This document shows, piece after piece, positions 1 through 64,000 of a stretch of DNA of 64,000 nt (position 1 is its first letter; every line of letters starts with the position of its first letter). Under the pieces are notes generated by a model. It made no database searches. It was not told the origin of the DNA and saw only the letters and a program-made list of their open reading frames with translations. The stretch spans positions 124,001 to 188,000 of the forward strand of contig BQFW01000012.1 in NCBI GenBank assembly GCA_020891255.1, written 5' to 3'. The position numbers were made by a program, and so were the translations under genes. This DNA comes from Entomortierella parvispora E1425. Taxonomy: Eukaryota; Fungi; Mortierellomycota.

Positions 1-2081
1 CGGGTGGAAGGATGCGATTCCGGCTGTGGTTCTAGAGTGGGGTGAGAGCAGGATAGCACAAAAGATGCGAGATTGGTTAGAACCAAACGATCGAAGAGGC
101 GCCAAAGGGGAAAGAGGGGATGGAGAAGAGCCTCAATGAGGTTGCAGGTGGTCGGAAGAGGGCCGAGTCGGAGAATCAGGCCCGGGCTAGATCACGATGA
201 TGCGATCCTGACTCGCCACTGGCTGTTGACCACACCATGTTGACGTTGACGCACGAGGATGGAGAGACCGACTGACACAGAGCGAACGCGAGAACAGCCG
301 AGATGAGCAACGCAAGGTCAAGAAGGACCACAAAGTCAAAGATGCGGTCCTAGGGACCACCCCCCCTCGTTCCCCTCCTCTTTTCTTTTTGCTCTTTTCA
401 TGTCTGGGCATGTACCGAAGACTGGGCATCAACGAGGAACTCGAGGGGGGAGGATGGACAAGCAGAAAAAGGCAGAGAAAGAGAAAGAGAGTCGAGTGGG
501 GCTGTCTTGTCTGCCATTTCCGGTCAGGGGGAAGACAAACGGAGACGAAACTCGTTCTTGCGTCTGTCGCAGGAGGAGCGCTCTCTGCGGAAACAGAGTG
601 GGGGCAGGGGCAGGGGCAGGGGCAGAGTCGAGCAAGATACCCGATCGAAAGCGTAGAGGTAGAGAGGGAGAGAGATTGAGAAAGGTAGGCTCCCAGGTAT
701 CCCACAGCTGCAGCAGCCACAGCGATGCAGCCTTGGCAGCCACGGGAGGATGATTAAGCCGAGGCAAAGGGGACCTCGTACGGAGCCATCTTGTCATCTC
801 CTTCAGCCAAGAGCAAGGGGTTGGTCAACCCAGTGGTTTCTGAGAGCCGTTTGATCGAAGAACCTCCTCGTCGTCGCCACGACCGCCACTGCCACCACCA
901 CCATCACTGCCACCACCCAGTTCCTGACATGCACACAGACACGCACGCACGCACGCACGCTCAGGCACAGAACAATGGAAACAGGGTACGTCTGAGGTGC
1001 GTAATATGAATCGAAAAAAGGAGTCAGGGGACGCAGGGGAGGAAGAAGGGCGTTTGGATGACTGATTGTGAAGAAATGCAGGGCCACTATGCCCAAACAA
1101 GGTACGAACGAACGACGGACATGACAGATAATAGATGGATAGACACTCTCAAACAAGGCACCAGCGCGCCACAAGGGCCTACAGGGTTGAATGGACCCAC
1201 GTCAGGTCCACGAAACAACGGTCATCTCTCTTTGACCAAGTACTGGCAACAAGAGCGACTTTACGACTGATGCCTGTTACTGCAGACACACATAAGTACG
1301 CACACTCGGCGGACAAAAGGTCAAGCGCGTAGAGAGCTTGTCGCCATCAGAGTCGATGGCGCAAAGCAGAAAAGAGCAGGGTACGATAACGAACAAAGAG
1401 TGAAGAAAGGGAGGCTGTACCTTTGCTGCAGACGAAGGCGTTTGTCGGGCGGAAGAGGAAGACCCAGCAGTGGCAGGCGCAGCCAGTGTTTTCGGGAGAG
1501 GGGTTGCAAAGAAGAAAAAAGTGGGGTCTTGCCAGAGGGATGGATGGATGAAGAGGCGATGGAGGGAGAGTAAGGATGTGAGTTTGATTCGATGGATGGA
1601 TGGATGGATGGATGGATGGATGGAAGGGATGGGAAGGGATGAATGAAGAGGCGACAGACAGGGGGGGGATGGTGGCAAAGGGCAAAGGAATAAGGGAATA
1701 AGGGAATGAGAAAAGAGGATGAGGAAAGAGAAAAAGAGGAAAAGAGAACCCCACACAAAGACGACGACAGCGACTCGAAGAGACCGAGACCACGACCCGG
1801 GGGGGGAGTGGGGGGAGAACCCAGTCCGATTGTGGATCCTCTCCAGTCCAGACCAGAGCTGTCACCTCACTCTCTGCAGTCAGGTCCGTCCTGTCAGCCA
1901 GCCCTCCCAGTCGAGTCGAGTCGGGCCGAGAAAAGAGGAAGAAGAAAAAAAAAAGAGCGGCGAAGTAGGTACAGTGCAGGGAAGAGAGTGGATGATGACG
2001 GAGATTCAGTTCGTCAGTGACTGGTTCGTGGGTCTGTTCTGTCATCATCAGCATCATCATCATCTGTTGCTTTTGTGTGTG

Positions 2082-2112
<31 letters not shown>

Positions 2113-2457
2113 GAATATGATAGGGTTCATTCATTTTGGATTTCATTTGATCAGTTGTCTCTTTATTCCCGTGCGATTGGATGGAGGATGGAGAGGGTGT
2201 GATTCTGGATCCGTTGCAGACCCTCCTCTATCCTATCCAGGGTTGCCCTCCTCTATCCCTCCCTGGTCTCTCTCTTTCACCCTCTCCGATGTGTTCAGTT
2301 GACACCTCTGGCGGATCAGTGATCCAGCTCGCCTTGTTGTGTGCACAGCCCGGGTGACCTCTCCAGTCTCGCCCCATCGTCATCGTCGTTTGTTTGTTTG
2401 TTTGTTTGTTTGTTTGACTTTTTCTTATTCTCTCTTTCTCGTTCTCTCTTTCTCTCG

Positions 2458-2496
<39 letters not shown>

Positions 2497-3755
2497 CATC
2501 CAGGTCGCAGATCATCTCTCCTTTCCTTCTGTGCTTCCTAGCGGAAAGTTCTCTGATCGCCGCTTGCTGCAGGAGACAGATTCTGAAAAGTTTCTTTTTT
2601 TTATTTTTTATCTTTTATTTTTTATTTTTATTTTTTTCGGATCCTGGATCACTTTTTGACGATCCCCCCACCCCACGCCCCTTTTGTACCTTGCATGTTT
2701 CATTGGGTGGATGGACGCTTTTCTCACAGTCGCAGAAACAACGGACGCTGTGGGACGTTGGTCTTTGTTTCCGTGATGATGCCGATTCACCAGGGACCAG
2801 GCAAAAGACTCCCTTCTTCTTTTCTTCTTGCACTTAATCTTTGATCCAGGACAGAGAACGGGTGCCTTGCTACTTTGCTACCTCTTGCTTGATCTCAAGA
2901 CCACCCAGTCAGTGATCCAGTCAAGTGTCCACGGCCAAGGATGGACCTTTTGACCACAAATAAAGACTCTTGCCTTGCGCATGTGTCGATCGCTCAAAAT
3001 AAAATCAAATTCCAGGCAATAGATATCTGAGTCTAGCAAAGGCAGACTAAATGGATACAAGTCGGTTGCAATGATGAGCCACTGTTCTCATGTGGAAACC
3101 GTCAACTGCGTGGTGTGCGTGGAATGAGGGCTCCAGTGACAAGAAGGTCGAATTTGTCAACCATCACAGGCAAATCCTAGATCAGGCAGGGTAGAGCCGC
3201 CACATATCAGAAGACGGGATTTTCGGGACTCCATGGCCCAGTCGCGACTGTCAAGATCAGGAAGCAAGGTGTATCCTTTACCTGTAATAGAGCCACAGAG
3301 CCATTCCAACTATCGCCCACTCCGTGCAAAGAAGTGCTCCCCTTTTCCACTTGTCGTGGCGTAGAACCTTTTTTAAGATAAAAAACCAAGTCCTCTTTTT
3401 TGTTTAGATCTATCTGGCATCCTGCATTCGTTGTGACATGCACCGGAAAGTGTCGGGTCTTTTCTATGAACATCTCGAGTCAGACTCTGTAATCTATATA
3501 AGACACATTCTTGATTCATCCTAATCCTAGTTATGATCCTTTGACCATCACATACCAATTTGACCTTGCCAATATTACCATATTAAAAAAAGGTTCCTTC
3601 CAGTTTCGCAACTCCTTCTGATGTAGACCTACTTGCACTGTCTGCAGCTCTTTTTTTTCTTTTTAGGAGCAGAAAACTTCAAGCCCATCTGTCATTTCCC
3701 CACCCAACGTTTATTGTCCCGCCGCATTCATCTCTCCGAACCATTATTCGCCACT

Positions 3756-4221
3756 ATGGTAAGCGACAAGAGATTTCACTCATCGGCAGATATTTCTTTC
3801 TTTTTTCTTTAACGCATTCCTTTTTGCTCTGTCTGACAACCAGCCTTTTCAGAATCATATCAGCAAAAACTCTGTTGTATTCTTGGTTTTGTGCACTCCT
3901 TTCATGTTCGTTTCCCTGTTCACCACTATCAAGGGTCAATTCACTGGTTCCGATACCAGTATCCTCTCGCGAAACCTCAGCCCATTCCTCGTGAACTGCG
4001 TCTTGAGCTCGAATGGCGCCTACGAGAAGTTTTATACTTGCGTTCAGGAAGGTGTGAGCGAGGACGACAAGGCCCATGCCCGTTGGGACGGGTGTCAAGC
4101 AACTTGTGTGATAACAGCCGAAAGGTGTTGCGCGGCTGGCGGCTTTAATCTTCATAACTGTGAAAAGGGCAAATCGCTTTGTTATAGCGAGTATCTCAGT
4201 TGTGTTGTTGAATGTCATTGA
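3756..4221 (+). CDS. Small secreted cysteine-rich protein (124 aa; join 3756-3758, 3853-4221)
   Basis: ATG is followed directly by a GTAAGC donor, and the acceptor TTTTCAG at 3852 is in frame with ORF 3883..4221. The N-terminus MNHISKNSVVFLVLCTPFMFVSLFTTIKG looks like a signal peptide, and the mature part has 10 Cys (CQATC, RCC, CVVEC). Confidence 0.75.
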
Positions 4222-5509
4222 GGTGCTTGACTGTGAATGTTGTGTGATCCATCTTCGCAAACAGAGCCAACATCATTCATAACGTACCTGTTAGAAAAAA
4301 CGAGTGTTTCCATCCATTGTAGAATAGTTTTCGTAATACGATTAAAGAGTAGCAACTCGAGAAGAGAATGGCCTGGCGGGAGAGTGTGTCAGCCCAATGG
4401 ACAGTGTCATAATCTGCGGACCATCCGACTTTCCTCAAAAGGTCAACTCAACAAATATGGAACAGAAGGGGTCAGAGCCATGGTTCAAAAGTGCAAAGAC
4501 GCTTGCGAATCCGCGTATACACCCAACCTTCAATTGCGATCACTCACCCAGCTGTCAAACACCCCGAGGGTCGCGACGCGACGCCCGTGCTTTGCGTTCC
4601 ATTGTTCCCGCCGTCGTGTTCCAGGGATGTTCTTTCCGCGCAACGGGACTTTTTCGTTCCTTCCTCTTTTGACAATCCGCCTTGGTTGAACCCCGTTGGT
4701 GTGATCCTGACTTTGGTCCTGGTACCATCACTTGCAGAGGGCATCTCACTTTTGCGAATCTGAAAAGAGGCTGAAGTACTTCTCTGAATTTTGCCTAGGA
4801 TTTATAACATGCACCGCTAGCTCCAGCTTCGTCCAACGCGACACTCTCTACGCGTCGGGGTCCCTTGACCCGGTGCACACCTGTATCAGGTGGCCATTGA
4901 CTTACGCTTGGAATGCCGGCAAGTTCGCGGGGATAACCCTTTTCTAGTAAGATTGTCAGATCGTCAGTCAGTCAGCCAAAAAAAAGATAGCGAGCTTATG
5001 GTCAATCTGTCCAGGAATGAGGACACCATACGGAGGCTGAATCTCTTGGCAGCCTTTACTGTCGATCCAATACCAAAGCAAAAGCGGCATGGCAACAGAG
5101 GCTAAAAAATAAAAAATAAAAAAAAGACATTCATCCTACATCACACCCTGGAAGGACAGAAAAGGTTATCATGACTGAAAGATTGAAAGAGGTCTTTATT
5201 CTGGACGTCTACAAGCCTGTCGGAGAGAAAGAGATGGACCATCGCCCTTTACTTTTGGGAGACGTTTGGATATGGTCCCCAGACCGGAGGAGGACCCATG
5301 ACAACCAGAGGGAGTAACTGGAAAAACAAATAGGAGAGAAATAAATAAGAACAAAACAAAAAAGTCCTTGATGTAAAAAAACATCATTGGGGACTATGGA
5401 AGCAAAACCCCAAGCAAACTTATGATGGCCCATAAAAGCTCTTTTTTTTTTTTTTTTTTTTTTTTTGAAGTGACATTTTTTTGCAGATCGTGAACATCCC
5501 AATGCCAGG

Positions 5510-6454
5510 CTAGCAACTTACAGGTGCAGTAGGCACTGGCTGTGCTGGCGCTTTACGCTTGCGGCGTTTGCGCCTGGGAGCCGAAGAGATGTCGTTGTTA
5601 CCTTGTTCAAGGGTTTCTTTTTTTTCAAGGTCATACTCTTGCGTGTTGTTGTTGTTGTTGCCACCGCGCCCACGATATCCACGATATCCACGAGGGTAGC
5701 GAGAAGAAAAGGTGCCCACAGCACCAGGGGAAGACGACTTTTTATCGGGAGTGTGCATTCTTTTACGAGAAGCGACTGTCCCATCGCCGTTTGAAGAATC
5801 CCCACAACAACAACGACGGCAATCGTCACAATGGGCCGCCTTGGCAAAGGGACCCGGGATGAGTTCGAGGCAATTCAAGAATTGCGAGATGGATGAAAAC
5901 CCATTCCGAACAGAGTAGCCGAGCTGCATCCCAAAGAGGACCAGATGCACCATCTGGTCTTGGAATGCTTGGCTCAAGTAACCGAGGACGCGAAGCTCGT
6001 CGTCCTGGATACAATAGATCTGCAAGATCTCACGGTATCGTAATACAAAATCACGAAAAGTTTCATTTGCTTGAAGATGCACCTGTTCCAAGTTCTCAAT
6101 GTCTTTCCTATGTTCATACCAATGCATGGTGTGCGAGATAAAGAGTTCTTCAATGCGGTCCCAAGAAGCGCCCGGCTCCTTCTCCAGGTCCTTTGACAGG
6201 ACGAACTCGATGTTGATGTCCAGGATGGCCATCAGGAGCAAACGGTAGCCCTCGGGTTCAAAGTGGGATCCAAGGGCTGCCTGGGCGTGTTTTTTGAAAT
6301 GATAGAAAAATTCTCGGGGGTGGGACATGATATTGTGATAGTCATCATTGTACGGTCCCTGGTACAGGTCTCCTCTTCTTTCTCGCGTCCTCAAGAACCG
6401 TGGGCACTCCTCTTGAATGCGGATCTCGCAATTGGAGGTGTCCAGTCCATACAT
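5510..6454 (-). CDS. Retrotransposon Gag (capsid)-like protein 1, stand-alone; probably has an extra 3' exon (5317-5249)
   Basis: Intact 314-aa ORF from ATG 6454. The segment SWDRIEELFISHT...LEQVHLQANETFRDFVLRYREIL fits the Retrotrans_gag/MHR pattern (W..L...F...L..L.Q...E....F..R). It is roughly half identical by eye to the neighbouring ORF over ~190 aa and has an RG-rich, Arg-rich tail. Confidence 0.75.
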   Translation of the reverse strand: MYGLDTSNCEIRIQEECPRFLRTRERRGDLYQGPYNDDYHNIMSHPREFFYHFKKHAQAALGSHFEPEGYRLLLMAILDINIEFVLSKDLEKEPGASWDRIEELFISHTMHWYEHRKDIENLEQVHLQANETFRDFVLRYREILQIYCIQDDELRVLGYLSQAFQDQMVHLVLFGMQLGYSVRNGFSSISQFLNCLELIPGPFAKAAHCDDCRRCCCGDSSNGDGTVASRKRMHTPDKKSSSPGAVGTFSSRYPRGYRGYRGRGGNNNNNTQEYDLEKKETLEQGNNDISSAPRRKRRKRKAPAQPVPTAPVSC

Positions 6455-7326
6455 TGTGGGGCGGTGATAGTGATGGTGAAAAGGAAGGAAAACGGCGTGT
6501 CTGAATTGGAAGGCCGAGATCTTGGGTCGTGGCGGGTAGATCGGGACGGAATGGATGTTGGGGACTGAAGATGGTTGTGTTCCTGAGATCAATGTGTGTG
6601 TGACTTTAGAATGTAAGGAAATGGGAAATCAATGGATGACGAGAGGAGATCCTTGACAAATCGTGGGGGAGTTGTGTGGTGCCAGGGGAGGCAGCACTGG
6701 CAAGGTGGAGAGGGAGAAGGATGGTGGTTTGTCGAAAAGAGAAAGGAGAACAGAGAAGCAGTAGACGGGATGGTCTGCGTGAGATCGTCGGTGGCTTATA
6801 TTCAGATCGTGCGGCCCAAAACATACGTCCCATGGTGGAGCCCAAAATACCAGGATCTATTACCTTGGAGACACAGAATAGTACATCATGCATGGTAAAG
6901 TGCAAGAGGGGGGAACAATGGACAAAACAGGCATCGATGATATGAACAGACAATAAAGTACTCATACTTCATAACAGCATGAGAAGAGACAGAGGGAGAG
7001 GGAGAGGAAGGGTAGGGTGTCACCATCACAAAGATGGGCTAGTTTTATTTTGGCTGCTTTCAAGTCTTCCAGAGTTAGGATATAGTAACCCATCCCTGTT
7101 GAGGAGACCAATGCAGTCGCGATCCTGGACTTGATGATAGTCCAAAGACAGTAATTGGAGAAAAAAGGAAACCAATATGAACAATAAAAAAAAAAGGGGG
7201 GCCAGAAAAGCCCAGCAACAGCAGATGCCACATCTTTCTTTGAGGAAGAAACATTTCAACGATCTGTCAAAAAACTCCCTTTGCAGCATCTGCGATGTCA
7301 TTCGAGTACATTGACTCGCTTATCAG

Positions 7327-8631
7327 TTAGTCACTACGGCCGCGGTTGCGGTTGCGGCGTCTTTTGCGCCTGTTAGTAGTCGTAGCAGCACTTTCGCTTT
7401 TACCTCTTTCGGCAGATTCAATGTTGTTACCTGGCGCGGGTGGTTCTTTTCCACCTCGACCTTCATTTTCAGGCACATTCTGGCTTCGTTGGCCACACTC
7501 AAAGCAAATTGGACGCCGTTCCGTGCCGTATTCGCAATGAGCCGTACCACCCCCTCTCTGCAGTACACGTTGGCAACGATGAGGAGGAAGAGTGGATGGG
7601 CAAGACGTTCGTAGAGCTCTCTTTTTCTCCTCTTTCGAGAAGCCCTCCCGTCTTTTTTTCAAATCCCTGTCACGGTCTTTACCGCGGTCCCCCTTGTCGT
7701 AAAAGGGACCAGGGATGCGTTCAAGGCAGTCCAAGAACTGTGCAATAGAGATGAATCCATCCCGCACCGGATACCCACGCTGCAGTCCAAAGACCACCAG
7801 GTACACCATTTGCTCCTCAAATGCCTCGTACAGGTACCCGAGCACACCACGGTCATGGTCCTCCACACGGTACATCTCCACGATCTCACGGTACCGCTCC
7901 ACAAACTGACGAAAACTCTCTTGGGTCTCGATCCTCAAACGACTCTTGGGCTCCAGATCCCGCCTATCCTTCACATGGTCGCCCCACGTCATGGTGGTCG
8001 AAATGAAAATCGCCTCCATCCGCTCCCACGACAATGCGCCCTGCTCCCGCCTCAGGCCTTCAGAGACGGCGTACTGAAGGTCGTCCTCGCGAATGGCCAG
8101 GACAAGCAAACGGGCGTGGCCGTCGGACGCAAACAAGTCTCCCAGAGCCTCTTGGGCGTGCTTTTTGAAATGATAAAAGAACTCGCGTGGATGGGTCCAT
8201 ATCTGGAGCCCCTTCTGGCCGCCCCCGGCAAGGGTCCGGCAGAACCGAGGACAATCCTCTCGAAGGCGGATGGTGCCATGCGCGGTCGAGAGGGAGGCTC
8301 GGCTGGCCTCGGTCACAGACTGGGCCGGAGGCAAGAAGGGGCTCTGGGCGTCCGTTGCAGGCGTAGTGGCGGCGATGGGCGAGAGGACGCAGGGCAAGAG
8401 GGAGCGGGGCGGAGGAATCGGATGGAGCATGGCGTCGGCCAAAGAATGGATAGGGTCTCCGGGTTTCATCTTGTCCTGGCACTTCAGAATAGAAAGAGAT
8501 GGGATGAGATATGATGGAAGAGCAGAAAGAGTCTTGTCGAACGCTGGAGAGTGGAGGCTGTCAGCAAAAGTGTTGGCGGTGGTGGTGGAGGTGGAGGTGG
8601 TGGTGGAGGTGGAGGAGAAGGAGAAGGACAT
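7327..8631 (-). CDS. Retrotransposon Gag (capsid)-like protein 2 with vestigial CCHC zinc knuckle
   Basis: Intact 434-aa ORF from ATG 8631, with a TATA-like CTATATA about 120 bp upstream. It contains SWERMEAIFIS...ETQESFRQFVERYREIV (Gag MHR-like), CFECGQRS and a basic C-terminus NRRKRRRNRNRGR. Confidence 0.75.
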   Translation of the reverse strand: MSFSFSSTSTTTSTSTTTANTFADSLHSPAFDKTLSALPSYLIPSLSILKCQDKMKPGDPIHSLADAMLHPIPPPRSLLPCVLSPIAATTPATDAQSPFLPPAQSVTEASRASLSTAHGTIRLREDCPRFCRTLAGGGQKGLQIWTHPREFFYHFKKHAQEALGDLFASDGHARLLVLAIREDDLQYAVSEGLRREQGALSWERMEAIFISTTMTWGDHVKDRRDLEPKSRLRIETQESFRQFVERYREIVEMYRVEDHDRGVLGYLYEAFEEQMVYLVVFGLQRGYPVRDGFISIAQFLDCLERIPGPFYDKGDRGKDRDRDLKKRREGFSKEEKKRALRTSCPSTLPPHRCQRVLQRGGGTAHCEYGTERRPICFECGQRSQNVPENEGRGGKEPPAPGNNIESAERGKSESAATTTNRRKRRRNRNRGRSD

Positions 8632-8925
8632 GGAAAATGGTGGGAATAGGGAAAAGAAAAGAGAACAGCAGAAAGGATTGATTTTCTTGGCCAGTTTTAT
8701 TCCTTTTTTTTCAGAGCTGGAACAAATGGGCTCTTTGGCTCGGGGTATATAGGCAGGTTTCATCAAGTGTGGTTCAGTGTCTGCATGGGCAGCGAGAACA
8801 TCAAGAGCTGAGCCGGTTCTTCATAAAGGTAATAATGTACAGGATATATGTTTATTTTTGGGGGAACGAAAAAAAAAGAGAATGATGTTGCAAACGCGAA
8901 AGAGTCAAAGAGTCAAGGATCGAAT

Positions 8926-11900
8926 CTACAACCAGCTATTCAGCTGGACTGGTGCCGCGCCCGCTATGGCCGCCGCTGCTGTCGAGGCCGCGCTGTTGGT
9001 CAGCAAAGACGAATTGGACGAAAAGGAAGCTGTGGTTGTCAAGGGCGCACCCCCTGCCACCGCCGCCGCTGCTACGGTGGCTGTCGTAGGTCCAGCCTCA
9101 CTTGCCTTGCAGTTGGCCCTTAGCGGCTCCTCAGTCGACAGAGGCGAAGCCATACCCGTGGACGATTTGGAAGGAAACATGGGGTCCATCGGAGATGGTT
9201 CACATGGATGCAAGAAAGGCACAAACACCTGCTGCGCTGGGTGGTACACATGCTCTACTGGCCCTTGTCCCTGTCCTTGCATGGCCAATTGCTGCTGTTG
9301 AACCAATTGCTGTTGCAACTGTTGCTGGTAGATGTGTTGCTGTTGCTTTTGCTGCTGTTGAAACAATAGTTGCTGCTGATGATGATGAGCCGCGTAGATC
9401 GAAGGTGGGTGAATATGCTCTGCAAGGGCAGAACTCATAGTATTGACCGCTGCAGAGGCCGCCGCCACCGCCGCTGCCGCACCTGCGGCCATGGCGGCCG
9501 CAATCGGACTTTGAGAACCGTGGGCCGCATGACCATCCGGGGAAAGAGAAGGAGGAGTAGAAGCAGTAGTGGAACAGCCGTTCAAAAAGGCTGGGACCGA
9601 AGCCGAAGACGTGATTGTACCCGACGAGTACGAGGCCATGGTTAAAGGCACAGACGTGAGCACCATGGGTCCGGGCCCGGGTCCTGGAAGACTATTGACA
9701 CTGCCGTTGTGGTAGCTGGCCGCAAGCGAGGACGATGAATTGGACTTGCCTAGGATGACAGGGGCACTCACCAAATGTTGGCCTGTAGAGGCGGTAGTGT
9801 TGGCCGGGGTGGAAGTCGAGGTGGTAGCGCAACCTGTTGTGGCAAAGGCTGATGCACAAGTCGGCATGGAAGGAAGCGTCAGGTTCGTTGTCGAGGCTGT
9901 CAAGGACGCGGTGGTGGAGGTGGTTGTGGTCGTCGAGGACGACTTGATGACGCCACCTCCAGCCTTTGAACTCTCCTCCTGCAGCGAGCCGCCACGAATC
10001 AATGCCAATCCTCGCAACGCAGCCGGTGACAACTCCACGTCTCGTTTTGGAACCAGTGTCGCTGCCTTCATCGGAGTCAAGGAGCCGTTCGCGTTGCTAC
10101 CAATAGGTGCTGACACATGGCCAGCAGAGACCATAGCCTCCACCGTAGAAGTGACCATGATTGCATCCGAAGGATCAAGTCCTTTGGTGACCATGGTTCC
10201 CTCTGGAGGAGGCACATATGCGTGTGTGCTCGCCACAGCGTCGCCAATGACACAGTAATGACGGACCATCTCCACCAGATCCCGCTGCATTAATGGCTTT
10301 GTCACGTATCGCTCCATGCCCGAGTTGAGGCAGGCCTTGCGGGCCGTTTCCTGAATATCAGCCGAAACTGCCACAACAGGCAATCGAGGCACAGGTCCCT
10401 TGACCTCTGCCGCATGCTCCTTCTCCAATGCTCTAATTTGCTGAGTTGCTTGAACACCATCGCCTATTGCAAAAAACAATATATTCATTAGTTTTTTTTT
10501 TTTCTTATTTCAGCATTGCCCCACCTGTCAAAACCAAAAATCAAATACTTACAGTTCGGCATATGATGATCAAAAAAGCCCAGCGTAAAGTACCCTCTCG
10601 GATGCGACTTGAACAAGGCCAACGCATCCACACCATCGTTCGCACACGAGATCACCAGCCCAAACATGGCCAGCTGCTTGGACAGCACCTTTTGCGCAAT
10701 CTCATTGTCCTCTGCCAACAGGATCCGCATGCCCGTGATCCGCGCCGCCTCCTCCCGCGACAATGAAATCTCGCTCGCTTCATCTGTCACCAACTTGGAC
10801 GAGGTTTTGCTGGGCTTGGGGGAATTGGATTTCAACCGTCCGCCTGTGCCACTGCCGCCGTTCGCCATGTTGGCAAGCGAAGGCGATTTGGATTTCCTCA
10901 AGAAACTCACAGGTGGTGTCAGCGCTGGCTGAGGGGATGCGGTAGGCGTCAGCTCCAAATGGCCATTTTCCTTTGGATCCTTGTCTCCCGTCTCCACATC
11001 CGCGGCCGCTAGCAACGAACTGGTCGATTTGGAAAGGGAGATGGCAACAGGTTGTGCGATTTCACGCTCCAGAACCGTGACTACCTCTCCTGTTCCTGCT
11101 CCTGCTCCTTCTCCTTTTCCACTTGCGGCTTTGCCCGATGACTCTGTCGCCCCACCCTGTTGAGTCTGACTAATGGTCGCCTGCTCCAAAGATCGGCTCA
11201 GGAATTGAGATCCACTGTCTTCCTTTTGAAGATCAGGTCGCGAAGGGACAGACTCTGTGGAAGAGGAGGCTCCGGGGTTTGAGGCCACCTCCTTTCCTAG
11301 AGCACCTTCCAAAGACGACAACATGGAGAGCGAAGGACTGCGGGTCATGCTGGTGGGTGAAAGCGTGGCCGAGGACGTGATCGAGTTGGTGGGTGAAGAA
11401 ATAGGAGATCCCAAGGCCGTCGCATTCGAAGCCGTTGGACTAGATGGCGCCACAGAAGGTGTTGCACCTGCTGCACTGGTTCCTGCTGCTGTTCCTGCTG
11501 CTGCTCCTGCAACATTGGTCGCCACTGAGCACTTTTTTGCAGAATCATCCAAAATCTCGACAAACGCCCGCAAAAGCTTCAAACGGCGAATGGGTTTCGA
11601 GATGCAGGTAATGCGGAGACTGTTGAGTTTTTCGGGACTCAGACCTGGAACTTCGCTGCCCATCAAGGTCCCGCCCACAGAAGGTCCCGAGGGTGAAGAG
11701 CCACTGTTTTCGACGCGGAGTGAGATTGATTGACTGAGCATCGGTCGTCTCTTGACGGCCAACGAGGAGGTTGAAGGGGGATGTTGAAGGGACTGGGCTC
11801 GTTTGATAATGTCGGTCGCTGGGGTATACAGGAGCACGAAATGGACATTGTTCAACTCGGGGCGCGCCTTCAACTCCAACAATGTCTCGTGTTGAGGATC

Positions 11901-14900
11901 GTATTTCGGGAAATCCCAGCAGACGAAATCAAACCGGAATCCGTTCGCCACCGATTCTTCCAGTCGACTGACGGCCGTTGAGGGCAGGTTGGCCACCTCT
12001 GTGTTGCAATCGACCAAGTACGACTGCAAGGACTTGATGGTGGTCTCGCTCGTGGAGGCAATCAAAATGCGAGGGGTCCCCAGGGTGCGGGTGATGCGCT
12101 TGATCTCCTTGGTAGAATCGCCCACTTCGGTCTCTGAAAAACTGCCTACGGTGGCCTCGGGCAAGTTGCTCTTCTCGCACTGAATCACGAACCAGAATTT
12201 GGAGCCCTTGTCCCTGTCAGAGTTCAAACCGATACGACCCTTCATCAACCGGACGAGCTGCAAGCAAATGGACAGACCCAATCCAGATCCGCCATACGAT
12301 CGAGTCGCACTGCCGTCGACCTGCGAAAAGGGCGAGAACAACATGGCCTGCTCCTCTGGACTGATACCAATGCCCGTGTCCGTAACTGAAATCATCAACT
12401 TGATGGACGACTCGCTCAAGGGCTCTGGTGACGAGAACCGACCCGAGTTGGGGGGTCGAATCTCGGATTGACATTGTCCGCCTCCGTTCTTCTCGTGTCG
12501 GAAATAAAACTTGTCATCATCGTCATCAAACATGCCCGCTGACGGTGTCGAGATCAAATCCGTGTCCCGATCCAGCACTTTGCACTCGACCAACACATGG
12601 CCCGAATGCGTGAATTTGATGGCGTTGCCCACCAGGTTCAACAGGATCTGTTTGAGTCGGTTGCAGTCTCCAATCAAAATATCGGGCACATCACTGTTTT
12701 TGCAAAACGCGACCTCTAATGACTTTTTGAATGCCAGAGGTTTGACAATCTCTTCCACTTCCTCAAACACCTCTTCCAGGTCGAACGGGGATGCCTCCAG
12801 AGTGACCTTGTCGGCTTCCAGTTTTGAAAAGTCCAAGAGGTCGTCAATGATCATGAGCAGTTTTTCGCAACTGTCCTTGGCCGTCTCTACACACTCTTTT
12901 TGTTCTTCGTCCAAAGAAGAGTATCCCAGCAGAGTCAACATTCCATGGAATCCAGAGAATGGTCTATAATGATAACAAAAAAAAAGAATAAGCTTCCTTT
13001 CTGAAAACATAGCCAGACAACTTGAAGCAGATCCAACCATATGCGTACGTTCTTAGCTCGTGACTCATGTTGGCCAAAAAGTTGGATTTTTTGTGGAGCT
13101 CGGCCTTTTGCGCGAGGTAAAGATCATCTAGAGAAAGACAAAAGAAACGGCAATGAGTATAAGCAAGCTCATTCCATGGAGAGGAGCTGATGGGAAGGTC
13201 CGATAAAGGGCATAGTTCCTAGCTTACCGATATCGATCGTGACACCGATCCATTTGAGAATCGCTCCACTGTGGTTCAATACAGGGATGGCGCGAGAGAG
13301 ATGCCAGCGATAAACGCCATCATAGCGCATCAGCCTAAACTCGCAATCCTTGTAGACGCCCGTCTTGTAACTTTGCGAAACCTCCTTTTGGAATGAAGCC
13401 ACATCGTCCGGATGCATGGCGCTGATCCAGCGGTCACTCGTCCGTGTGTCTCCAGGCAGCCCTGTGAAATCAAACCAAGACCGTGACAAATATTGTCGAC
13501 TCGCCACATCATCTCGCTCTGCTGCCCAAACAAAACAAGGCAGTGCCTCCATCCATGAAAAGACCTCGTGCTCGTTCTAAATTGCCAAAAAATTAAAAAA
13601 GAATTTTGCAGGGTCAGTGTTTTTGTAATAATTCCCCCACTCTTCAAAATTGATTCCGGGATTCACGACGAGGTGGTGTTGAGCATTCGTACCTTTTGGA
13701 TCCTGGCAATAGTATCTTCAAGGAAACGATTCCGTTGCGTCGCCAAAGACAATTGCTTCTCCAATCCTGCAATCTTTTCACATTGCAACAGTGAGCTGGC
13801 CAGTTTTTGACAAAACAGAATCAACATGTCCTGATCCCGCTTGGAGAAATAAAACCGTGGGTGGAGGTGGTGAAGATACAAAGCACCCACCAAGGTCGAT
13901 GTGGATGAAGGCGCAGATGAGGATCCAGAAGTGCAAGTGCGCTTTCCAGAGGTCAGTGATGAAGTAGGTGCAGCCAAGATGATGGGCACACAGGCAATCG
14001 TGGGCAATTGAGAACGACTGCCCACGGCTGTTGAAAAGATGTGCTCTTTTGTGTCGAGGGCTTTGCGGACAAGGACTGGCATATGATCCCGTCTCTCTGA
14101 CAAATCGGTCCATGAAAGAGCCGACTGTGTTGTTCCCGGTTGGTACTTGTCCTCGATAATAGCCCAGGTGCCTCCATTGGGCAGGTGATCATCCTTTTGC
14201 CACAGAATAATGGCCATCTCCTCTGGTGGATGAACGACCAAAACATTGTCCAGGGCCTGAGAGATGGCCGGCAACATTTCTTGTAGATTGGTGATATGAC
14301 TGAGCGACAAGACCGACTCCAAGACAAACGCGCGATCTTCCGGTGACAGCCCCTCGTGCGGATGTGAAATCGAGGCCGATCTCCTGGATCCCGCGTCCGG
14401 GTCCTGACTCGAGGTTGATTGAATGGAAACTGTTGAATTAGTGGGGGACGTTGGGCGGGGCATACTGGATACTGAGGTATAGGAAGAAGAAAGAGCCGGC
14501 AGTGACAAGGGCGGTTTCGCTGCGGACGAAATAGGCATTCCATTTTCCGAAGATGTCCTGGTGTGGGCCTGGCCGGTGCGTTTAAAGAGAGGATATCCAG
14601 TCAGTAAGCAAATCATCCACGTTGCCCCATCTTCCTCATGGTGACAGGGAACAAAAGTCTAGGAGTCTGTGCTCTGTCGACTTTTTTTTTTTTCTTTCTT
14701 ACATGGAGCTCAATGTCCCGTTTGAGTGCATCCTGCTCCTGGTCTCGGATCAGCGTTAATTCTTTTCTGACCTGGATCATGCTCAGAAACCGATCTTTTG
14801 AGCTCTATGAAATCGTAAAATAGAAACAGGGTGCGGGCTGTGAGTATTGTGACAATAGAGTTGGCAGTTTCCTTGTCCAACAATGAACAGCCACTCTACC

Positions 14901-16974
14901 TTGGCCACCATGCGCTGGATAATGCTAGCAAGACGTGCTGGTGTTGTGGGCAGATGGGCCCCCCGCACCGCCGTTGAACCGTTTCCCGTGGCCATCGAGT
15001 TGAGTTTTTCATTCATGGAAGGAGGCGCCGCTGCAAGGTCCTCGGGCTGGAGCGTAGTATGGCTGGTGAGAAGGTAATAAAACATGACACCTATCGTGGA
15101 TCATGGATGCAAAATGAAATGGGTGGTCCCCATCCATTAGCCACTGGAAATGAAGATGAGAGCACGGTCTCTATTCCGTGGAGCGCTGGGCTTGGATGTC
15201 TGTTTTTTCATTTCATTTCTCAAGGGCCAAGTATCATTGGACTGGCGTGTCTGCAAGGCGGACCGTGAGGGCACAAGGTAAATGTGCGCCCGTTCCCTTT
15301 TTCGTTCTTACCGAGAGCATAGATGTCAATCTGCACAGGGAGGACGCATCCTGGTGGCGAGTGCAGCTCCTACGGTAGAAAAAAAAGAGTTGTCAGCATT
15401 GGGCCTTTTCAGAGAAGACATGCACAGAGCACAATTTTCGTAGGGATAGACAGCACATGCTTTGGTGTTTGCAACAACGTCTGTTGTCGTTCCCGTTGTT
15501 GTTGTCCCCCTCGATTTTTTTCCCTCTTCTACCCCCCCAACGGTCCTGCTCTCATGGATGCTGTAATGTGTGGCCACTGTTCCTCTCTCTCTCTTTTTTT
15601 TTTTTTTTGCGTAATTGTGTTCATTCTTCCTTGCGTTATCCTTTGGCACGGTCCGCCACAACCCCCGACGGTCAATTTGCGCGGGCGCGAGTATGTGCCC
15701 TGCCCAGCTTTCTTTCCAGGCGTGGTGTGGATAGGAAAACAGGGTGCGCCATGTTTTTCTTTGTGGCACGCCGGTCAGTCCGTCCTGTTGGAGCATTCTC
15801 CTTTGTCCACTCGAATGATCGAGTCGTCATTGTGATGATGTCCTTGTTGTCCAAGTGGAGTTTAGGGGGGAGGAAGGGGAAGGAAGGAAAGGAGAGGGAG
15901 GTGGTGAAAAAGACATGGACTCACCTGTGGTACATGAAGAAGGAAATGTTTCTTCAACACCAAAGGTTGAGAGGACCCCTGTCCTCCTGGTGAGGACGAG
16001 ACTGTAGAGGCAAGTGTCGGTGCAGATGCGGACGATGAAGAGGAAGAAGGGGGCGTGGACAAGGGACTCTGTGCGCCAGCAGGCGAGGACGAAGAAGAAG
16101 AAGAAGAAGAGGGAAGGAGGGATCGTTTGATGCGGGCGACACGCGCAGCGATCGCGTCGTGAATGACTGTGCTTCCATGACTCGTGGTGGTACTATAAGG
16201 CTGCAAATTAGCGTCGGACGGGGAAAAGAGCGTCGGGTCAGCAAGGGAACCGGCGGTGCAGTAGGGAGTCGAGTAGTTGGCATTAGTATGCGTATGCGTG
16301 TCCAGAGTGAAAGCATTGGGCGAGGATGGTGCGAGTGGATGGATTGAAGGAGCGGCTGTTGTGCTGTTATTGCCGTTGTTGTTGGCTGTAGAGGAAGGGG
16401 AAGAGGAAGAGGAGGCGACAGCATTGGCGGTGGCAGTGATATGCGAGGAGGACAAGGCCGACGACGCCGTTGCAGCCGAGGAGGTGCATGATGTTTGGGT
16501 ATGATGGGCGTGGTGGTCGCGAAGTCCTTTCCTGGCGGGGCTGTCTGTAGGCTCGGCGGTCTTGTCGCCAAGGCCGAGATGTGTACAGTCGAGAACAAGG
16601 GAGTAGCGCCTCTGTTTGCGTTTGGACGCGTTTGTGGTCTTTGCGAGGGCACCCCGGTCTAGGGTCAGCTGGCTGGGGCTGGTGTGGTTGTCTCTACGAC
16701 TGGGATGGGTCTGAAAATGCTTTGGTCTGTCGTCGGTCCTTGATATGCTTGGGGAGGAGGCAAGGGTATCTGAAGTAGAGGAAGTAGAAGAGGAGGTCGA
16801 GGTGGGAGGGGTGACCGTCTTCAAGGAAGACGAGTCTTCCCATTGGAACGAGGTTGGACAGAGTTGACCATGGATGAGTCCGTTCTGATGCAGTGTCTCG
16901 AGCAAGACCGAGGCCTCGATAGAAAAGTCGAGGAACTTTGCCATGTCAAAGTTGTGTGTCTGCTGTTGCTGCAT
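8926..16974 (-). CDS. Hybrid histidine kinase (degenerate S/T-kinase remnant - GAF - PAS/PAC - HisKA - HATPase - pseudo-REC - REC - low-complexity tail), about 8 exons, roughly 2,200 aa
   Basis: H-box KKSNFLANMSHELRT|PFSG (split by an intron near 13.0 kb), N-box NLVGNAIKFT, G1 DTGIG, G2 GGSGLGL. REC: ILLAEDN...FFDHHMP...VSA...TKPL. PAS: WISAMHPDD...EFRLMRYDGVYRWHLSRAIP. GAF: IACVPII...LVGALYL...FSKRDQDML. GT-AG junctions join the ORFs in frame. Confidence 0.92.
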
Positions 16975-17168
16975 GATGACGACAAGGAGGGAGGAGGGAC
17001 GAGGGAAGAGGGAAGGGAGGGAAGAGGAAAGGAGGAGAGGGGGGGGCAGTGAAAGGGAGGAGGAGGGGTGATGTTGCAGCAAAGAGTGCAGGGCAACTAC
17101 TCTACTGATGGGAGTGGATGGATGAGGGGAATGAAGAAGAAGAAGAAGAAGAAGGAGGAGGGAAGAGA

Positions 17169-17172
<4 letters not shown>

Positions 17173-17218
<46 letters not shown>
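17173..17218. repeat. (GA)n microsatellite
   Basis: Long dinucleotide run seen directly in the sequence. Confidence 0.95.
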
Positions 17219-17223
<5 letters not shown>

Positions 17224-17676
17224 AGAGAAGGGAAGGAACGGAAGGGAGGAGAGAAGAGAGAAGAGAGAAAAAAGGGACGACAGGGACGACAGAGGGACGA
17301 CAGGGAAGGGACGAAAGGGAAAAAGAGTTTTGATGGGGATAGAGGACAGAGAGTAGAGAGAGAGATACAGTATATATGAGAGCGGTGGTATGGTGCGAGA
17401 GAGTGAAGACAGAGTGAAGAGAGGGAGTCAAGGAAGAGAGCAAAGAAAAGAAAGAGTGAAGAAAGAAAGAGTGAAGAAAGAAAGACACGCGAGGAATGGA
17501 TGAATGAATGAAGATGAATAAAGAATGAAGAATGAATGAAGATGAATGAATGAAAGAGAAGAAAAGTGAACCGCGACATGCGACATGCCATGTGCCAATG
17601 TCGCGTCTTTTTGTTCACTCTTGTCGGTCTCTCTTTCTGTCACTCTCTTTCTCGCAGGGACAGGGACAGAGGGACG

Positions 17677-17680
<4 letters not shown>

Positions 17681-17737
<57 letters not shown>
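17681..17737. repeat. (TG)n microsatellite
   Basis: About 28 TG units, within a 1.9-kb intergenic region that also has (CCTT)n, (CT)n and poly-T runs. Confidence 0.95.
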
Positions 17738-17740
<3 letters not shown>

Positions 17741-19120
17741 AACGTGTGTGTGTGAAGATCTCTTTCTGTTTCCTTTTCCCTCTTTTTTTTTTTTTTTTTT
17801 TTTTTCTCCTTTCCTTCCTTCCTTCCTTCCTTCCTTCTACCTTCTGTTTCTGTAGTGGGTCTCTCTCTTTCTCTCTCTTTCTCTCTCTCTCTCTGGAGGA
17901 ACACGGTATCACCATGAGTTCATCCCCTCCTTCTTCCTTCCTTCCTTCCTTCCTTCCTTCCTTCCTTCACCGCTCCTTTTTCTGTCTTCTTGTTGGGGTA
18001 CCCCCCAACCTCCCTTCCCTTCCTTCCACCCTTCAACCTCTTTGGACTGGCCTCCGTTCCCTTTTGACTCGCTCCTATCCTCTCTCTTTGTCTTCTCTCC
18101 TTTTCCTCCCTCTGGCCGTTCTCCTTCCTTCTCCTTGGCTCTTGATGTTTGTTTGTTGTTTTCTAGTCTCTTTTTTTTTTTTTTTTTTCTTTTTTTCTCG
18201 TTTCTAATCTTTTCCCGGTATATTTTTATCCACCACACCTTGTCCCTTCTTCCTTTTCAATCTTCAGATCCCGTCTATCTATCCGTTCGTTCTATCCGCG
18301 TCGTCGCGGCTCGTCTCGTCTGTTGCGTGCTTGTTTCCCTTGAATCATTTCCCTCCTTTTTTTGTATATCCTCTCCCTGTGTGCAACCCCTCTCTCTTTC
18401 TCTCTCTTCTCCTTCTCTTGCTCTCCTCATCATCCTTTTTTATTTCGTTTTTACTTCCGATGACTTGACCGGGTGCTCTCAATATTATTATTTCTCTCTC
18501 CTCTTTCACTCTCCTCCCATACACACACACACCCCCGATCTGCGCACAAAAATCTCGGTTGCAGGAGATTCTCCTTGGGAAGATCTCTCACAGACCCATT
18601 CCGTTCCTTTTTTTTTTTTTTTTTTTTGGGCCTGTGCCCACCCCGCCCTTTTCTGGCCATTTATTTTGTTCCTACCTTCCTTCCTTTCCCCTTGGTTTTT
18701 GGCTATTGTCATCCTAGTTGTCAGCGCAGAGCAAACATCTCTATTCTTTTCTCGAGGGATAAGGGATGACCTTCCTCTCCCGTTTGGCCGATCACTGCGC
18801 CCATTGTCAATTGTCAATTGTCAATTGGGTCAAAAAAAAAAAAAAAAAACACTATTTTTCTCGGATCCGTTGATTTTTTTTTCATGGACTACAGTAGCGT
18901 GTTTTGGGGGAGCGCGCCTTTAATTACAATGGTACTTTTCAAGGGCGATCCCTTATGATTCAGTCCCATGATCGGACTTTTTTTCTCTCTGTCTGTCTGT
19001 CTGCCGGTTTGTCTGTCTGTGTCAAAGGGTATTTTCTTCATTCCTTCATGGCTCGTTCCTAATCTCTTTTTTTGTTCCTCTTGCTCTCGTCCCATCGTTG
19101 TCTCTCCCTCTGACTGAACT

Positions 19121-22100
19121 TTATATCGCCTTGGCCTTGTTGGTAGCATCGTGTACAGTCTCCCGGGCTTGCTGTTCAGGTGGAGAATGCAGCTCATGAG
19201 CTGGGTACCTCTGTCCCGGCACTAACTGCGGAGGATCCCCCTCGTCCAATTTTTCAGGCTTGATCAATATCCGAGATGGAGGCTGAGGAGGTGATGGCAA
19301 CAAACTCTCTGGTAATGAACTGGGCCATGAGGATGTTTGTTGTTGTTGTGTTGGCGGCAGTGGTGGTGGTTGTTCCACGACCTCACTCCTTTGACCATCC
19401 GTAGATCGATGTACGTCATGCTGTGCTACCCACTGTCGAACTTGGTCCTCCAACCCCTTTTCCTTGAGGACCCGTTGTAAGGCCCTAAAGTGAAGATAGT
19501 CTTCTCGGTCCGCCGCACTTGTCAAGTGACTCAACACGGAATCTTGAACATTTTGCTGTTCCACCAAGGACGACACAGCTGTACCATCGCACGCCTATTT
19601 GTTGTTATTGTTGTTGATGTTGTTGATGTGGTTGATGTTGTTGTTATTGTCGATGACGATGACAGGATCGTGCGAATTTCAGAATATGAAGAGAGAGAAA
19701 AAAAAGAGAAAGAGACAAAATAACCTGCAGTTAGAATCAGGTCCAGTCCATGCAAAACAATTAAACAAACGATTGAGGCCCACTCCAAGGCCTTCCTCCA
19801 AAGAGTGTCGTCTGTGTTCACTTACAATTGCTGCTGCCGCAAGAATGTCCAGCATGCTGGCGTTGGATCCAAAGGTCCCTTCTTCTTCCTCTGTTTCCAT
19901 TGCTGTCAATTTCGATTCTGCCACGTGTTCCAGGCGTTGTTGTTGTTGTTGTTGTTGTTGTTGTTCTTGTTGTCGCAGTAGTTGTTCCTGTGACCGAACA
20001 CTGCATGGGCCAAGATGGTAAACAAAAACGGAAAAGAAAAAAAAGTCAACAAACTGTACAGCTTCCTTGGACAAGACTCTCTCGACGACATTATTTCCTT
20101 GGTCCTTTCTTACCTCTCGCACTTTTGGAAAAAGTTGAGCTTGATACTCCTTTCTGGGATCCTGTACACAACGCCACTCGCGTCCATCATCTCGACTGCC
20201 TTGATGGTCGATTTCTTGTCCCCTTCCAAAGACGGTGGCGGTGATGGTTCTTCAATAATCTCAATATCGCCATTGTTGGCCGCATACGGATCCGTCACTT
20301 TGATGGCCACCGCATCCCGTCTTTTCCTCCGACGTGGCTATTCATTTTTTTTTTTTTTTTTTTTTTGAGTGTGGGTCAAGAAAAAAAAATGGAAATTAGC
20401 TAATATTATGGAAAATTGCCAACCGTTCCACACAATTTCATAGAGAGCAGAAATGCAATAAGAGAAAAAAAAGGTGGCGCCGAAGGGGTTCGAAAGTATC
20501 GACCACAATGACGTCAAAGATACCCCTTCCTCCCATTCCCCCCCAGCACGAAATCTATGTTCTCCGCAAACACGGACAGTCCCCGAAAGAGACTTACCAA
20601 CAGATGATCGACATGGTTAGGACACATCCACTTGCGCGTACTGGGCGGAGGCGCCGCCATTGGAGGATCCAAGCAGTCCAGGTGCCAGTGCAGCGGGCAA
20701 TGATCACAGCTAGCCATCATTCGATTTTGAACCGCGCTCTTGTGGCAGTGAAAACATAGCCGAATCTCGCCCTTTTTGTCCCGAATTTTCAATGCTTCTA
20801 ATGTAGACGCAGACATGCCAAGCGCTTCGGCCTCTGAAGCGGCTGCACTCCCTGAAGGGGCTGCAGGTGGCTCGGGTTTGAAGTCCATGCTGTCCACATA
20901 TTCACCATCGCTATTGGTCTCCACTGCTCGATCATATTATCATATTCGCAAAAAAAAAAAAAAAAAAAAAAAAAGAGATAAAAGGTTAGAGAGTGCCACA
21001 AAGATCAAATAAGCGAAGGGGTCAATGTAGAAGAGATCGATACAACAATTCAGAGCCATGAACGCAAAAAAAAGAATCCAAAAAAAAGAGAAACAAGATC
21101 AAGGGGCCAGAACGTAGAGCGGGGATAAGGTTCAAAGGGTCGTGGAGGACACAGAGTAAAGGTCGGGGCATCATGGTATCCTTGGACCTTTGCCTGCCTG
21201 CCTCTCTCGCAACGTCCCTTGCAGCTCTGTCAATTGAGAAGGCCCCTTGTGATGGCCGGATAGAACCATAGGAACGTAGGCAGAGAAGCATTCCAAAGAA
21301 AGAAAAAACAAAAAAAAAAGGGCTCCACTGCTTGCTTGCTTGCTTACCATTCTTGTAAAACTTCCTCATATCCGCTGGCAGTGCAAACGACCGTGGGTTC
21401 ATACAGTTGAGATTGTCCAGAAGCTGCTTAAAGATTCCATTCGGACTGGGCACTGGCGGATGCTACATTGGCATCGTCACGTCATACCATATCAAGGTCC
21501 AGAGTAAAAGTCAGAACGATGGTTGTTAGTCGACAGTTTCTCTTCTTTTTTGTTTCAACTAGACTTTGGAGTGCCGTGCCAGATCAAGAACGACAATAGA
21601 GGAAGCCCCCTAAAGGAAGCACTCTCGGAGCTATTCAAAAAGATCTCCAACACTTGCTCCCCCTGCCGCCGTCAGAGAATAAGGGTACCAAGAGGTCCAA
21701 GAACCCTCCTTTTGTACAAATCTACTTACCAGGCGCGCCTCGCACTCGTTGCAGTGCCATTCGTCCGGAAGGTTGTCTGGATCCAGCGGAGGATGGCAAC
21801 ACGAAAAGTGAAAGGCTCTGGGGCAGGTGTCGCAGCAGATAAACTGCCCCAGTCCTAGACAAGTCTCGCAATAGTCGTTATTATTCTATGAAGGTTTTAA
21901 AGCCAATATCGCAGACCGAAAGAAATGACGGGCAGAAAAGGGACAGAAACGGTACGAGTGAGTATCCATGAAAACCTCCGTGTTGATGGGCCCTATCCGT
22001 GTCCTTTTTTTTCCTTGATTATCATATATCATCCTGGGTATCTTCATTTTAGCAAAAAAGATACAGCCATCTATTTTGCTCCGTGCAGTCAGAACTTTGC

Positions 22101-23338
22101 CCATGCTCATTTTGGCACATCACGGGAGAATAGAGTCGGATTTTGATGTCGTGTGTTGTGTGTTGTGTATATGTGTGTTGGGTTGTTGGGTTGCACTGTC
22201 AAAAGTCTCCCGAGTCCGTTTTTTTCTTCCCAGTTTTCCAGTTTGTCGGCACTGTTCCCTGTCCTCCCTCAGAACCTTCCTGTTACCTTGAGCGCATCCT
22301 CGTCCCCTGTCACAGACACAAGTCCTTTGATAATCGGAGGTCTTCTTTCGCTGGACGAGTGAACGAGAGCCACAAATAAAATGGAATTCGAGAACAGAGT
22401 TAGTGCAAAGGGCAAGACTGCAGATTTTTTTTTCCATGGGACTTGGTTTCCCGACTGCGTCATCACAACCCCAATCTTCACCCCCTTGCAAGCAAAACAA
22501 AAAAAAACAATAAAGACCATCCTTGAAAAAAAAAAAAAAAAACTCACTCTTGAAGTCCTGGTGAAGAACTTTTTCCTTTCGAAAAGTCTTTGGCCCCTCT
22601 GTGGTCCGTCATCTTTGTCTTTTTGACAGTTGGGGAAGCGTTGGGGTCCCTTGACCGCTTGTTGTTGTTGCTGCTGAGAACGTTGCCGCCATGGCTGCTG
22701 CCGCTGCTGCTTCCACTGATATTGCCGTCAAGAGCCTTGCCCAGACCTGCAGAGGCTGAACGTCGTTTATGGTGTCGCCGTTTCGCCGATCGTGCTGCAT
22801 TTGGGATGGCCTTTCCTTTGTAGTCATCGTCGTCATCCTTGCTCATGCGTCGCTGAACCACTGGTCCCAGCCCTTCCAGAGACCTTTTGGCTCGTAATTT
22901 CGGAGCCTGATATGATTTCGTGGCCGTCGTCACCGTCGTCGTCGTCGTCGGTGGGACCACTTCTGGGGGTGGATGAGAAGATTCCTTGGATGACTCTGGA
23001 AAATGGCCCGATACTGAAGCCTGCATCGAGTCCTGAGGGTCTGGACCGTGCACAGGCTGTACATTCACGGAAGGTGTCGATAAAGGCTGCGGAGCAAATG
23101 TGTTCTGGTTTGCCTCCGAAGGTGACGGTGTCATCATCAGAGGAGCACTTGGCTTCTTGGCGGCCCCCCAGGAAGCAGCGCTCAGCGTTGGTTGATGAGA
23201 TGGTGAACCCAAACGAACGGTCGGCTTTTTGGAACTGGTCCCTCCTGCAGTCGCGGGCTGTTGTCCATGCGAGGTTTGTTCCTGCGGTGGCTGTGGCTGA
23301 CGATGACTACCATTCGCAGAAGATGGAGTGGCAGTCAT
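19121..23338 (-). CDS. RCO1: Double PHD-finger protein, Rpd3S/Clr6 histone deacetylase subunit (Rco1/Cph1-like), multi-exon
   Basis: PHD1 NNDYCETCLGLGQFICCDTCPRAFHFSCCHPP..WHCNEC (~21.7-21.9 kb), linker NPRSFALPADMRKFY, PHD2 CFHCHKS...SCDHCPLHWHLDCLDPP...WMCPNH. A small internal exon at ~22.29-22.35 kb restores the frame. Confidence 0.8.
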
Positions 23339-24357
23339 CGAAGATGTTCCTGATAGCGACAACAGTTTGGTGAGCTTGACGTATCTGTAAAAAAAAAAAA
23401 AGCACGCGGAGCCACGGGTTCCTGAGGTGGGAATGAAGCCGAAATATGTTCCCAGCGTCCGAAAGGTAGATTGACGGTGAATGTTCCTGGGAGAGCCTTT
23501 TTGCGTCCTGTGGTCCTGAGAATCCTGGCTTGAATGGTGTGGGGAGGTGGTTCCGTGAAAAAACAAGGTCGTCCGAAATTTGGGGTTTAGGAAAGAAAAG
23601 AAGAAAAAAAAAAAAGAAAAAAAAAAAAAAGAGAAGGAAAGAAGGAAAAAAAGAGGCGAAAGGGGAGCGGATAGGAAAATGAAATAATTTTTTTTTTTTT
23701 TTTTTTTTTTTTGCGATCCAAAACTTTTTGTAGACTGTTTGTGCGCAAGATTGGAACATGGAGGAAATAAGGGGGCGCGCGAGCAAGGAGGAAGGACAGA
23801 GGACAGGATACTGTATTGGGCGTGCATCCTTCCTTGCCTGGACTCTTGGCTCTCTGTCGCCCTTTTTGCTCTTGGGTGATGCCCGTTGGTTCTCTGTTGC
23901 GGTCATCTGTTTCTTCTTGGTGGCACTTTACTTCAATGCTTGGTCGCATGGTGCAGGCGGGAGGGGGCGGAGGGAATGTCGTGCGGTGTGCTCTTATCTT
24001 TGATACAATCAAGCACAATCCAATCAAGGTATCTCTGGAGGACGTAGATGTAGATCGCATCCTCTGAAGCCTTGGTGGCTGCACCCCATGGTCCGGAGCC
24101 ACAAGGCGAGACATTGGGACGACAAGGACGACCACCGAGTGGCCGTGCATCATCCAGCTGTGCCAGATTGAAAACACAGTCACGCCTCCTCCACCTGGGT
24201 GTGAAAGGCCTTTCTTCCCTCTTTTTCTTTCTTTCTTTCCCTTCTCTTCACTGCTCTCTCCCTCTCTTTGTGTGCTGCACCTCAACTCAGCCCTCATTCA
24301 ACTCATCCGGGAAAAAGGAAAAAGAAATCAACCTCGTTCTCACGAGTCATCGCCATA

Positions 24358-24409
24358 ATGTCGTCCAATGTCGAAATCTATCGGGCCAAAGTGGCAGGTA
24401 AGACCCAGG

Positions 24410-24446
<37 letters not shown>

Positions 24447-26228
24447 AAACGACACGCGAGAAGAGAAGCAATGGAGACTTTTTGTCACCCGGAATGCCAA
24501 TCGCTTTGCCTTTTCCGTTCCCCCGAAAGCAATGCCTGCCGAGGGGCCCTGGAAGAGTGGAATCATCAAAGACGTCCTTGCTTGCAGACACCACCTCGTT
24601 TTTGTACTCTACGATATGGCAATGGGCGCCCTTCTTAACAGCTTGTCTCCCTACGGAATGATACGCGCTTTGGCTCGTCTTTTGTCTGGTCACTCGACTC
24701 TGTTCTCCTTTCACCCCTCTTTTTATTTTTATGGCCAAACCTTCTATAATACAAGATCTGACTTTCTGTTGTTTTTTATCTCTTTCTCGCTGCTCGCATG
24801 GATCAATTGGACTCTTTGGATCGATCAAACAAAAAAAAAAAAAAAACCACTAGAATTGATCTCGCAGGCTGACATCACCACCGTATCAGCAAAGGGTATC
24901 CGGAGAAAGATTGAAACTCTCACCAATTCGAGTCTGGACCATGTCAAGCGGGAGTTTGATGAGCTAGTCATGGAGATCTATGAAAAGATCACCGACGATG
25001 TGAGTTGCTTTTGTTGTTGTTTTTTCGCTTGGATGACAGAGAAGAGGCTGATCTGATAGGAGAAATCGTGTCGTCCAACGTTCGCCCTTGGGGATGTGTG
25101 GGGGGAGAAAAGAGAGGGGGGGAAGGGGATCTCACGTTTTTGAGTTGGTCACACCTCAATTAAACATCTTTTTTTTTTTTTTTATATCTGCGTCTTTTTT
25201 TGCTCATCTGCTCCATTTTGGCGTGGGACGGATGAACCAGATTGAGCGCGCTGTCCTTAACGGCAACGGCCCAACAACTCAACAACCTCAATTGAACCAC
25301 GGACAGAGTCAACAACAACAACAACCACAAAAGATCGCTGTACCACCGTCACAACCACGTCCTGCACAGATGAGCATGCCAACACCAATACAGACCCCTG
25401 CTCCATCCTTTGGACTCGCCCTTCCACCCACCTCCTATGTCGCACCCAAGATTGAAGTCAAGGAAGAAAAACCACACGTCCCTTCCAAACCGCCCAAGAG
25501 CAGTGCTGTCAATGGCAAGAAGCGACCTGTCAAGAAGGAAGAATCAGACGATGAATCGGACGCCTCTATCTCTTCTGTGGAGGACGAGAGCCCAAGATCG
25601 AAAAAGGCACGAAAGTCTTCATCTCCAGCCGCCAAAAAGAAGTCTTCGTCTAAAAAATCAAAGGACAAGGAAAAGGGAGACAAGCCCAAGCGGAAACCAG
25701 CCTTGAACCCGGATGGAACCCCAAAGACCAATGCTTTCACGCGGCCCTTGATCATCAGCAACGATCTTGCCAGCGTCGTAGGAAGTGCAGGAACCGTGGG
25801 AGCATCTGGACAGATCGAGGTAATGGATCTCGTCGACGAGCATTGAAAACCATGAAAGAGGATCTGATAACTATGAGCTGTTGGATTTTAACGCTCACTC
25901 TTTCTTTTTTTTTTTTTTTTTTTTTGGGAATGTAGATGTCTCGTCCAGAGGTGGTGAAGCAGATCTGGGTGTACATCAAAGCCAACAACCTTCAGTCCGA
26001 AGGCGGTAAGTTCACTCAGATTGAAATTTGGGATGGTGGACGCTTCGTGGCAACAGTCTTCTAATGAACTCTTATCTTCTCCCCATAGACAAACGTGTGA
26101 TCAATTGTGATAGCAAACTGAAGAACCTCTTTGGACTGGAACAGGTCAATTGCTTCTCCATGAACAAGTACTTGAGCGCACACTTGACCAAACCAGAGGA
26201 GGCTCCCTCGGCAGCAGCGACGACCTAA
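24358..26228 (+). CDS. UAF30: DEK_C + SWIB/MDM2 domain protein (upstream activation factor subunit Uaf30/Spp27/Tri1-like)
   Basis: DEK_C: ELISQADITTVSAKGIRRKIE. SWIB: NAFTRPLIISNDLASVVG...MSRPEVVKQIWVYIKANNLQ...DKRVINCDSKLKNLFG..VNCFSMNKYLSAHL. Canonical introns. Confidence 0.85.
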
Positions 26229-27584
26229 GGTAGCCTCCCTGTCGACGTCTTTTTGAATATTTTGTCAATTACCCTTTGCCCTACTGCGAATCCTCCAAAT
26301 GGAAAAATCTCTGGTCCCCTCTCTTACTCTTCCCTTGCTCGACAGTTTTTGAATAAAGTCGAGTATTCAAATGCTGAGTTTTGGATGTGCTGCGAGAAGG
26401 CAATCAGGGGTGGCACGAGTTCGGCCACCTATGGTGGTCCATCCATTTTGGCCCACCAAGTCCACCCGAGCTATTTTTTTTTTTTGTTTGTTCCCTATTT
26501 CTCTTTTCCCTTATGTATGTCCTTGTTTTCTTCCTTGTTGCTTTCCTTGCTTGCAACAATCGCATTCTCTTCTATCCGAGTTGCAATTGCAGCTCCCATG
26601 CTTTAATGCCATGAAACTCTCGGACAACAATAAACTTGGCACAGGTAGGACTGGAGGGGTATATCATCCACCCCTGAATTACGAACGGATCCTGCCTCTC
26701 AGAGTTCGCATCATTGCAGAGTAACCCATCTCTGCTCTAGTACCGCCTACGGATCTTCGTCGATGACAGACCGGCCGTTTTTTCTATCGCTGAGGTTGAC
26801 TCTATTTACAAAGATTTTCCAGCGGGGCAGGACGGATTCACTTTTTTTATCTTTTATTCTTCATCAACAAGCACTCCTTCCTCTCTTGTCCTGTCTGTCG
26901 GCGTCGCGTGCTTGGACGGAACAATTTGTTATTCTATGATTCTTCAAGTTTTCCTCACGCAAAAAAAATAAATAAATAAACTTATAAAATAAAGATCAGC
27001 ATTCCAGTCATCGCTCCTCAGCGCTGCTCCGGCCGTTTCCCCGCGAGATTTCGATGATAAGGGAGACATGGCCTTCGTCAATCGACTTTTAACGAAATCA
27101 AAGTAGGCGGTGGGTGGTCACCCCCCTAGCACCAACAGCAAGTGTCGTCCACAATACAGAGTCGATAGACATCCCCCTACGGTCGATCGCGACTTGCCTC
27201 TTTACCTTGTCCTTCAACCATACGCCCATTTTTTGAAAACCAATTGTTTGAAATTAACTCGGGACAGCTGCCACCACAAGCTATTTGCGGTATCGTCCAT
27301 GGGGATGAATTTGGGGCTGCCCGGACTGAGCAACAGCACTTGGCTGACATCACAGTCGACCCGCACTAGATGACATTGGCAGAGCATTCGATCGGTCTTG
27401 AGTCGAGTGATCGTGGCAAAGCCGGAAAAAAAAAAGATGCCCCTCGCCCCCGGTATCCCGCATGCATCGATTTTGTTTTATTTTGAAGAACACCCTCGGT
27501 TCCTTAAAAGTTTTTTCTTTCTTTCATCCACCTTCCCACCCAAACTTCCCCTTTTCATCCTCTTCACCTCACATTCCTTTTTCA

Positions 27585-28169
27585 ATGTCAGACTATTCGG
27601 AGGAAGCTGCGATCCTCGAGGAAAAGATCCTGGAAAAGACCTTCTTCTATCTCTCCTTTCTACCCTTCTTCTTTATCATTCCTCAACAGATCGCCGCTCT
27701 CTTCACGCTCAAATGGCTCGGTCTCTCCACAATCGCTGCGTCTGTCGTCACCTCGCTCGCCGTTGTGGCCCCTCTGCCCTATCCACGGCGCCTGCAAGAC
27801 CCATACGGCCAAGTGCTGGCCCTCTATTCCGGTCGAGACAAAGTCAACGAATGTCTGGATCGCCTTCGTGAAGAGATAGCCAAGAGTCCCATTCAGGCCC
27901 ATTATATTTTGACCCATGAATCTTGCACAGCGACGCTCCGACTGCGTCGTCCAGATTATTCAAACCATGCCGCTGCAGACAGAGAAATCACATCGCTGGC
28001 CAGGTTTGTGGATTTATCCCACTTTAAGGGTTCTCAGCGCATTGCATCGGGAGTGGATCTATCCTCATCTGTATGGGAGGCTGACATCTATGCAAGCGTA
28101 TATTGCACAAGAAGCTGGGCAGGTATCGCACGCTGGATCGCCAAACGCCAGATATCGAATTCCTCGTAA
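27585..28169 (+). CDS. Hypothetical membrane protein (194 aa, intronless)
   Basis: ATG follows a pyrimidine-rich leader, with two hydrophobic segments (FFYLSFLPFFFII..., WLGLSTIAASVVTSLAVVAPL). No recognised family. Confidence 0.55.
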   Translation: MSDYSEEAAILEEKILEKTFFYLSFLPFFFIIPQQIAALFTLKWLGLSTIAASVVTSLAVVAPLPYPRRLQDPYGQVLALYSGRDKVNECLDRLREEIAKSPIQAHYILTHESCTATLRLRRPDYSNHAAADREITSLARFVDLSHFKGSQRIASGVDLSSSVWEADIYASVYCTRSWAGIARWIAKRQISNSS

Positions 28170-28450
28170 TGATTTTTTTTTTTTTTTTTTTTTCTTGTCA
28201 AAGGGTCCCTCGCAGGTACGGGGTTTATTGTCTGTTAATTGTAAGTACACATTACGCAGGTGCGCCTGCTCCACCCAAGGGAAACGGACTAAATAAAATG
28301 CTTTTGCATTGCACAACCCGTCTATGACGGCCCATGCACCCTGGTTTCGTAACACCGCGACCAAAGGGCGGGAGCTTCTGGCTTGCTACAGCAAGGCCAG
28401 GTCCAGTCCCCTCTGTGGCATCCGAAAAATTATATTTGGTGGCGTCAATA

Positions 28451-28476
28451 AACACGTGATCAATAAGTCACGTGTT
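28451..28476. promoter_or_regulatory. Inverted pair of CACGTG E-boxes (AACACGTGA-N8-TCACGTGTT) upstream of tRNA-Ser
   Basis: Perfect 9-bp inverted repeat, each arm containing TCACGTG (Cbf1-type bHLH consensus). Confidence 0.4.
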
Positions 28477-28557
28477 ATTTGTGAAATTGAATGGTTCATA
28501 TTCATTCGGAAAATAAATCTTCCATCAAGATCATCCAATAGGATGTTCTTCCGATTC

Positions 28558-28638
28558 GTCAACATGGCCGAGCGGTTAAGGCGTGAGACTAGAAATCTCA
28601 TGGGTTCTCCCGCGCAGGTTCAAATCCTGCTGTTGACG
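28558..28638 (+). tRNA. tRNA-Ser: tRNA-Ser (anticodon AGA)
   Basis: Acceptor stem GTCAACA/TGTTGAC, D-arm GCCGAGCGGTTAAGGC, anticodon arm TGAGA-CTAGAAA-TCTCA, long variable arm, T-arm GCAGG-TTCAAAT-CCTGC, downstream T-run. Confidence 0.97.
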
Positions 28639-29200
28639 CCATCTCTTTTTTGCACTTTTTTTTTGCTTCGGCCTTCAACCTTTCGGCCGCCGTCGCCGAT
28701 GATTGTCTGTTCACCGACGTTTTTTTTTTTTTTTTCTTGTCCACCAAAAACAGCTCTATTTCCTTTACCTCAGACCGTACGAGATGAAGATATGAGGGAT
28801 TCCTCACCATATCGCCACCCTGTGTGCTTTCGCAACGCAAAGACAATGAATGATTTCGGAAAGCCACCATATTGGAGGCGGTTTGGAGGGAGTGGATGTT
28901 TCCATGGTAAGATAATCAACTCCTAGAGCTCGGCACAGGTTTTTGTTTTATTTTTTTAGATCGGCTCAATTACTTCTTATTCGGTCCACCCCCTGTGACC
29001 TACACAGCTACACATTTGGACAAACAGAGAGAACAGGACCCTGCGCAACGGGAAGAAGTTTTCCGTCCGTTCAGAGCTAGCGAACAATCAGCCCTCAGTA
29101 TTAGAATGAGAAAGAAAGGCGAATGCAGCTGTTGTTTTATTAAGATCGGGAGGTACGTAAAGAGTGCGGTTCAGTCCAAGAGGATGGGTACTGTACAAGA

Positions 29201-29992
29201 TCAATTGGTAAGAGTGATTCTCTGACCGAAATGATTCTCGCCACCCGTCTTGACGACTTGCTCAAAGATCCACTCGCCCACATCCTGTCGACCCACCGTG
29301 TAGCCCACCGCAGGGTTCTCTTCGGTGCCGACCCGCAAGTTTTTCCATCCTTGTCCAGTCTTGACGTTGTGATCGCCAGACAGGAGACTAGGTCGAACAA
29401 TGATGGCGCCGCGGAAGACCCCTTTTGGAGACGTGTTCTCCGTCACGATTCTCTCCATCTCCTTCTTGTCCCTGTGTGGATCGGCCAAGATCACTTTGTG
29501 CAGGAACCGGGACATGAACGGCACATCCTCCTTGGTGTCTGAAATGCCCGTGGTCGAGATCACTGTGATCGAGGGCTTGTCCGGAAAGTGAATCTCTGTC
29601 AGTGCCTGAACAATATTCTGGGTGGTTTGGGCACAAATCTCGGGATGGTCGATCGCGACGGGCTTGGTGAGGGATTTGTTCACGGTAGGAGCCCCACCGA
29701 CACCGGAAATGATCTGACGAGCCAGCTCAATATGTTTTGTACGGATGGTGTTGTTGGTCAGGACATCCTTGATGGCGGTCAAGTCGGAAATATCGCCCTT
29801 GATGATAAGCAATTGGTCGTCGAGGACTTCTTGACTGATACCTTGATCAAAGAGCATTTGTGTCAGCTTGACAGGGTCGCGCGCCAAGGCGGTTGCATTG
29901 TATCCGGCATTGAGTGTGTGTACCAAGCAGGCGTTGGTGCAGCCACCAGTGGCTCCAAAGAAGGCAATGAATGGAGTCACTGTAATGGTCAT
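29201..29992 (-). CDS. NAD(P)-binding Rossmann-fold protein (NAD_binding_10/flavin-reductase-like), paralog A
   Basis: IAFFGATGGC nucleotide-binding motif, ALARDPVKL, IIKGDI, IIVRPSLL, YTVGRQDVGEW. Intronless. Confidence 0.85.
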   Translation of the reverse strand: MTITVTPFIAFFGATGGCTNACLVHTLNAGYNATALARDPVKLTQMLFDQGISQEVLDDQLLIIKGDISDLTAIKDVLTNNTIRTKHIELARQIISGVGGAPTVNKSLTKPVAIDHPEICAQTTQNIVQALTEIHFPDKPSITVISTTGISDTKEDVPFMSRFLHKVILADPHRDKKEMERIVTENTSPKGVFRGAIIVRPSLLSGDHNVKTGQGWKNLRVGTEENPAVGYTVGRQDVGEWIFEQVVKTGGENHFGQRITLTN

Positions 29993-30697
29993 TTTTTTGT
30001 GGGGTGAAGTGAGGGAGAAGGTGTTTGGTGGTTGATAGTGGGAGACAGGGCAAAGCAAGATAAAGAGGGGAAGGGGGGAAGAAAGGACAAAAACGGTTGC
30101 TTTTGTACCAAAGTGGCAAAGTGGCTTTCCTGTGGTCCGTGAGCCTTTCTCCCGTCCATGGATCGATCGGGAGAAAAAAAAAAAAGCTGATTTTGGGCTT
30201 GTTTGTTTATTTATCCTTCTTCAATCCTCTTCAAATTCATGGCCTCAGTGCAAAGAGCCAGAGCGCTCACCGTTGCTGCCAACGGCGGTAAAATACCTTT
30301 CCCTTGGCCTTCTTCCCTTTTCGTTTGTGCCACAATTGCATCTCATCTATGCGATCCCCGAATAGCTGTTCCTCGGGACTACAGACGATAGCAGCAAATA
30401 AAGCACCCAGGCTGAGCCGTAGTTTGTCCGACGATGAAAGCTTGGCTGCATGTTTGCTAGGCGACGCGTGCTCTGACCCTGACGTTTGGAACCTTCCTCC
30501 GTTTTGTCCTTTCCAAACAAAAACAAATGACTGCAGACATCACGCACTGTCCGCAACCATGCAACACAACAAAGGGAAAAATAGAAGCAAGAAGGTGTCC
30601 AACTGAACAACCCAAGCTCTCACACTCCTCTGTCTTTTGCAGCGCTCGTAACTTCCTTCTCAGTAATCTCTGCTTTGGGGTCGAATTGTTTTATTAA

Positions 30698-31498
30698 CTA
30701 ATTGGTGAGCGTGATCCTCTGGCCAAGTCTGGATTCGCCTCCAGTCTTGATAATCTCCTGGAAGATCCACTCGCCCACATCCTGCCGCCGCACCGTATAG
30801 CCAATGGCAGGTTTGTCCTCCGTTCCAACCTTTAGTTTCTTCCAGCCCTTGCCGCCCTTGACATCTTGGTCTCCCGTGAGTAAACTGGCTCGGATGACGA
30901 TCACACCTTTGAGGACTCCTTGGCCTTCGGAAGACGTGGCCGCATTCTCGTTCAGAATCTCGTCCATCCGCTTCTTGTCTTGGTGAGGCACCTTCAAAAC
31001 GACATGGTACAAGAACCTGAGTCCAAAAGGCACATCCTCCTTGACATCCGAGATTCCCGTTGATGAAACCACGGTGATTGTGGGTTTGTCGTCATGATGG
31101 AGTTCTGTCAACGCTTGAACAATATTTTGACTGGCCTGCTCACAGACATTAGGATTGTCCATCACCACGGGCTTTGTGACGGATTTGAAAAAGATGGGAG
31201 CTGCCCCGAGTCCAGATACGATCTGAGTAGCCAATTCGACGTGGTCGGTCCCGGCAGTGTTCTTTGTCAGGACAGCCTTGATAGCTGCAATATTGGCGAT
31301 ATCTCCCTTGACTATCGTCAATTGAGAATCGAGGACGGATTGGCTCAGACCCTGTGCAAGAAGCATGGTGGTCAACTTGGTGGGCGTCCGGGCGAGGGCT
31401 GTGGCGTGGAAGCCAGCTTGGAGAGTGTGGGTCAGACAGGCGTTGGTGCAACCACCAGTGGCTCCAAAGAAAGCGATGAGTTGGGAAGGGCTTGACAT
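30698..31498 (-). CDS. NAD(P)-binding Rossmann-fold protein, paralog B
   Basis: Same motifs (IAFFGATGGC, ALARTPTKL, VIRASLL, YTVRRQDVGEW). TATAAAA upstream at ~31635. Confidence 0.85.
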   Translation of the reverse strand: MSSPSQLIAFFGATGGCTNACLTHTLQAGFHATALARTPTKLTTMLLAQGLSQSVLDSQLTIVKGDIANIAAIKAVLTKNTAGTDHVELATQIVSGLGAAPIFFKSVTKPVVMDNPNVCEQASQNIVQALTELHHDDKPTITVVSSTGISDVKEDVPFGLRFLYHVVLKVPHQDKKRMDEILNENAATSSEGQGVLKGVIVIRASLLTGDQDVKGGKGWKKLKVGTEDKPAIGYTVRRQDVGEWIFQEIIKTGGESRLGQRITLTN

Positions 31499-31815
31499 TT
31501 TTTTTGGTATCGAGTTGTTGTGTCACAAGCGGTCACTGTTTTTTAAGCGCTGGGTTGCGATGCTAGGCGGGAGAATAGAGATGAAGAGAAGCTGTTGATG
31601 TAGAAAAGGAGTTGGCTCCGACGAGGTTTACCTTTTATAAGATCTGCCGGGTTCGGCTCATTGTTCACGGAGGTGAGTTTAAATGGATAAACGCGTCAGC
31701 AGCCGAACATTAAGCGAGCGAGCTGCCTGCCAAGACTTTATTTTCTGTTGTCCGAAAAGGTTCCGGTCGATCGCCTGAACAGTCTTCACCCTTTTTTGGG
31801 ATCTATTGTAGAGTC

Positions 31816-31869
31816 GACAGTTGCGACAATTGCGACAACTGCTACAACTGCGACAACTGCGACAATTGC
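31816..31869. repeat. 9-bp minisatellite (GACAAYTGC-like) x6
   Basis: Units gacagttgc/gacaattgc/gacaactgc/tacaactgc/gacaactgc/gacaattgc. Confidence 0.9.
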
Positions 31870-32733
31870 AGCTTTCCAAGAAATGCCAGAAATCCAGGGT
31901 GTTGGCTGTAGCCGCGGTGCGTTTCTTTTTGACAACCATGAAAAAAGCAGAGAGAGAGAAAAAGACCAAAAAAAGACCAAAAAGAGCGATTCGCAAACAC
32001 TGTTATTTTCCGGTCGATCTCCAAAATTCGATTCGCTGAGGGCCAACGGTCAGCTGTTTATGGAGTCTTTGAAAGAGACTCTTCTGCCTACCATGTTTCC
32101 CTTGTTAACAAAAGCATGCCGCACATGCTCGCCGTCTTTGATATCAAAGCCAATTGACCCAAGCAAAAAAAAAAAAAAATGAAAGTGGCCTCCTTTCTTC
32201 AGTGGGACAGCTCTAGACGTTTGAGATACCAGGACATAAAGCCACGGCAAAATAAGAGATCTAGCCGACGAGCATGAGGAGACTTTCCTTTTGGGATCTC
32301 TCGTCCACCAGTTTTCCCTTCCCTCTCTTCCCTTCCCTCTCTTAACCGCCAACTCATTCGGCTCTTAACTACCGAACACGTCCATGACTGTCGATTCTTT
32401 TTTTTTGCCGAACAATAGCCTGCCTCCTTTCTTCGAGGCCAAGAGAATCATTCGATTTTGTCACTTGATTCTCGCTGGAAAGCAGAAAAAAGCAGATGTC
32501 CAGAAAGAATCAAAATGACAGGGTCGGGGCGATTTTTGAAGGACTGTGATGTGAAGCGGTGACGGGGTAGGTCAGTCATGGACGTGCTCGACGATCAGAA
32601 AATGTTAAGGCAGACAAAAGAGCTAAAAGGGAAGGTCCCACCATGGGTCGGCGGAAAACTAACCAACGACACGGTCGTCGATCCCTTCAGGGGCCAAAAA
32701 AAAAACTTGGAGAACCAAGCAAAAGAAGTATCG

Positions 32734-32814
32734 CGTCAACAGCAGGATTTGAACCTGCGCGGGAGAACCCATGAGATTTCTAGTCTCACGCCTTAACCGC
32801 TCGGCCATGTTGAC
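32734..32814 (-). tRNA. tRNA-Ser: tRNA-Ser (anticodon AGA), identical copy in inverted orientation
   Basis: Exact reverse complement of 28558-28638. Confidence 0.97.
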
Positions 32815-33041
32815 TTGAGATACCATAGAGAGCCGATCATTACTGGTTGGAACTCGATATACAACTTCAAGTTCCGAGTCGTCTTTGTTCAAGTTCAAGA
32901 TCAGCATATCACGTGATTTACCAGTTTACACCCTTAATGATATTTCAAGGTGGGCTGGATGCCTGGAGCCAGCCGTGCACGTCGAGGTGAAAAAAGTTGT
33001 CCTTCGAAAGCCAAAAAAAAAAGAGGGTTGTATTCTGGTTC

Positions 33042-34759
33042 CTAGTATATGTCCCATAAGCTAATCCTGTTTTCCTTCCCAGCTGCCGCAATCCAATGAC
33101 GTTGGAACCATTTCTCTTGATTGGCAAGCAACTCTTCCCTATCGCTGTCCTCGTCACTGTTATAATCAGTGTCGCTCTCGTCGTCTTTGTCCGAGTTCAA
33201 GTCATGTTCGTCCCCTTGTTCGCTATCCTGATTGATCTCCCTTGTAGGCGCGTCTGCTTTCCTGTCCGGTTCACTTTGAATGATACGAGCCAGCGCCAGT
33301 CCTTTCAAATCCTCTCTATGGTATTTGAGAACCGCCAGTGGTTTGAGGGACTTGAAAGCAAATACACGAAGCCTGCCATCCCATCCCGCAACAACAACGA
33401 TCTTGCCGTCGCTCCGGATCCTTAATGATCCCCGTCCTCCTGAAGTCTTTAATGATACTTGAAGCGTTTCAGGGACTCCTGGCATGGTGTTCGAGAGCGT
33501 GTACTTGACTAGGGTATTGTCTGCTCCACACGATGCGCCATATCGAAGGTCGTCAGAGATGTCGAGCGAGAGTACTTTTCGGTAAGGAGGGGAGAAAAAG
33601 AAAAAAAAATCAAGTTCAGTATCTTTAACAAAGTCTTGCAGATCCTAGTGTTGGTTGCTGTAGTGTGTTCCTTACCTGGTTCTTTGTGCAATTGAATACT
33701 CCAGACGACATCCATTTTCCTCTTTGATTTCCCGTTGGAATCCCGAGGGGCAGCTACGCTGCCTTCTTCTTCTCGAAAAAGAGTGACCGTCCCGCATTCG
33801 TAACCTGCCAGAATGTGGAGCTGTTTCGGCCGTGATGACAGTTCTGCTTGGTCATCGATCTCCTGCGCCACCTCTTGTTCGGATGGTTGCAGCTGCGTCC
33901 TGAAAATTTGAAGGGCCATCACGGCACTCTGGCCGATTCTTGAAACCGCTGATCCGGCTGTTCCCCCTGAAGTTTGTCGTCCAATGGCGGCAAAAGTTCT
34001 CTCTGGTTTGACAAGATCATACACGTCGATCTTGGACACGTCTGTTGTTGAGGGCACTGCAATGTAGAGATGTTGATAGGCAGCTGCTATCGAATCAATA
34101 TTCAACGATCCTTTGCTATCGTTCACTCCTGTAGTGGAAGATGTTGTTGGCGGGGACAGCTGCGCCTTGACGACCAAGACCGACATGGCGCAAAAGTTGA
34201 GTGCATTGACGGGAAGAGAGTACACAGGCACAGGTTCAGGTACCAAGGAGGCATCGTCCTTGTTTTCTGTCCTTGAGGCATAGCCAGTCCGATCTTTTGA
34301 TCCATGGCTCCTCTCCAAGATTGTCCGAATATCCCAGATATGTATCACATGGTCTCGTCCATGACTTAACAAGAACCCAGCCTCGTCTATCCTCGTTCCT
34401 GAGGTTCTTTTTTTGGCATGACTCTTTTTTGAGCCACAATCATCAGGGTCCAGATGATGTTGTCCAGAGGAACAGGGTACTGCCTTCAAGGCAAGAACAG
34501 AGGAAGAGGGGTGAGCATGCCATTTGATGATTTGTCGCCGCTTCCAGAGGTCCCAGATATAGATCCATCCTTCGTCGTCGCCTGTGGCCAGCAGCGCATT
34601 CGAGTTGAAGAATTCAAGCGAATTGACGGGTGCGTCATGTCCTCGAAAGATGAATGAGGGCGGAGGAGCTGGAGGTGGGGCAGTCGTCGTCGTCGTCGTC
34701 GTCGTCGTAACTATGGCTGATTCGGACGTCGGTGATCGCGAGACCGATTGGTTGGACAT
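33042..34759 (-). CDS. ASA1: WD40 protein Asa1/GNB1L (ASTRA/TTT-associated)
   Basis: PPPSFIFRGHDAPVNSLEF...LATGDDEGWIYIWDL..RR.I.KW.AH, LLSHGRD, LPVNALNFC, IRSDGKIVVVAGWDGRLRVF..KSLKPLAVLKYH, AAGKENRISLWDIY. Confidence 0.85.
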
Positions 34760-34842
34760 GACAGGAAGAAAGAGTTCCACATTCATTGTTCGCGATGCAC
34801 AGCATGAAAAACTGCCTTGCAAGTCAGTCACAGAGCACAGGC

Positions 34843-34873
<31 letters not shown>

Positions 34874-34953
34874 CAGCTTATTTTTTATTACAGGACCTCA
34901 ACTGCTTCCTCGGCAGTCAGATCCTGGCATGAGGTCCCAAAGTATTTTCATAT

Positions 34954-36031
34954 TTAAACGGCCATCTTGGCAGCAAGATCCTCTGCCCGGTCGCGGATCG
35001 TCTTGTCCATGACCACATGCATCTGTTTGCAGCCCTCGCCTGCTAGACTGAGCACCTCCTCCAGCTTATCCACATGTAACCGGGACTCCATCTGCATCAA
35101 TGTGATCTTGCCGCTCTTGGGCAACATTGCAACTGTAACTTCTGAGGTATCTGAGGACTCTTCGATATGGTTGAGATCTAACAAGGAGGAATGAAAGTTA
35201 GATTTCTCCATATACTTTTGTCCTTTTTCCGGAAATCCAAAATTCAGATCCTGAGCACCTACCAATAGCTGCCTCCCGTTCGACCCATCCAGCTGTGCAG
35301 GCGCAAACATAATCTGTCATGGCAATTCCGGCGTCGATCAAAGCCATAGTGGCGGCGTTGATGCAAGCCTGAAGCGTACCACCATCGTGCTGAATAATCT
35401 GAAGATAAATGTCAATCTGAGAACGAGCGTAAAGTGTTGTGACGACAACTGGCTCAAAAGTCTGCTTCACGAACGATGCCATTTCCAAAAGACGCCTAAT
35501 AGCAAAAAAAAATGCAAGGGTTTTAGGAATGGTCCTATTTGAACATTGAACAGTAATTGTAGCAAATGTCGAGTAAACCCCATACTTGTCGTTCTTTGTC
35601 CTCCTCCTTCTCTCTCCTGTGCTGAAAGGTGCTACGTTGAACTCGACATTGATAATGGCGCGATCATGGAGAACCAAGGCACGATGTCTAGCTTCACGAG
35701 GTCCATAAACAGCCGCCAACACCTTGGTGTTTCCGTGCTCCAAGTAGGCAGATCCGTCTGCCTGAGACAGGACTGCTGTTGTGCTGGTGATCTTTCTCAA
35801 TTCTGCTGGGCGACGACCATCAATACGAAGGCCTAAATACAAAGAGAACGTGCAAGGTCTTGTTAGTCGGGCCTTCCAATGACGCGTCTACGGCAGTGAG
35901 CACAGTGGCCAGGGCGGCAAGTCAATAATATTAAAACGTACCCTCAGGGGACAAGAGTTCGACGCGAGACTAATGGTCAAGAGAGTCAAAGTGAGGTCAG
36001 GCAACAGTCATACATTAATATCGTCAGTCAT
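34954..36031 (-). CDS. RRP41: Exosome complex RNase PH-like subunit Rrp41/Ski6 (EXOSC4)
   Basis: MTDDIN|SRVELLSPEG|LRIDGRRPAELR...ADGSAYLEHGNTKVLAAVYGPRE...SQIDIYLQIIQHDGG...INAATMALIDAGI. GT-AG introns. Confidence 0.93.
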
Positions 36032-36381
36032 GGTGTTGAGTTGCTGAGATGCAATTGCTCTTTTGGTGAACAATGTCCTGATCCAATTACCATGTTGCGA
36101 GTATGGTAGACTTTAGTTGGGTGGTGTTATCCGTCTGCTTGTCTGTGGGTTGTACAGGGTCGGGTGAATGTACGATCCAGGAGAGTCGATGAAGTTGCTT
36201 CCAAGAAAGGTTTGCAGGTCAAGGATGCATGCGATGCACCAAAAAAAAAAGAAAAGAAAAGACAAAAAGCCACTGGGGCCACGCGGTGACTGCTTCGTTT
36301 GTTCTCTTCGGTTTGCTCTATGTCCCCTTTTTTTGGAGCACGCCCTTCTTCCCTCCGCACTCACATCTCCTCTCGTTCACC

Positions 36382-37126
36382 ATGACCAGTCTATTGAATG
36401 CAGACTGCCGCATCAAGTAATGGACTGCTCCACAGCACATGCACTCTGAGGAGAAAAGAAGAAAGAAAGCTTCTTGTCATCACCATGCATTCTCTTCATT
36501 TCAGCACTGACACCATCTCACGCTTCTTGTTGCTTGTTTCAACACCCACTTCCTTGTCTGTAGAGTGAGTTCCGTCCTCAACAGGGAAACTACGCTCTAT
36601 GGAAAGCAGTTCCTGACCGATGGCAGCGACGAAACCTGCTGGAACTCTGAGGCGGTAATTACTCTCTCCCTCTCTCTCTTTCCCTCTTACCTCTTTCATT
36701 TTTTTTTTTTTTTTTTTTTTGACAGTTGCCACTGGATTGAGTATCTGATCTAACATTCAATGCATGCATGCTTCGACCCCACGCGTCCACTTCTGTCCTT
36801 TTCCATTGCCATCTCCACCTACCAAGGGTACACCTCAGTTCATTGTCGTTGATTTTGGGCGCGACGTCGTCATTGAGTCTGTCCTTCTCATGTTCCAAGG
36901 CGGATTTGTTGGAAAGACCTGCCAACTTCTTGCCTGGACAGCCGAGAGTACCTTTGAAGAGATTATGAAATTTTACCCCGAGGATATCAATCCAGCCCAG
37001 ACATTCCCTGTACCAGCAGCAGAATCAAGGACGACGTCTAGAGTCAAGATTGTATTCGAGTCGAGCACAGACTTTTTTGGTCGGATCACTGTCTACAAGC
37101 TGGATATCCTTGGACGCGATGCATAG
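36382..37126 (+). CDS. NR2C2AP: Nuclear receptor 2C2-associated protein-like (galactose-binding/F5-8 type fold)
   Basis: MTSLL...KVSSVLNRETTLYGKQFLTDGSDETCWNSEA|GTPQFIVVDF...FQGGFVG...FYPEDIN..QTF...VKIVFESSTDFFGRITVYKL. Divergent from RRP41 across ~350 bp. Confidence 0.85.
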
Positions 37127-37483
37127 AGAATAAAATATATCCTATAGAACGAGAGAAAGACCAAGAGCACTCGTTGGTAATGGCGATCGTGACTAAATGG
37201 ATGACAAGAAACCGTGCGTCTGTGCAACCTTGGCATTGTAGCCCGATTTGTCCATTTTGATTCTGGCTAATGCGAAAATTAAACATTTTTTGAGATCACG
37301 AAGCTTGGCGCAGACGCGTACAAGAGGCCGATCGAGTTTCTTGGAAAAACCCGCAGCGGGGGGTAAACATATAAAAGCCAAGAGGTTAGCGATTCCCTTT
37401 TCTCACATCATCACTTCACCTCAACAACCTTCTCAAGCAATACACTCTCAACTTCAAGCTACCTTTCCTTTCATATCTACATC

Positions 37484-38275
37484 ATGTCTGCGTCCACAAC
37501 TCAATTCATCGCCTTCTTCGGTGCCACTGGCGGCTGCACCAACGCCTGTCTGACCCACACTCTCCAAGCTGGCTTCCAAGCGACAGCCCTCGCCCGCACG
37601 CCTTCAAAACTCACCAACATGCTCCTTGAGCAGGGTCTCAGTCAGGCTGTCATCGACAGCCAATTGACGATTATCAAAGGAGATATCGCCAATATTGCGG
37701 CTATCAAGGCTGTGCTGACAAAGAACACTTTCGGAACCGACCATGTTCAAGTCGCTTCACAGATTATCTCCGGTGTAGGTGGTACACCCGTCCTCAACAA
37801 GTCAGTTACCAAGCCTGTGACGATCGACAACCCCGAGATCTGTGCACAAGCGACCAGGAACATTGTTCAGGCATTGACCGAGATCAAGGCTCATGACAGA
37901 CCCTCAATTACAGTAATCTCGACCACAGGGGTATCGGATGTCAAGGAGGATGTTCCGTTCTGGTTCCGGTTTCTTTACCACTACATGCTGGCAGATCCCC
38001 ATGTTGACAAGAAGGAGATGGAAAGGATTGTGACGGAGAACTCTTCCTCGACTGGAGTTTTCCGAGGATCTGTGATTATCCGACCCAGTCTTCTTGTAAG
38101 CGACCAGAACATCAAGAAAGGCAAGGGATGGAAGAAACTGCGAGTGGGCACTGAGGAGAATCCCGCGATTGGATACACAGTTGGACGACAAGACGTGGGC
38201 GAGTGGATCTTTGAGCAAGTCATCAAGACTGGCGGTGAGAGCCATTTTGGTCAAAGAATTACACTTACAAAGTAA
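37484..38275 (+). CDS. NAD(P)-binding Rossmann-fold protein, paralog C
   Basis: IAFFGATGGC motif. TATAAAA at ~37370. Intronless. Confidence 0.85.
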   Translation: MSASTTQFIAFFGATGGCTNACLTHTLQAGFQATALARTPSKLTNMLLEQGLSQAVIDSQLTIIKGDIANIAAIKAVLTKNTFGTDHVQVASQIISGVGGTPVLNKSVTKPVTIDNPEICAQATRNIVQALTEIKAHDRPSITVISTTGVSDVKEDVPFWFRFLYHYMLADPHVDKKEMERIVTENSSSTGVFRGSVIIRPSLLVSDQNIKKGKGWKKLRVGTEENPAIGYTVGRQDVGEWIFEQVIKTGGESHFGQRITLTK

Positions 38276-39099
38276 ACAGCGAGACTGAATGCCCTTCCTC
38301 TCTTTTGTTGCATATTCTCCGTCTTACTATAATAAATCCTTGCATACATTCTGAATAATACCAAACATTCTAAGCTACGTTTTGAAATATGATCTCGGGA
38401 CAATGAGCTGTTGCAAGAATTGCAAAGACTGAGTCGACTCCGTTCAATTAGTCAAGATAAGAAAGAGGTATCATGGATGCTGGCGACGGCAAAAATATGA
38501 TGTGGAGAGATTAGGGAGACGAGTGAGGTTGCACCTTCACTCCACAATTGCAAAAGTCAATCGAAGTTCAGAGCATGCAGAATATGAAATAGCAACTGGG
38601 AAGAATGATAACTCCCACGTTAGCGTAGGGCAACCACCGTAGGATCGATTGTAATGATGCCAGAGGCCTAGTGGATTAGAGCATTTCCCTGTTTTGCCTT
38701 GGATCTTCGTGAAGGTCGTAATTGCCACAACAAAGAAAGGGCTGAGGATTGCCGAAGGTTTGTGCGACCGACTCTTGGCCATTTTTATTTTAAAGCTAGT
38801 CGGGCTTGGCTCTTGCACAACCCAAAGAAATTGGACATTTACGGATCTCCACCACCTTCACAGCGTCATCGCTTGGCGAGAAGACGCGTAGAGGTGCTCG
38901 ATCGTGTCTTGGTAGCGGAGAAAATCGACCCGAGCGCATGACTTCCTTGAAATCCATAGAGCCTTTGGAACTAGCCAAGGCGCAGGGAAAAGTATAAGAA
39001 CCATTGTGCTAAACGCTCAGTCCTACTTTAAGCACTCGAACTCAGCACCAACATCATCAGCATCAAGCAACACAGGCAACCTTCCTCCCCTCTCCCAAA

Positions 39100-39897
39100 A
39101 TGACCACCTCAACCGACAACTCCCAATTCATCGCCTTTTTCGGTGCCACTGGTGGCTGCACCAACGCCTGTCTGACCCACACTCTCCAAGCTGGCTTCCA
39201 AGCGACAGCCCTCGCCCGCACGCCTTCAAAACTCACCAACATGCTCCTTGAGCAGGGTCTCAGTCAGGCTGTCATCGACAGCCAATTGACGATTATCAAA
39301 GGAGATATCGCCAATATTGCGGCTATCAAGGCTGTGCTGACAAAGAACACTTTCGGAACCGACCATGTTCAAGTCGCTTCACAGATTATCTCCGGTGTAG
39401 GTGGTACACCCGTCCTCAACAAGTCAGTTACCAAGCCTGTGACGATCGACAACCCCGAGATCTGTGCACAAGCGACCAGGAACATTGTTCAGGCATTGAC
39501 CGAGATCAAGGCTCATGACAGACCCTCAATTACAGTAATCTCGACCACAGGGGTATCGGATGTCAAGGAGGATGTTCCGTTCTGGTTCCGGTTTCTTTAC
39601 CACTACATGCTGGCAGATCCCCATGTTGACAAGAAGGAGATGGAAAGGATTGTGACGGAGAACTCTTCCTCGACTGGAGTTTTCCGAGGATCTGTGATTA
39701 TCCGACCCAGTCTTCTTGTAAGCGACCAGAACATCAAGAAAGGCAAGGGATGGAAGAAACTGCGAGTGGGCACTGAGGAGAATCCCGCGATTGGATACAC
39801 AGTTGGACGACAAGACGTGGGCGAGTGGATCTTTGAGCAAGTCATCAAGACTGGCGGTGAGAGTCATTTCGGTCAGAGGGTTACCATCACCAACTAG
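39100..39897 (+). CDS. NAD(P)-binding Rossmann-fold protein, paralog D
   Basis: Protein identical to paralog C except at the termini. Confidence 0.85.
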   Translation: MTTSTDNSQFIAFFGATGGCTNACLTHTLQAGFQATALARTPSKLTNMLLEQGLSQAVIDSQLTIIKGDIANIAAIKAVLTKNTFGTDHVQVASQIISGVGGTPVLNKSVTKPVTIDNPEICAQATRNIVQALTEIKAHDRPSITVISTTGVSDVKEDVPFWFRFLYHYMLADPHVDKKEMERIVTENSSSTGVFRGSVIIRPSLLVSDQNIKKGKGWKKLRVGTEENPAIGYTVGRQDVGEWIFEQVIKTGGESHFGQRVTITN

Positions 39898-39921
39898 CGG
39901 CCAAAGGAAAAGAAAAGAAGA

Positions 39922-39924
<3 letters not shown>

Positions 39925-39965
<41 letters not shown>
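39925..39965. repeat. (AAAG)n microsatellite
   Basis: Tetranucleotide run directly after the paralog D stop. Confidence 0.9.
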
Positions 39966-39966
<1 letters not shown>

Positions 39967-40300
39967 ATGCAATAAAAAGAAAAACGCGTCTTCCGCCTCT
40001 TCATTTTCCCAGAACCGGATTGCCTCGATCTCCGCGCAGTGGACACGTACTGCAATTGAGTTTCTTTTGCTGCGTTTCTTGGCTGTCTTTTCGTCCTTTC
40101 CGTTCCTTGGCTGAGGCGTCAACTCTTCATCTCTTCATCTATTCGCTTTCCTTCTTCTTTTTCTCTTTCTTCATCATCGCTTTCAGGAACACAGACACCA
40201 TCATAACATCGCCATCAGCCCCTGTCGACTCTACACAAAGGAGCCTCAAGAATAGAAGAAGACCTACCGCACCTTTTGATTTTGCCTCCACCTTCATTGC

Positions 40301-43118
40301 ATGCTTTCAATGAACTACGGTCAACAACCAAAGTCCGTCCTCGAGTCATATATCGGTAAATACGCCTACCTCAAAGACGACTCTCGGGTCATCGCCATGG
40401 AAGGAAGCATGAATGGCCCAGGGACTAACCATGTTGACCATTTCCCACATCTCATGGGAACAAAATATATGTTCGTGCAATGTAGAGCGCGCCTGCGACC
40501 CTTCGCGTTACGAACCCGACCTCGCCCTCAATCTCGAGATTTGCGATGTCATCAAGGAGAAGAAGAAGAACACGCAAGTGAATAATGAAAATGCATCACC
40601 CAAGCATCTCGACGAGCTGGAAGTCAATGGCAAATGAGAGGACTAACAACCAACCCCTGTTTTTTTCCCTTTTTTTCTTGGAAGCAGTGCCCGAGAGGCA
40701 GCCATCTATATCGTTCGTCTAGTAAACAACCGGAACATGCATGTTGCCATGTTGGCGTTGGCGGTAAGAGAGGAAGAGAGGAAGAAGGGATCCATCTTAT
40801 TCTTCATTGGCTGATCATTGTCGACGAAGATTCTGACAAGCTTGATACAAACACATATAGCTGCTCGACAACTGCGTTAAGAACTGCGGTTACCCCTTTC
40901 ACCTTCAAATCGCCACAAAGGAATTTTTGAACGAGCTCGTCCGAAAGTTCCCTGAGAGACCATTGGCCCTGCCCACACCCGCCCAGAACAGGATCTTGGA
41001 GATGATTCAGGAATGGTATCAGACCTTGTGCAAATCGTCGAGGTACAAGGAGGATCTGGTTCATATCAAGGACATGCACCGACTGTTGGCCTTCAAGGGA
41101 TATCGTTTCCCTCAACTCAAGGGCGATTCGGCGGCTGTCTTGAATCCTGTTGCTGTAAGGAATGGATCGATGTGCGAGTTGATCTAACCTGTGCAATTTG
41201 AATGTATTCCTGACCTGTTTTTTTTTCTCTCTCGATGCTTAATCTTAGTCTCTTAAATCACCTTCTGAGCTGGAGGAAGAGGATCGGGCGGCTCAGTCAG
41301 CAGTAAGTGTCACCGCACATCAAAAACTGAAGCTCAGAGGCAGACTGATCTAAACATTTATTTTTATTACTCGCTCTGTTAATAGAAACTGCAAGAATTA
41401 ATTCGTCGCGGTCGACCTGAAGACGTGTTGGCAGCAAACGAGCTGGTGAAGAAGATGACTGGATACGTAAGTGGATATCCGAATACAGGATGTCAGATCT
41501 TGATTATAAGAGAGGCGTTACTTAATTCCGTGGTTTGTGGCGCAATATAGGAGCAAGAAGAAAAACCAGATTATGAGGAGGAGGCGTCATCTGAACTGGA
41601 CAAGATTCAGCAAAAGGCTGTCTTGCTGACTGAAATGCTGAATGATGTCAAGCCAGGAGAGATTATTGGCCGAGGAGATATCTTTGAGGCAAGGCTACAT
41701 TCTATTTTTTTGAATGGCAATGACACGCAGACGCGATTTGGCTGTTGAGTTCTAACTGTATGCTGCCCTCTAACAACAGGAGCTGCTGGGTACTTGCAAG
41801 GCGGCTCAGCCAAAGATCCAAAAGTTTATTAATGAGGCCGGAGAAGATGAAGATATGGGTATGTATCACTGTAGTCGCGTTATCTCTCTGTTGTTCAATT
41901 GTATGTCTGACCCCCTTTGTTTTCTAGAGAAACTACTTGGAATCAACGACATCATCAACAATGTCATTGAGCAATACAGTCAGGTCAAGAAGGGCAATTT
42001 AGTTAAGGCTGCGATCCCTTCATTTGGTCAGGATCATAACGACAACAGCAATGGCTCCAACAATTCAAGTGCACCTGCACAACAGGCATCACTGATTGAC
42101 CTTGTCGATTTTGGAGGAGACGATAACTTAAGTCCACAGTCATCTATTCCTGTAGCATCGGCGCCAGCACCGACTACAACAGGTATGAGATTCCTTTGAC
42201 AGCTATTACCTGCATCAGAGGGTCAGGTGGTTGCAGTGAACTAATGATGTATATGTTTTGTATAGGTAACTTGATGGACGACCTGATGAGTCTCAACTTC
42301 AACGATGGACCACCACCAGCGTGGGGTGCAGCAGGAAGCATTAGTTTGGGACGATCCAACTCTCCTTCAGGATCCTCAGCCCATTCATCATCATCCAATA
42401 ACGCCATGAGCGGTGCTCCTCCTGGCTACAGTAGTAGTGCCAACAATATTTTTTCCATGGGTGGAAGTGGAATGTCCTCTGGAACTGGATCGCCTGCGTT
42501 CTCCAACAGCCCAATGATGCAAGCTGGAGCCTTGAGACCTTCTACCCCAGGCTATCAGCCTTATTCACAGAGTCAAAGCCAGCAACAGCAACAACAACAA
42601 CAACCTGCACCTGCCGCAGATAACTCATTTGGAGACTTTGATTTTGTGTCCAATACTGGAGCGTCAACAGGCCCCATATCAGGTATGTACCTAAAGAAGT
42701 GGCATTACTCGCACTCTTTGCATTGGACCTGCCCATCCTAACTGTCCCCCCTCCTCTCTCTCTCATAGTGGTGTTGCTCAATAAGAATGGACTGTTGGTC
42801 GAACTTGAAATCCTGTACCCGTCTGGAAACGCGAGTCTGATTGAAGCCAAGGCATCGTTCTCCAACTCATTGAACAGTGCCATGAACATGCTCACCTTCC
42901 GTATTGCGGTACCCAAGTCGTTGCAGTTGCAGCTCTCCCCTCAATCCGGTCAGACTGTGCAGGCTTTCTCCAAGAAATCTGTGACACAGGCAATGGAGAT
43001 CAAGAACCCTACGCTGCAGCAGCCTGTGCGGATGCGATACCATATTACATACGTGCTTGAAAGCACTGGAGTGACGATAGAGGAGCAGGGCGAGTTTAAC
43101 CAGTTCCCAACCGTGTAG
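40301..43118 (+). CDS. GGA: GGA-family clathrin adaptor (VHS-GAT-hinge-GAE), multi-exon
   Basis: VHS: LESYI|ERACDPSRYEPDLALNLEICD...LLDNCVKNCGYPFHLQIATKEFLNELVRKFPERP. GAT: KLQELIRRGRPEDVLAANELVKKMTG. GAE ear: FRIAVPKSLQLQLSPQSG...PVRMRYHITY. Confidence 0.9.
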
Positions 43119-43954
43119 AGATTCCCGATGTCCTATTGTCCAGACCCTTTGTGATTTGCAATAAAGAAGAAAAAAAAACCTGCCCTACCGTCGACTAGTG
43201 CGCGTCTTTTGATGGCGCAGAGCCAGGCCTATAACTCAAATCTCCCAGCGATGTGTTCAAGACGCGCTTGTGCGAGAAGAAAGGGTGAGAGACCAAACAG
43301 GCACACGGATACGGATGGAGACGCAATGGTCACCATGACGACAACACACCGTCTCGGCTCGGGGGAAGGGACCGAGCGAGCGCCGTAGCAGTGACCAAGC
43401 GAGTGACAGTGAAGTACAAGGCAAGGGAGATGGTCACAAAGCAGCAAAAGAAGATGCCATCGGCACGTGCGAATGTGGGGTTGAAGGCGGAGAAGCGCAT
43501 TTGACTTGACAAATGAGAATTCGAGAGCGAGGGAGCTCCTGTCTGCTGAAGGCGGACCCTGCTGCTATTTCATTGCCTCGGGGGTTTGACGCCGAAGGGG
43601 AGCGAGGAAGCGTGGGAGGAGAATCAAAGAGTCCGGAACCCATGGCGGCTCCTTATGAGTGAAGATGCCGATCGATCGATCCCTGTTTGTTTGCTCGGGT
43701 GAATGGGAAGGAAGAAGAAGAAGGGGGGATAGACATGCACCACACACAAAAGGGTGCGCACAAACAACGTTGTCGCTTTGTCTGCTGTCTGTCTTGCTTT
43801 CGGCTGCACGAGCACAAACACACAGTCTGCACATAAAAAAGGATCCGATCCAAAGCGACGTAACTCTTCTCTCCTCTTCTCTTCTCTTCTTCTTCAGTTC
43901 TCCACTCCACTCCACGTACTCCACACCTTCACCACCCCCACACTACTCTTCACA

Positions 43955-44882
43955 ATGTGTAAGTGATTGTGGTTCATTGTCTGCTTCATTGCCCTGCCTG
44001 GTCTTGCATGCATGCTTACTGGTGCACCACACGACAAGCACTTGGAGGCTGCGTCATCCGGCCTTTGCATGTCTGTCGCCACCCCTGAATGTCGCGAGCC
44101 GAGACGACATTACTGGACTCGAGAGCCAGACGACCAAGAGTAGCAGCGGTTGTTGTGCACAACTCGCCGCGCCACTGGCAACAGCAGGAAGCAAGGCTAG
44201 ACAGTTTTTCACCACTGTCAGACTTCGATACACCGGAGCAATTGACAAGCGGAACTTGCGACAAACGGGACGAACGACTTTTTTTGGTGTTTCAGACCAC
44301 AGGAACTCGTCAAGCCTCTCTTTTTTCTTTGGCAGTTGCTAATCCTAAATCACATGCTATCACGACAGCCATCAAGATCGACGGCTTCAAGTCCTCCGAG
44401 CTCCTCGCCCAGATCGAGGATCAGCTCAAGACCCTCCCCGAGGCTGAGCGCAAGGCCCAGGTCCAGAAGGTCAAGGGTGTCTTCCAGTTCAACGTCAAGA
44501 ACTCTGGCGGCAAAATTGGTATGTCATTTATTCTTTTTAGCCTCTCTGTCTTCACGTGTACGCACGCCCGCTGGTACATGTAGTTTCTTTTTTGTTCTTG
44601 CGCCTCAACCCTCCACACTTTTCTTGTATTCAATTAGGTACCTGGACTCTTGACTTGAAGAACGGCACTGGCTCCGTCGCCGTCGGCACCGTTGCTGGCC
44701 TCAAGCCCGATATCACTATCGACATCAGCGACCAGGACTTCATTGACTTGGCTGAGGGCAAGGCCAACGGCCAGAAGTTGTTCATGTCTGGAAAGATCAA
44801 GGCCAAGGGTGCCATCATGCTTGCTACCAAGCTCGACGCTGTCCTCAAGTCCAACAAGGACAAGGTCCAGGCCAAGCTGTAA
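43955..44882 (+). CDS. SCP2: SCP2 sterol/fatty-acid-binding protein (Pox18-like), peroxisomal (PTS1 -AKL)
   Basis: ATGT|gtaagt micro-exon. KVKGVFQFNVKN...TWTLDLKNG...KPDITIDISDQDFIDLAEGKANGQKLFMSGKIKAKG. Ends QAKL*. Confidence 0.9.
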
Positions 44883-45233
44883 ATCTTTCTGTCTCTTTCC
44901 CTTCCGTCAATAAACGGTTTTGTAATATAACTTTTTGAGGATCCAGGATCTCTTTCTGGTCAGTAACGCTGTGTACCCTGAAAAAGAATCGGGTGCGATT
45001 GTCATACCCATCTCCCATGGTTCTGTAGAATGGCCAGCAGTTAAACGGAGAGTATTTTTTCCAGGAGGGGCTGGGTTGCCTGAAGGGGGGCGATGGTGTG
45101 TGTGCCTACCTGCATCTTCTCCAGTAGTTTTCTCTCTCTCTTTTGTTTTCTCAACAACCGACCTCTTTGCTACCCATCCATCCATCCTTCCCCCACCTTT
45201 CCCTCCCAGCAATAATACCCACCCTCAACCTTG

Positions 45234-45860
45234 ATGTGTAAGTGCTGCACAGTTCCTTATTCAACGAGAAGACAGCAACAGAAACCTAGAAAAAATCTCA
45301 CAAGTTTTTTCTCTTTCATGAACTTTTTAGCCATCAACACATTCGAGTCTTCCCAGGTCGTTTTCGGGTGGAAAGAGCAACTTCAAACCTTCCTTTCTTC
45401 GAAGCAACGACAAGATCTAGTCAGAACGATCGATGCGATGTATATGTTCAATGTCAGGGAGAGAGACGGCAACGTTGGTAAGGAGGAAGCTGGCCCTTTT
45501 TTTTTGTCCCTGCTCCTTGTTTCCGCCTCCTGTGTCCAGACAAATTAAGAGTGTTCCCACGTAAAATCAATAGAGACCTGGCTTTTGGACTGCAAAACTG
45601 GACCCGATGTCATTCTGTCGCCTATCAAGAAGAGTTGGACGGGCAGTAACATTGTGGATGTCACTGTCGAGATCAGGGATTTCGACTTCAAGGACTTGCT
45701 CCAGAGAAAGGTCTCTGGACAAGATCTGTTTATCATGGGCCAGATTACGACCAAAGAAAGAGAGGGGCTGGGCTATTTGATGAGACTTGACGCTCTCCTG
45801 AAATCGTTGGCCAAGGCCACGAGTGGCAAGGGAGCAGGACTGGGAAAGCCCAAGTTGTAG
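45234..45860 (+). CDS. Divergent SCP2-domain paralog (ends -PKL)
   Basis: Same ATGT|gtaagt first exon and same phase-1 second intron as the upstream gene. MYMFNV...TWLLDCK...DVTVEIRDFDFKDLLQRKVSGQDLFIMGQI. Confidence 0.75.
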
Positions 45861-46722
45861 GAGAAAGGAGGCTGAGCAGAGCAATTGCAGCGAGACAAGA
45901 CAATAAAAAACACAATGAAAGCAAAAACGAGAGGAGGAGGCATGGTGATGCCCGGAGTGCCAGAGAGAGCAGAGGAGGCCAGGTGTGAAAAAAAGAAAAA
46001 AAAAAAAGAAGAACGGATGGTAGTCTCCATCCGAGGCTGGCACAACCTGCGGCCCAAACTGACCCCCGTGATCCACCAGACCGATCAGTGCTTCCACCAT
46101 TCCTGTTGATCCATTGCTGGCCTACAGTAGGCAGATATTCAATGGCCTCCTATGCACAGGACTACTCCCGTGATAGAATGCCAACACCAAGCTTCCGATG
46201 GGCGGTACGCCTAAGTAGCCACAAGCTGCGTGGACCCAACCTCAGGTAGATCCAGCATCCCGGTATCGGTCCAAACTAGACTTACAGTGGCTCGCTGACA
46301 GCCACCCGATTCAATAATTTATCGCTCTCCTTTTACATATTTATAGGCGTATTTTGTGGACAAGGAGCTCTTGCGGTACCAGAGGTGTTTTTGGTAAAAT
46401 GATTTCAATCGGCCCTCAAAGCAGCCACAGAAACGAAAAAAAAGGGCTGGGCTCGGACTGACCTCTGACTACCACCGAAATCCGAAAAATGATTCGAGTC
46501 AGAAAAAAAAAAAGCGGTGAATCACTGCAAAGATTCGGATCATGTCATCTCTCGCACAACGGCCGTGTAAACACAATAATGTTTCGGTCCGTTCGTCCGG
46601 TGTTCTTTATCTAGGACGTGATCGTTCTCACTTCTTTCCTTCTTTCTTCTCTCTCTTCTTCTTCACCCAACTACTCTCCACACTCACTTTATATCCTTCG
46701 CAAACACACACACATACACAGC

Positions 46723-48614
<1,892 letters not shown>

Positions 48615-48924
48615 AATGGTTCTCTTTTCTGTTTGCGTCGTCCTCCTGTCTTTGTCCAGCATACACACCATATACTTTTATCACCCTACACTTGTAATAA
48701 AACCAATAACTTGACTACATTCAACGAAACGTACGCACACAAACGGGTGGGAACCACGATCCGTGAGTTTAGTCCGAGACAGAGGAATGGACAATCACTC
48801 CCTTTCCCTCATTCAAATTTGCACCAAATATTTGTGAAAAGGAAAAACAGGGGGTATATCATCCTATTTTTTTTTGTCTCTTGTCCAGCAAGCCCTTTTC
48901 CGACACAGTTTATACATACACATC

Positions 48925-51205
48925 ATGAAGTCGATTTTCATCGGCTTGACCACTCTACTGGCCTCTCTTTCTCTCACTGCCTCGGCCAAACTGCACAGGT
49001 AAGAAAATTGATAACACAGTCTTCATTTTGGATACCTTTTGAACTCACCCAAGACCCGTCCATACTAGGGTGACGATCAACCGTGTGGCAAGAACAGAGG
49101 ACTCGGAGAGCACAAGTCGTCATCTTAAGCAAACGTTGGCCCGTTACTCCAAGGAGCCTGACGCCGCCCCTCTTGTTCAAACAGAGGAGGAACAAACAAC
49201 GCAAATTATCCCTCATCAACTGGAAGTACCGAGCGAGAAAACTACTTTGGAAAAGAATGGTAAGACGACCAAGGCTGGAAGGAAACAAAAATCAAAGGAT
49301 CTGAAAAAAGAAAAGAAGGAACAGCAGCAAAAGCAGAAGCAACGATTCGAGCAAGGACAGCAACTTCAGCAGCAACCATTTCGTTTGGAAGAGAATGACG
49401 GACAGGAGGAAGGCTACACCTTGGTTGAAATGGACAACGTAAAGAGTGAGGCTGTGGAGCCAGAGAGACAGTCGATGCCCACACCAAGACGATCCAAGCA
49501 GATCGATTCCGAGCGAGTGCCTATCGAGTACAATCCCTCCGAGGTGGCTGTAGGTGCTCTTCATCATACAACTCTCCTTGTCTTCCTTGTAGGTATCTAT
49601 TTCGCCAAGCCATCTAATCGCTTTCTTCTGAACGAACCGATTTCCTTGTAGTTTGTAGGCCAAGTCGGGATCGGTACTCCACCTCAATATTTTTCGCTGG
49701 AGTTTGACATCGGATCCGCAGATACATGGATCACCTCGTGGCATGCCAACTGCTCGTTAAACCAACCCTGCACGGATCGTCGTCGTCGCGCCCTGTTCCC
49801 TGATCGATCCTCGACCTTTAATTCTGATCCAAACATTCCTTGGACGGTTAATTTCAGCGACGGAGCCAAGATTGAGGGAAGTCTGTCATCGGATGTAGTC
49901 CAAGTCGCCGGGTTTGTGATCGATCGCCAGATCCTGGGTGTGGCAACAAATTTAAAGAGTTTGAAGCAGAGCGGTATCGACGGGTCTCTCGGACTTGGTT
50001 TGGCAGACTTGTCATTCAACGGTAAGCCATGTGCTGTGTTGTTGTTTGTCCTGGATCCTTCATCGCCGAGAATGCAATGAGTGGATGCAGAAAGTGGATG
50101 CAGAACTAAAAAAAAAAAAACTATAGGCGACGCGACACCAATCGAAAATCTCATCAGCGCTGGATCCATGCGGCCCGAGGTGGGAGTTTGGCTTGGAAGC
50201 GGCAATCAGGGCGGAGAACTCATCTTTGGTGGTCGAGACCGAGCCCGATATATCGGAGAGCTCTCCTATTTCAACGTGCCAGCAGGATCGGCCTACTGGT
50301 CTACACCCGTGCAGTCCTTGACAGTGATCACCCATGAACTTGTCACGGATGGGACCAACCAGTCCAAACTCAAATCAGAGGTAATACCTTCCAGGATCGG
50401 GACAGGAACCGGGAACAATGTTCCGTCCATCATCTTTGATACATCTTCGAACCTGATCTTGTTGCCACCCAGGGTGGCGCTAAAAGTACATCAGACGGTC
50501 CACAATTTCTTTTTCGGTTGGTACTCCGGCTACAGCTACATCTATGGTGCCTACACCGTCTCGTGCAGTCTTGCGGATGATGGAGGCCCGGATTTGTGGG
50601 TAGAGCTTGGGCCAGCAGTTGAAAGGGCTACAGACAAAGAGTCTCCTGAAACACCGCCGAATGGGGCATCCACCAAGGACAAGAGGGACAAGCAAAGCAC
50701 AGACAGCTACGCGAACAAGAAAACAAGAGAAAGAGGAAAGAGGGCGGTTAGTAAGGTTGAGTCCGAGCCTGGAGATTCTAATAAGGAGACCTCCAAAGAC
50801 AAGGACAGGGACGGGGACAAAGAAAAAAACAATGGCAAAGACAAAGACAAAGACGCCAAGACCCAACCTGATAGCAGCGGTCAGGACGCCCCACTACCAG
50901 CTTCGAGTGTGCCTTCAGTACCTTCATTTTCCTTCTCCTTTCCCCTTCGTCCTTTGCGTCCGCCGCCTAATGGTCCAACAACCAACCTCAATAACCGGTT
51001 CCGAATCTCTGGGCGCGATTTGGTCCGAGAGCGCGTCCCAGTCCTGGGAGCGCTCTTCAATATTTGCTACTCAGGCGTACAGGCCAGCAAGACGGATGAG
51101 GACGACTGGGTGTTTGGGAATATCTGGTTCATGAACAACTACATGACGCTCGACCACCTCCATCGTCAGATTGGGATCGCACCCGCAGTCCAGCCAGAGA
51201 TCTAA
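48925..51205 (+). CDS. Secreted pepsin-family (A1) aspartic protease homolog with non-canonical catalytic motifs
   Basis: Signal peptide MKSIFIGLTTLLASLSLTASA. VGQVGIGTPPQYFSLEFDIGSADTW, IDGSLGLG, GELIFGG.D, YW, IIFDTSSNLILLP, WVFGN. Three introns. Confidence 0.85.
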
Positions 51206-51341
51206 AATAAAATGATGATTTGTCGTCAACGCGCTATTTCTTTTTTTTTTTTTTTTTTTTTTTGACGCGTGGCAGTGCTTCCCTCCATGAGGTCGCATTC
51301 ATGCTTCGCACAATCTCTACTTTCATTGCCCTCACCTCAAC

Positions 51342-52979
51342 GTGCAATGCATGTCATCGATCCAGAATGGCAATGCCCAACACCGGCTAAACCCGTTTGA
51401 ACTTCTGGAAATCAGTTGTCTGATCCAGTCCTATCTCCAGGGCGATATTCGCGCCGTCTTGTCATGCTGTCTGGTCTCCAAGTCCTTCAACCGGGGCTTT
51501 CAGCCTCTTCTATGGGAGTCTCTGAGCATTACCCCATGCAAGAAAAATCAACTTCCTCGTATCCCTTCCGTCGACGTTCTTGAGGCAAAGAAAGATCTTG
51601 TCAAATCCATCAAGTTTGACTTGAGATACAACCCAGAGGACACCTTCGCGACCAAGATCTTGCCAAAGATCGAAACAACAACGTTCCCACACCTGAAAAG
51701 GCTCCATTTTTCTCTATTGAATTGGACCCAAGATCTAATAGACACATCGGCTGCTACTATCTACAATCATCAAAGAACGCTAGAGGAGTTGGAGCTGAGA
51801 GGCTTAGACTGTGCAGAGGAACCCGTACGACTATGGCGAAAGATCTTCGGCCTAGAGCAACTAAGGAAACTGGGTCTGCGCTCTGTGAACTTTATAGGGT
51901 TGGAGCAGAACAGTTTGTTCTGGAGGATCCTCACTAGCCCCAGTCTGCGAGAAGTTTGCCTGAATGACGTCTGTCTTATAGACAGCTCGGCCGAAGCAAT
52001 GGAGTTTGAGCAAGAAGAGCAACAACAACATCAAGGGCTACGACATTTAACCGTGATCAACATGCGTTGCGGGCACATTGAATACAGGCAGTTTCTCAGG
52101 ACCTTGGTTCGATTCACAAACCTCACTTTGCTTGTCTCGCATATGATCTCTGGCCTCTCAATATACGAGGTCTATCCGCTGCTGCGTTCGTTGGACAAGT
52201 GCTTTGATACGGCTAACCCAGGGCCCTACTGGAAACATCTCACAACATTCAGCTATCTTGACTGCGTCTTCATGGACGATGAGCAAAGTGGATCTTTTCT
52301 GGGGTCACTGAATCCAGGACTTAAAAACCTCAGCCTGGAAAAGTCGAGCTTTGGGGATATATCCTTACAGACGCTGATGCAACACCACTCGAAGACTCTG
52401 ACTCGACTGAATCTGATTTCGCCGAGCTATCCTACAGGGCGCATGGTCCGTGTTCTTCTTGGCAACTGCGAAAACCTAGAGTCACTCTGCGGGCTGGAAC
52501 TACCTATCTCAGATCTCACGCGCTGTGATGATCTACAACATGGTCGAGGATGTCTGGGTCGTTGTCATCTGTGGGTTTGCACAAACCTTCAGGAGTGGGG
52601 TGTTGATATTGACAACAACGTTGACGATTGTCCGTCATCCCTGGAGCTTGTAGCCTTTGAGCGTTTGTCAACATTGTCCAGGCTCAAGGCTATCATACTG
52701 AAGCCTTACTCTTCAAAACACAAAAAGCAGATTCGTTTCCAGCTAGGTTGTGGGCTCGAGCAATTGGAATTAAGAAGGGGCTCTTTGGAGGAGCTCCAAT
52801 TTGATCAGAGGTGGATTTCGCGAGAAGACTGGAAATGGATCATCGGCACCTTCAAACAATTGAACAAGGTGACAGCTTGCCAGGACTGGCCGAGGACCGC
52901 AAGAAGACTAGAGTTCCTGAGAAATCTTAGTTTGCAAAATCGTCGCATTGATTTCAACCTTGTACGTGTGGGATGTTGA
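51342..52979 (+). CDS. F-box/RNI-like LRR protein of the expanded Mortierellaceae-type family (intronless)
   Basis: NPFELLEISCLIQSYL...CCLVSKSF...LLW F-box, L..L.L repeats, and the C-terminal WVCTNLQ...FERLSTLSRL...LGCGLEQL...DWKWI signature. Confidence 0.8.
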   Translation: MQCMSSIQNGNAQHRLNPFELLEISCLIQSYLQGDIRAVLSCCLVSKSFNRGFQPLLWESLSITPCKKNQLPRIPSVDVLEAKKDLVKSIKFDLRYNPEDTFATKILPKIETTTFPHLKRLHFSLLNWTQDLIDTSAATIYNHQRTLEELELRGLDCAEEPVRLWRKIFGLEQLRKLGLRSVNFIGLEQNSLFWRILTSPSLREVCLNDVCLIDSSAEAMEFEQEEQQQHQGLRHLTVINMRCGHIEYRQFLRTLVRFTNLTLLVSHMISGLSIYEVYPLLRSLDKCFDTANPGPYWKHLTTFSYLDCVFMDDEQSGSFLGSLNPGLKNLSLEKSSFGDISLQTLMQHHSKTLTRLNLISPSYPTGRMVRVLLGNCENLESLCGLELPISDLTRCDDLQHGRGCLGRCHLWVCTNLQEWGVDIDNNVDDCPSSLELVAFERLSTLSRLKAIILKPYSSKHKKQIRFQLGCGLEQLELRRGSLEELQFDQRWISREDWKWIIGTFKQLNKVTACQDWPRTARRLEFLRNLSLQNRRIDFNLVRVGC

Positions 52980-54436
52980 TACCCACCAAGGAAAAAAAAA
53001 AGGAAAAAAAAATATAGGATCGTGCACGTTGTTCAGCCTGCACTGATTCATCCACAACGCACATGCTTGCTTGCCACATTTTCAGGATGGCAACAGAGCT
53101 CGACGACTGAACCGACTATGCAACACATTTGATCCAATCCCACCTCCACGTCCCTGTTGTCTCGTCTCCAAATCCTGACGCCAGGCCATTTGTTCTTTTT
53201 TTTTTCTTTGGGACAGTAATGCTCCTAAACAGAGGCTCACAACGATGAACAACTCTTGGCCTTGTCTGCTCCAATATCAACTCTGCCTATTTGCCTGGTC
53301 CTCATCCTTTAAACGGAAGGAAGAATATGACAAACTTTCCTACTCCTCGGCCTTTGCTGCAGGTACCCCTGCCAATCAATACCCATAGCTGGCTCAAAGT
53401 CCTTACAATTTACTGGCTGAAGAGCAATCGTGCTGATGTATTCAGAATACCCTGTTGGATGGAACCTCCCAGGCGCTTTTGTTTTGTGCAGCCTTTTTTC
53501 CGTTGCAAAAATGCTCAAAGTGGTTGACAAAGACGAAAGGAGGGATGGGCCTATTTTTTTTTCTTTGTGACATCAGATCGAGTGGATCTCGCCCTTGGAC
53601 CAATGTTTTGTTTTGAGATGGGGCCGTGCACCATGTCCAGTTGAGGCGGTTGGCATGGTAATGATTGTTTAGCGTTCGGACTTCTTTCCCGACTAACGCC
53701 TCGTGTTCACGATTGAGGTCTTTTTTCAAAGGCCTGGGAGAACCTTGAGGATTACATTCCTTTTCATGTTGACATCACACGCAAGGGTGGACAAAGGATA
53801 CCTATTTGAACAGTGTAAACACTGTGGACCACACTCACAGAGGAAGAGAGCTGACCATGAAAGTCCCCTTCTTCCTATCGCCTGTACAGACCACACCCGC
53901 ATGTGCAGACCCAACAGTAACAACAATGGGGAGGATCTTCTCGAGAGCATACGGTTTTTCGGACCAAAGGGGGTGCAAGGAGGGGGGTAAAATGGTGTGA
54001 AATGACGCGAGCGATGAGCAAAGAAGTGAAGTGTGGGAACAAAAAAAAGGCGACCTTCGATCTTTGCATGCTGCGTCCTTGATTGGTTGCTCCGGCGTTC
54101 AGTTTACTCTTCGGGCACAGAGAAAGAAAAATTGCTTTGTGGGGTGGGATGCACGCTGGATCCTCTGCCTGTGGCTCCATCCATTGTTCCGTGCAAGTGG
54201 TTGACCCAGAGAGATACGCGTGCATTGGAAACCCGATCAGAGAAATCAAAATCGTAAGCAAAAAGAGGCTCTTTCCTCTGGAGGTTGGATCCTATTTTTT
54301 TTTCCCTCGTCCCCTGCCAGAGGATAAAAGCAAATATATTTCATATTGCTTCTCTCCCTTCACCACTCCCTCTTCATTCATACACTCATACACTTCTAGC
54401 AGGAACCTTTCTTTCCTTTCTTCACCTCCTCACCAA

Positions 54437-55390
54437 ATGCCGATTCTGTGGGTTGTTCCATGGCGAAACCAGTACTTCCAGGACATTCAATGTCCTGAGG
54501 ATGTGATCGTCCCCACCAAAGATTTTCATGTCTGGCCCATGTATCCGGAACATCGCTGGATCTACGACAAGTTGGCGGTGGCCGTCTCTCAAGGACTGCA
54601 GGCTGCCCCCCATGGGGTGGCCCCGCCTTTCTACCCAGTCTTTAGCAAACCGATCATGAACTTGCGCGGCATGGGTGCTGGAAGCCTCATCATCCCGGAC
54701 GAGGCCACCTATCTGGCCTCACTCCAGCCTGGTCATTTTTGGTCTCCTCTTCACACGGGCGATCACGTCAGTTCCGACGCAGCTGTGATTGATGGTAAGC
54801 CCGTTTGGTGGCGTCATACGACCGGCATCGCCAGCGGTCGGGGGACGTTTGATTACTGGCACATCCATGCAGAGGCCATGCCTGAATTAGAGAGCTATTG
54901 CGGTGACTGGTGCAAAAAGCATCTGGCGGGATACACAGGAATGGCCAATTTTGAAACGATCGGGGGTCGGATCATCGAGGCTCACCTACGTCTGACGGAT
55001 CAATGGCCAGACCTGTACGGCGCAGGATGGTTGGATGCGGTCGTTCGGCTCTATGGGGAAGGCCAATGGGTCTTTGATGACAGCGATCGTCAGGACTGTT
55101 TCAGTGTCCTCTTGTTTACCCAACATGGACGGCAGCGTTATCCTCATCCCTCGGCAGAGAGCATGGCCAGGGTCCTAGCTGAGCCCGGGATCAAGAGCGT
55201 ACAGATCCCGTTTCAGGAGGACATGGACGCTTCCAAATACTCGATGCCTCCAGGCGGGTTCCGATTGGCCATTATCAATGCAACAACACTTGAGGCTGGA
55301 TTCTGGGCTCGAGATATGCTGAGGAAAGCCATCCTTCATCCCGAAAACGAAAGCAAGCAAGAGAAGCTTTTGCACTCGAGCCATATATAG
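54437..55390 (+). CDS. Bacterial-type ATP-grasp-like protein (317 aa, intronless), horizontal-transfer candidate
   Basis: FSKPIMNLRGMGAG (K-P..G.G loop), LHTGDHVSSD and NFETIGGRIIEAHLR (E-x-N/H-x-R-like) occur in ATP-grasp order. The upstream extension in the ORF track is probably not translated. Confidence 0.75.
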   Translation: MPILWVVPWRNQYFQDIQCPEDVIVPTKDFHVWPMYPEHRWIYDKLAVAVSQGLQAAPHGVAPPFYPVFSKPIMNLRGMGAGSLIIPDEATYLASLQPGHFWSPLHTGDHVSSDAAVIDGKPVWWRHTTGIASGRGTFDYWHIHAEAMPELESYCGDWCKKHLAGYTGMANFETIGGRIIEAHLRLTDQWPDLYGAGWLDAVVRLYGEGQWVFDDSDRQDCFSVLLFTQHGRQRYPHPSAESMARVLAEPGIKSVQIPFQEDMDASKYSMPPGGFRLAIINATTLEAGFWARDMLRKAILHPENESKQEKLLHSSHI

Positions 55391-55521
55391 AATATAAATA
55401 CTAAAAAAAAAAGAGATGACATTGCATTTATTTGCCGAACAATAAAACTCTTGTCTGAAAAGCAGATAGTCTTCAAGGGCGGATCCTTCTGGCCGTAAAC
55501 TGTACTTGGGGTATTGTTGTT

Positions 55522-57451
55522 TCAACCTTGGTAGCAATGAGTGTATAAAAGTAAATTCAACCTCTTCAGTCCTTTCATGATCCATTCCAAATCCTGGTCC
55601 AAGAGATAGTGTCCATCAAACGAGAGAACTCGCAACTCCTTCAAAGGCTGTAGCAGTTGTACTCCATGCTCCAGAACAGAGAGGAGCAATTAAACGAATA
55701 GGAAATCGAGATTGCAGACGAAGGATCGTCAGCCTCGTCAAAGCGGCGAAACATGAAGCGGGACTGGGTACTATAAAGATTGTCCCATCACGACGGGTTT
55801 TTGGCCTGTCGCATGATGCGCAAACGTTTCCACCGAACTTTGTGGTTTGACATGCTCGAGAATGTCGGATGAGGAGAGGAAGTGAAGTGAATAGAGAATG
55901 AACCGTAGTGACAAAAAAAAAAAAAAACTTTGGGTAACAGCGATCTGGCCTTTTATTTTGTTCTTTGCTATACCATCATGGCCCTGTGCAGTTCCAATAG
56001 GTCGGGGTCATACCTAATGGCGGTCAGGTGTGGGCAGGCAGTGACTATATCCGCCTCCATCGCCTCCGTCAGTGTTGGGCATCCTTCCAGATCTATGTCT
56101 CTCAGCGTTTGGGCATGTCGTGCAATCAATGCGTTTGTGGCCAGTTGACCGAACGCCGTCAATTGTAGTCCCAGTTCAGTCAGTCCTCGCTGCAGTGACA
56201 TTAAGATCGCACTGATTTTATCGTCCGCGAGATTTGGAACCGACAACTGGAGCCTTGTCAAACAAGGCCATAGTAGAGCTCTTTGATCATTTCCATCGAC
56301 CTCGGTAGGGACCAGCGGACAATAATGTCGGGCATCCGTAATCGTAACATCCCATTCGAGTGACTGCAAGTTTGAACAGCGCAGCAGCCGGCTTGCCAAC
56401 TCGTCAGCAAAGAGGCGCTTGATAAGAATACTGCGAAGGACAACCTTTTGCAACATCGGAGGATTTGGATGCCAAGTCCTCTCCAGATGAGCTGTAGGCC
56501 GATGTCCATATATGGATAAGTTCTGTAGCGTCAGCTCCATCCACGGGGTCGAAAAGGCCACATCCAGATCCAGACACTTTCTGTTGTCCATGATAACCAT
56601 GTTTGTCATATCCAAGTTCTGCAGTCGGGGCAAGTTTGCTAAAACGCTCCAGAACGGGTGACTGTCATTGGCATGCGGCATCCCCCTCAATCGTATGTGC
56701 CGTAAGCTCTTTCGATGGCGATGGATTAGTTCTGTGATTATCAGTCCGAAGTTGGCCTTCACCTCCAGTCTTGACAGATGTGGGTACTCCAGCTGTGCAT
56801 ACCGAATGGGGACATTCCCCCGCAATACCAGGGATTGAATCAAACCTCTTTTCGCCAGGATGTACCGGTAAGGAGTTTGGGTTCCTTGAAGCTCCAAGTC
56901 TCTCCAGATCAGGTGGATGAAGGACCGATGCCAGGTCTTGCAAACACGAAGCGAGGAGCAGATGGATCGACCTCCATGCAATCCGATATATGGCGCAACC
57001 ACGAACAAGATCTCGGGTAGTTCCAGAGGGCTCAATCGAAGCCGCGGTAGTGTTGGCCTTTTTGAGCATGCTGTCCTGAAGGTGACTGCAACAGCAACAA
57101 CAACAGAGTCCCCTGCCGCTAATCTTTCCAAGAGAGTCCTCACAACCTTGACCCATAATTGAATGGACCCCATGCGATTGGCAACAAGCTTGGAAAGCCT
57201 GAGGCGTAACTCGGAGAACATCACCTCGACTATGGCATAGACAACCTATAGAAGAGGCAGATGGGAGCAGGCGTAAGAACAAGGATATGGTACCAACGAA
57301 AACAAGAGCCAAGGCCGAATCTCACCAAAGGAAGCATGATGGCAAAGTAGACAGCCTGGAACATGTAGGAGTTGTCCCCAGGAAGCTGAGGAGGAAACGC
57401 GTCTGAAATGGTTTGCTCTCGCATGGGTGCAGGTTCTTGGGTTTCTGGCAT
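55522..57451 (-). CDS. F-box/LRR protein with N-terminal transmembrane helix; C-terminal exon appears frameshifted (possible pseudogene or base-call error)
   Basis: Exon 1 (57451-57326) plus exon 2 (from 57245) gives YMFQAVYFAIMLPLVVYAIVEVMF, followed by the F-box SPLELPEIL...RVCKTW...IW and LRRs. Terminal motifs LTRLTILRL and LEHGVQLLQPLKELRVL...DLEWIMK lie in different frames. Confidence 0.65.
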
Positions 57452-58177
57452 CGAAAATGATTGGGAAGAGCTCTGGGCAAGGGACGAAAAACGTGGAGGC
57501 GACGGACAAGAAGTTGGGTGCACGAAAAAGGCGGTCACTTGTGTGGGGGGTGCATTGTGTTGGGACATGCATGCATGCATGGCAGTGCACGCTCCATGTC
57601 ATCATGTCACCCCACCATCATCGTTATTGTCGTCAGGGGGACAAGCATAACACCGTGCGCCAGTAGAGCACATATATTGTCATAGGCTCAAAAGCAACCT
57701 TGCCTCGTCATCTCTGGACAGGAGGCCTCCATATTCTCTTCATGTCTCGGCCGACAACGGCCCTTGGTTCAGGGTTATATCCTCTTCATAGAGTAGCCTC
57801 AATTGCAAAAGGCGATTCTCTCAGCTCGCTTGCTGGGAAGCAACAGAGGCAGGAGGGTCAACTATAAACGGTTCTTTCGCGACTTGGATTGAGGCACTTG
57901 AAGGTTCGGCAAGAGTAAAATGTTGTCGTACAAATGCAATGGGCAAAGCAAGGGACACGCACCACTCTTGGTTTTCTGTTTGGGCCCTTCCCTCCTTCCT
58001 TTATCTCCCTCCCGTCCATCTTTCTTTCCTCTTCCACAACACCAATTCCCCAAGCCTTCCACATCGTCTCGCCTGCTTCGCCCACTTATATTTATCAAAT
58101 GGCAGTTGGCCTGCATAGAAAGGTATTACCTTGCATTGCCTTCGATTGGAGTTGATATTTGTTTTCAAATTCTTAGA

Positions 58178-58626
58178 TGGTCAGTCATCCTCTCCTTTCC
58201 TAGAGTACTCCAGGACAGTGCTTCGGTTGGGGACATCAAGTTTGGAGATGAAAGAACCAGACATCGAGTCACTGGTTGGACAACTTCGAATCGAGAGGAC
58301 GAGCGAGTTCAAAAAGCAAGATATTAATATCCAACCATTGTCGAAGCTGAGCGTCCAGTCCCCTGAAGACATCTTGACCCCTCTACACGATCGGACCCAA
58401 GCATTCTTGGAAAGTAAGAGTGAGGTTTTGATGGTCCTCGGAGATTCTGGTTCGGGAAAATCCACTTTCTGTTTGAATCTGGAATACCAGCTTTGGAATG
58501 GCTACAAAGCAGGGAAGGGCTGGTCCCTCTGTTCAAAAGTACTGAATGGCTGTATCTTGAACATCATCTTCCGAACAAAGGGCCATGTTCACCTGGTTCA
58601 GGACAGCTGAAGTTGAAAGCAAATGC
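58178..58626 (+). pseudogene. Truncated NACHT NTPase (NLR-like) fragment
   Basis: QLRIERTSE...IQPLSK...QAFLES..VLMVLGDSGSGKSTFCLNLEYQLW..Y (Walker A). The expected next strand LVPLF is in the +1 frame at 58520. There is no Walker B or repeat domain before the GET1 3' end. Confidence 0.7.
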
Positions 58627-58716
58627 ATTTTTATAGAAGTTTTTCTAAGGCTATTCCGGCATGCCTTTGATATATCGCCCCAGATTAATTAGATGGTCGC
58701 TCAAGGACCTTGGCTA

Positions 58717-60208
58717 TTATACTTTCCTCCTCCTCTCGCCACCTCCCAGGTTGCCAGCCCCGCGTACAGAGGAGGGTTTTGACACCTTGGGTGAGTTACC
58801 TCCAGCGGGTGAGGGTGAGGCCGAAGGCGTTCCTGACGATCCGTTCATCAAGTCACCTCCCATAGCTTGACCAAACATGGCTGCAAAAGGGGATCCTGGT
58901 CCAAACATGTTCTCCATGCCCTCCATCCCACCGCCCATACCGCCCATACCGCCCATAGGGCCTCCCATGCCTCCAAAGTCGCCTCCCATGCCGGCAAAAG
59001 GGTTTCCTGCAGCGGCACCTCCTGGGGTTCCAGCGCCTCCAAGCCCCCCTGCCATGCTGGCCATATTGGCCATTGCTGCGAAAGGATTGGAGCTATCTGC
59101 ATGGTGCTCGGATTTCAATGCCTTGACTGAAGGCACAAACTCGGCGAGGTTGGAAGCAAACAAAGTAATGACCTTTCTGCAAAAGTAAAACCAGATTGCG
59201 ATGCTGACCGAGCCTAAGGCAAAGAATATCAGATGATATGGTCGGAAATCATCAGTTATCTGTAGTACCTTTTCTCGTGACAAGTTGACCTTGAATATCG
59301 TCCGACGCTTTTCGATGAGGAAAAGGGACGAAAGTCAGTGGATGCTTATTCGGCCTCATATTTCTTACCTCGTTCAGCGAATGGAAGGCACAAAACACGC
59401 TCTGCAGGTCCAAACCAGCCCATGGGAAGGTAAAAGACAGGTGAGCGTCTGTACCAGGCCACCATCAAGAACTGAAGTCCGCTTGTAATGAACCAGAGAA
59501 GGCCCTTAAACTTCAGCTCGAATGAGGCCTTAGACACATGAAGTTCTGAGGCTATAAAGAAAAACAAAAGGAAAAAAAAAGAGGTCAATTCTCTCTGCTG
59601 ATGACTGTAGTCGGATTTCTCCCGCCATGAATGTCATATCTGAATGGCTGTTGATCTGCCTTATCACTGAATCACAAGCAGGCCCCGTTTTTGTTCATCG
59701 TCCGGTCAGGGTTGAAGGGGACGTACTCATTTTTTCCAGATCGGCAATTTTGCTGTCCATCTTGCGTCTGAGCTTGGCCCACTTGGCGAATTCATCCTAC
59801 AGTACACATGTTCAATGGTATCAGCAAACGAGTACAGGGTACTAGTCGAACAAGACAAGAAGAGCACACACACCTGCGATGATGTACGAGAGAGGTCGTT
59901 CTTGAGAGTGAGGATCTCCTTCTTGAGCGCCCTTTGTTTCGTGACATTGTCCTTGTGCGCGAATTTGAGCCAAAGATCATAAGCCTATTCATGGTCAGGC
60001 CAGGCGAAAGGAAAACGGGTCAGAGTCTACTACTCCACATGATCCGACTGATCTTCTCCGTTTGTGGTTATTCAGCGAGTTGCGCCCACGATATGAACGC
60101 GAGTTCAAAAAGAGCCAAGCGTACCATGGCTGTGAAGTGGGTCTTGCCCACAAGGTTGATCAGCTCTGTGAGCAGGACCACCAGAAGCACTCCGAATGCG
60201 AGCTGCAT
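58717..60208 (-). CDS. GET1: Get1/WRB tail-anchored protein insertase subunit with Gly/Met-rich C-terminal extension
   Basis: MQLAFGVLLVVLLTELIN (TM1), coiled coil with signature SSQDEFAKWAKLRRK, WYRRSPVFYLPMGWFGP, GSVSIAIWFYFC (TM3). Four introns. Confidence 0.9.
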
Positions 60209-60687
60209 GGAAGCAAGACGGGTGAGTCGGATGAGAAAGAATGGATGAGAAGGTTGTTGCCCGTTTTGTAAGTCAGTCAGTCAGTCAGTCAGTCAGTCAA
60301 TCGGTCGTTGAGAGGTCGGTCGTCTGGCCAAGGAGCTCCGCAGGTTGGATGGTTGAGAGGGATGGAAGGAGAAGGAGAGCAGGTGAAAGAAGAGAGCGGG
60401 AGATGGCACCCACCAACCAACCCACCAGCCAACCAACCAACCAACCACCCACAGCAAACAGCCATAGAACAGGACAGAAGACAAAAATCTCCTCTCGCTG
60501 GTCGCGATTCAAACACGTACGCAGATCGCCGTACGTGACTTGTGTTGATCTCTCTCGTTGCCTTTCAAAGATCTCGCATGGTCTTTCTGGCAGTGTTGTC
60601 CTTTGTCCCTTTCTCTGCCTCGATCCTCATCCCAGGAACTGACCTCAGAACGACCCACTCGGCCAAAGGAAGAGCAAATCGCCTGCC

Positions 60688-63600
60688 ATGGATCCCTACC
60701 GCCAGCAATACCGTACATGCTTAGTCTATCATCTCTGGACCTGAATTGCATTCAGTCTCCAGTCTTCATGCTAATCTCTCCTTCTTTTCTTCTCCTCAAA
60801 TAGCCCCATACCAGGGACAGCCTCCACAGCAGCAAGGACCACCGCCTCATCTTCGTCACGGAGCGCCACCCCCAGGACACTATGGGCCACCCCCGCCTCA
60901 CATGGCTGGGCATCCTCCACCCCATATGCCCATGTATCCAGGAGGACCCCCCCCAGGACCCGCTCAGCCACCCTATCAACAGTATCCACCCCATATGCCC
61001 TATCCAGGCGCACCTCTCCCCCAACCTCATCACCAGCAGCCTTACCCAATGCAGCACCACCAACAACCACCCTATGGCGGTATGCCACCCCAACATCAAA
61101 GGATGCCGCCCCCTAGAGCAGGACCACCAGGATACGGTCCTCCAGGAGGACCCCCAGGAGGACTAATGCCACCAGGCGCCATGGGGTCTGCACCGCCACC
61201 ACTGAGTATCGGAGGGCCCGCTGGATACGTACCAACGCCTCCACCTTCAGCACAGGGATTGAAGCCAGCTGCAGCACCTGGAGCAACAGTTGTAGGAGGT
61301 GCGTTGCCAGACAAAATGAATACTCTGTTCATTGGATCAATTGCACCCGGGATCAATAATGTCGTCATGGAAAAGTTGCTCAAGGTTGGTTTACAAAAGC
61401 GCTATAGGTCCTCGCCCTTTTTATCTATCATAGGAAATCTGGGTGAAAACCTAACAAGAATCGGTTGCTTATATTTCTTCATAATAGACTACGGGAGAGT
61501 TGGTACGATGGAAGCGTGTCCAGGATCCAACAACACAACAATGGAAAGCTTTTGGATTTGCAGAATATGCCGACGCGGATTCTCTTCTCAGGACTCTCCG
61601 TGTGCTCGGTCAGGATGGCAAGCAGCCCAAGGGCGAGAAACCCGTAGGCTTGGAGCTTCAGGCAATGGACGGATCCGGGATTGTCAAGGCGCTTTTAGTC
61701 AAGGCTGATGAAAAGACCCGGCAGTTCTTGGACCAGTACGACGAAAGTCGACCCAGCACCATTGTAAGCTTTTTTTTTTTGCCAAGGAGTTTTTTCTGGT
61801 CTAGTCTTATCGTATATCAATCATCTGACATTTTTTAAACGAAAACAGCTTGATAGCGAGAAAGACAAGACGGCACTGGCGAACGCTATGAAGATTATTC
61901 AACAAATGAAGGACGGCACTCTGGATATGACGACTGAATCTGAATCGGATGCCAAGGACGAAAAAGCTAAAGACGACAGCAATGCCAGCTCTGCCGAGCC
62001 CAACTATCCTCACAGCCACCAATTCAAGTTATCAACCTCCACCGCAGGCGATGGAGAAGAGCTTCCCGAGGAACAAAAAGAACTCATTGCACGCGAGTTG
62101 CTCTTTTTCCGTGAACGAGCCGCCATCAAGGAGAAGGAGAAGAAGGAAGAGGAGGAAAAAGCCGAGAGGTTACGCAACTCGCAGCAGCACAAACAACTGC
62201 AGCGTGAACAACGAGAGCGGGAACGGGAGAGAGAGCGCGAGAAAGAGTCTAGCAATGCCGCCCCCACTGTTGCACAAAGGATGGGACGCGAGAGGGCCTG
62301 GGGAAGTGGACCCCGGCAGGTGGACTTTGTTGCTTCCAGTGCAAGTGCTACTGCAGAGTCGTCATCGTCGACAGCGGCTGCACCCAAGGGTTCTGATGAT
62401 GCAGCTGCAGCTACAACTACGAGCATGGAGGTAGACACTGGCATGGACTCTGAGGAAGAAGAAAGGTCTCGCCAGGAGCGACGCGACCGAGAACTGGAGC
62501 AGAGCTACAGAGAACGTGAAAGGCGCTGGGAGCAAAGGGAGGCAGAACGGAGTCGTTTATATGAGAAAGATCGCATCCGAGATGAGGAATACACTGCGGG
62601 CATGCAGGCCGCCAAGGAAGCGATTGGACACCGATTCGCACAGTGGGATGATGAGGTAGAGCGCGAAAGGCGGCATGAAGACTATTATCGTGATAGGTGC
62701 GTATCTTTGTCCTGTTCACCACTCATCATTGGATTTGTGTGGAGTATACCCTCCAAAAAAAAAAAAAAAAAAAAAAGCTCGGAACTAACAAGGTGCTTTT
62801 ATGAACTGTTAGATCGAGGTGGTGGACCAAGAGACAGGCCTTCCTTCAAAAAGAGCAACGTTATGATGATTTGGACCGCGAGGAAGAGAAAGAGGAACTT
62901 GCACAGGAGGCTGCAAGGCAAGCTGCTGCAGGTGGCGAGACCGAAAAATCTGCCCCTTCTCAGGATCAGGACACAGAGATGACCGACGCGTCAAATGGAG
63001 GCTCATCCACACCGACCGTGGACGCGTCCACGATATTGCCCGACAGACCAACGGGACTCAAATTGAGTTTGGGTACAGCCAATGCAATTGCGTCTCTGAA
63101 GCGTGGATCTGATGCCAATGGTGCAAATGGAGGCAGTGGCACGCCCAACTCAGCGACCGGTAGCGGTTTTGCTGTCGCAAACGAATTTGAGCAGGACGAG
63201 GATGATGGCAAGGAGGTGAAGAAGCGCCGGTTATTTATCCCCGGTCAATCCTCTGACAGTCCGATGACAAGCACTGCTACTGGTACCATGACTGCCGAGG
63301 AGAAGGAGAAGATGGAGCAGGCTGCTAAGGCTTTGATTCAGTCTATTCCCTCTGATGCAGCAGGCCTCTGGAGCTGGCCCATCCAGTGGAAGTACGTCTT
63401 TGAGGACAAAGAATCAATCTTGACTGAAAAGATTCAACCGTTTACAGCTCGTAAAGTCATGGAACTGTTGGGTGTTCAGGAGGATGAGCTCACGAATTAC
63501 GTGGTGGAACATATCCGTAAGAAGCTAGCGCCTCAAGCATTGGTTGATGAACTTCGAAGCGTAAGTAATCTGCCGTAATGAGTTTCAACGGTGCACATGG

Positions 63601-63770
63601 CTCTTTTTTTTTTTTTTTTTTTTTTGAGGTGCATGCCTAACTGAATTTCATTGTTTTTTTAAACTTGTTCGCAATAGGCTCTGGACAGCGATGCGGATGT
63701 CCTGGTGATGAAGGTGTGGAGGATGCTTATTTTTGAAACCGAATCCAAGGCACGAAAAATCTCAAAGTGA
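60688..63770 (+). CDS. RBM25: RRM + PWI splicing factor (RBM25/Snu71-like), multi-exon
   Basis: Pro-rich N-terminus, RRM TLFIGSI...WKRVQDP..KAFGFAEY, RE/RD-rich region, PWI IPSDAAGLWSWPIQW...KKVMELLGVQEDEL..YVVEHI...LVMKVWRMLIFE. Confidence 0.88.
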
Positions 63771-64000
63771 ATTAGATGTCGCCAGTAAAATATAACTTGT
63801 AGCTTTATCCACTCAATTGAGGAACATGTGCTAGTCTTGGTGTGGGTTTCGATACAAGGGATAGAAACAGAGACAGAGAAAGAGAAAGGGTACGCAAATA
63901 CGCATCGCACTTGAAGGAAAAGAGCGTTTTATTTACATGGTCTGACAGCGGGGTCGTTTCAAACGCCTCTTCGTAATGATATCCAAACTGGCTGTTTCTC

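Follow-up and report, generated by a model that had tools for sequence, protein, structure and literature searches.

The 64-kb window (the whole stretch of Entomortierella parvispora DNA analyzed here) contains on its minus strand two neighbouring, intact and co-oriented ORFs that arose by tandem duplication of a gag-only gene; this gene in turn goes back to the Gag of a Mortierellaceae chromovirus (Ty3/gypsy, Metaviridae). The overall reading that we favor, with a probability of roughly 0.55, is that the ORFs form a host-maintained, young, lineage-restricted and tandemly duplicated gag-only family whose most likely mode of action would be interference with chromovirus assembly. By position in the window, the features are:

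5510-6454, minus strand: ORF1, gag-only gene, 314 aa when read from its first ATG (6454), with the stop codon at 5510-5512
5552-5575, minus strand: Arg/Lys-rich C-terminal block of ORF1, RRKRRKRK, with a homologous block in ORF2 and in the metagenomic copy L006
5846-6427, minus strand: capsid (CA) core of ORF1, two helical lobes, 46% identical to ORF2 and 42% to the Gag of the chromovirus L008
6281-6322, minus strand: ORF1 copy of the 14-aa block HPREFFYHFKKHAQ, invariant relative to ORF2
6593-7326, no strand: spacer between ORF1 and ORF2, with no supported ORF and no repeat in common with the flanks
7327-8469, minus strand: ORF2, gag-only gene, 380 aa counted from the ATG at 8469
7330-7374, minus strand: Arg-rich C-terminal tail of ORF2, NRRKRRRNRNRGRSD
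7465-7539, minus strand: nucleocapsid zinc-knuckle relic of ORF2, HCE...CFECGQRSQNVPEN, aligned to chromovirus NC
7702-8268, minus strand: CA core of ORF2, from BLASTP against ORF1, the match to L008 Gag and the AF2 model
8152-8193, minus strand: ORF2 copy of the 14-aa block HPREFFYHFKKHAQ, invariant relative to ORF1
8926-13040, minus strand: 3' part of a neighbouring hybrid histidine-kinase/response-regulator gene, the synteny anchor, outside the feature

The open frame of ORF1 extends over 5510-6592, with TTG at 6592 as its first listed codon, a stop just above this TTG and no ATG before 6454, and that of ORF2 extends over 7327-8766, with ATGs at 8763, 8631 and 8469; initiation at either of the alternative starts, 8631 or 8763, would give ORF2 an extra Ser/Thr/Pro-rich N-terminus. 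A first-pass annotation of this DNA had described two intact co-oriented ORFs with a common core of ~190 aa, in agreement with ORF finding and with the 46% identity of the two proteins over 247 aa (BLASTP, E=2e-66). Their DNA is 65% identical over ~500 nt, and they are the only copies in the window (n=2). The annotation was also exact on the 14-aa block, which has the same residues in both proteins while 8 of its 14 codons differ, all synonymously, and the Arg-rich tails that it reported were found in both. The TATA-like elements it listed are present as hexamers at 6795-6800, within the spacer, and 8744-8751, and carry no weight as evidence on their own. Its start of the feature at 5249 did not hold, since the stop codon of ORF1 is already reached at 5510 and 5249 could be attained only through a putative splice at the GTAAGT of 5516-5521. 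A CT-rich stretch of the spacer (6704-6771) has a marginal match to 8611-8678 (72% over 71 nt; E=0.003, with a small search space and low-complexity sequence).

Both ORFs are Gag-derived genes without the rest of the element, and their frames are intact. A tblastn search of the 64-kb window with the 1400-aa polyprotein of L008 returned nothing for PR, RT, RNaseH or IN at 1e-3, and the same search of positions 1-9000 at E<=10 returned only noise. No LTR-like non-coding direct repeats were detected in positions 1-14000, and the non-coding DNA of L008 had no match anywhere in the window. The tblastn and direct-repeat searches thus bear out the earlier statement that PR, RT, RNaseH, IN and LTRs are missing near the ORFs. 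These results bear on an alternative that we consider possible but doubtful, namely that ORF1 and ORF2 are not host genes but non-autonomous gag-only retroelement copies or remnants, or pol-deleted insertions, which landed side by side in lineage-specific sequence tolerant of TEs and are going to decay as L006 does, their open frames and low pN/pS stemming from element-level selection before or between insertions. A young intact insertion should keep its LTRs, whereas neither ORF is accompanied by LTRs, terminal repeats or traces of pol, and the ~160-450 nt between the histidine-kinase stop codon and the candidate start codons of ORF2 leave no space for a 5' LTR.

The CA core of ~190 aa in ORF1 and ORF2 is homologous to the CA of L008 at 42-45% identity, and its C-lobe opens with an MHR-like helix, E-[ST]-[FY]-R-x-F-x-x-R-Y, as in chromovirus Gag. 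Against the Pfam model Retrotrans_gag (PF03732), the ORFs were below threshold (E=0.05-0.1, 13-14 bits versus a gathering cut-off of 24.1); the weak matches of ORF1 and of two relatives, P0009 and P0014, fall on one and the same part of the profile, and a further family member matched at E=8.5e-4. Because the Pfam score is sub-threshold, the Ty3/gypsy Gag pattern proposed earlier rests on relatives and genomic context, which establish the core as a genuine capsid domain of a retrotransposon (Ty3/gypsy, chromovirus). The AF2 model of ORF1 contains 8 helices over residues 46-198 with a block-mean pLDDT mostly of 84-97, and the core of ORF2 was modelled with 9 helices in two lobes, of five and four helices (mean pLDDT 87.9, pTM 0.79). 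In Foldseek, the top ranks for both models were taken by the PNMA2 capsid, Arc, HIV-1 CA, HML2, MLV and the PEG10 CTD, with the PNMA2 capsid ranked best (probability 0.69, TM 0.40); the best E-value of 0.2 is below significance, and neither model had a match at E<0.1. On the structural check proposed earlier, PNMA2, Arc and HIV capsids ranked first for confident two-lobe models, and no Foldseek match reached significance. At the sequence level, a PDB profile search detected no similarity to animal gag-derived capsids (E ~1).

A profile search over 1.84 billion representatives yielded 31 matches, all of 132-674 aa and those named from Mortierellaceae, with E-values down to 1e-37 in independent assemblies. 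Some of these carry two CCHC knuckles and one carries a DTGA protease; pol directly follows gag in P0024 and in P0014, which belongs to a Linnemannia hyalina chromovirus element, and in P0002 gag is followed by a brief stretch that matches the beginning of pol. The nearest relative with genomic context is L008, a metagenome contig with an intact single ORF comprising coiled coil, CA, two CCHC knuckles, PR, RT, RH, IN and chromodomain, and the 99.9-100% identity of its pol across three metagenome contigs suggests that it was recently active. Chromovirus Gag, both in L008 and in the L. hyalina element, has the same ~190-aa CA at an equivalent place with respect to the zinc-knuckle region, but ORF1 and ORF2 lack the N-terminal coiled coil, intact CCHC, PR, RT, RH, IN and chromodomain of L008, are without LTRs and, unlike chromovirus Gag, acquire a derived Arg-rich tail and a stop codon. 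A regex scan of all frames for CX2CX4HX4C found no intact CCHC near ORF1 or ORF2. Alignment to chromovirus NC leaves a knuckle relic in ORF2 with substituted zinc ligands (His to Gln and Cys to Asn) and almost nothing of this region in ORF1, in which Cys-rich and RGG-like stretches lie upstream of the RRKRRKRK block. The Arg-rich tail, followed soon by a stop codon, is common to ORF1, ORF2 and L006 and is absent from the related chromovirus element.

In the tree, these three gag-only sequences form the clade (ORF2,(ORF1,L006)) with support of 100/99, which is sister to L008 with support of 99/93, and the databases searched contained no further gag-only member of the clade. Their monophyly indicates that pol was lost once from a chromovirus and that tandem duplication then gave rise to ORF1 and ORF2; together with the common derived truncation and tail, it counts against separate retroelement remnants. 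The closest homologue of the pair (L002/L003/L006, metagenomic) adjoins a NACHT-WD40 gene at a locus unrelated to that of the ORF pair and, in the contigs of three separate samples, has its frame broken by an in-frame TGA and a frameshift of 1 nt; in the L006 copy, just the C-lobe is left as an ORF (P0001, 132 aa). A broken nearest copy at an unrelated locus is what retroelement remnants would predict, as are the narrow distribution and the finding that all other relatives with readable context are TE gag followed by pol. Under the favored reading of a host-maintained family, the family would persist by birth-and-death turnover restricted to one lineage.

Comparison of ORF1 with ORF2 over the core gave a pN of 0.265 and a pS of 0.67 (Fisher p=3e-16), and comparison of ORF1 with L006 gave 0.22 and 0.60, such that core pN/pS is 0.37-0.40 (p<1e-13) with saturated synonymous sites and with both CA lobes constrained. 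Even at 0.3 substitutions per site, a neutral ORF would have remained open with a probability of <=3e-4 for each gene. These values agree with the earlier proposal of an old duplication with a core under purifying selection: the duplication is old, and purifying selection has preserved the CA core over a time in which synonymous sites became saturated. This selection could partly date from the time when the sequences were within mobile elements. Nevertheless, for adjacent, colinear and co-oriented copies whose synonymous divergence is saturated, a tandem duplication in situ with subsequent selection is a simpler explanation than side-by-side insertion of retroelement copies. The tails of ORF1 and ORF2 show the pattern of neutral evolution (pN 0.64 versus pS 0.67).

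We also considered that the two open frames arose by chance or reflect an assembly artefact and have no biological meaning. This has a negligible probability, as it is refuted by the E-value of 2e-66 between ORF1 and ORF2, the profile matches to 1e-37 and the synonymous excess, and the confident fold models for both ORFs likewise speak against it.

The genomic setting of the pair is less favorable to host use. Downstream of the orthologous histidine kinase, gag-like sequence was found in none of the four relatives with sequence there (L011-L014: Gamsiella multidivaricata, Mortierella sp. AD010, Podila epigama and the SRR5823416 fungus), which are distant, with a histidine-kinase pS of 0.67-0.85. 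In this position, three of the four carry a gene resembling 2OG-Fe(II) oxygenases that occurs nowhere in the 64-kb window, indicating that the sequence around the ORF pair is lineage-specific and that synteny breaks here, and the far side of ORF1 is occupied by ~5.5 kb of low-complexity, gene-poor DNA. The missing pair at the syntenic site, the synteny break and the gene-poor DNA all fit with retroelement remnants, and synteny, proposed earlier as a check on domestication, came out negative. Because four relatives lack the pair at this site, host use of ORF1 and ORF2 is considered only likely on the available sequence comparisons.

With regard to what such a use might be, the data agree better with a dominant-negative restriction factor, the second option of the first-pass annotation, than with an Arc/PEG10-like role in RNA transfer, and by analogy with known gag-derived factors we consider interference with chromovirus assembly to be more likely than Arc-type RNA transfer. 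The restriction reading is favored by the narrow distribution, the birth-and-death turnover, the tandem duplication and a sister that is an intact chromovirus. In the most likely mode, the CA lobes would enter into assembly together with related chromovirus Gag and thereby poison particle formation, and the Arg-rich tail is a putative nuclear-targeting or unspecific RNA-binding element. A target chromovirus in the same genome is assumed, as none related was seen in the 64-kb window.

By comparison, it seems improbable that the pair encodes host capsids of the Arc/PEG10/PNMA type whose particles would take up RNA, perhaps by way of the Arg-rich tail, for transport between cells or hyphae. Such a role would accommodate the conservation of both CA lobes and their confident models, the top structural rank of the PNMA2 and Arc capsids (Foldseek, not significant), the basic tail of ORF1 and ORF2 and the fact that Arc, too, is without a zinc-knuckle NC. 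Nevertheless, there is no cross-taxon conservation, the pair is missing at the syntenic site in relatives, one copy of the lineage (L006) is broken and the tails evolve neutrally; nothing supported assembly, secretion or cargo, or the RNA-transfer role suggested by the first-pass annotation. It is very improbable that, in a fungus of an early-diverging lineage, a Ty3/gypsy capsid independently gave rise to a host particle-forming pair that carries RNA between cells or hyphae or builds a mixed shell of the two diverged paralogues.

Co-option of gag is well documented in animals, and the known fungal cases are only Ty1/copia and Bel-Pao derived (Crtg12-14, DRT2; PMC8321522, PMC10951436); a literature search found no reported gag co-option from Ty3/gypsy in fungi, nor any from Mucoromycota-grade fungi (PMC8321522, PMC10951436). 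If ORF1 and ORF2 are expressed and act on chromoviruses, capsid-based retroelement self-defence would have arisen repeatedly in fungi and from different superfamilies. The tandem pair and its broken relative would then also provide a young case for the birth-and-death phase of domestication, and a TE-control handle for Mortierellaceae, which are workable lipid-producing fungi. Should the ORFs be no more than relics, the locus amounts to an ordinary retrotransposon footprint.

Among known gag-derived systems, the animal genes Arc, dArc1, PEG10, PNMA2 and RTL/SIRH show syntenic conservation over tens to hundreds of millions of years. They resemble ORF1 and ORF2 in their Ty3/gypsy Gag origin and stand-alone, two-lobed helical CA but have no detectable sequence similarity to them, suggesting an independent co-option in a different kingdom, and they differ in their syntenic conservation from a pair that is missing at the syntenic site in four relatives. 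Ty1 p22, yeast DRT2, mouse Fv1 and RTL8 (against PEG10) poison particle assembly in the way proposed here for ORF1 and ORF2, and enJS56A1 is a further gag-derived restriction factor. Co-options for cell-biological functions (Arc, PEG10, Crtg) are conserved over long times (PMC8321522). Three gag co-options known in fungi, Crtg12-14 (Wang and Han 2021, PMC8321522), of which Crtg12 and Crtg13 are derived from Ty1/copia and Crtg14 from Bel-Pao, occur as single copies in Dothideomycetes or Tremellomycetes and are defined by synteny above the family level. Like ORF1 and ORF2, they are fungal gag-only genes with intact ORFs under purifying selection (PMC8321522); the present pair differs in being Ty3/gypsy-derived, from Mortierellaceae and tandemly duplicated, and without synteny at the loci of four relatives. 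Of the properties by which Wang and Han (2021) recognize co-option, ORF1 and ORF2 thus show a gag-only intact ORF and purifying selection and lack syntenic orthologues in the four distant relatives compared. DRT2 is a domesticated Ty1' gag restriction factor of Saccharomyces for which restriction has been demonstrated (PMC10951436). DRT2 and Ty1 p22 are likewise fungal, stand-alone Gag pieces with capsid sequence, found at young, structurally variable loci with a narrow distribution (PMC10951436), and the C-lobe-only ORF of L006 (P0001, 132 aa) resembles them in extent. Both are of Ty1/copia origin and contain only the C-terminal domain of CA, whereas ORF1 and ORF2 are of Ty3/gypsy origin and keep both lobes; both act on the assembly of a related element, as we propose that ORF1 and ORF2 may do.

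The gag pair consists of two intact, co-oriented open reading frames, ORF1 and ORF2:

5510-6592, minus strand, ORF1 (first ATG at 6454, giving 314 aa)
7327-8766, minus strand, ORF2 (ATGs at 8763, 8631 and 8469)

The listed first codon of ORF1 is TTG, with a stop codon just upstream. The two genes are tandem paralogs, sharing 46% protein identity across 247 aa (E=2e-66) and ~65% DNA identity across ~500 nt, and no third copy was found in the whole 64 kb window. The first-pass annotation had recorded a 14-residue block, HPREFFYHFKKHAQ, as the same in both proteins with 8 of its 14 codons differing, every change synonymous, and an exact recount agrees. Its description of the pair was also correct except for the left border at 5249, which would require a putative splice from GTAAGT. 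This consensus 5' splice site (5516-5521) overlaps the last codons of ORF1, and splicing from it to ~5393 would add a hydrophobic segment (ORF 5209-5502). Such a 3' extension, to about 5209-5249, was not adopted because ORF2 and L006, a broken gag-only copy on another contig, both stop right after their Arg-rich block. A pure A25 run (gene sense) lies at 5442-5466, ~45 nt past the ORF1 stop; A/T homopolymers are frequent in the intergenic DNA of the window, and L006 is merely A-rich at the aligned position. The run and the GTAAGT may be what is left of a retrocopy poly(A), part of a 3' UTR, or without meaning; the run had raised the idea of a processed retrocopy, which would be one possible origin. 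A long tblastn HSP hinted at homology between the region upstream of ORF1 and the N-terminal extension of ORF2; taken on its own this was not significant at the protein level, and just a marginal CT-rich DNA match was left. An antisense ORF of 234 aa inside ORF2 (7810-8514, plus strand) had neither a homologue nor further support; it probably results from the codon composition of the sense strand.

The assignment of the shared core to a Ty3/gypsy Gag capsid (CA), as first proposed, is borne out by homologues and their pol context and not by Pfam alone, Retrotrans_gag scoring 13-14 bits on ORF1 and ORF2, below the cut-off of 24.1. Searching the 90%-cluster database with the ORF2 sequence alone gave no homologue, and PDB sequence searches with two-sequence and 34-sequence profiles gave zinc-knuckle matches and, for the CA part, only noise. 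A core-profile scan of bacterial and archaeal contigs gave no hit. A two-core profile searched against 1.84 billion representative proteins recovered 31 relatives of 132-674 aa, the source-named ones being from Linnemannia and Haplosporangium; a metagenome scan with the core pattern yielded three loci only. In many of the relatives two CCHC knuckles form the C-terminal end; one runs on into a DTGA protease. One (P0024) is followed directly by a 983-aa PR-RT-RNaseH-IN ORF, another (Linnemannia hyalina P0014) has pol immediately downstream, and a third (P0002) precedes a short stretch that matches the beginning of pol. The metagenome contig L008 represents, in circularly permuted form, an intact element whose single long gag-pol ORF (>1400 aa) encodes, in order, a coiled coil, CA, two CCHC knuckles, an aspartic protease, RT, RNase H, an integrase and a chromodomain; the element is a chromovirus, and its CA shares 42-45% identity with ORF1 and ORF2 across ~200 aa. 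The genomic context of the relatives thus settles the Gag question, the capsid assignment being carried by homology and context.

Structure prediction, which had been suggested as a check, is consistent with this assignment in part. The AlphaFold model of ORF1 contains eight helices (residues 46-198; block-mean pLDDT mostly 84-97) and that of the ORF2 core nine (mean pLDDT 87.9, pTM 0.79); both are two-lobed, with an MHR-like helix (E-T/S-F-R-x-F-V-x-R-Y-R-E-I) at the start of the C-lobe. In Foldseek searches the PNMA2 capsid ranked top for both models, and most of the 50 best hits of the ORF2 core were Arc, HIV-1 CA, HML2, MLV and PEG10 CTD. Since the best E-value was only 0.2, the predicted match to retroviral-type capsids is suggestive and not significant. 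Matches of the full-length model in BFVD were little more than noise and included a few caulimovirid coat proteins.

Apart from CA, the parts of the element are missing. In agreement with the first-pass annotation, which had found no protease, RT, RNaseH, integrase or LTR, tblastn with the 1400-aa L008 polyprotein detected no PR, RT, RH or IN in the window and only noise (E<=10) in 1-9000, and a search for LTR-like direct repeats in 1-14000 was negative. The non-coding DNA of L008 had no match in the window. An intact CCHC motif was absent near ORF1 and ORF2 in any frame; ORF2 retains a zinc-knuckle relic, HCE...CFECGQRSQNVPEN, which aligns with HCEKCGDNYTHDTNGCKTCAKCGKKGHVASEC and has its zinc ligands replaced, and almost nothing is left of this region in ORF1. 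The N-terminal coiled coil of the L008 element is likewise absent from both. An Arg-rich block followed by a nearby stop is common to ORF1, ORF2 and L006, and L008 lacks it.

Among 35 family members, maximum-likelihood analysis placed the gag-only genes in a single clade, (ORF2,(ORF1,L006)), with support 100/99 and L008 as sister (99/93), for which one loss of pol, then duplication, is the simplest account. Selection was measured as proportions, pN and pS, because corrected dS was saturated or undefined. In the CA core pN is well below pS both for ORF1 versus ORF2 (0.265 and 0.67; Fisher p 3e-16) and for ORF1 versus L006 (0.22 and 0.60; Fisher p 6e-14), confirming the purifying selection on the duplicated core that had been read from the codon changes. 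The constraint covers both CA lobes and is stronger in the C-lobe. The C-terminal tails, compared between ORF1 and ORF2, appear to evolve neutrally (pN 0.64, pS 0.67). In simulations of neutral evolution at 0.3-0.84 substitutions per site, the probability that either ORF stays open was at most 3e-4; together with the low pN, this indicates that selection kept both frames open through most of their divergence. Codon usage (GC3) did not separate the two genes from host genes or from TE gag. In the main rival explanation they are copies of a non-autonomous element with gag alone, or else relics that lost pol by deletion and whose constraint goes back to selection at the level of the element. Against this, ORF1 and ORF2 are intact yet have no surrounding LTRs, the interval between ORF2 and the stop of the upstream gene (8926) is too short for a 5' LTR, and synonymous divergence is saturated between copies that lie side by side in colinear order.

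The upstream gene encodes a hybrid histidine kinase with orthologues in Mortierella sp. AD010, AD032, Gamsiella multidivaricata, Podila epigama and two further assemblies, and gene order on its far side (PHD and DEK_C/SWIB genes) is kept in Gamsiella and AD032. On the near side, four relatives have sequence downstream of the kinase; all of them lack anything gag-like there, and three (Gamsiella, Podila epigama and the SRR5823416 fungus; L011, L013 and L014) have a 2OG-Fe(II)-oxygenase-like gene, which is found nowhere in the window. This gene is the ancestral neighbour of the kinase; within 1-8925 the window has instead the gag pair and ~5.5 kb of low-complexity, apparently gene-free DNA with CT microsatellites (2081-2117, 2441-2501) and a purine-rich stretch (1-2000). 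This places the pair at a synteny break, within lineage-specific DNA, and the conserved synteny proposed as a check of co-option was not found. The relatives are distant, however: kinase pS between the window and these relatives (0.67-0.85) is at least as high as that between the two gag genes. The pair may postdate the splits from all four, so its absence does not refute a host function. Elsewhere in the window, three paralogous NAD(P)H-binding ORFs and two oppositely oriented tRNA genes all fall inside ~11 kb:

28558-28641, plus strand, tRNA-Ser(AGA)
29204-30058, minus strand, NAD_binding_10 ORF
32733-32814, minus strand, tRNA-Ser(AGA)
37484-38272, plus strand, NAD_binding_10 ORF
39100-39894, plus strand, NAD_binding_10 ORF

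The single close homologue of ORF1 (74% DNA identity) occurs on contigs from three samples (L002, L003/L007, L006 380-1095), is gag-only and adjoins a NACHT-WD40 gene. It is broken before the Arg-rich tail by a 1-nt frameshift and an in-frame TGA, lesions that are the same in all three samples, a few SNPs apart. The 132-aa ORF left in it, P0001, begins exactly at the MHR-like helix and thus comprises the CA C-lobe alone. Protein and metagenome searches found no further gag-only member of the clade. A short, 53%-identical match to the P-loop of the neighbouring NACHT gene occurs at 58374-58508 of the window; lying ~50 kb from the gag pair, it was not accepted as synteny with L006. In the sister element, pol is 99.9-100% identical on three contigs (L008 whole, L004 9560-12508, L009 980-3700), which indicates recent activity of the element in some Mortierellaceae-like fungus of the soil. 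In the L004 copy, gag is broken up over three frames. At 12300-19563 of this ENA contig, bacterial-type genes (pheS, rplT, rpmI, infC, radical SAM) adjoin two fungal chromovirus copies, most likely through chimeric metagenome assembly, and the pol ORF is cut at the junction.

We infer that the host maintains ORF1 and ORF2, as members of a young gene family that turns over by birth and death. The narrow range, the duplication, the broken relative and a sister with near-identical pol copies agree better with a gene for defence than with one that has a conserved cell-biological role, and the Arc-like RNA transfer role first envisaged found no specific support. Most likely, their proteins would use CA-CA contacts to interfere with how related chromoviruses assemble their particles, and Fv1 in mice is a precedent for such capsid-type interference. 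Gag-derived interference is known in yeast from Ty1 p22 and the Ty1-derived DRT2 (PMC10951436), restriction factors whose architecture is matched by the C-lobe-only P0001, and RTL8 is described in the cited account as acting on PEG10 (PMC11684626). Three fungal gag co-options have been reported, all from Ty1/copia or Bel-Pao elements and none in Mucoromycota-grade fungi (PMC8321522). To these known cases Mortierellaceae would add a gag-only family that derives from a chromovirus and is tandemly duplicated.

Follow-up and report, generated by a model that had tools for sequence, protein, structure and literature searches.

We report here that a 64-kb window of DNA from a Mortierellaceae fungus (the whole stretch analyzed, in which all positions below are counted, on the + strand unless stated otherwise) carries an intronless gene that resides and is transcribed among eukaryotic genes, and that nests phylogenetically among bacterial sequences. 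With a probability of about 0.72, this gene represents a functional nuclear xenolog, which was gained by an ancestor of the Mortierellaceae in one old transfer of a stand-alone gene from a Rhodopila-like bacterium, is transcribed and maintained by selection, and codes for an ATP-grasp protein with a ligase-type mechanism.

Structure of the gene

A compact 317-aa ORF, rich in Trp (4.1%) and His (5.0%), was found where the original prediction had placed it (Table 1), and the six peptides quoted there are all present in the protein and conserved in bacterial homologs. The mechanical ORF is longer, with a TTG at 54083 as its upstream limit. Nonetheless, translation was assigned to begin at 54437, because all homologs begin at the same Met-Pro, with no variation at either residue (M1, P2) in alignment A1. 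The gene contains no intron, as had been anticipated: it is colinear with bacterial proteins, and the transcript-like contig described below shows no gap across it. The window's other 317-aa ORF (13663-14616, minus strand), considered as a second copy of the gene, is unrelated.

Table 1. Features of the gene and its immediate surroundings in the 64-kb window
Feature	Position	Strand	Basis
Intronless CDS (ATG to TAG, 317 codons) of a compact 317-aa ATP-grasp protein	54437..55390, including stop	+	ORF and translation, homologs, fold, transcript-like contig
P-V-F-S-K71-P strand followed by Gly-rich loop G-M-G-A-G-S (reads P-V-F-S-K-P-I-M-N-L-R-G-M-G-A-G-S); proposed phosphate-binding Lys and loop	54635..54685	+	By analogy
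G99-H-F-W102 ... G108-x-H110-x-S112-x-D114 block, hinge and central sheet	54731..54778	+	Conservation counts; model strands 100-104 and 110-118
N171-F-E173 ... E181-A-H183-L-R185 beta-hairpin (reads N-F-E-T-I-G-G-R-I-I-E-A-H-L-R); proposed metal-binding and catalytic residues	54947..54991	+	Model strands 168-175 and 178-183
Fungus-specific C-terminal tail, ending S-H-I in the window protein	55337..55387	+	Alignment A1; predicted helix 303-316, lower confidence
Pyrimidine-rich upstream leader or promoter region	54340..54436	+	Sequence; similarity to Podila clonocystis begins at 54411
AATAAA, candidate polyadenylation signal, ~50 nt past the stop	55441..55446	+	Pattern search

Integration and expression in the fungal genome

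The flanks of the gene were predicted to be fungal, and this is what we found. Elsewhere in the window, the ORFs are of eukaryotic type, among them an exon of an aspartyl protease, a hybrid histidine kinase that is divided between two frames, and WD40 repeats; an F-box-like match in the upstream neighbor is weak. Contigs of two public runs, X1 and X2, were compared with positions 52200-57800. A single DNA contig of run X1, a run that shares its sample with the assembly, spans the entire interval at even depth with zero differences, and thus speaks against the chimeric join that the original prediction had named as grounds for abandoning it. In run X2, a 962-nt contig covers 54434-55380 with zero gaps or differences at a depth of 81. 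Coverage of the interval by X2 is confined to gene bodies, and one of its contigs skips 80 nt (57244-57323) bounded by CT..AC on the + strand, that is, a GT..AG intron of a minus-strand neighbor. Because only gene bodies are covered and the neighbor's intron is spliced out, X2 appears transcriptome-like; the run is labeled only "DNA?", a library type assigned automatically as a guess, and its sample is not independent of the assembly. No run labeled RNA is indexed. We read the 962-nt contig as transcription of an unspliced mRNA.

Orthologs in Mortierella alpina, Podila minutissima, P. clonocystis, and Gamsiella are likewise all intronless, and are integrated among eukaryotic genes, such as those for ABC transporters, MatE, a fatty-acid desaturase, eIF3 zeta, ribosomal proteins L5e and L24e, Myb, and a ubiquitin-conjugating enzyme. 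Intron-bearing eukaryotic genes flank the ortholog in at least 10 independent Mortierellaceae assemblies. The fungal loci share no common synteny; when P. clonocystis was compared with the window by blastn, the alignment was confined to 54411-55391, at 85% identity. A Cucumopine_C gene adjoining the P. clonocystis ortholog was considered as a partner and discarded, as it is missing from the window and from all other loci examined.

The gene has acquired a fungal base composition (amelioration): its GC3 is 0.61, compared with 0.51-0.60 for neighboring fungal ORFs and 0.75-0.88 for bacterial homologs. It is also under purifying selection, with a dN/dS of 0.06 against P. clonocystis at a dS of 0.82; the other computable fungal pairs gave values of 0.07-0.15 at saturated dS. 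In addition, a C-terminal tail of ~15-20 residues is present in nine of 10 fungal proteins in alignment A1 and in none of 20 bacterial ones, the fungal exception being the protein of a Benniella MAG.

High identity to bacterial proteins and the lack of an intron might be taken as signs of bacterial contamination or of a chimeric assembly. Such an origin is extremely improbable, and is ruled out as far as the data go by the combination of integration (a single contig spanning both borders, and orthologs between intron-bearing genes in independent assemblies), fungal GC3, selection, the fungus-specific tail, and the monophyly of the fungal sequences described below.

Origin of the gene

Among 5.8 billion proteins searched, 5033 matched, and the best of these are from Mortierellaceae. 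The window protein shares a 90% cluster with P. clonocystis, which marks the genome as that of a Podila-type species, and the closest named fungal matches are P. minutissima (75% identity) and M. alpina (70%), followed at 59-70% by Entomortierella, Gamsiella, M. polycephala, Haplosporangium, the Benniella MAG, and others. After the fungi comes a dense run of bacterial proteins of ~300 aa with 61-68% identity. Among the best 120 of the 5033 matches, the named bacteria are Rhodopila, Acetobacteraceae, and other Rhodospirillales-type proteobacteria, and the named eukaryotes are Mortierellaceae only. The supposed resemblance to alphaproteobacterial proteins therefore holds, at 57-68% identity, but the relatives belong to Acetobacteraceae, Reyranellaceae, and Vineibacter rather than to Rhizobiales.

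The family is large and varied in bacteria. In a bacterial collection that represents each species by one genome, at least 587 stretches encode a relative; the best 80 of these are almost all labeled Alphaproteobacteria (Rhodopila, Acidisphaera, other Acetobacteraceae, Reyranellaceae, and Vineibacter), the one exception being a MAG labeled Nitrosovibrio. When 50%-identity representatives were scanned exhaustively with HMMER, 973 clusters were recovered at E<=0.001, and more than 5000 clusters exist at 90% identity. The family reaches phages, with matches to phrog_3577 and to an ORF of Synechococcus phage ACG-2014f; no homolog was found on plasmids.

A tree of 51 sequences, 13 of them fungal and from at least six Mortierellaceae genera, was built with IQ-TREE (LG+C20 PMSF), and bears out the predicted horizontal transfer. 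The 13 fungal sequences group together in a single clade (99/87), which appears in 100% of 200 bootstrap trees, and this clade joins a Rhodopila-type clade (100/99) by a short stem of 0.088. Several members of the latter come from bacterial chromosomes of 3.6-5.6 Mb. Together, the two are nested in other Acetobacteraceae and Rhodospirillales through nodes of 95/95, 90/90, 94/89, and 100/98, with Reyranella and Vineibacter basal, so that the recipient sequences lie within a supported donor clade. Forcing the fungi and the outgroup together costs 17 log-likelihood units in the AU test (p-AU 0.032), a marginal rejection of a constraint that amounts to making the close bacteria monophyletic to the exclusion of the fungi, and a modest p value from a tree whose outgroups are long branches. 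The nesting is independent of the root, unless the root sits on the short fungal stem. These sequence relationships support a Rhodopila-like lineage of Acetobacteraceae, acid-soil alphaproteobacteria, as the probable donor.

The tree might also be accounted for by separate transfers into different members of the Mortierellaceae, or by transfer in the reverse direction, from fungus to bacteria. The fungal sequences differ from one another (59-75% identity) as much as they do from bacterial ones (~65%), M. alpina and M. polycephala belong to separate subclades of the fungi, and the lack of common synteny could likewise be explained by separate arrivals. However, these schemes are at odds with the single, fully recurrent fungal clade, with a tail common to most fungal sequences, with the size and variety of the family in bacteria, and with the restriction of fungi to one family among the named matches in the best 120; we consider them very unlikely. 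A single transfer predating the divergence of the Mortierellaceae genera is favored, because intronless orthologs, eukaryotic flanks, fungal GC3, low dN/dS, and a common tail all accord with one early event. The data support a transfer that is old and family-wide rather than peculiar to the genome studied.

One further protein deserves comment. The AlphaFold DB cluster representative Q0CK13, presumably from Aspergillus terreus to judge by its accession prefix, is a long fusion protein of 1242 aa, and is the only close match without an ATP-grasp name. Its residues 1-323 match the whole window protein with 35% identity and a TM of 0.77. As this makes it far more distant than the Acetobacteraceae proteins, it is probably not a vertical relative.

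Predicted fold of the protein

Sequence profiles do not place the protein in any curated ATP-grasp family. The 317-aa sequence has no match in Pfam or NCBIfam at E<=10, and a PDB sequence search found none with either the single sequence or a 50-sequence family profile. One distant relative matches ATP-grasp_3 at 18.3 bits, under the cut-off of 23.2.

Nonetheless, the ATP-grasp fold proposed originally from the order of the motifs is borne out by structural comparison. A first model, made with 30 close homologs, was of low quality over residues 54-105, yet matched only ATP-grasp enzymes. An AlphaFold model from 79 diverse family members reached a pLDDT of 95.4 and a pTM of 0.91. In VIA-align, 284-291 of its 317 residues align with known structures at Z 18-20.6 and an rmsd of 3.1-4.2 A, the highest scores being those of PurD (3LP8, Z 20.6), an L-amino-acid ligase (3VOT, Z 20.4), and BacD (3VMM, Z 20.1), with several entries for biotin carboxylase, PurT, and PurK at ~18. 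Altogether, 621 chains reach Z>=8, and the 50 listed are all ATP-grasp enzymes. Foldseek gave 448 matches at E<=0.001, with 3VOT (E 7e-12) and RizA on top; ESM-Atlas neighbors are ATP-grasp_4/LAL_C2 clusters (TM 0.70-0.74), and Swiss-Prot structural neighbors are RizA, dapdiamide synthase (DdaF), FsqD, BtrJ, and PylC. The model thus displays the three-part alpha/beta architecture of this superfamily, and firmly predicts a compact ATP-grasp fold (317 aa, compared with ~390-470) nearest in shape to PurD and L-amino-acid ligases.

The stand-alone, small-molecule L-amino-acid ligases (BL00235/3VOT, BacD/YwfE 3VMM/3WNZ, and RizA 4WD3) resemble the present protein over 287-291 aligned residues, with Z 19.7-20.4 and Foldseek E values of 7e-12 and 1.5e-11, and ATP-grasp_4 and LAL_C2 are the domains that recur among the ESM-Atlas neighbors. 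However, identity to these enzymes is only 10-14%, the Pfam ATP-grasp_4 and LAL_C2 domains and the full N-domain are missing, and the protein is ~90-150 residues shorter (317 versus 411-471 aa), with reduced N-terminal and lid parts and an E-x-H-x-R motif in place of their E-x-N-x-R; the likeness is therefore at the level of the fold and does not extend to membership of the family. PurD (3LP8, 2YW2, and 2XCL) heads the structural matches, with Z 19.9-20.6 and an rmsd of 3.1-3.3 A, but is ~100 residues longer and shares no HMMER-detectable sequence similarity, and its purine-operon context is absent, save in one distant relative that adjoins a SAICAR synthetase gene.

Only ~28 residues separate Lys71 from the G-H-F-W hinge, and for that reason the usual lid domain looks much reduced, as judged from lengths and secondary structure rather than from a residue-level superposition. 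ATP binding may differ accordingly from that of enzymes with a full lid.

Active-site motifs and proposed mechanism

Conservation was counted over 79 members with 26-74% identity to the window protein. D114 and N171 are invariant (79/79), and nearly so are P72 (78/79), E173, R185, and an acidic residue (E or D) at 181 (77/79 each), N75 and H183 (75/79 each), K71 (74/79), and R276 (72/79). K71-P72, on a model strand at 68-72, and G78-x-G80-x-G82 are conserved, and K71 and the Gly-rich loop are proposed to bind phosphate, a role we modeled on what we take to be the equivalent V-I-I-K-A...G-G-G motif of biotin carboxylase. The corresponding metal-binding region of Escherichia coli biotin carboxylase reads F-E-F-L ... 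Y-F-I-E-M-N-T-R. In our assumed correspondence, E173, E181, H183, and R185 would be equivalent to its Glu276, Glu288, Asn290, and Arg292. These active-site roles are suggested by motif analogy and not by residue-level superposition.

The replacement of the canonical E-x-N-x-R by E-A-H-L-R, pointed out in the original prediction, is present in the hairpin and holds throughout the family: residue 183 is His in 75 of the 79 members and Asn in none. The metal-binding E-x-N motif as such is therefore lacking, as a variant (E-x-H-x-R) rather than a loss, and because the variant is family-wide, it is no sign of decay of the fungal copy. His183 in place of Asn may alter the metal preference.

From the fold, we infer ATP use and ligase chemistry, with an ATP-dependent carboxylate-amine ligase as the most likely mechanism. 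ATP would lie between the central sheet and the C-terminal one, its phosphates contacted by Lys71 and the Gly-rich loop. Glu173, Glu181, and His183 would hold the metal ions on which a carboxylate substrate is activated as its acyl phosphate, and attack by an amine, aided by Arg185, would then yield an amide.

The His-for-Asn substitution in the metal motif and the shortened lid region of the model might instead indicate an ATP-grasp fold without ligase chemistry, such as a kinase, a hydrolase, or another metal enzyme built on His183 and the many conserved His and Trp residues; UniProt automatically names the P. minutissima ortholog a "DAPG hydrolase PhiG domain-containing protein". A change of chemistry is unlikely in view of the retention of Lys71, Glu173, Glu/Asp181, and Arg185, and of the strong structural matches, all of which are ATP-grasp enzymes. 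The PhiG identity in particular was rejected: neither Pfam nor a PDB sequence search gives a PhiG match even at E<=10, and the fold is that of ATP-grasp.

Gene neighborhoods in bacteria and possible substrates

The search for substrate clues in bacterial neighborhoods that was recommended originally did uncover distinct contexts, three in number, but these differ by lineage, and no conserved operon pointing to a substrate was found among the neighborhoods examined. In Rhodopila-type bacteria, the closest to the fungi, the gene lies between an aldo-keto reductase gene and genes for a 647-aa AI-2E-family transporter and an endonuclease/exonuclease/phosphatase-family protein; at one such locus (L004), the reductase stop codon and the start codon of the gene overlap. 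In other Acetobacteraceae, a cox/xdh maturation row (CoxG, MoxR ATPase, ChaC, CoxE, XdhC, and a MobA-like transferase) ends 9-15 nt upstream of it. In Reyranellaceae and Vineibacter, it is divergent from egtB-egtD. Some distant members have unrelated neighbors, and others adjoin a Clp-type protease in phage-like contigs. Two apparent partners were discarded. The reductases of two contexts are only 25% identical, so that a recurrent aldo-keto reductase partner is not indicated, and a tandem bacterial paralog proved to be a clustering artefact, as the 552-aa gene upstream encodes a MobA-like NTP transferase that does not resemble the query.

The egt context raises the possibility that the enzyme acts on a pathway of histidine-derived thiols (ergothioneine, hercynine, or thiohistidine), for instance by ligating such a compound to an amino acid, and that the fungus acquired this tailoring step. 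At 16 loci of Reyranellaceae, Vineibacter, and related bacteria, the gene divergently adjoins egtB (DinB_2 + FGE-sulfatase) and egtD (Methyltransf_33, E 4e-111), and a distant member occupies a co-directional egtB-egtD-X row on a frameshift-ridden contig (L083). A 2026 paper described EgtB-type NHISS clustered with RimK-like ATP-grasp enzymes, which together make 2-thiohistidine dipeptides (PMC13674229). AshB and TgiB of such clusters are, like part of the present family, ATP-grasp proteins encoded beside an EgtB-type sulfoxide synthase. However, the published enzymes are RimK-like (one is YbdK-like) and their clusters lack egtD, whereas the present family is unannotated and PurD/LAL-like, without a RimK match. 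Adjacency to an EgtB-type gene, seen at 17 of the bacterial loci examined, is absent from the Rhodopila-type and cox-type contexts, from the window, and from every fungal locus examined, none of which has an egt gene alongside; the neighbors also differ in the Rhodopila donor type, in most Acetobacteraceae, and in six of seven other distant relatives looked up. Moreover, the amine of hercynine and ergothioneine is trimethylated, which leaves only the carboxylate for ligation. Overall, the family does not conform to the NHISS-ATP-grasp cluster type, and a role in thiol metabolism appears doubtful. The broader proposal, that the E-x-H-x-R family forms a new class of ligases tailoring histidine-derived thiols, through which Mortierellaceae gained a novel thio-imidazole conjugate, is more doubtful still.

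A protein or peptide, rather than a small metabolite, could also be the target, in a manner akin to RimK- or TTL-type tailing. The gene usually stands alone, outside any biosynthetic operon, some relatives in phage-like contigs have a Clp-type protease and a YadA-head-like protein as neighbors, and the phage matches noted above might be read in the same way. Yet the structural neighbors are small-molecule ligases (PurD, LAL, PurT, and PurK) and not RimK or TTL, and a partner protein is conserved nowhere in the loci examined; we regard protein modification as quite improbable. A small-molecule carboxylate-amine ligase remains the preferred reading.

Discussion

Bacterial genes are known to have entered Mortierellaceae before. 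Documented cases (PMC11291939 and other papers) include a bacterial-like NRPS in M. alpina, NOD-like receptors from Mycoavidus, and ice-nucleating proteins. A catalogue of transfers into early-diverging fungi gives Burkholderiales and Actinomycetia as the main donors (PMC11291939). The present case differs in being a single unannotated enzyme gene with a donor from Acetobacteraceae, a family that is not among the donors named there; likewise, the main text of the catalogue mentions neither ATP-grasp nor Acetobacter (PMC11291939). Our literature search found no paper that joins Mortierella, horizontal transfer, and ATP-grasp.

After its arrival, the gene would have gained a fungal base composition and a short C-terminal tail while keeping its intronless state. 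It adds a well-supported bacterial xenolog, expressed and selected, to the Mortierellaceae, fungi with industrial use (M. alpina), and exposes a large family (~1000 clusters at 50% identity) without Pfam or NCBIfam annotation. Because the family has been kept across kingdoms, its product is probably physiologically useful, and identification of the substrate would annotate thousands of hypothetical proteins together.

Transcript-like contigs at the ATP-grasp gene and other genes of the window

In run X2, a public sequencing run that appears transcriptome-like (its library type is a guess), a transcript-like contig over the ATP-grasp gene has its first position at window 54434, 3 nt 5' of the ATG, and Illumina adapter letters stand ahead of this start. 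The adapter hints that many fragments end at that position, and the mRNA of the gene perhaps has a very short 5' leader. Alternatively, the contig may start there because the assembly broke at the CT-rich repeat. A 273-letter contig with a depth of 791 was found in run X4, which carries the same species label. It matched the first 73 coding letters of the gene (window 54436-54508) with 7 differences, and its remaining 200 letters form an unrelated leader. This contig is probably a transcript of the ATP-grasp ortholog from a diverged strain.

The downstream neighbour was likewise transcribed in X2. A Pfam search of its ORF returned no match. Since an intron lies at its 5' side, the true start of this gene is located in an upstream exon. 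Elsewhere in the window, the coding sequence of a hybrid histidine kinase is divided between two adjacent ORFs, with the receiver domain running across the junction at 10488; this junction is probably an intron or a change of frame.

Features of the window and of the loci compared
Feature	Location	Strand	Basis
Fungus-specific C-terminal tail of the 317-aa ATP-grasp protein	window 55337-55387	+	sequence comparison of fungal orthologs
Downstream neighbour, F-box/LRR-like	window 55962-57473; ORF 55968-57224	minus	transcript-like contig
Its 80-nt GT..AG intron	window 57244-57323	minus	transcript-like contig
Hybrid histidine kinase (HisKA, HATPase_c, receiver domain)	window 8926-13040	minus	domain matches
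Cas12f1-like_TNB (Fanzor-type) gene, 902 aa, Podila minutissima	L082:2451-6407		domain match
349-aa protein with cucumopine-synthase C-terminal domain, Podila clonocystis	L088:7219-8268		domain match
egtB, egtD and distant ATP-grasp family member	L083:478-3591	same direction for all	metagenomic contig
Distant ATP-grasp family member in phage-like contig	L087:6214-9761; likewise contig of P0135

C-terminal tail of the fungal proteins

The tail ends in S-H-I in the window protein, G-H-I in P. clonocystis, S-H-L in M. alpina, N-S-L in the Entomortierella ortholog, and S-S-L in Gamsiella, M. polycephala, Haplosporangium and Mortierella sp. GBA30. The peroxisomal PTS1 pattern is matched by S-H-L and poorly by the remaining ends; judged from these sequences, a targeting role for the tail is a possible but weak proposition.

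Gene neighbourhoods of family members

In many Acetobacteraceae, a row of coxG, MoxR ATPase, ChaC, CoxE (VWA), split XdhC and a 552-aa MobA-like NTP transferase (L073:8333-9988 and neighbours) lies immediately upstream of the family member. The presence of ChaC in a cox-maturation row is unusual. The egt-linked row, on a metagenomic contig with numerous frameshifts, may represent an operon of the ergothioneine type to which an ATP-grasp gene has been added. In the phage-like contigs, the distant members have a YadA-head-like protein on one side and a Clp-type protease on the other. The family also matches phrog_3577 (function not annotated) and, over residues 37-191, an ORF annotated as hypothetical in Synechococcus phage ACG-2014f.

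Among the fungi, the Fanzor-type gene of P. minutissima lies 3.6 kb upstream of the ATP-grasp ortholog, and the cucumopine-synthase-domain gene of P. clonocystis ~1 kb downstream. The latter, whose domain is of the Agrobacterium opine synthase type and which is absent from the window and every other locus compared, may represent a further bacterial-type acquisition.
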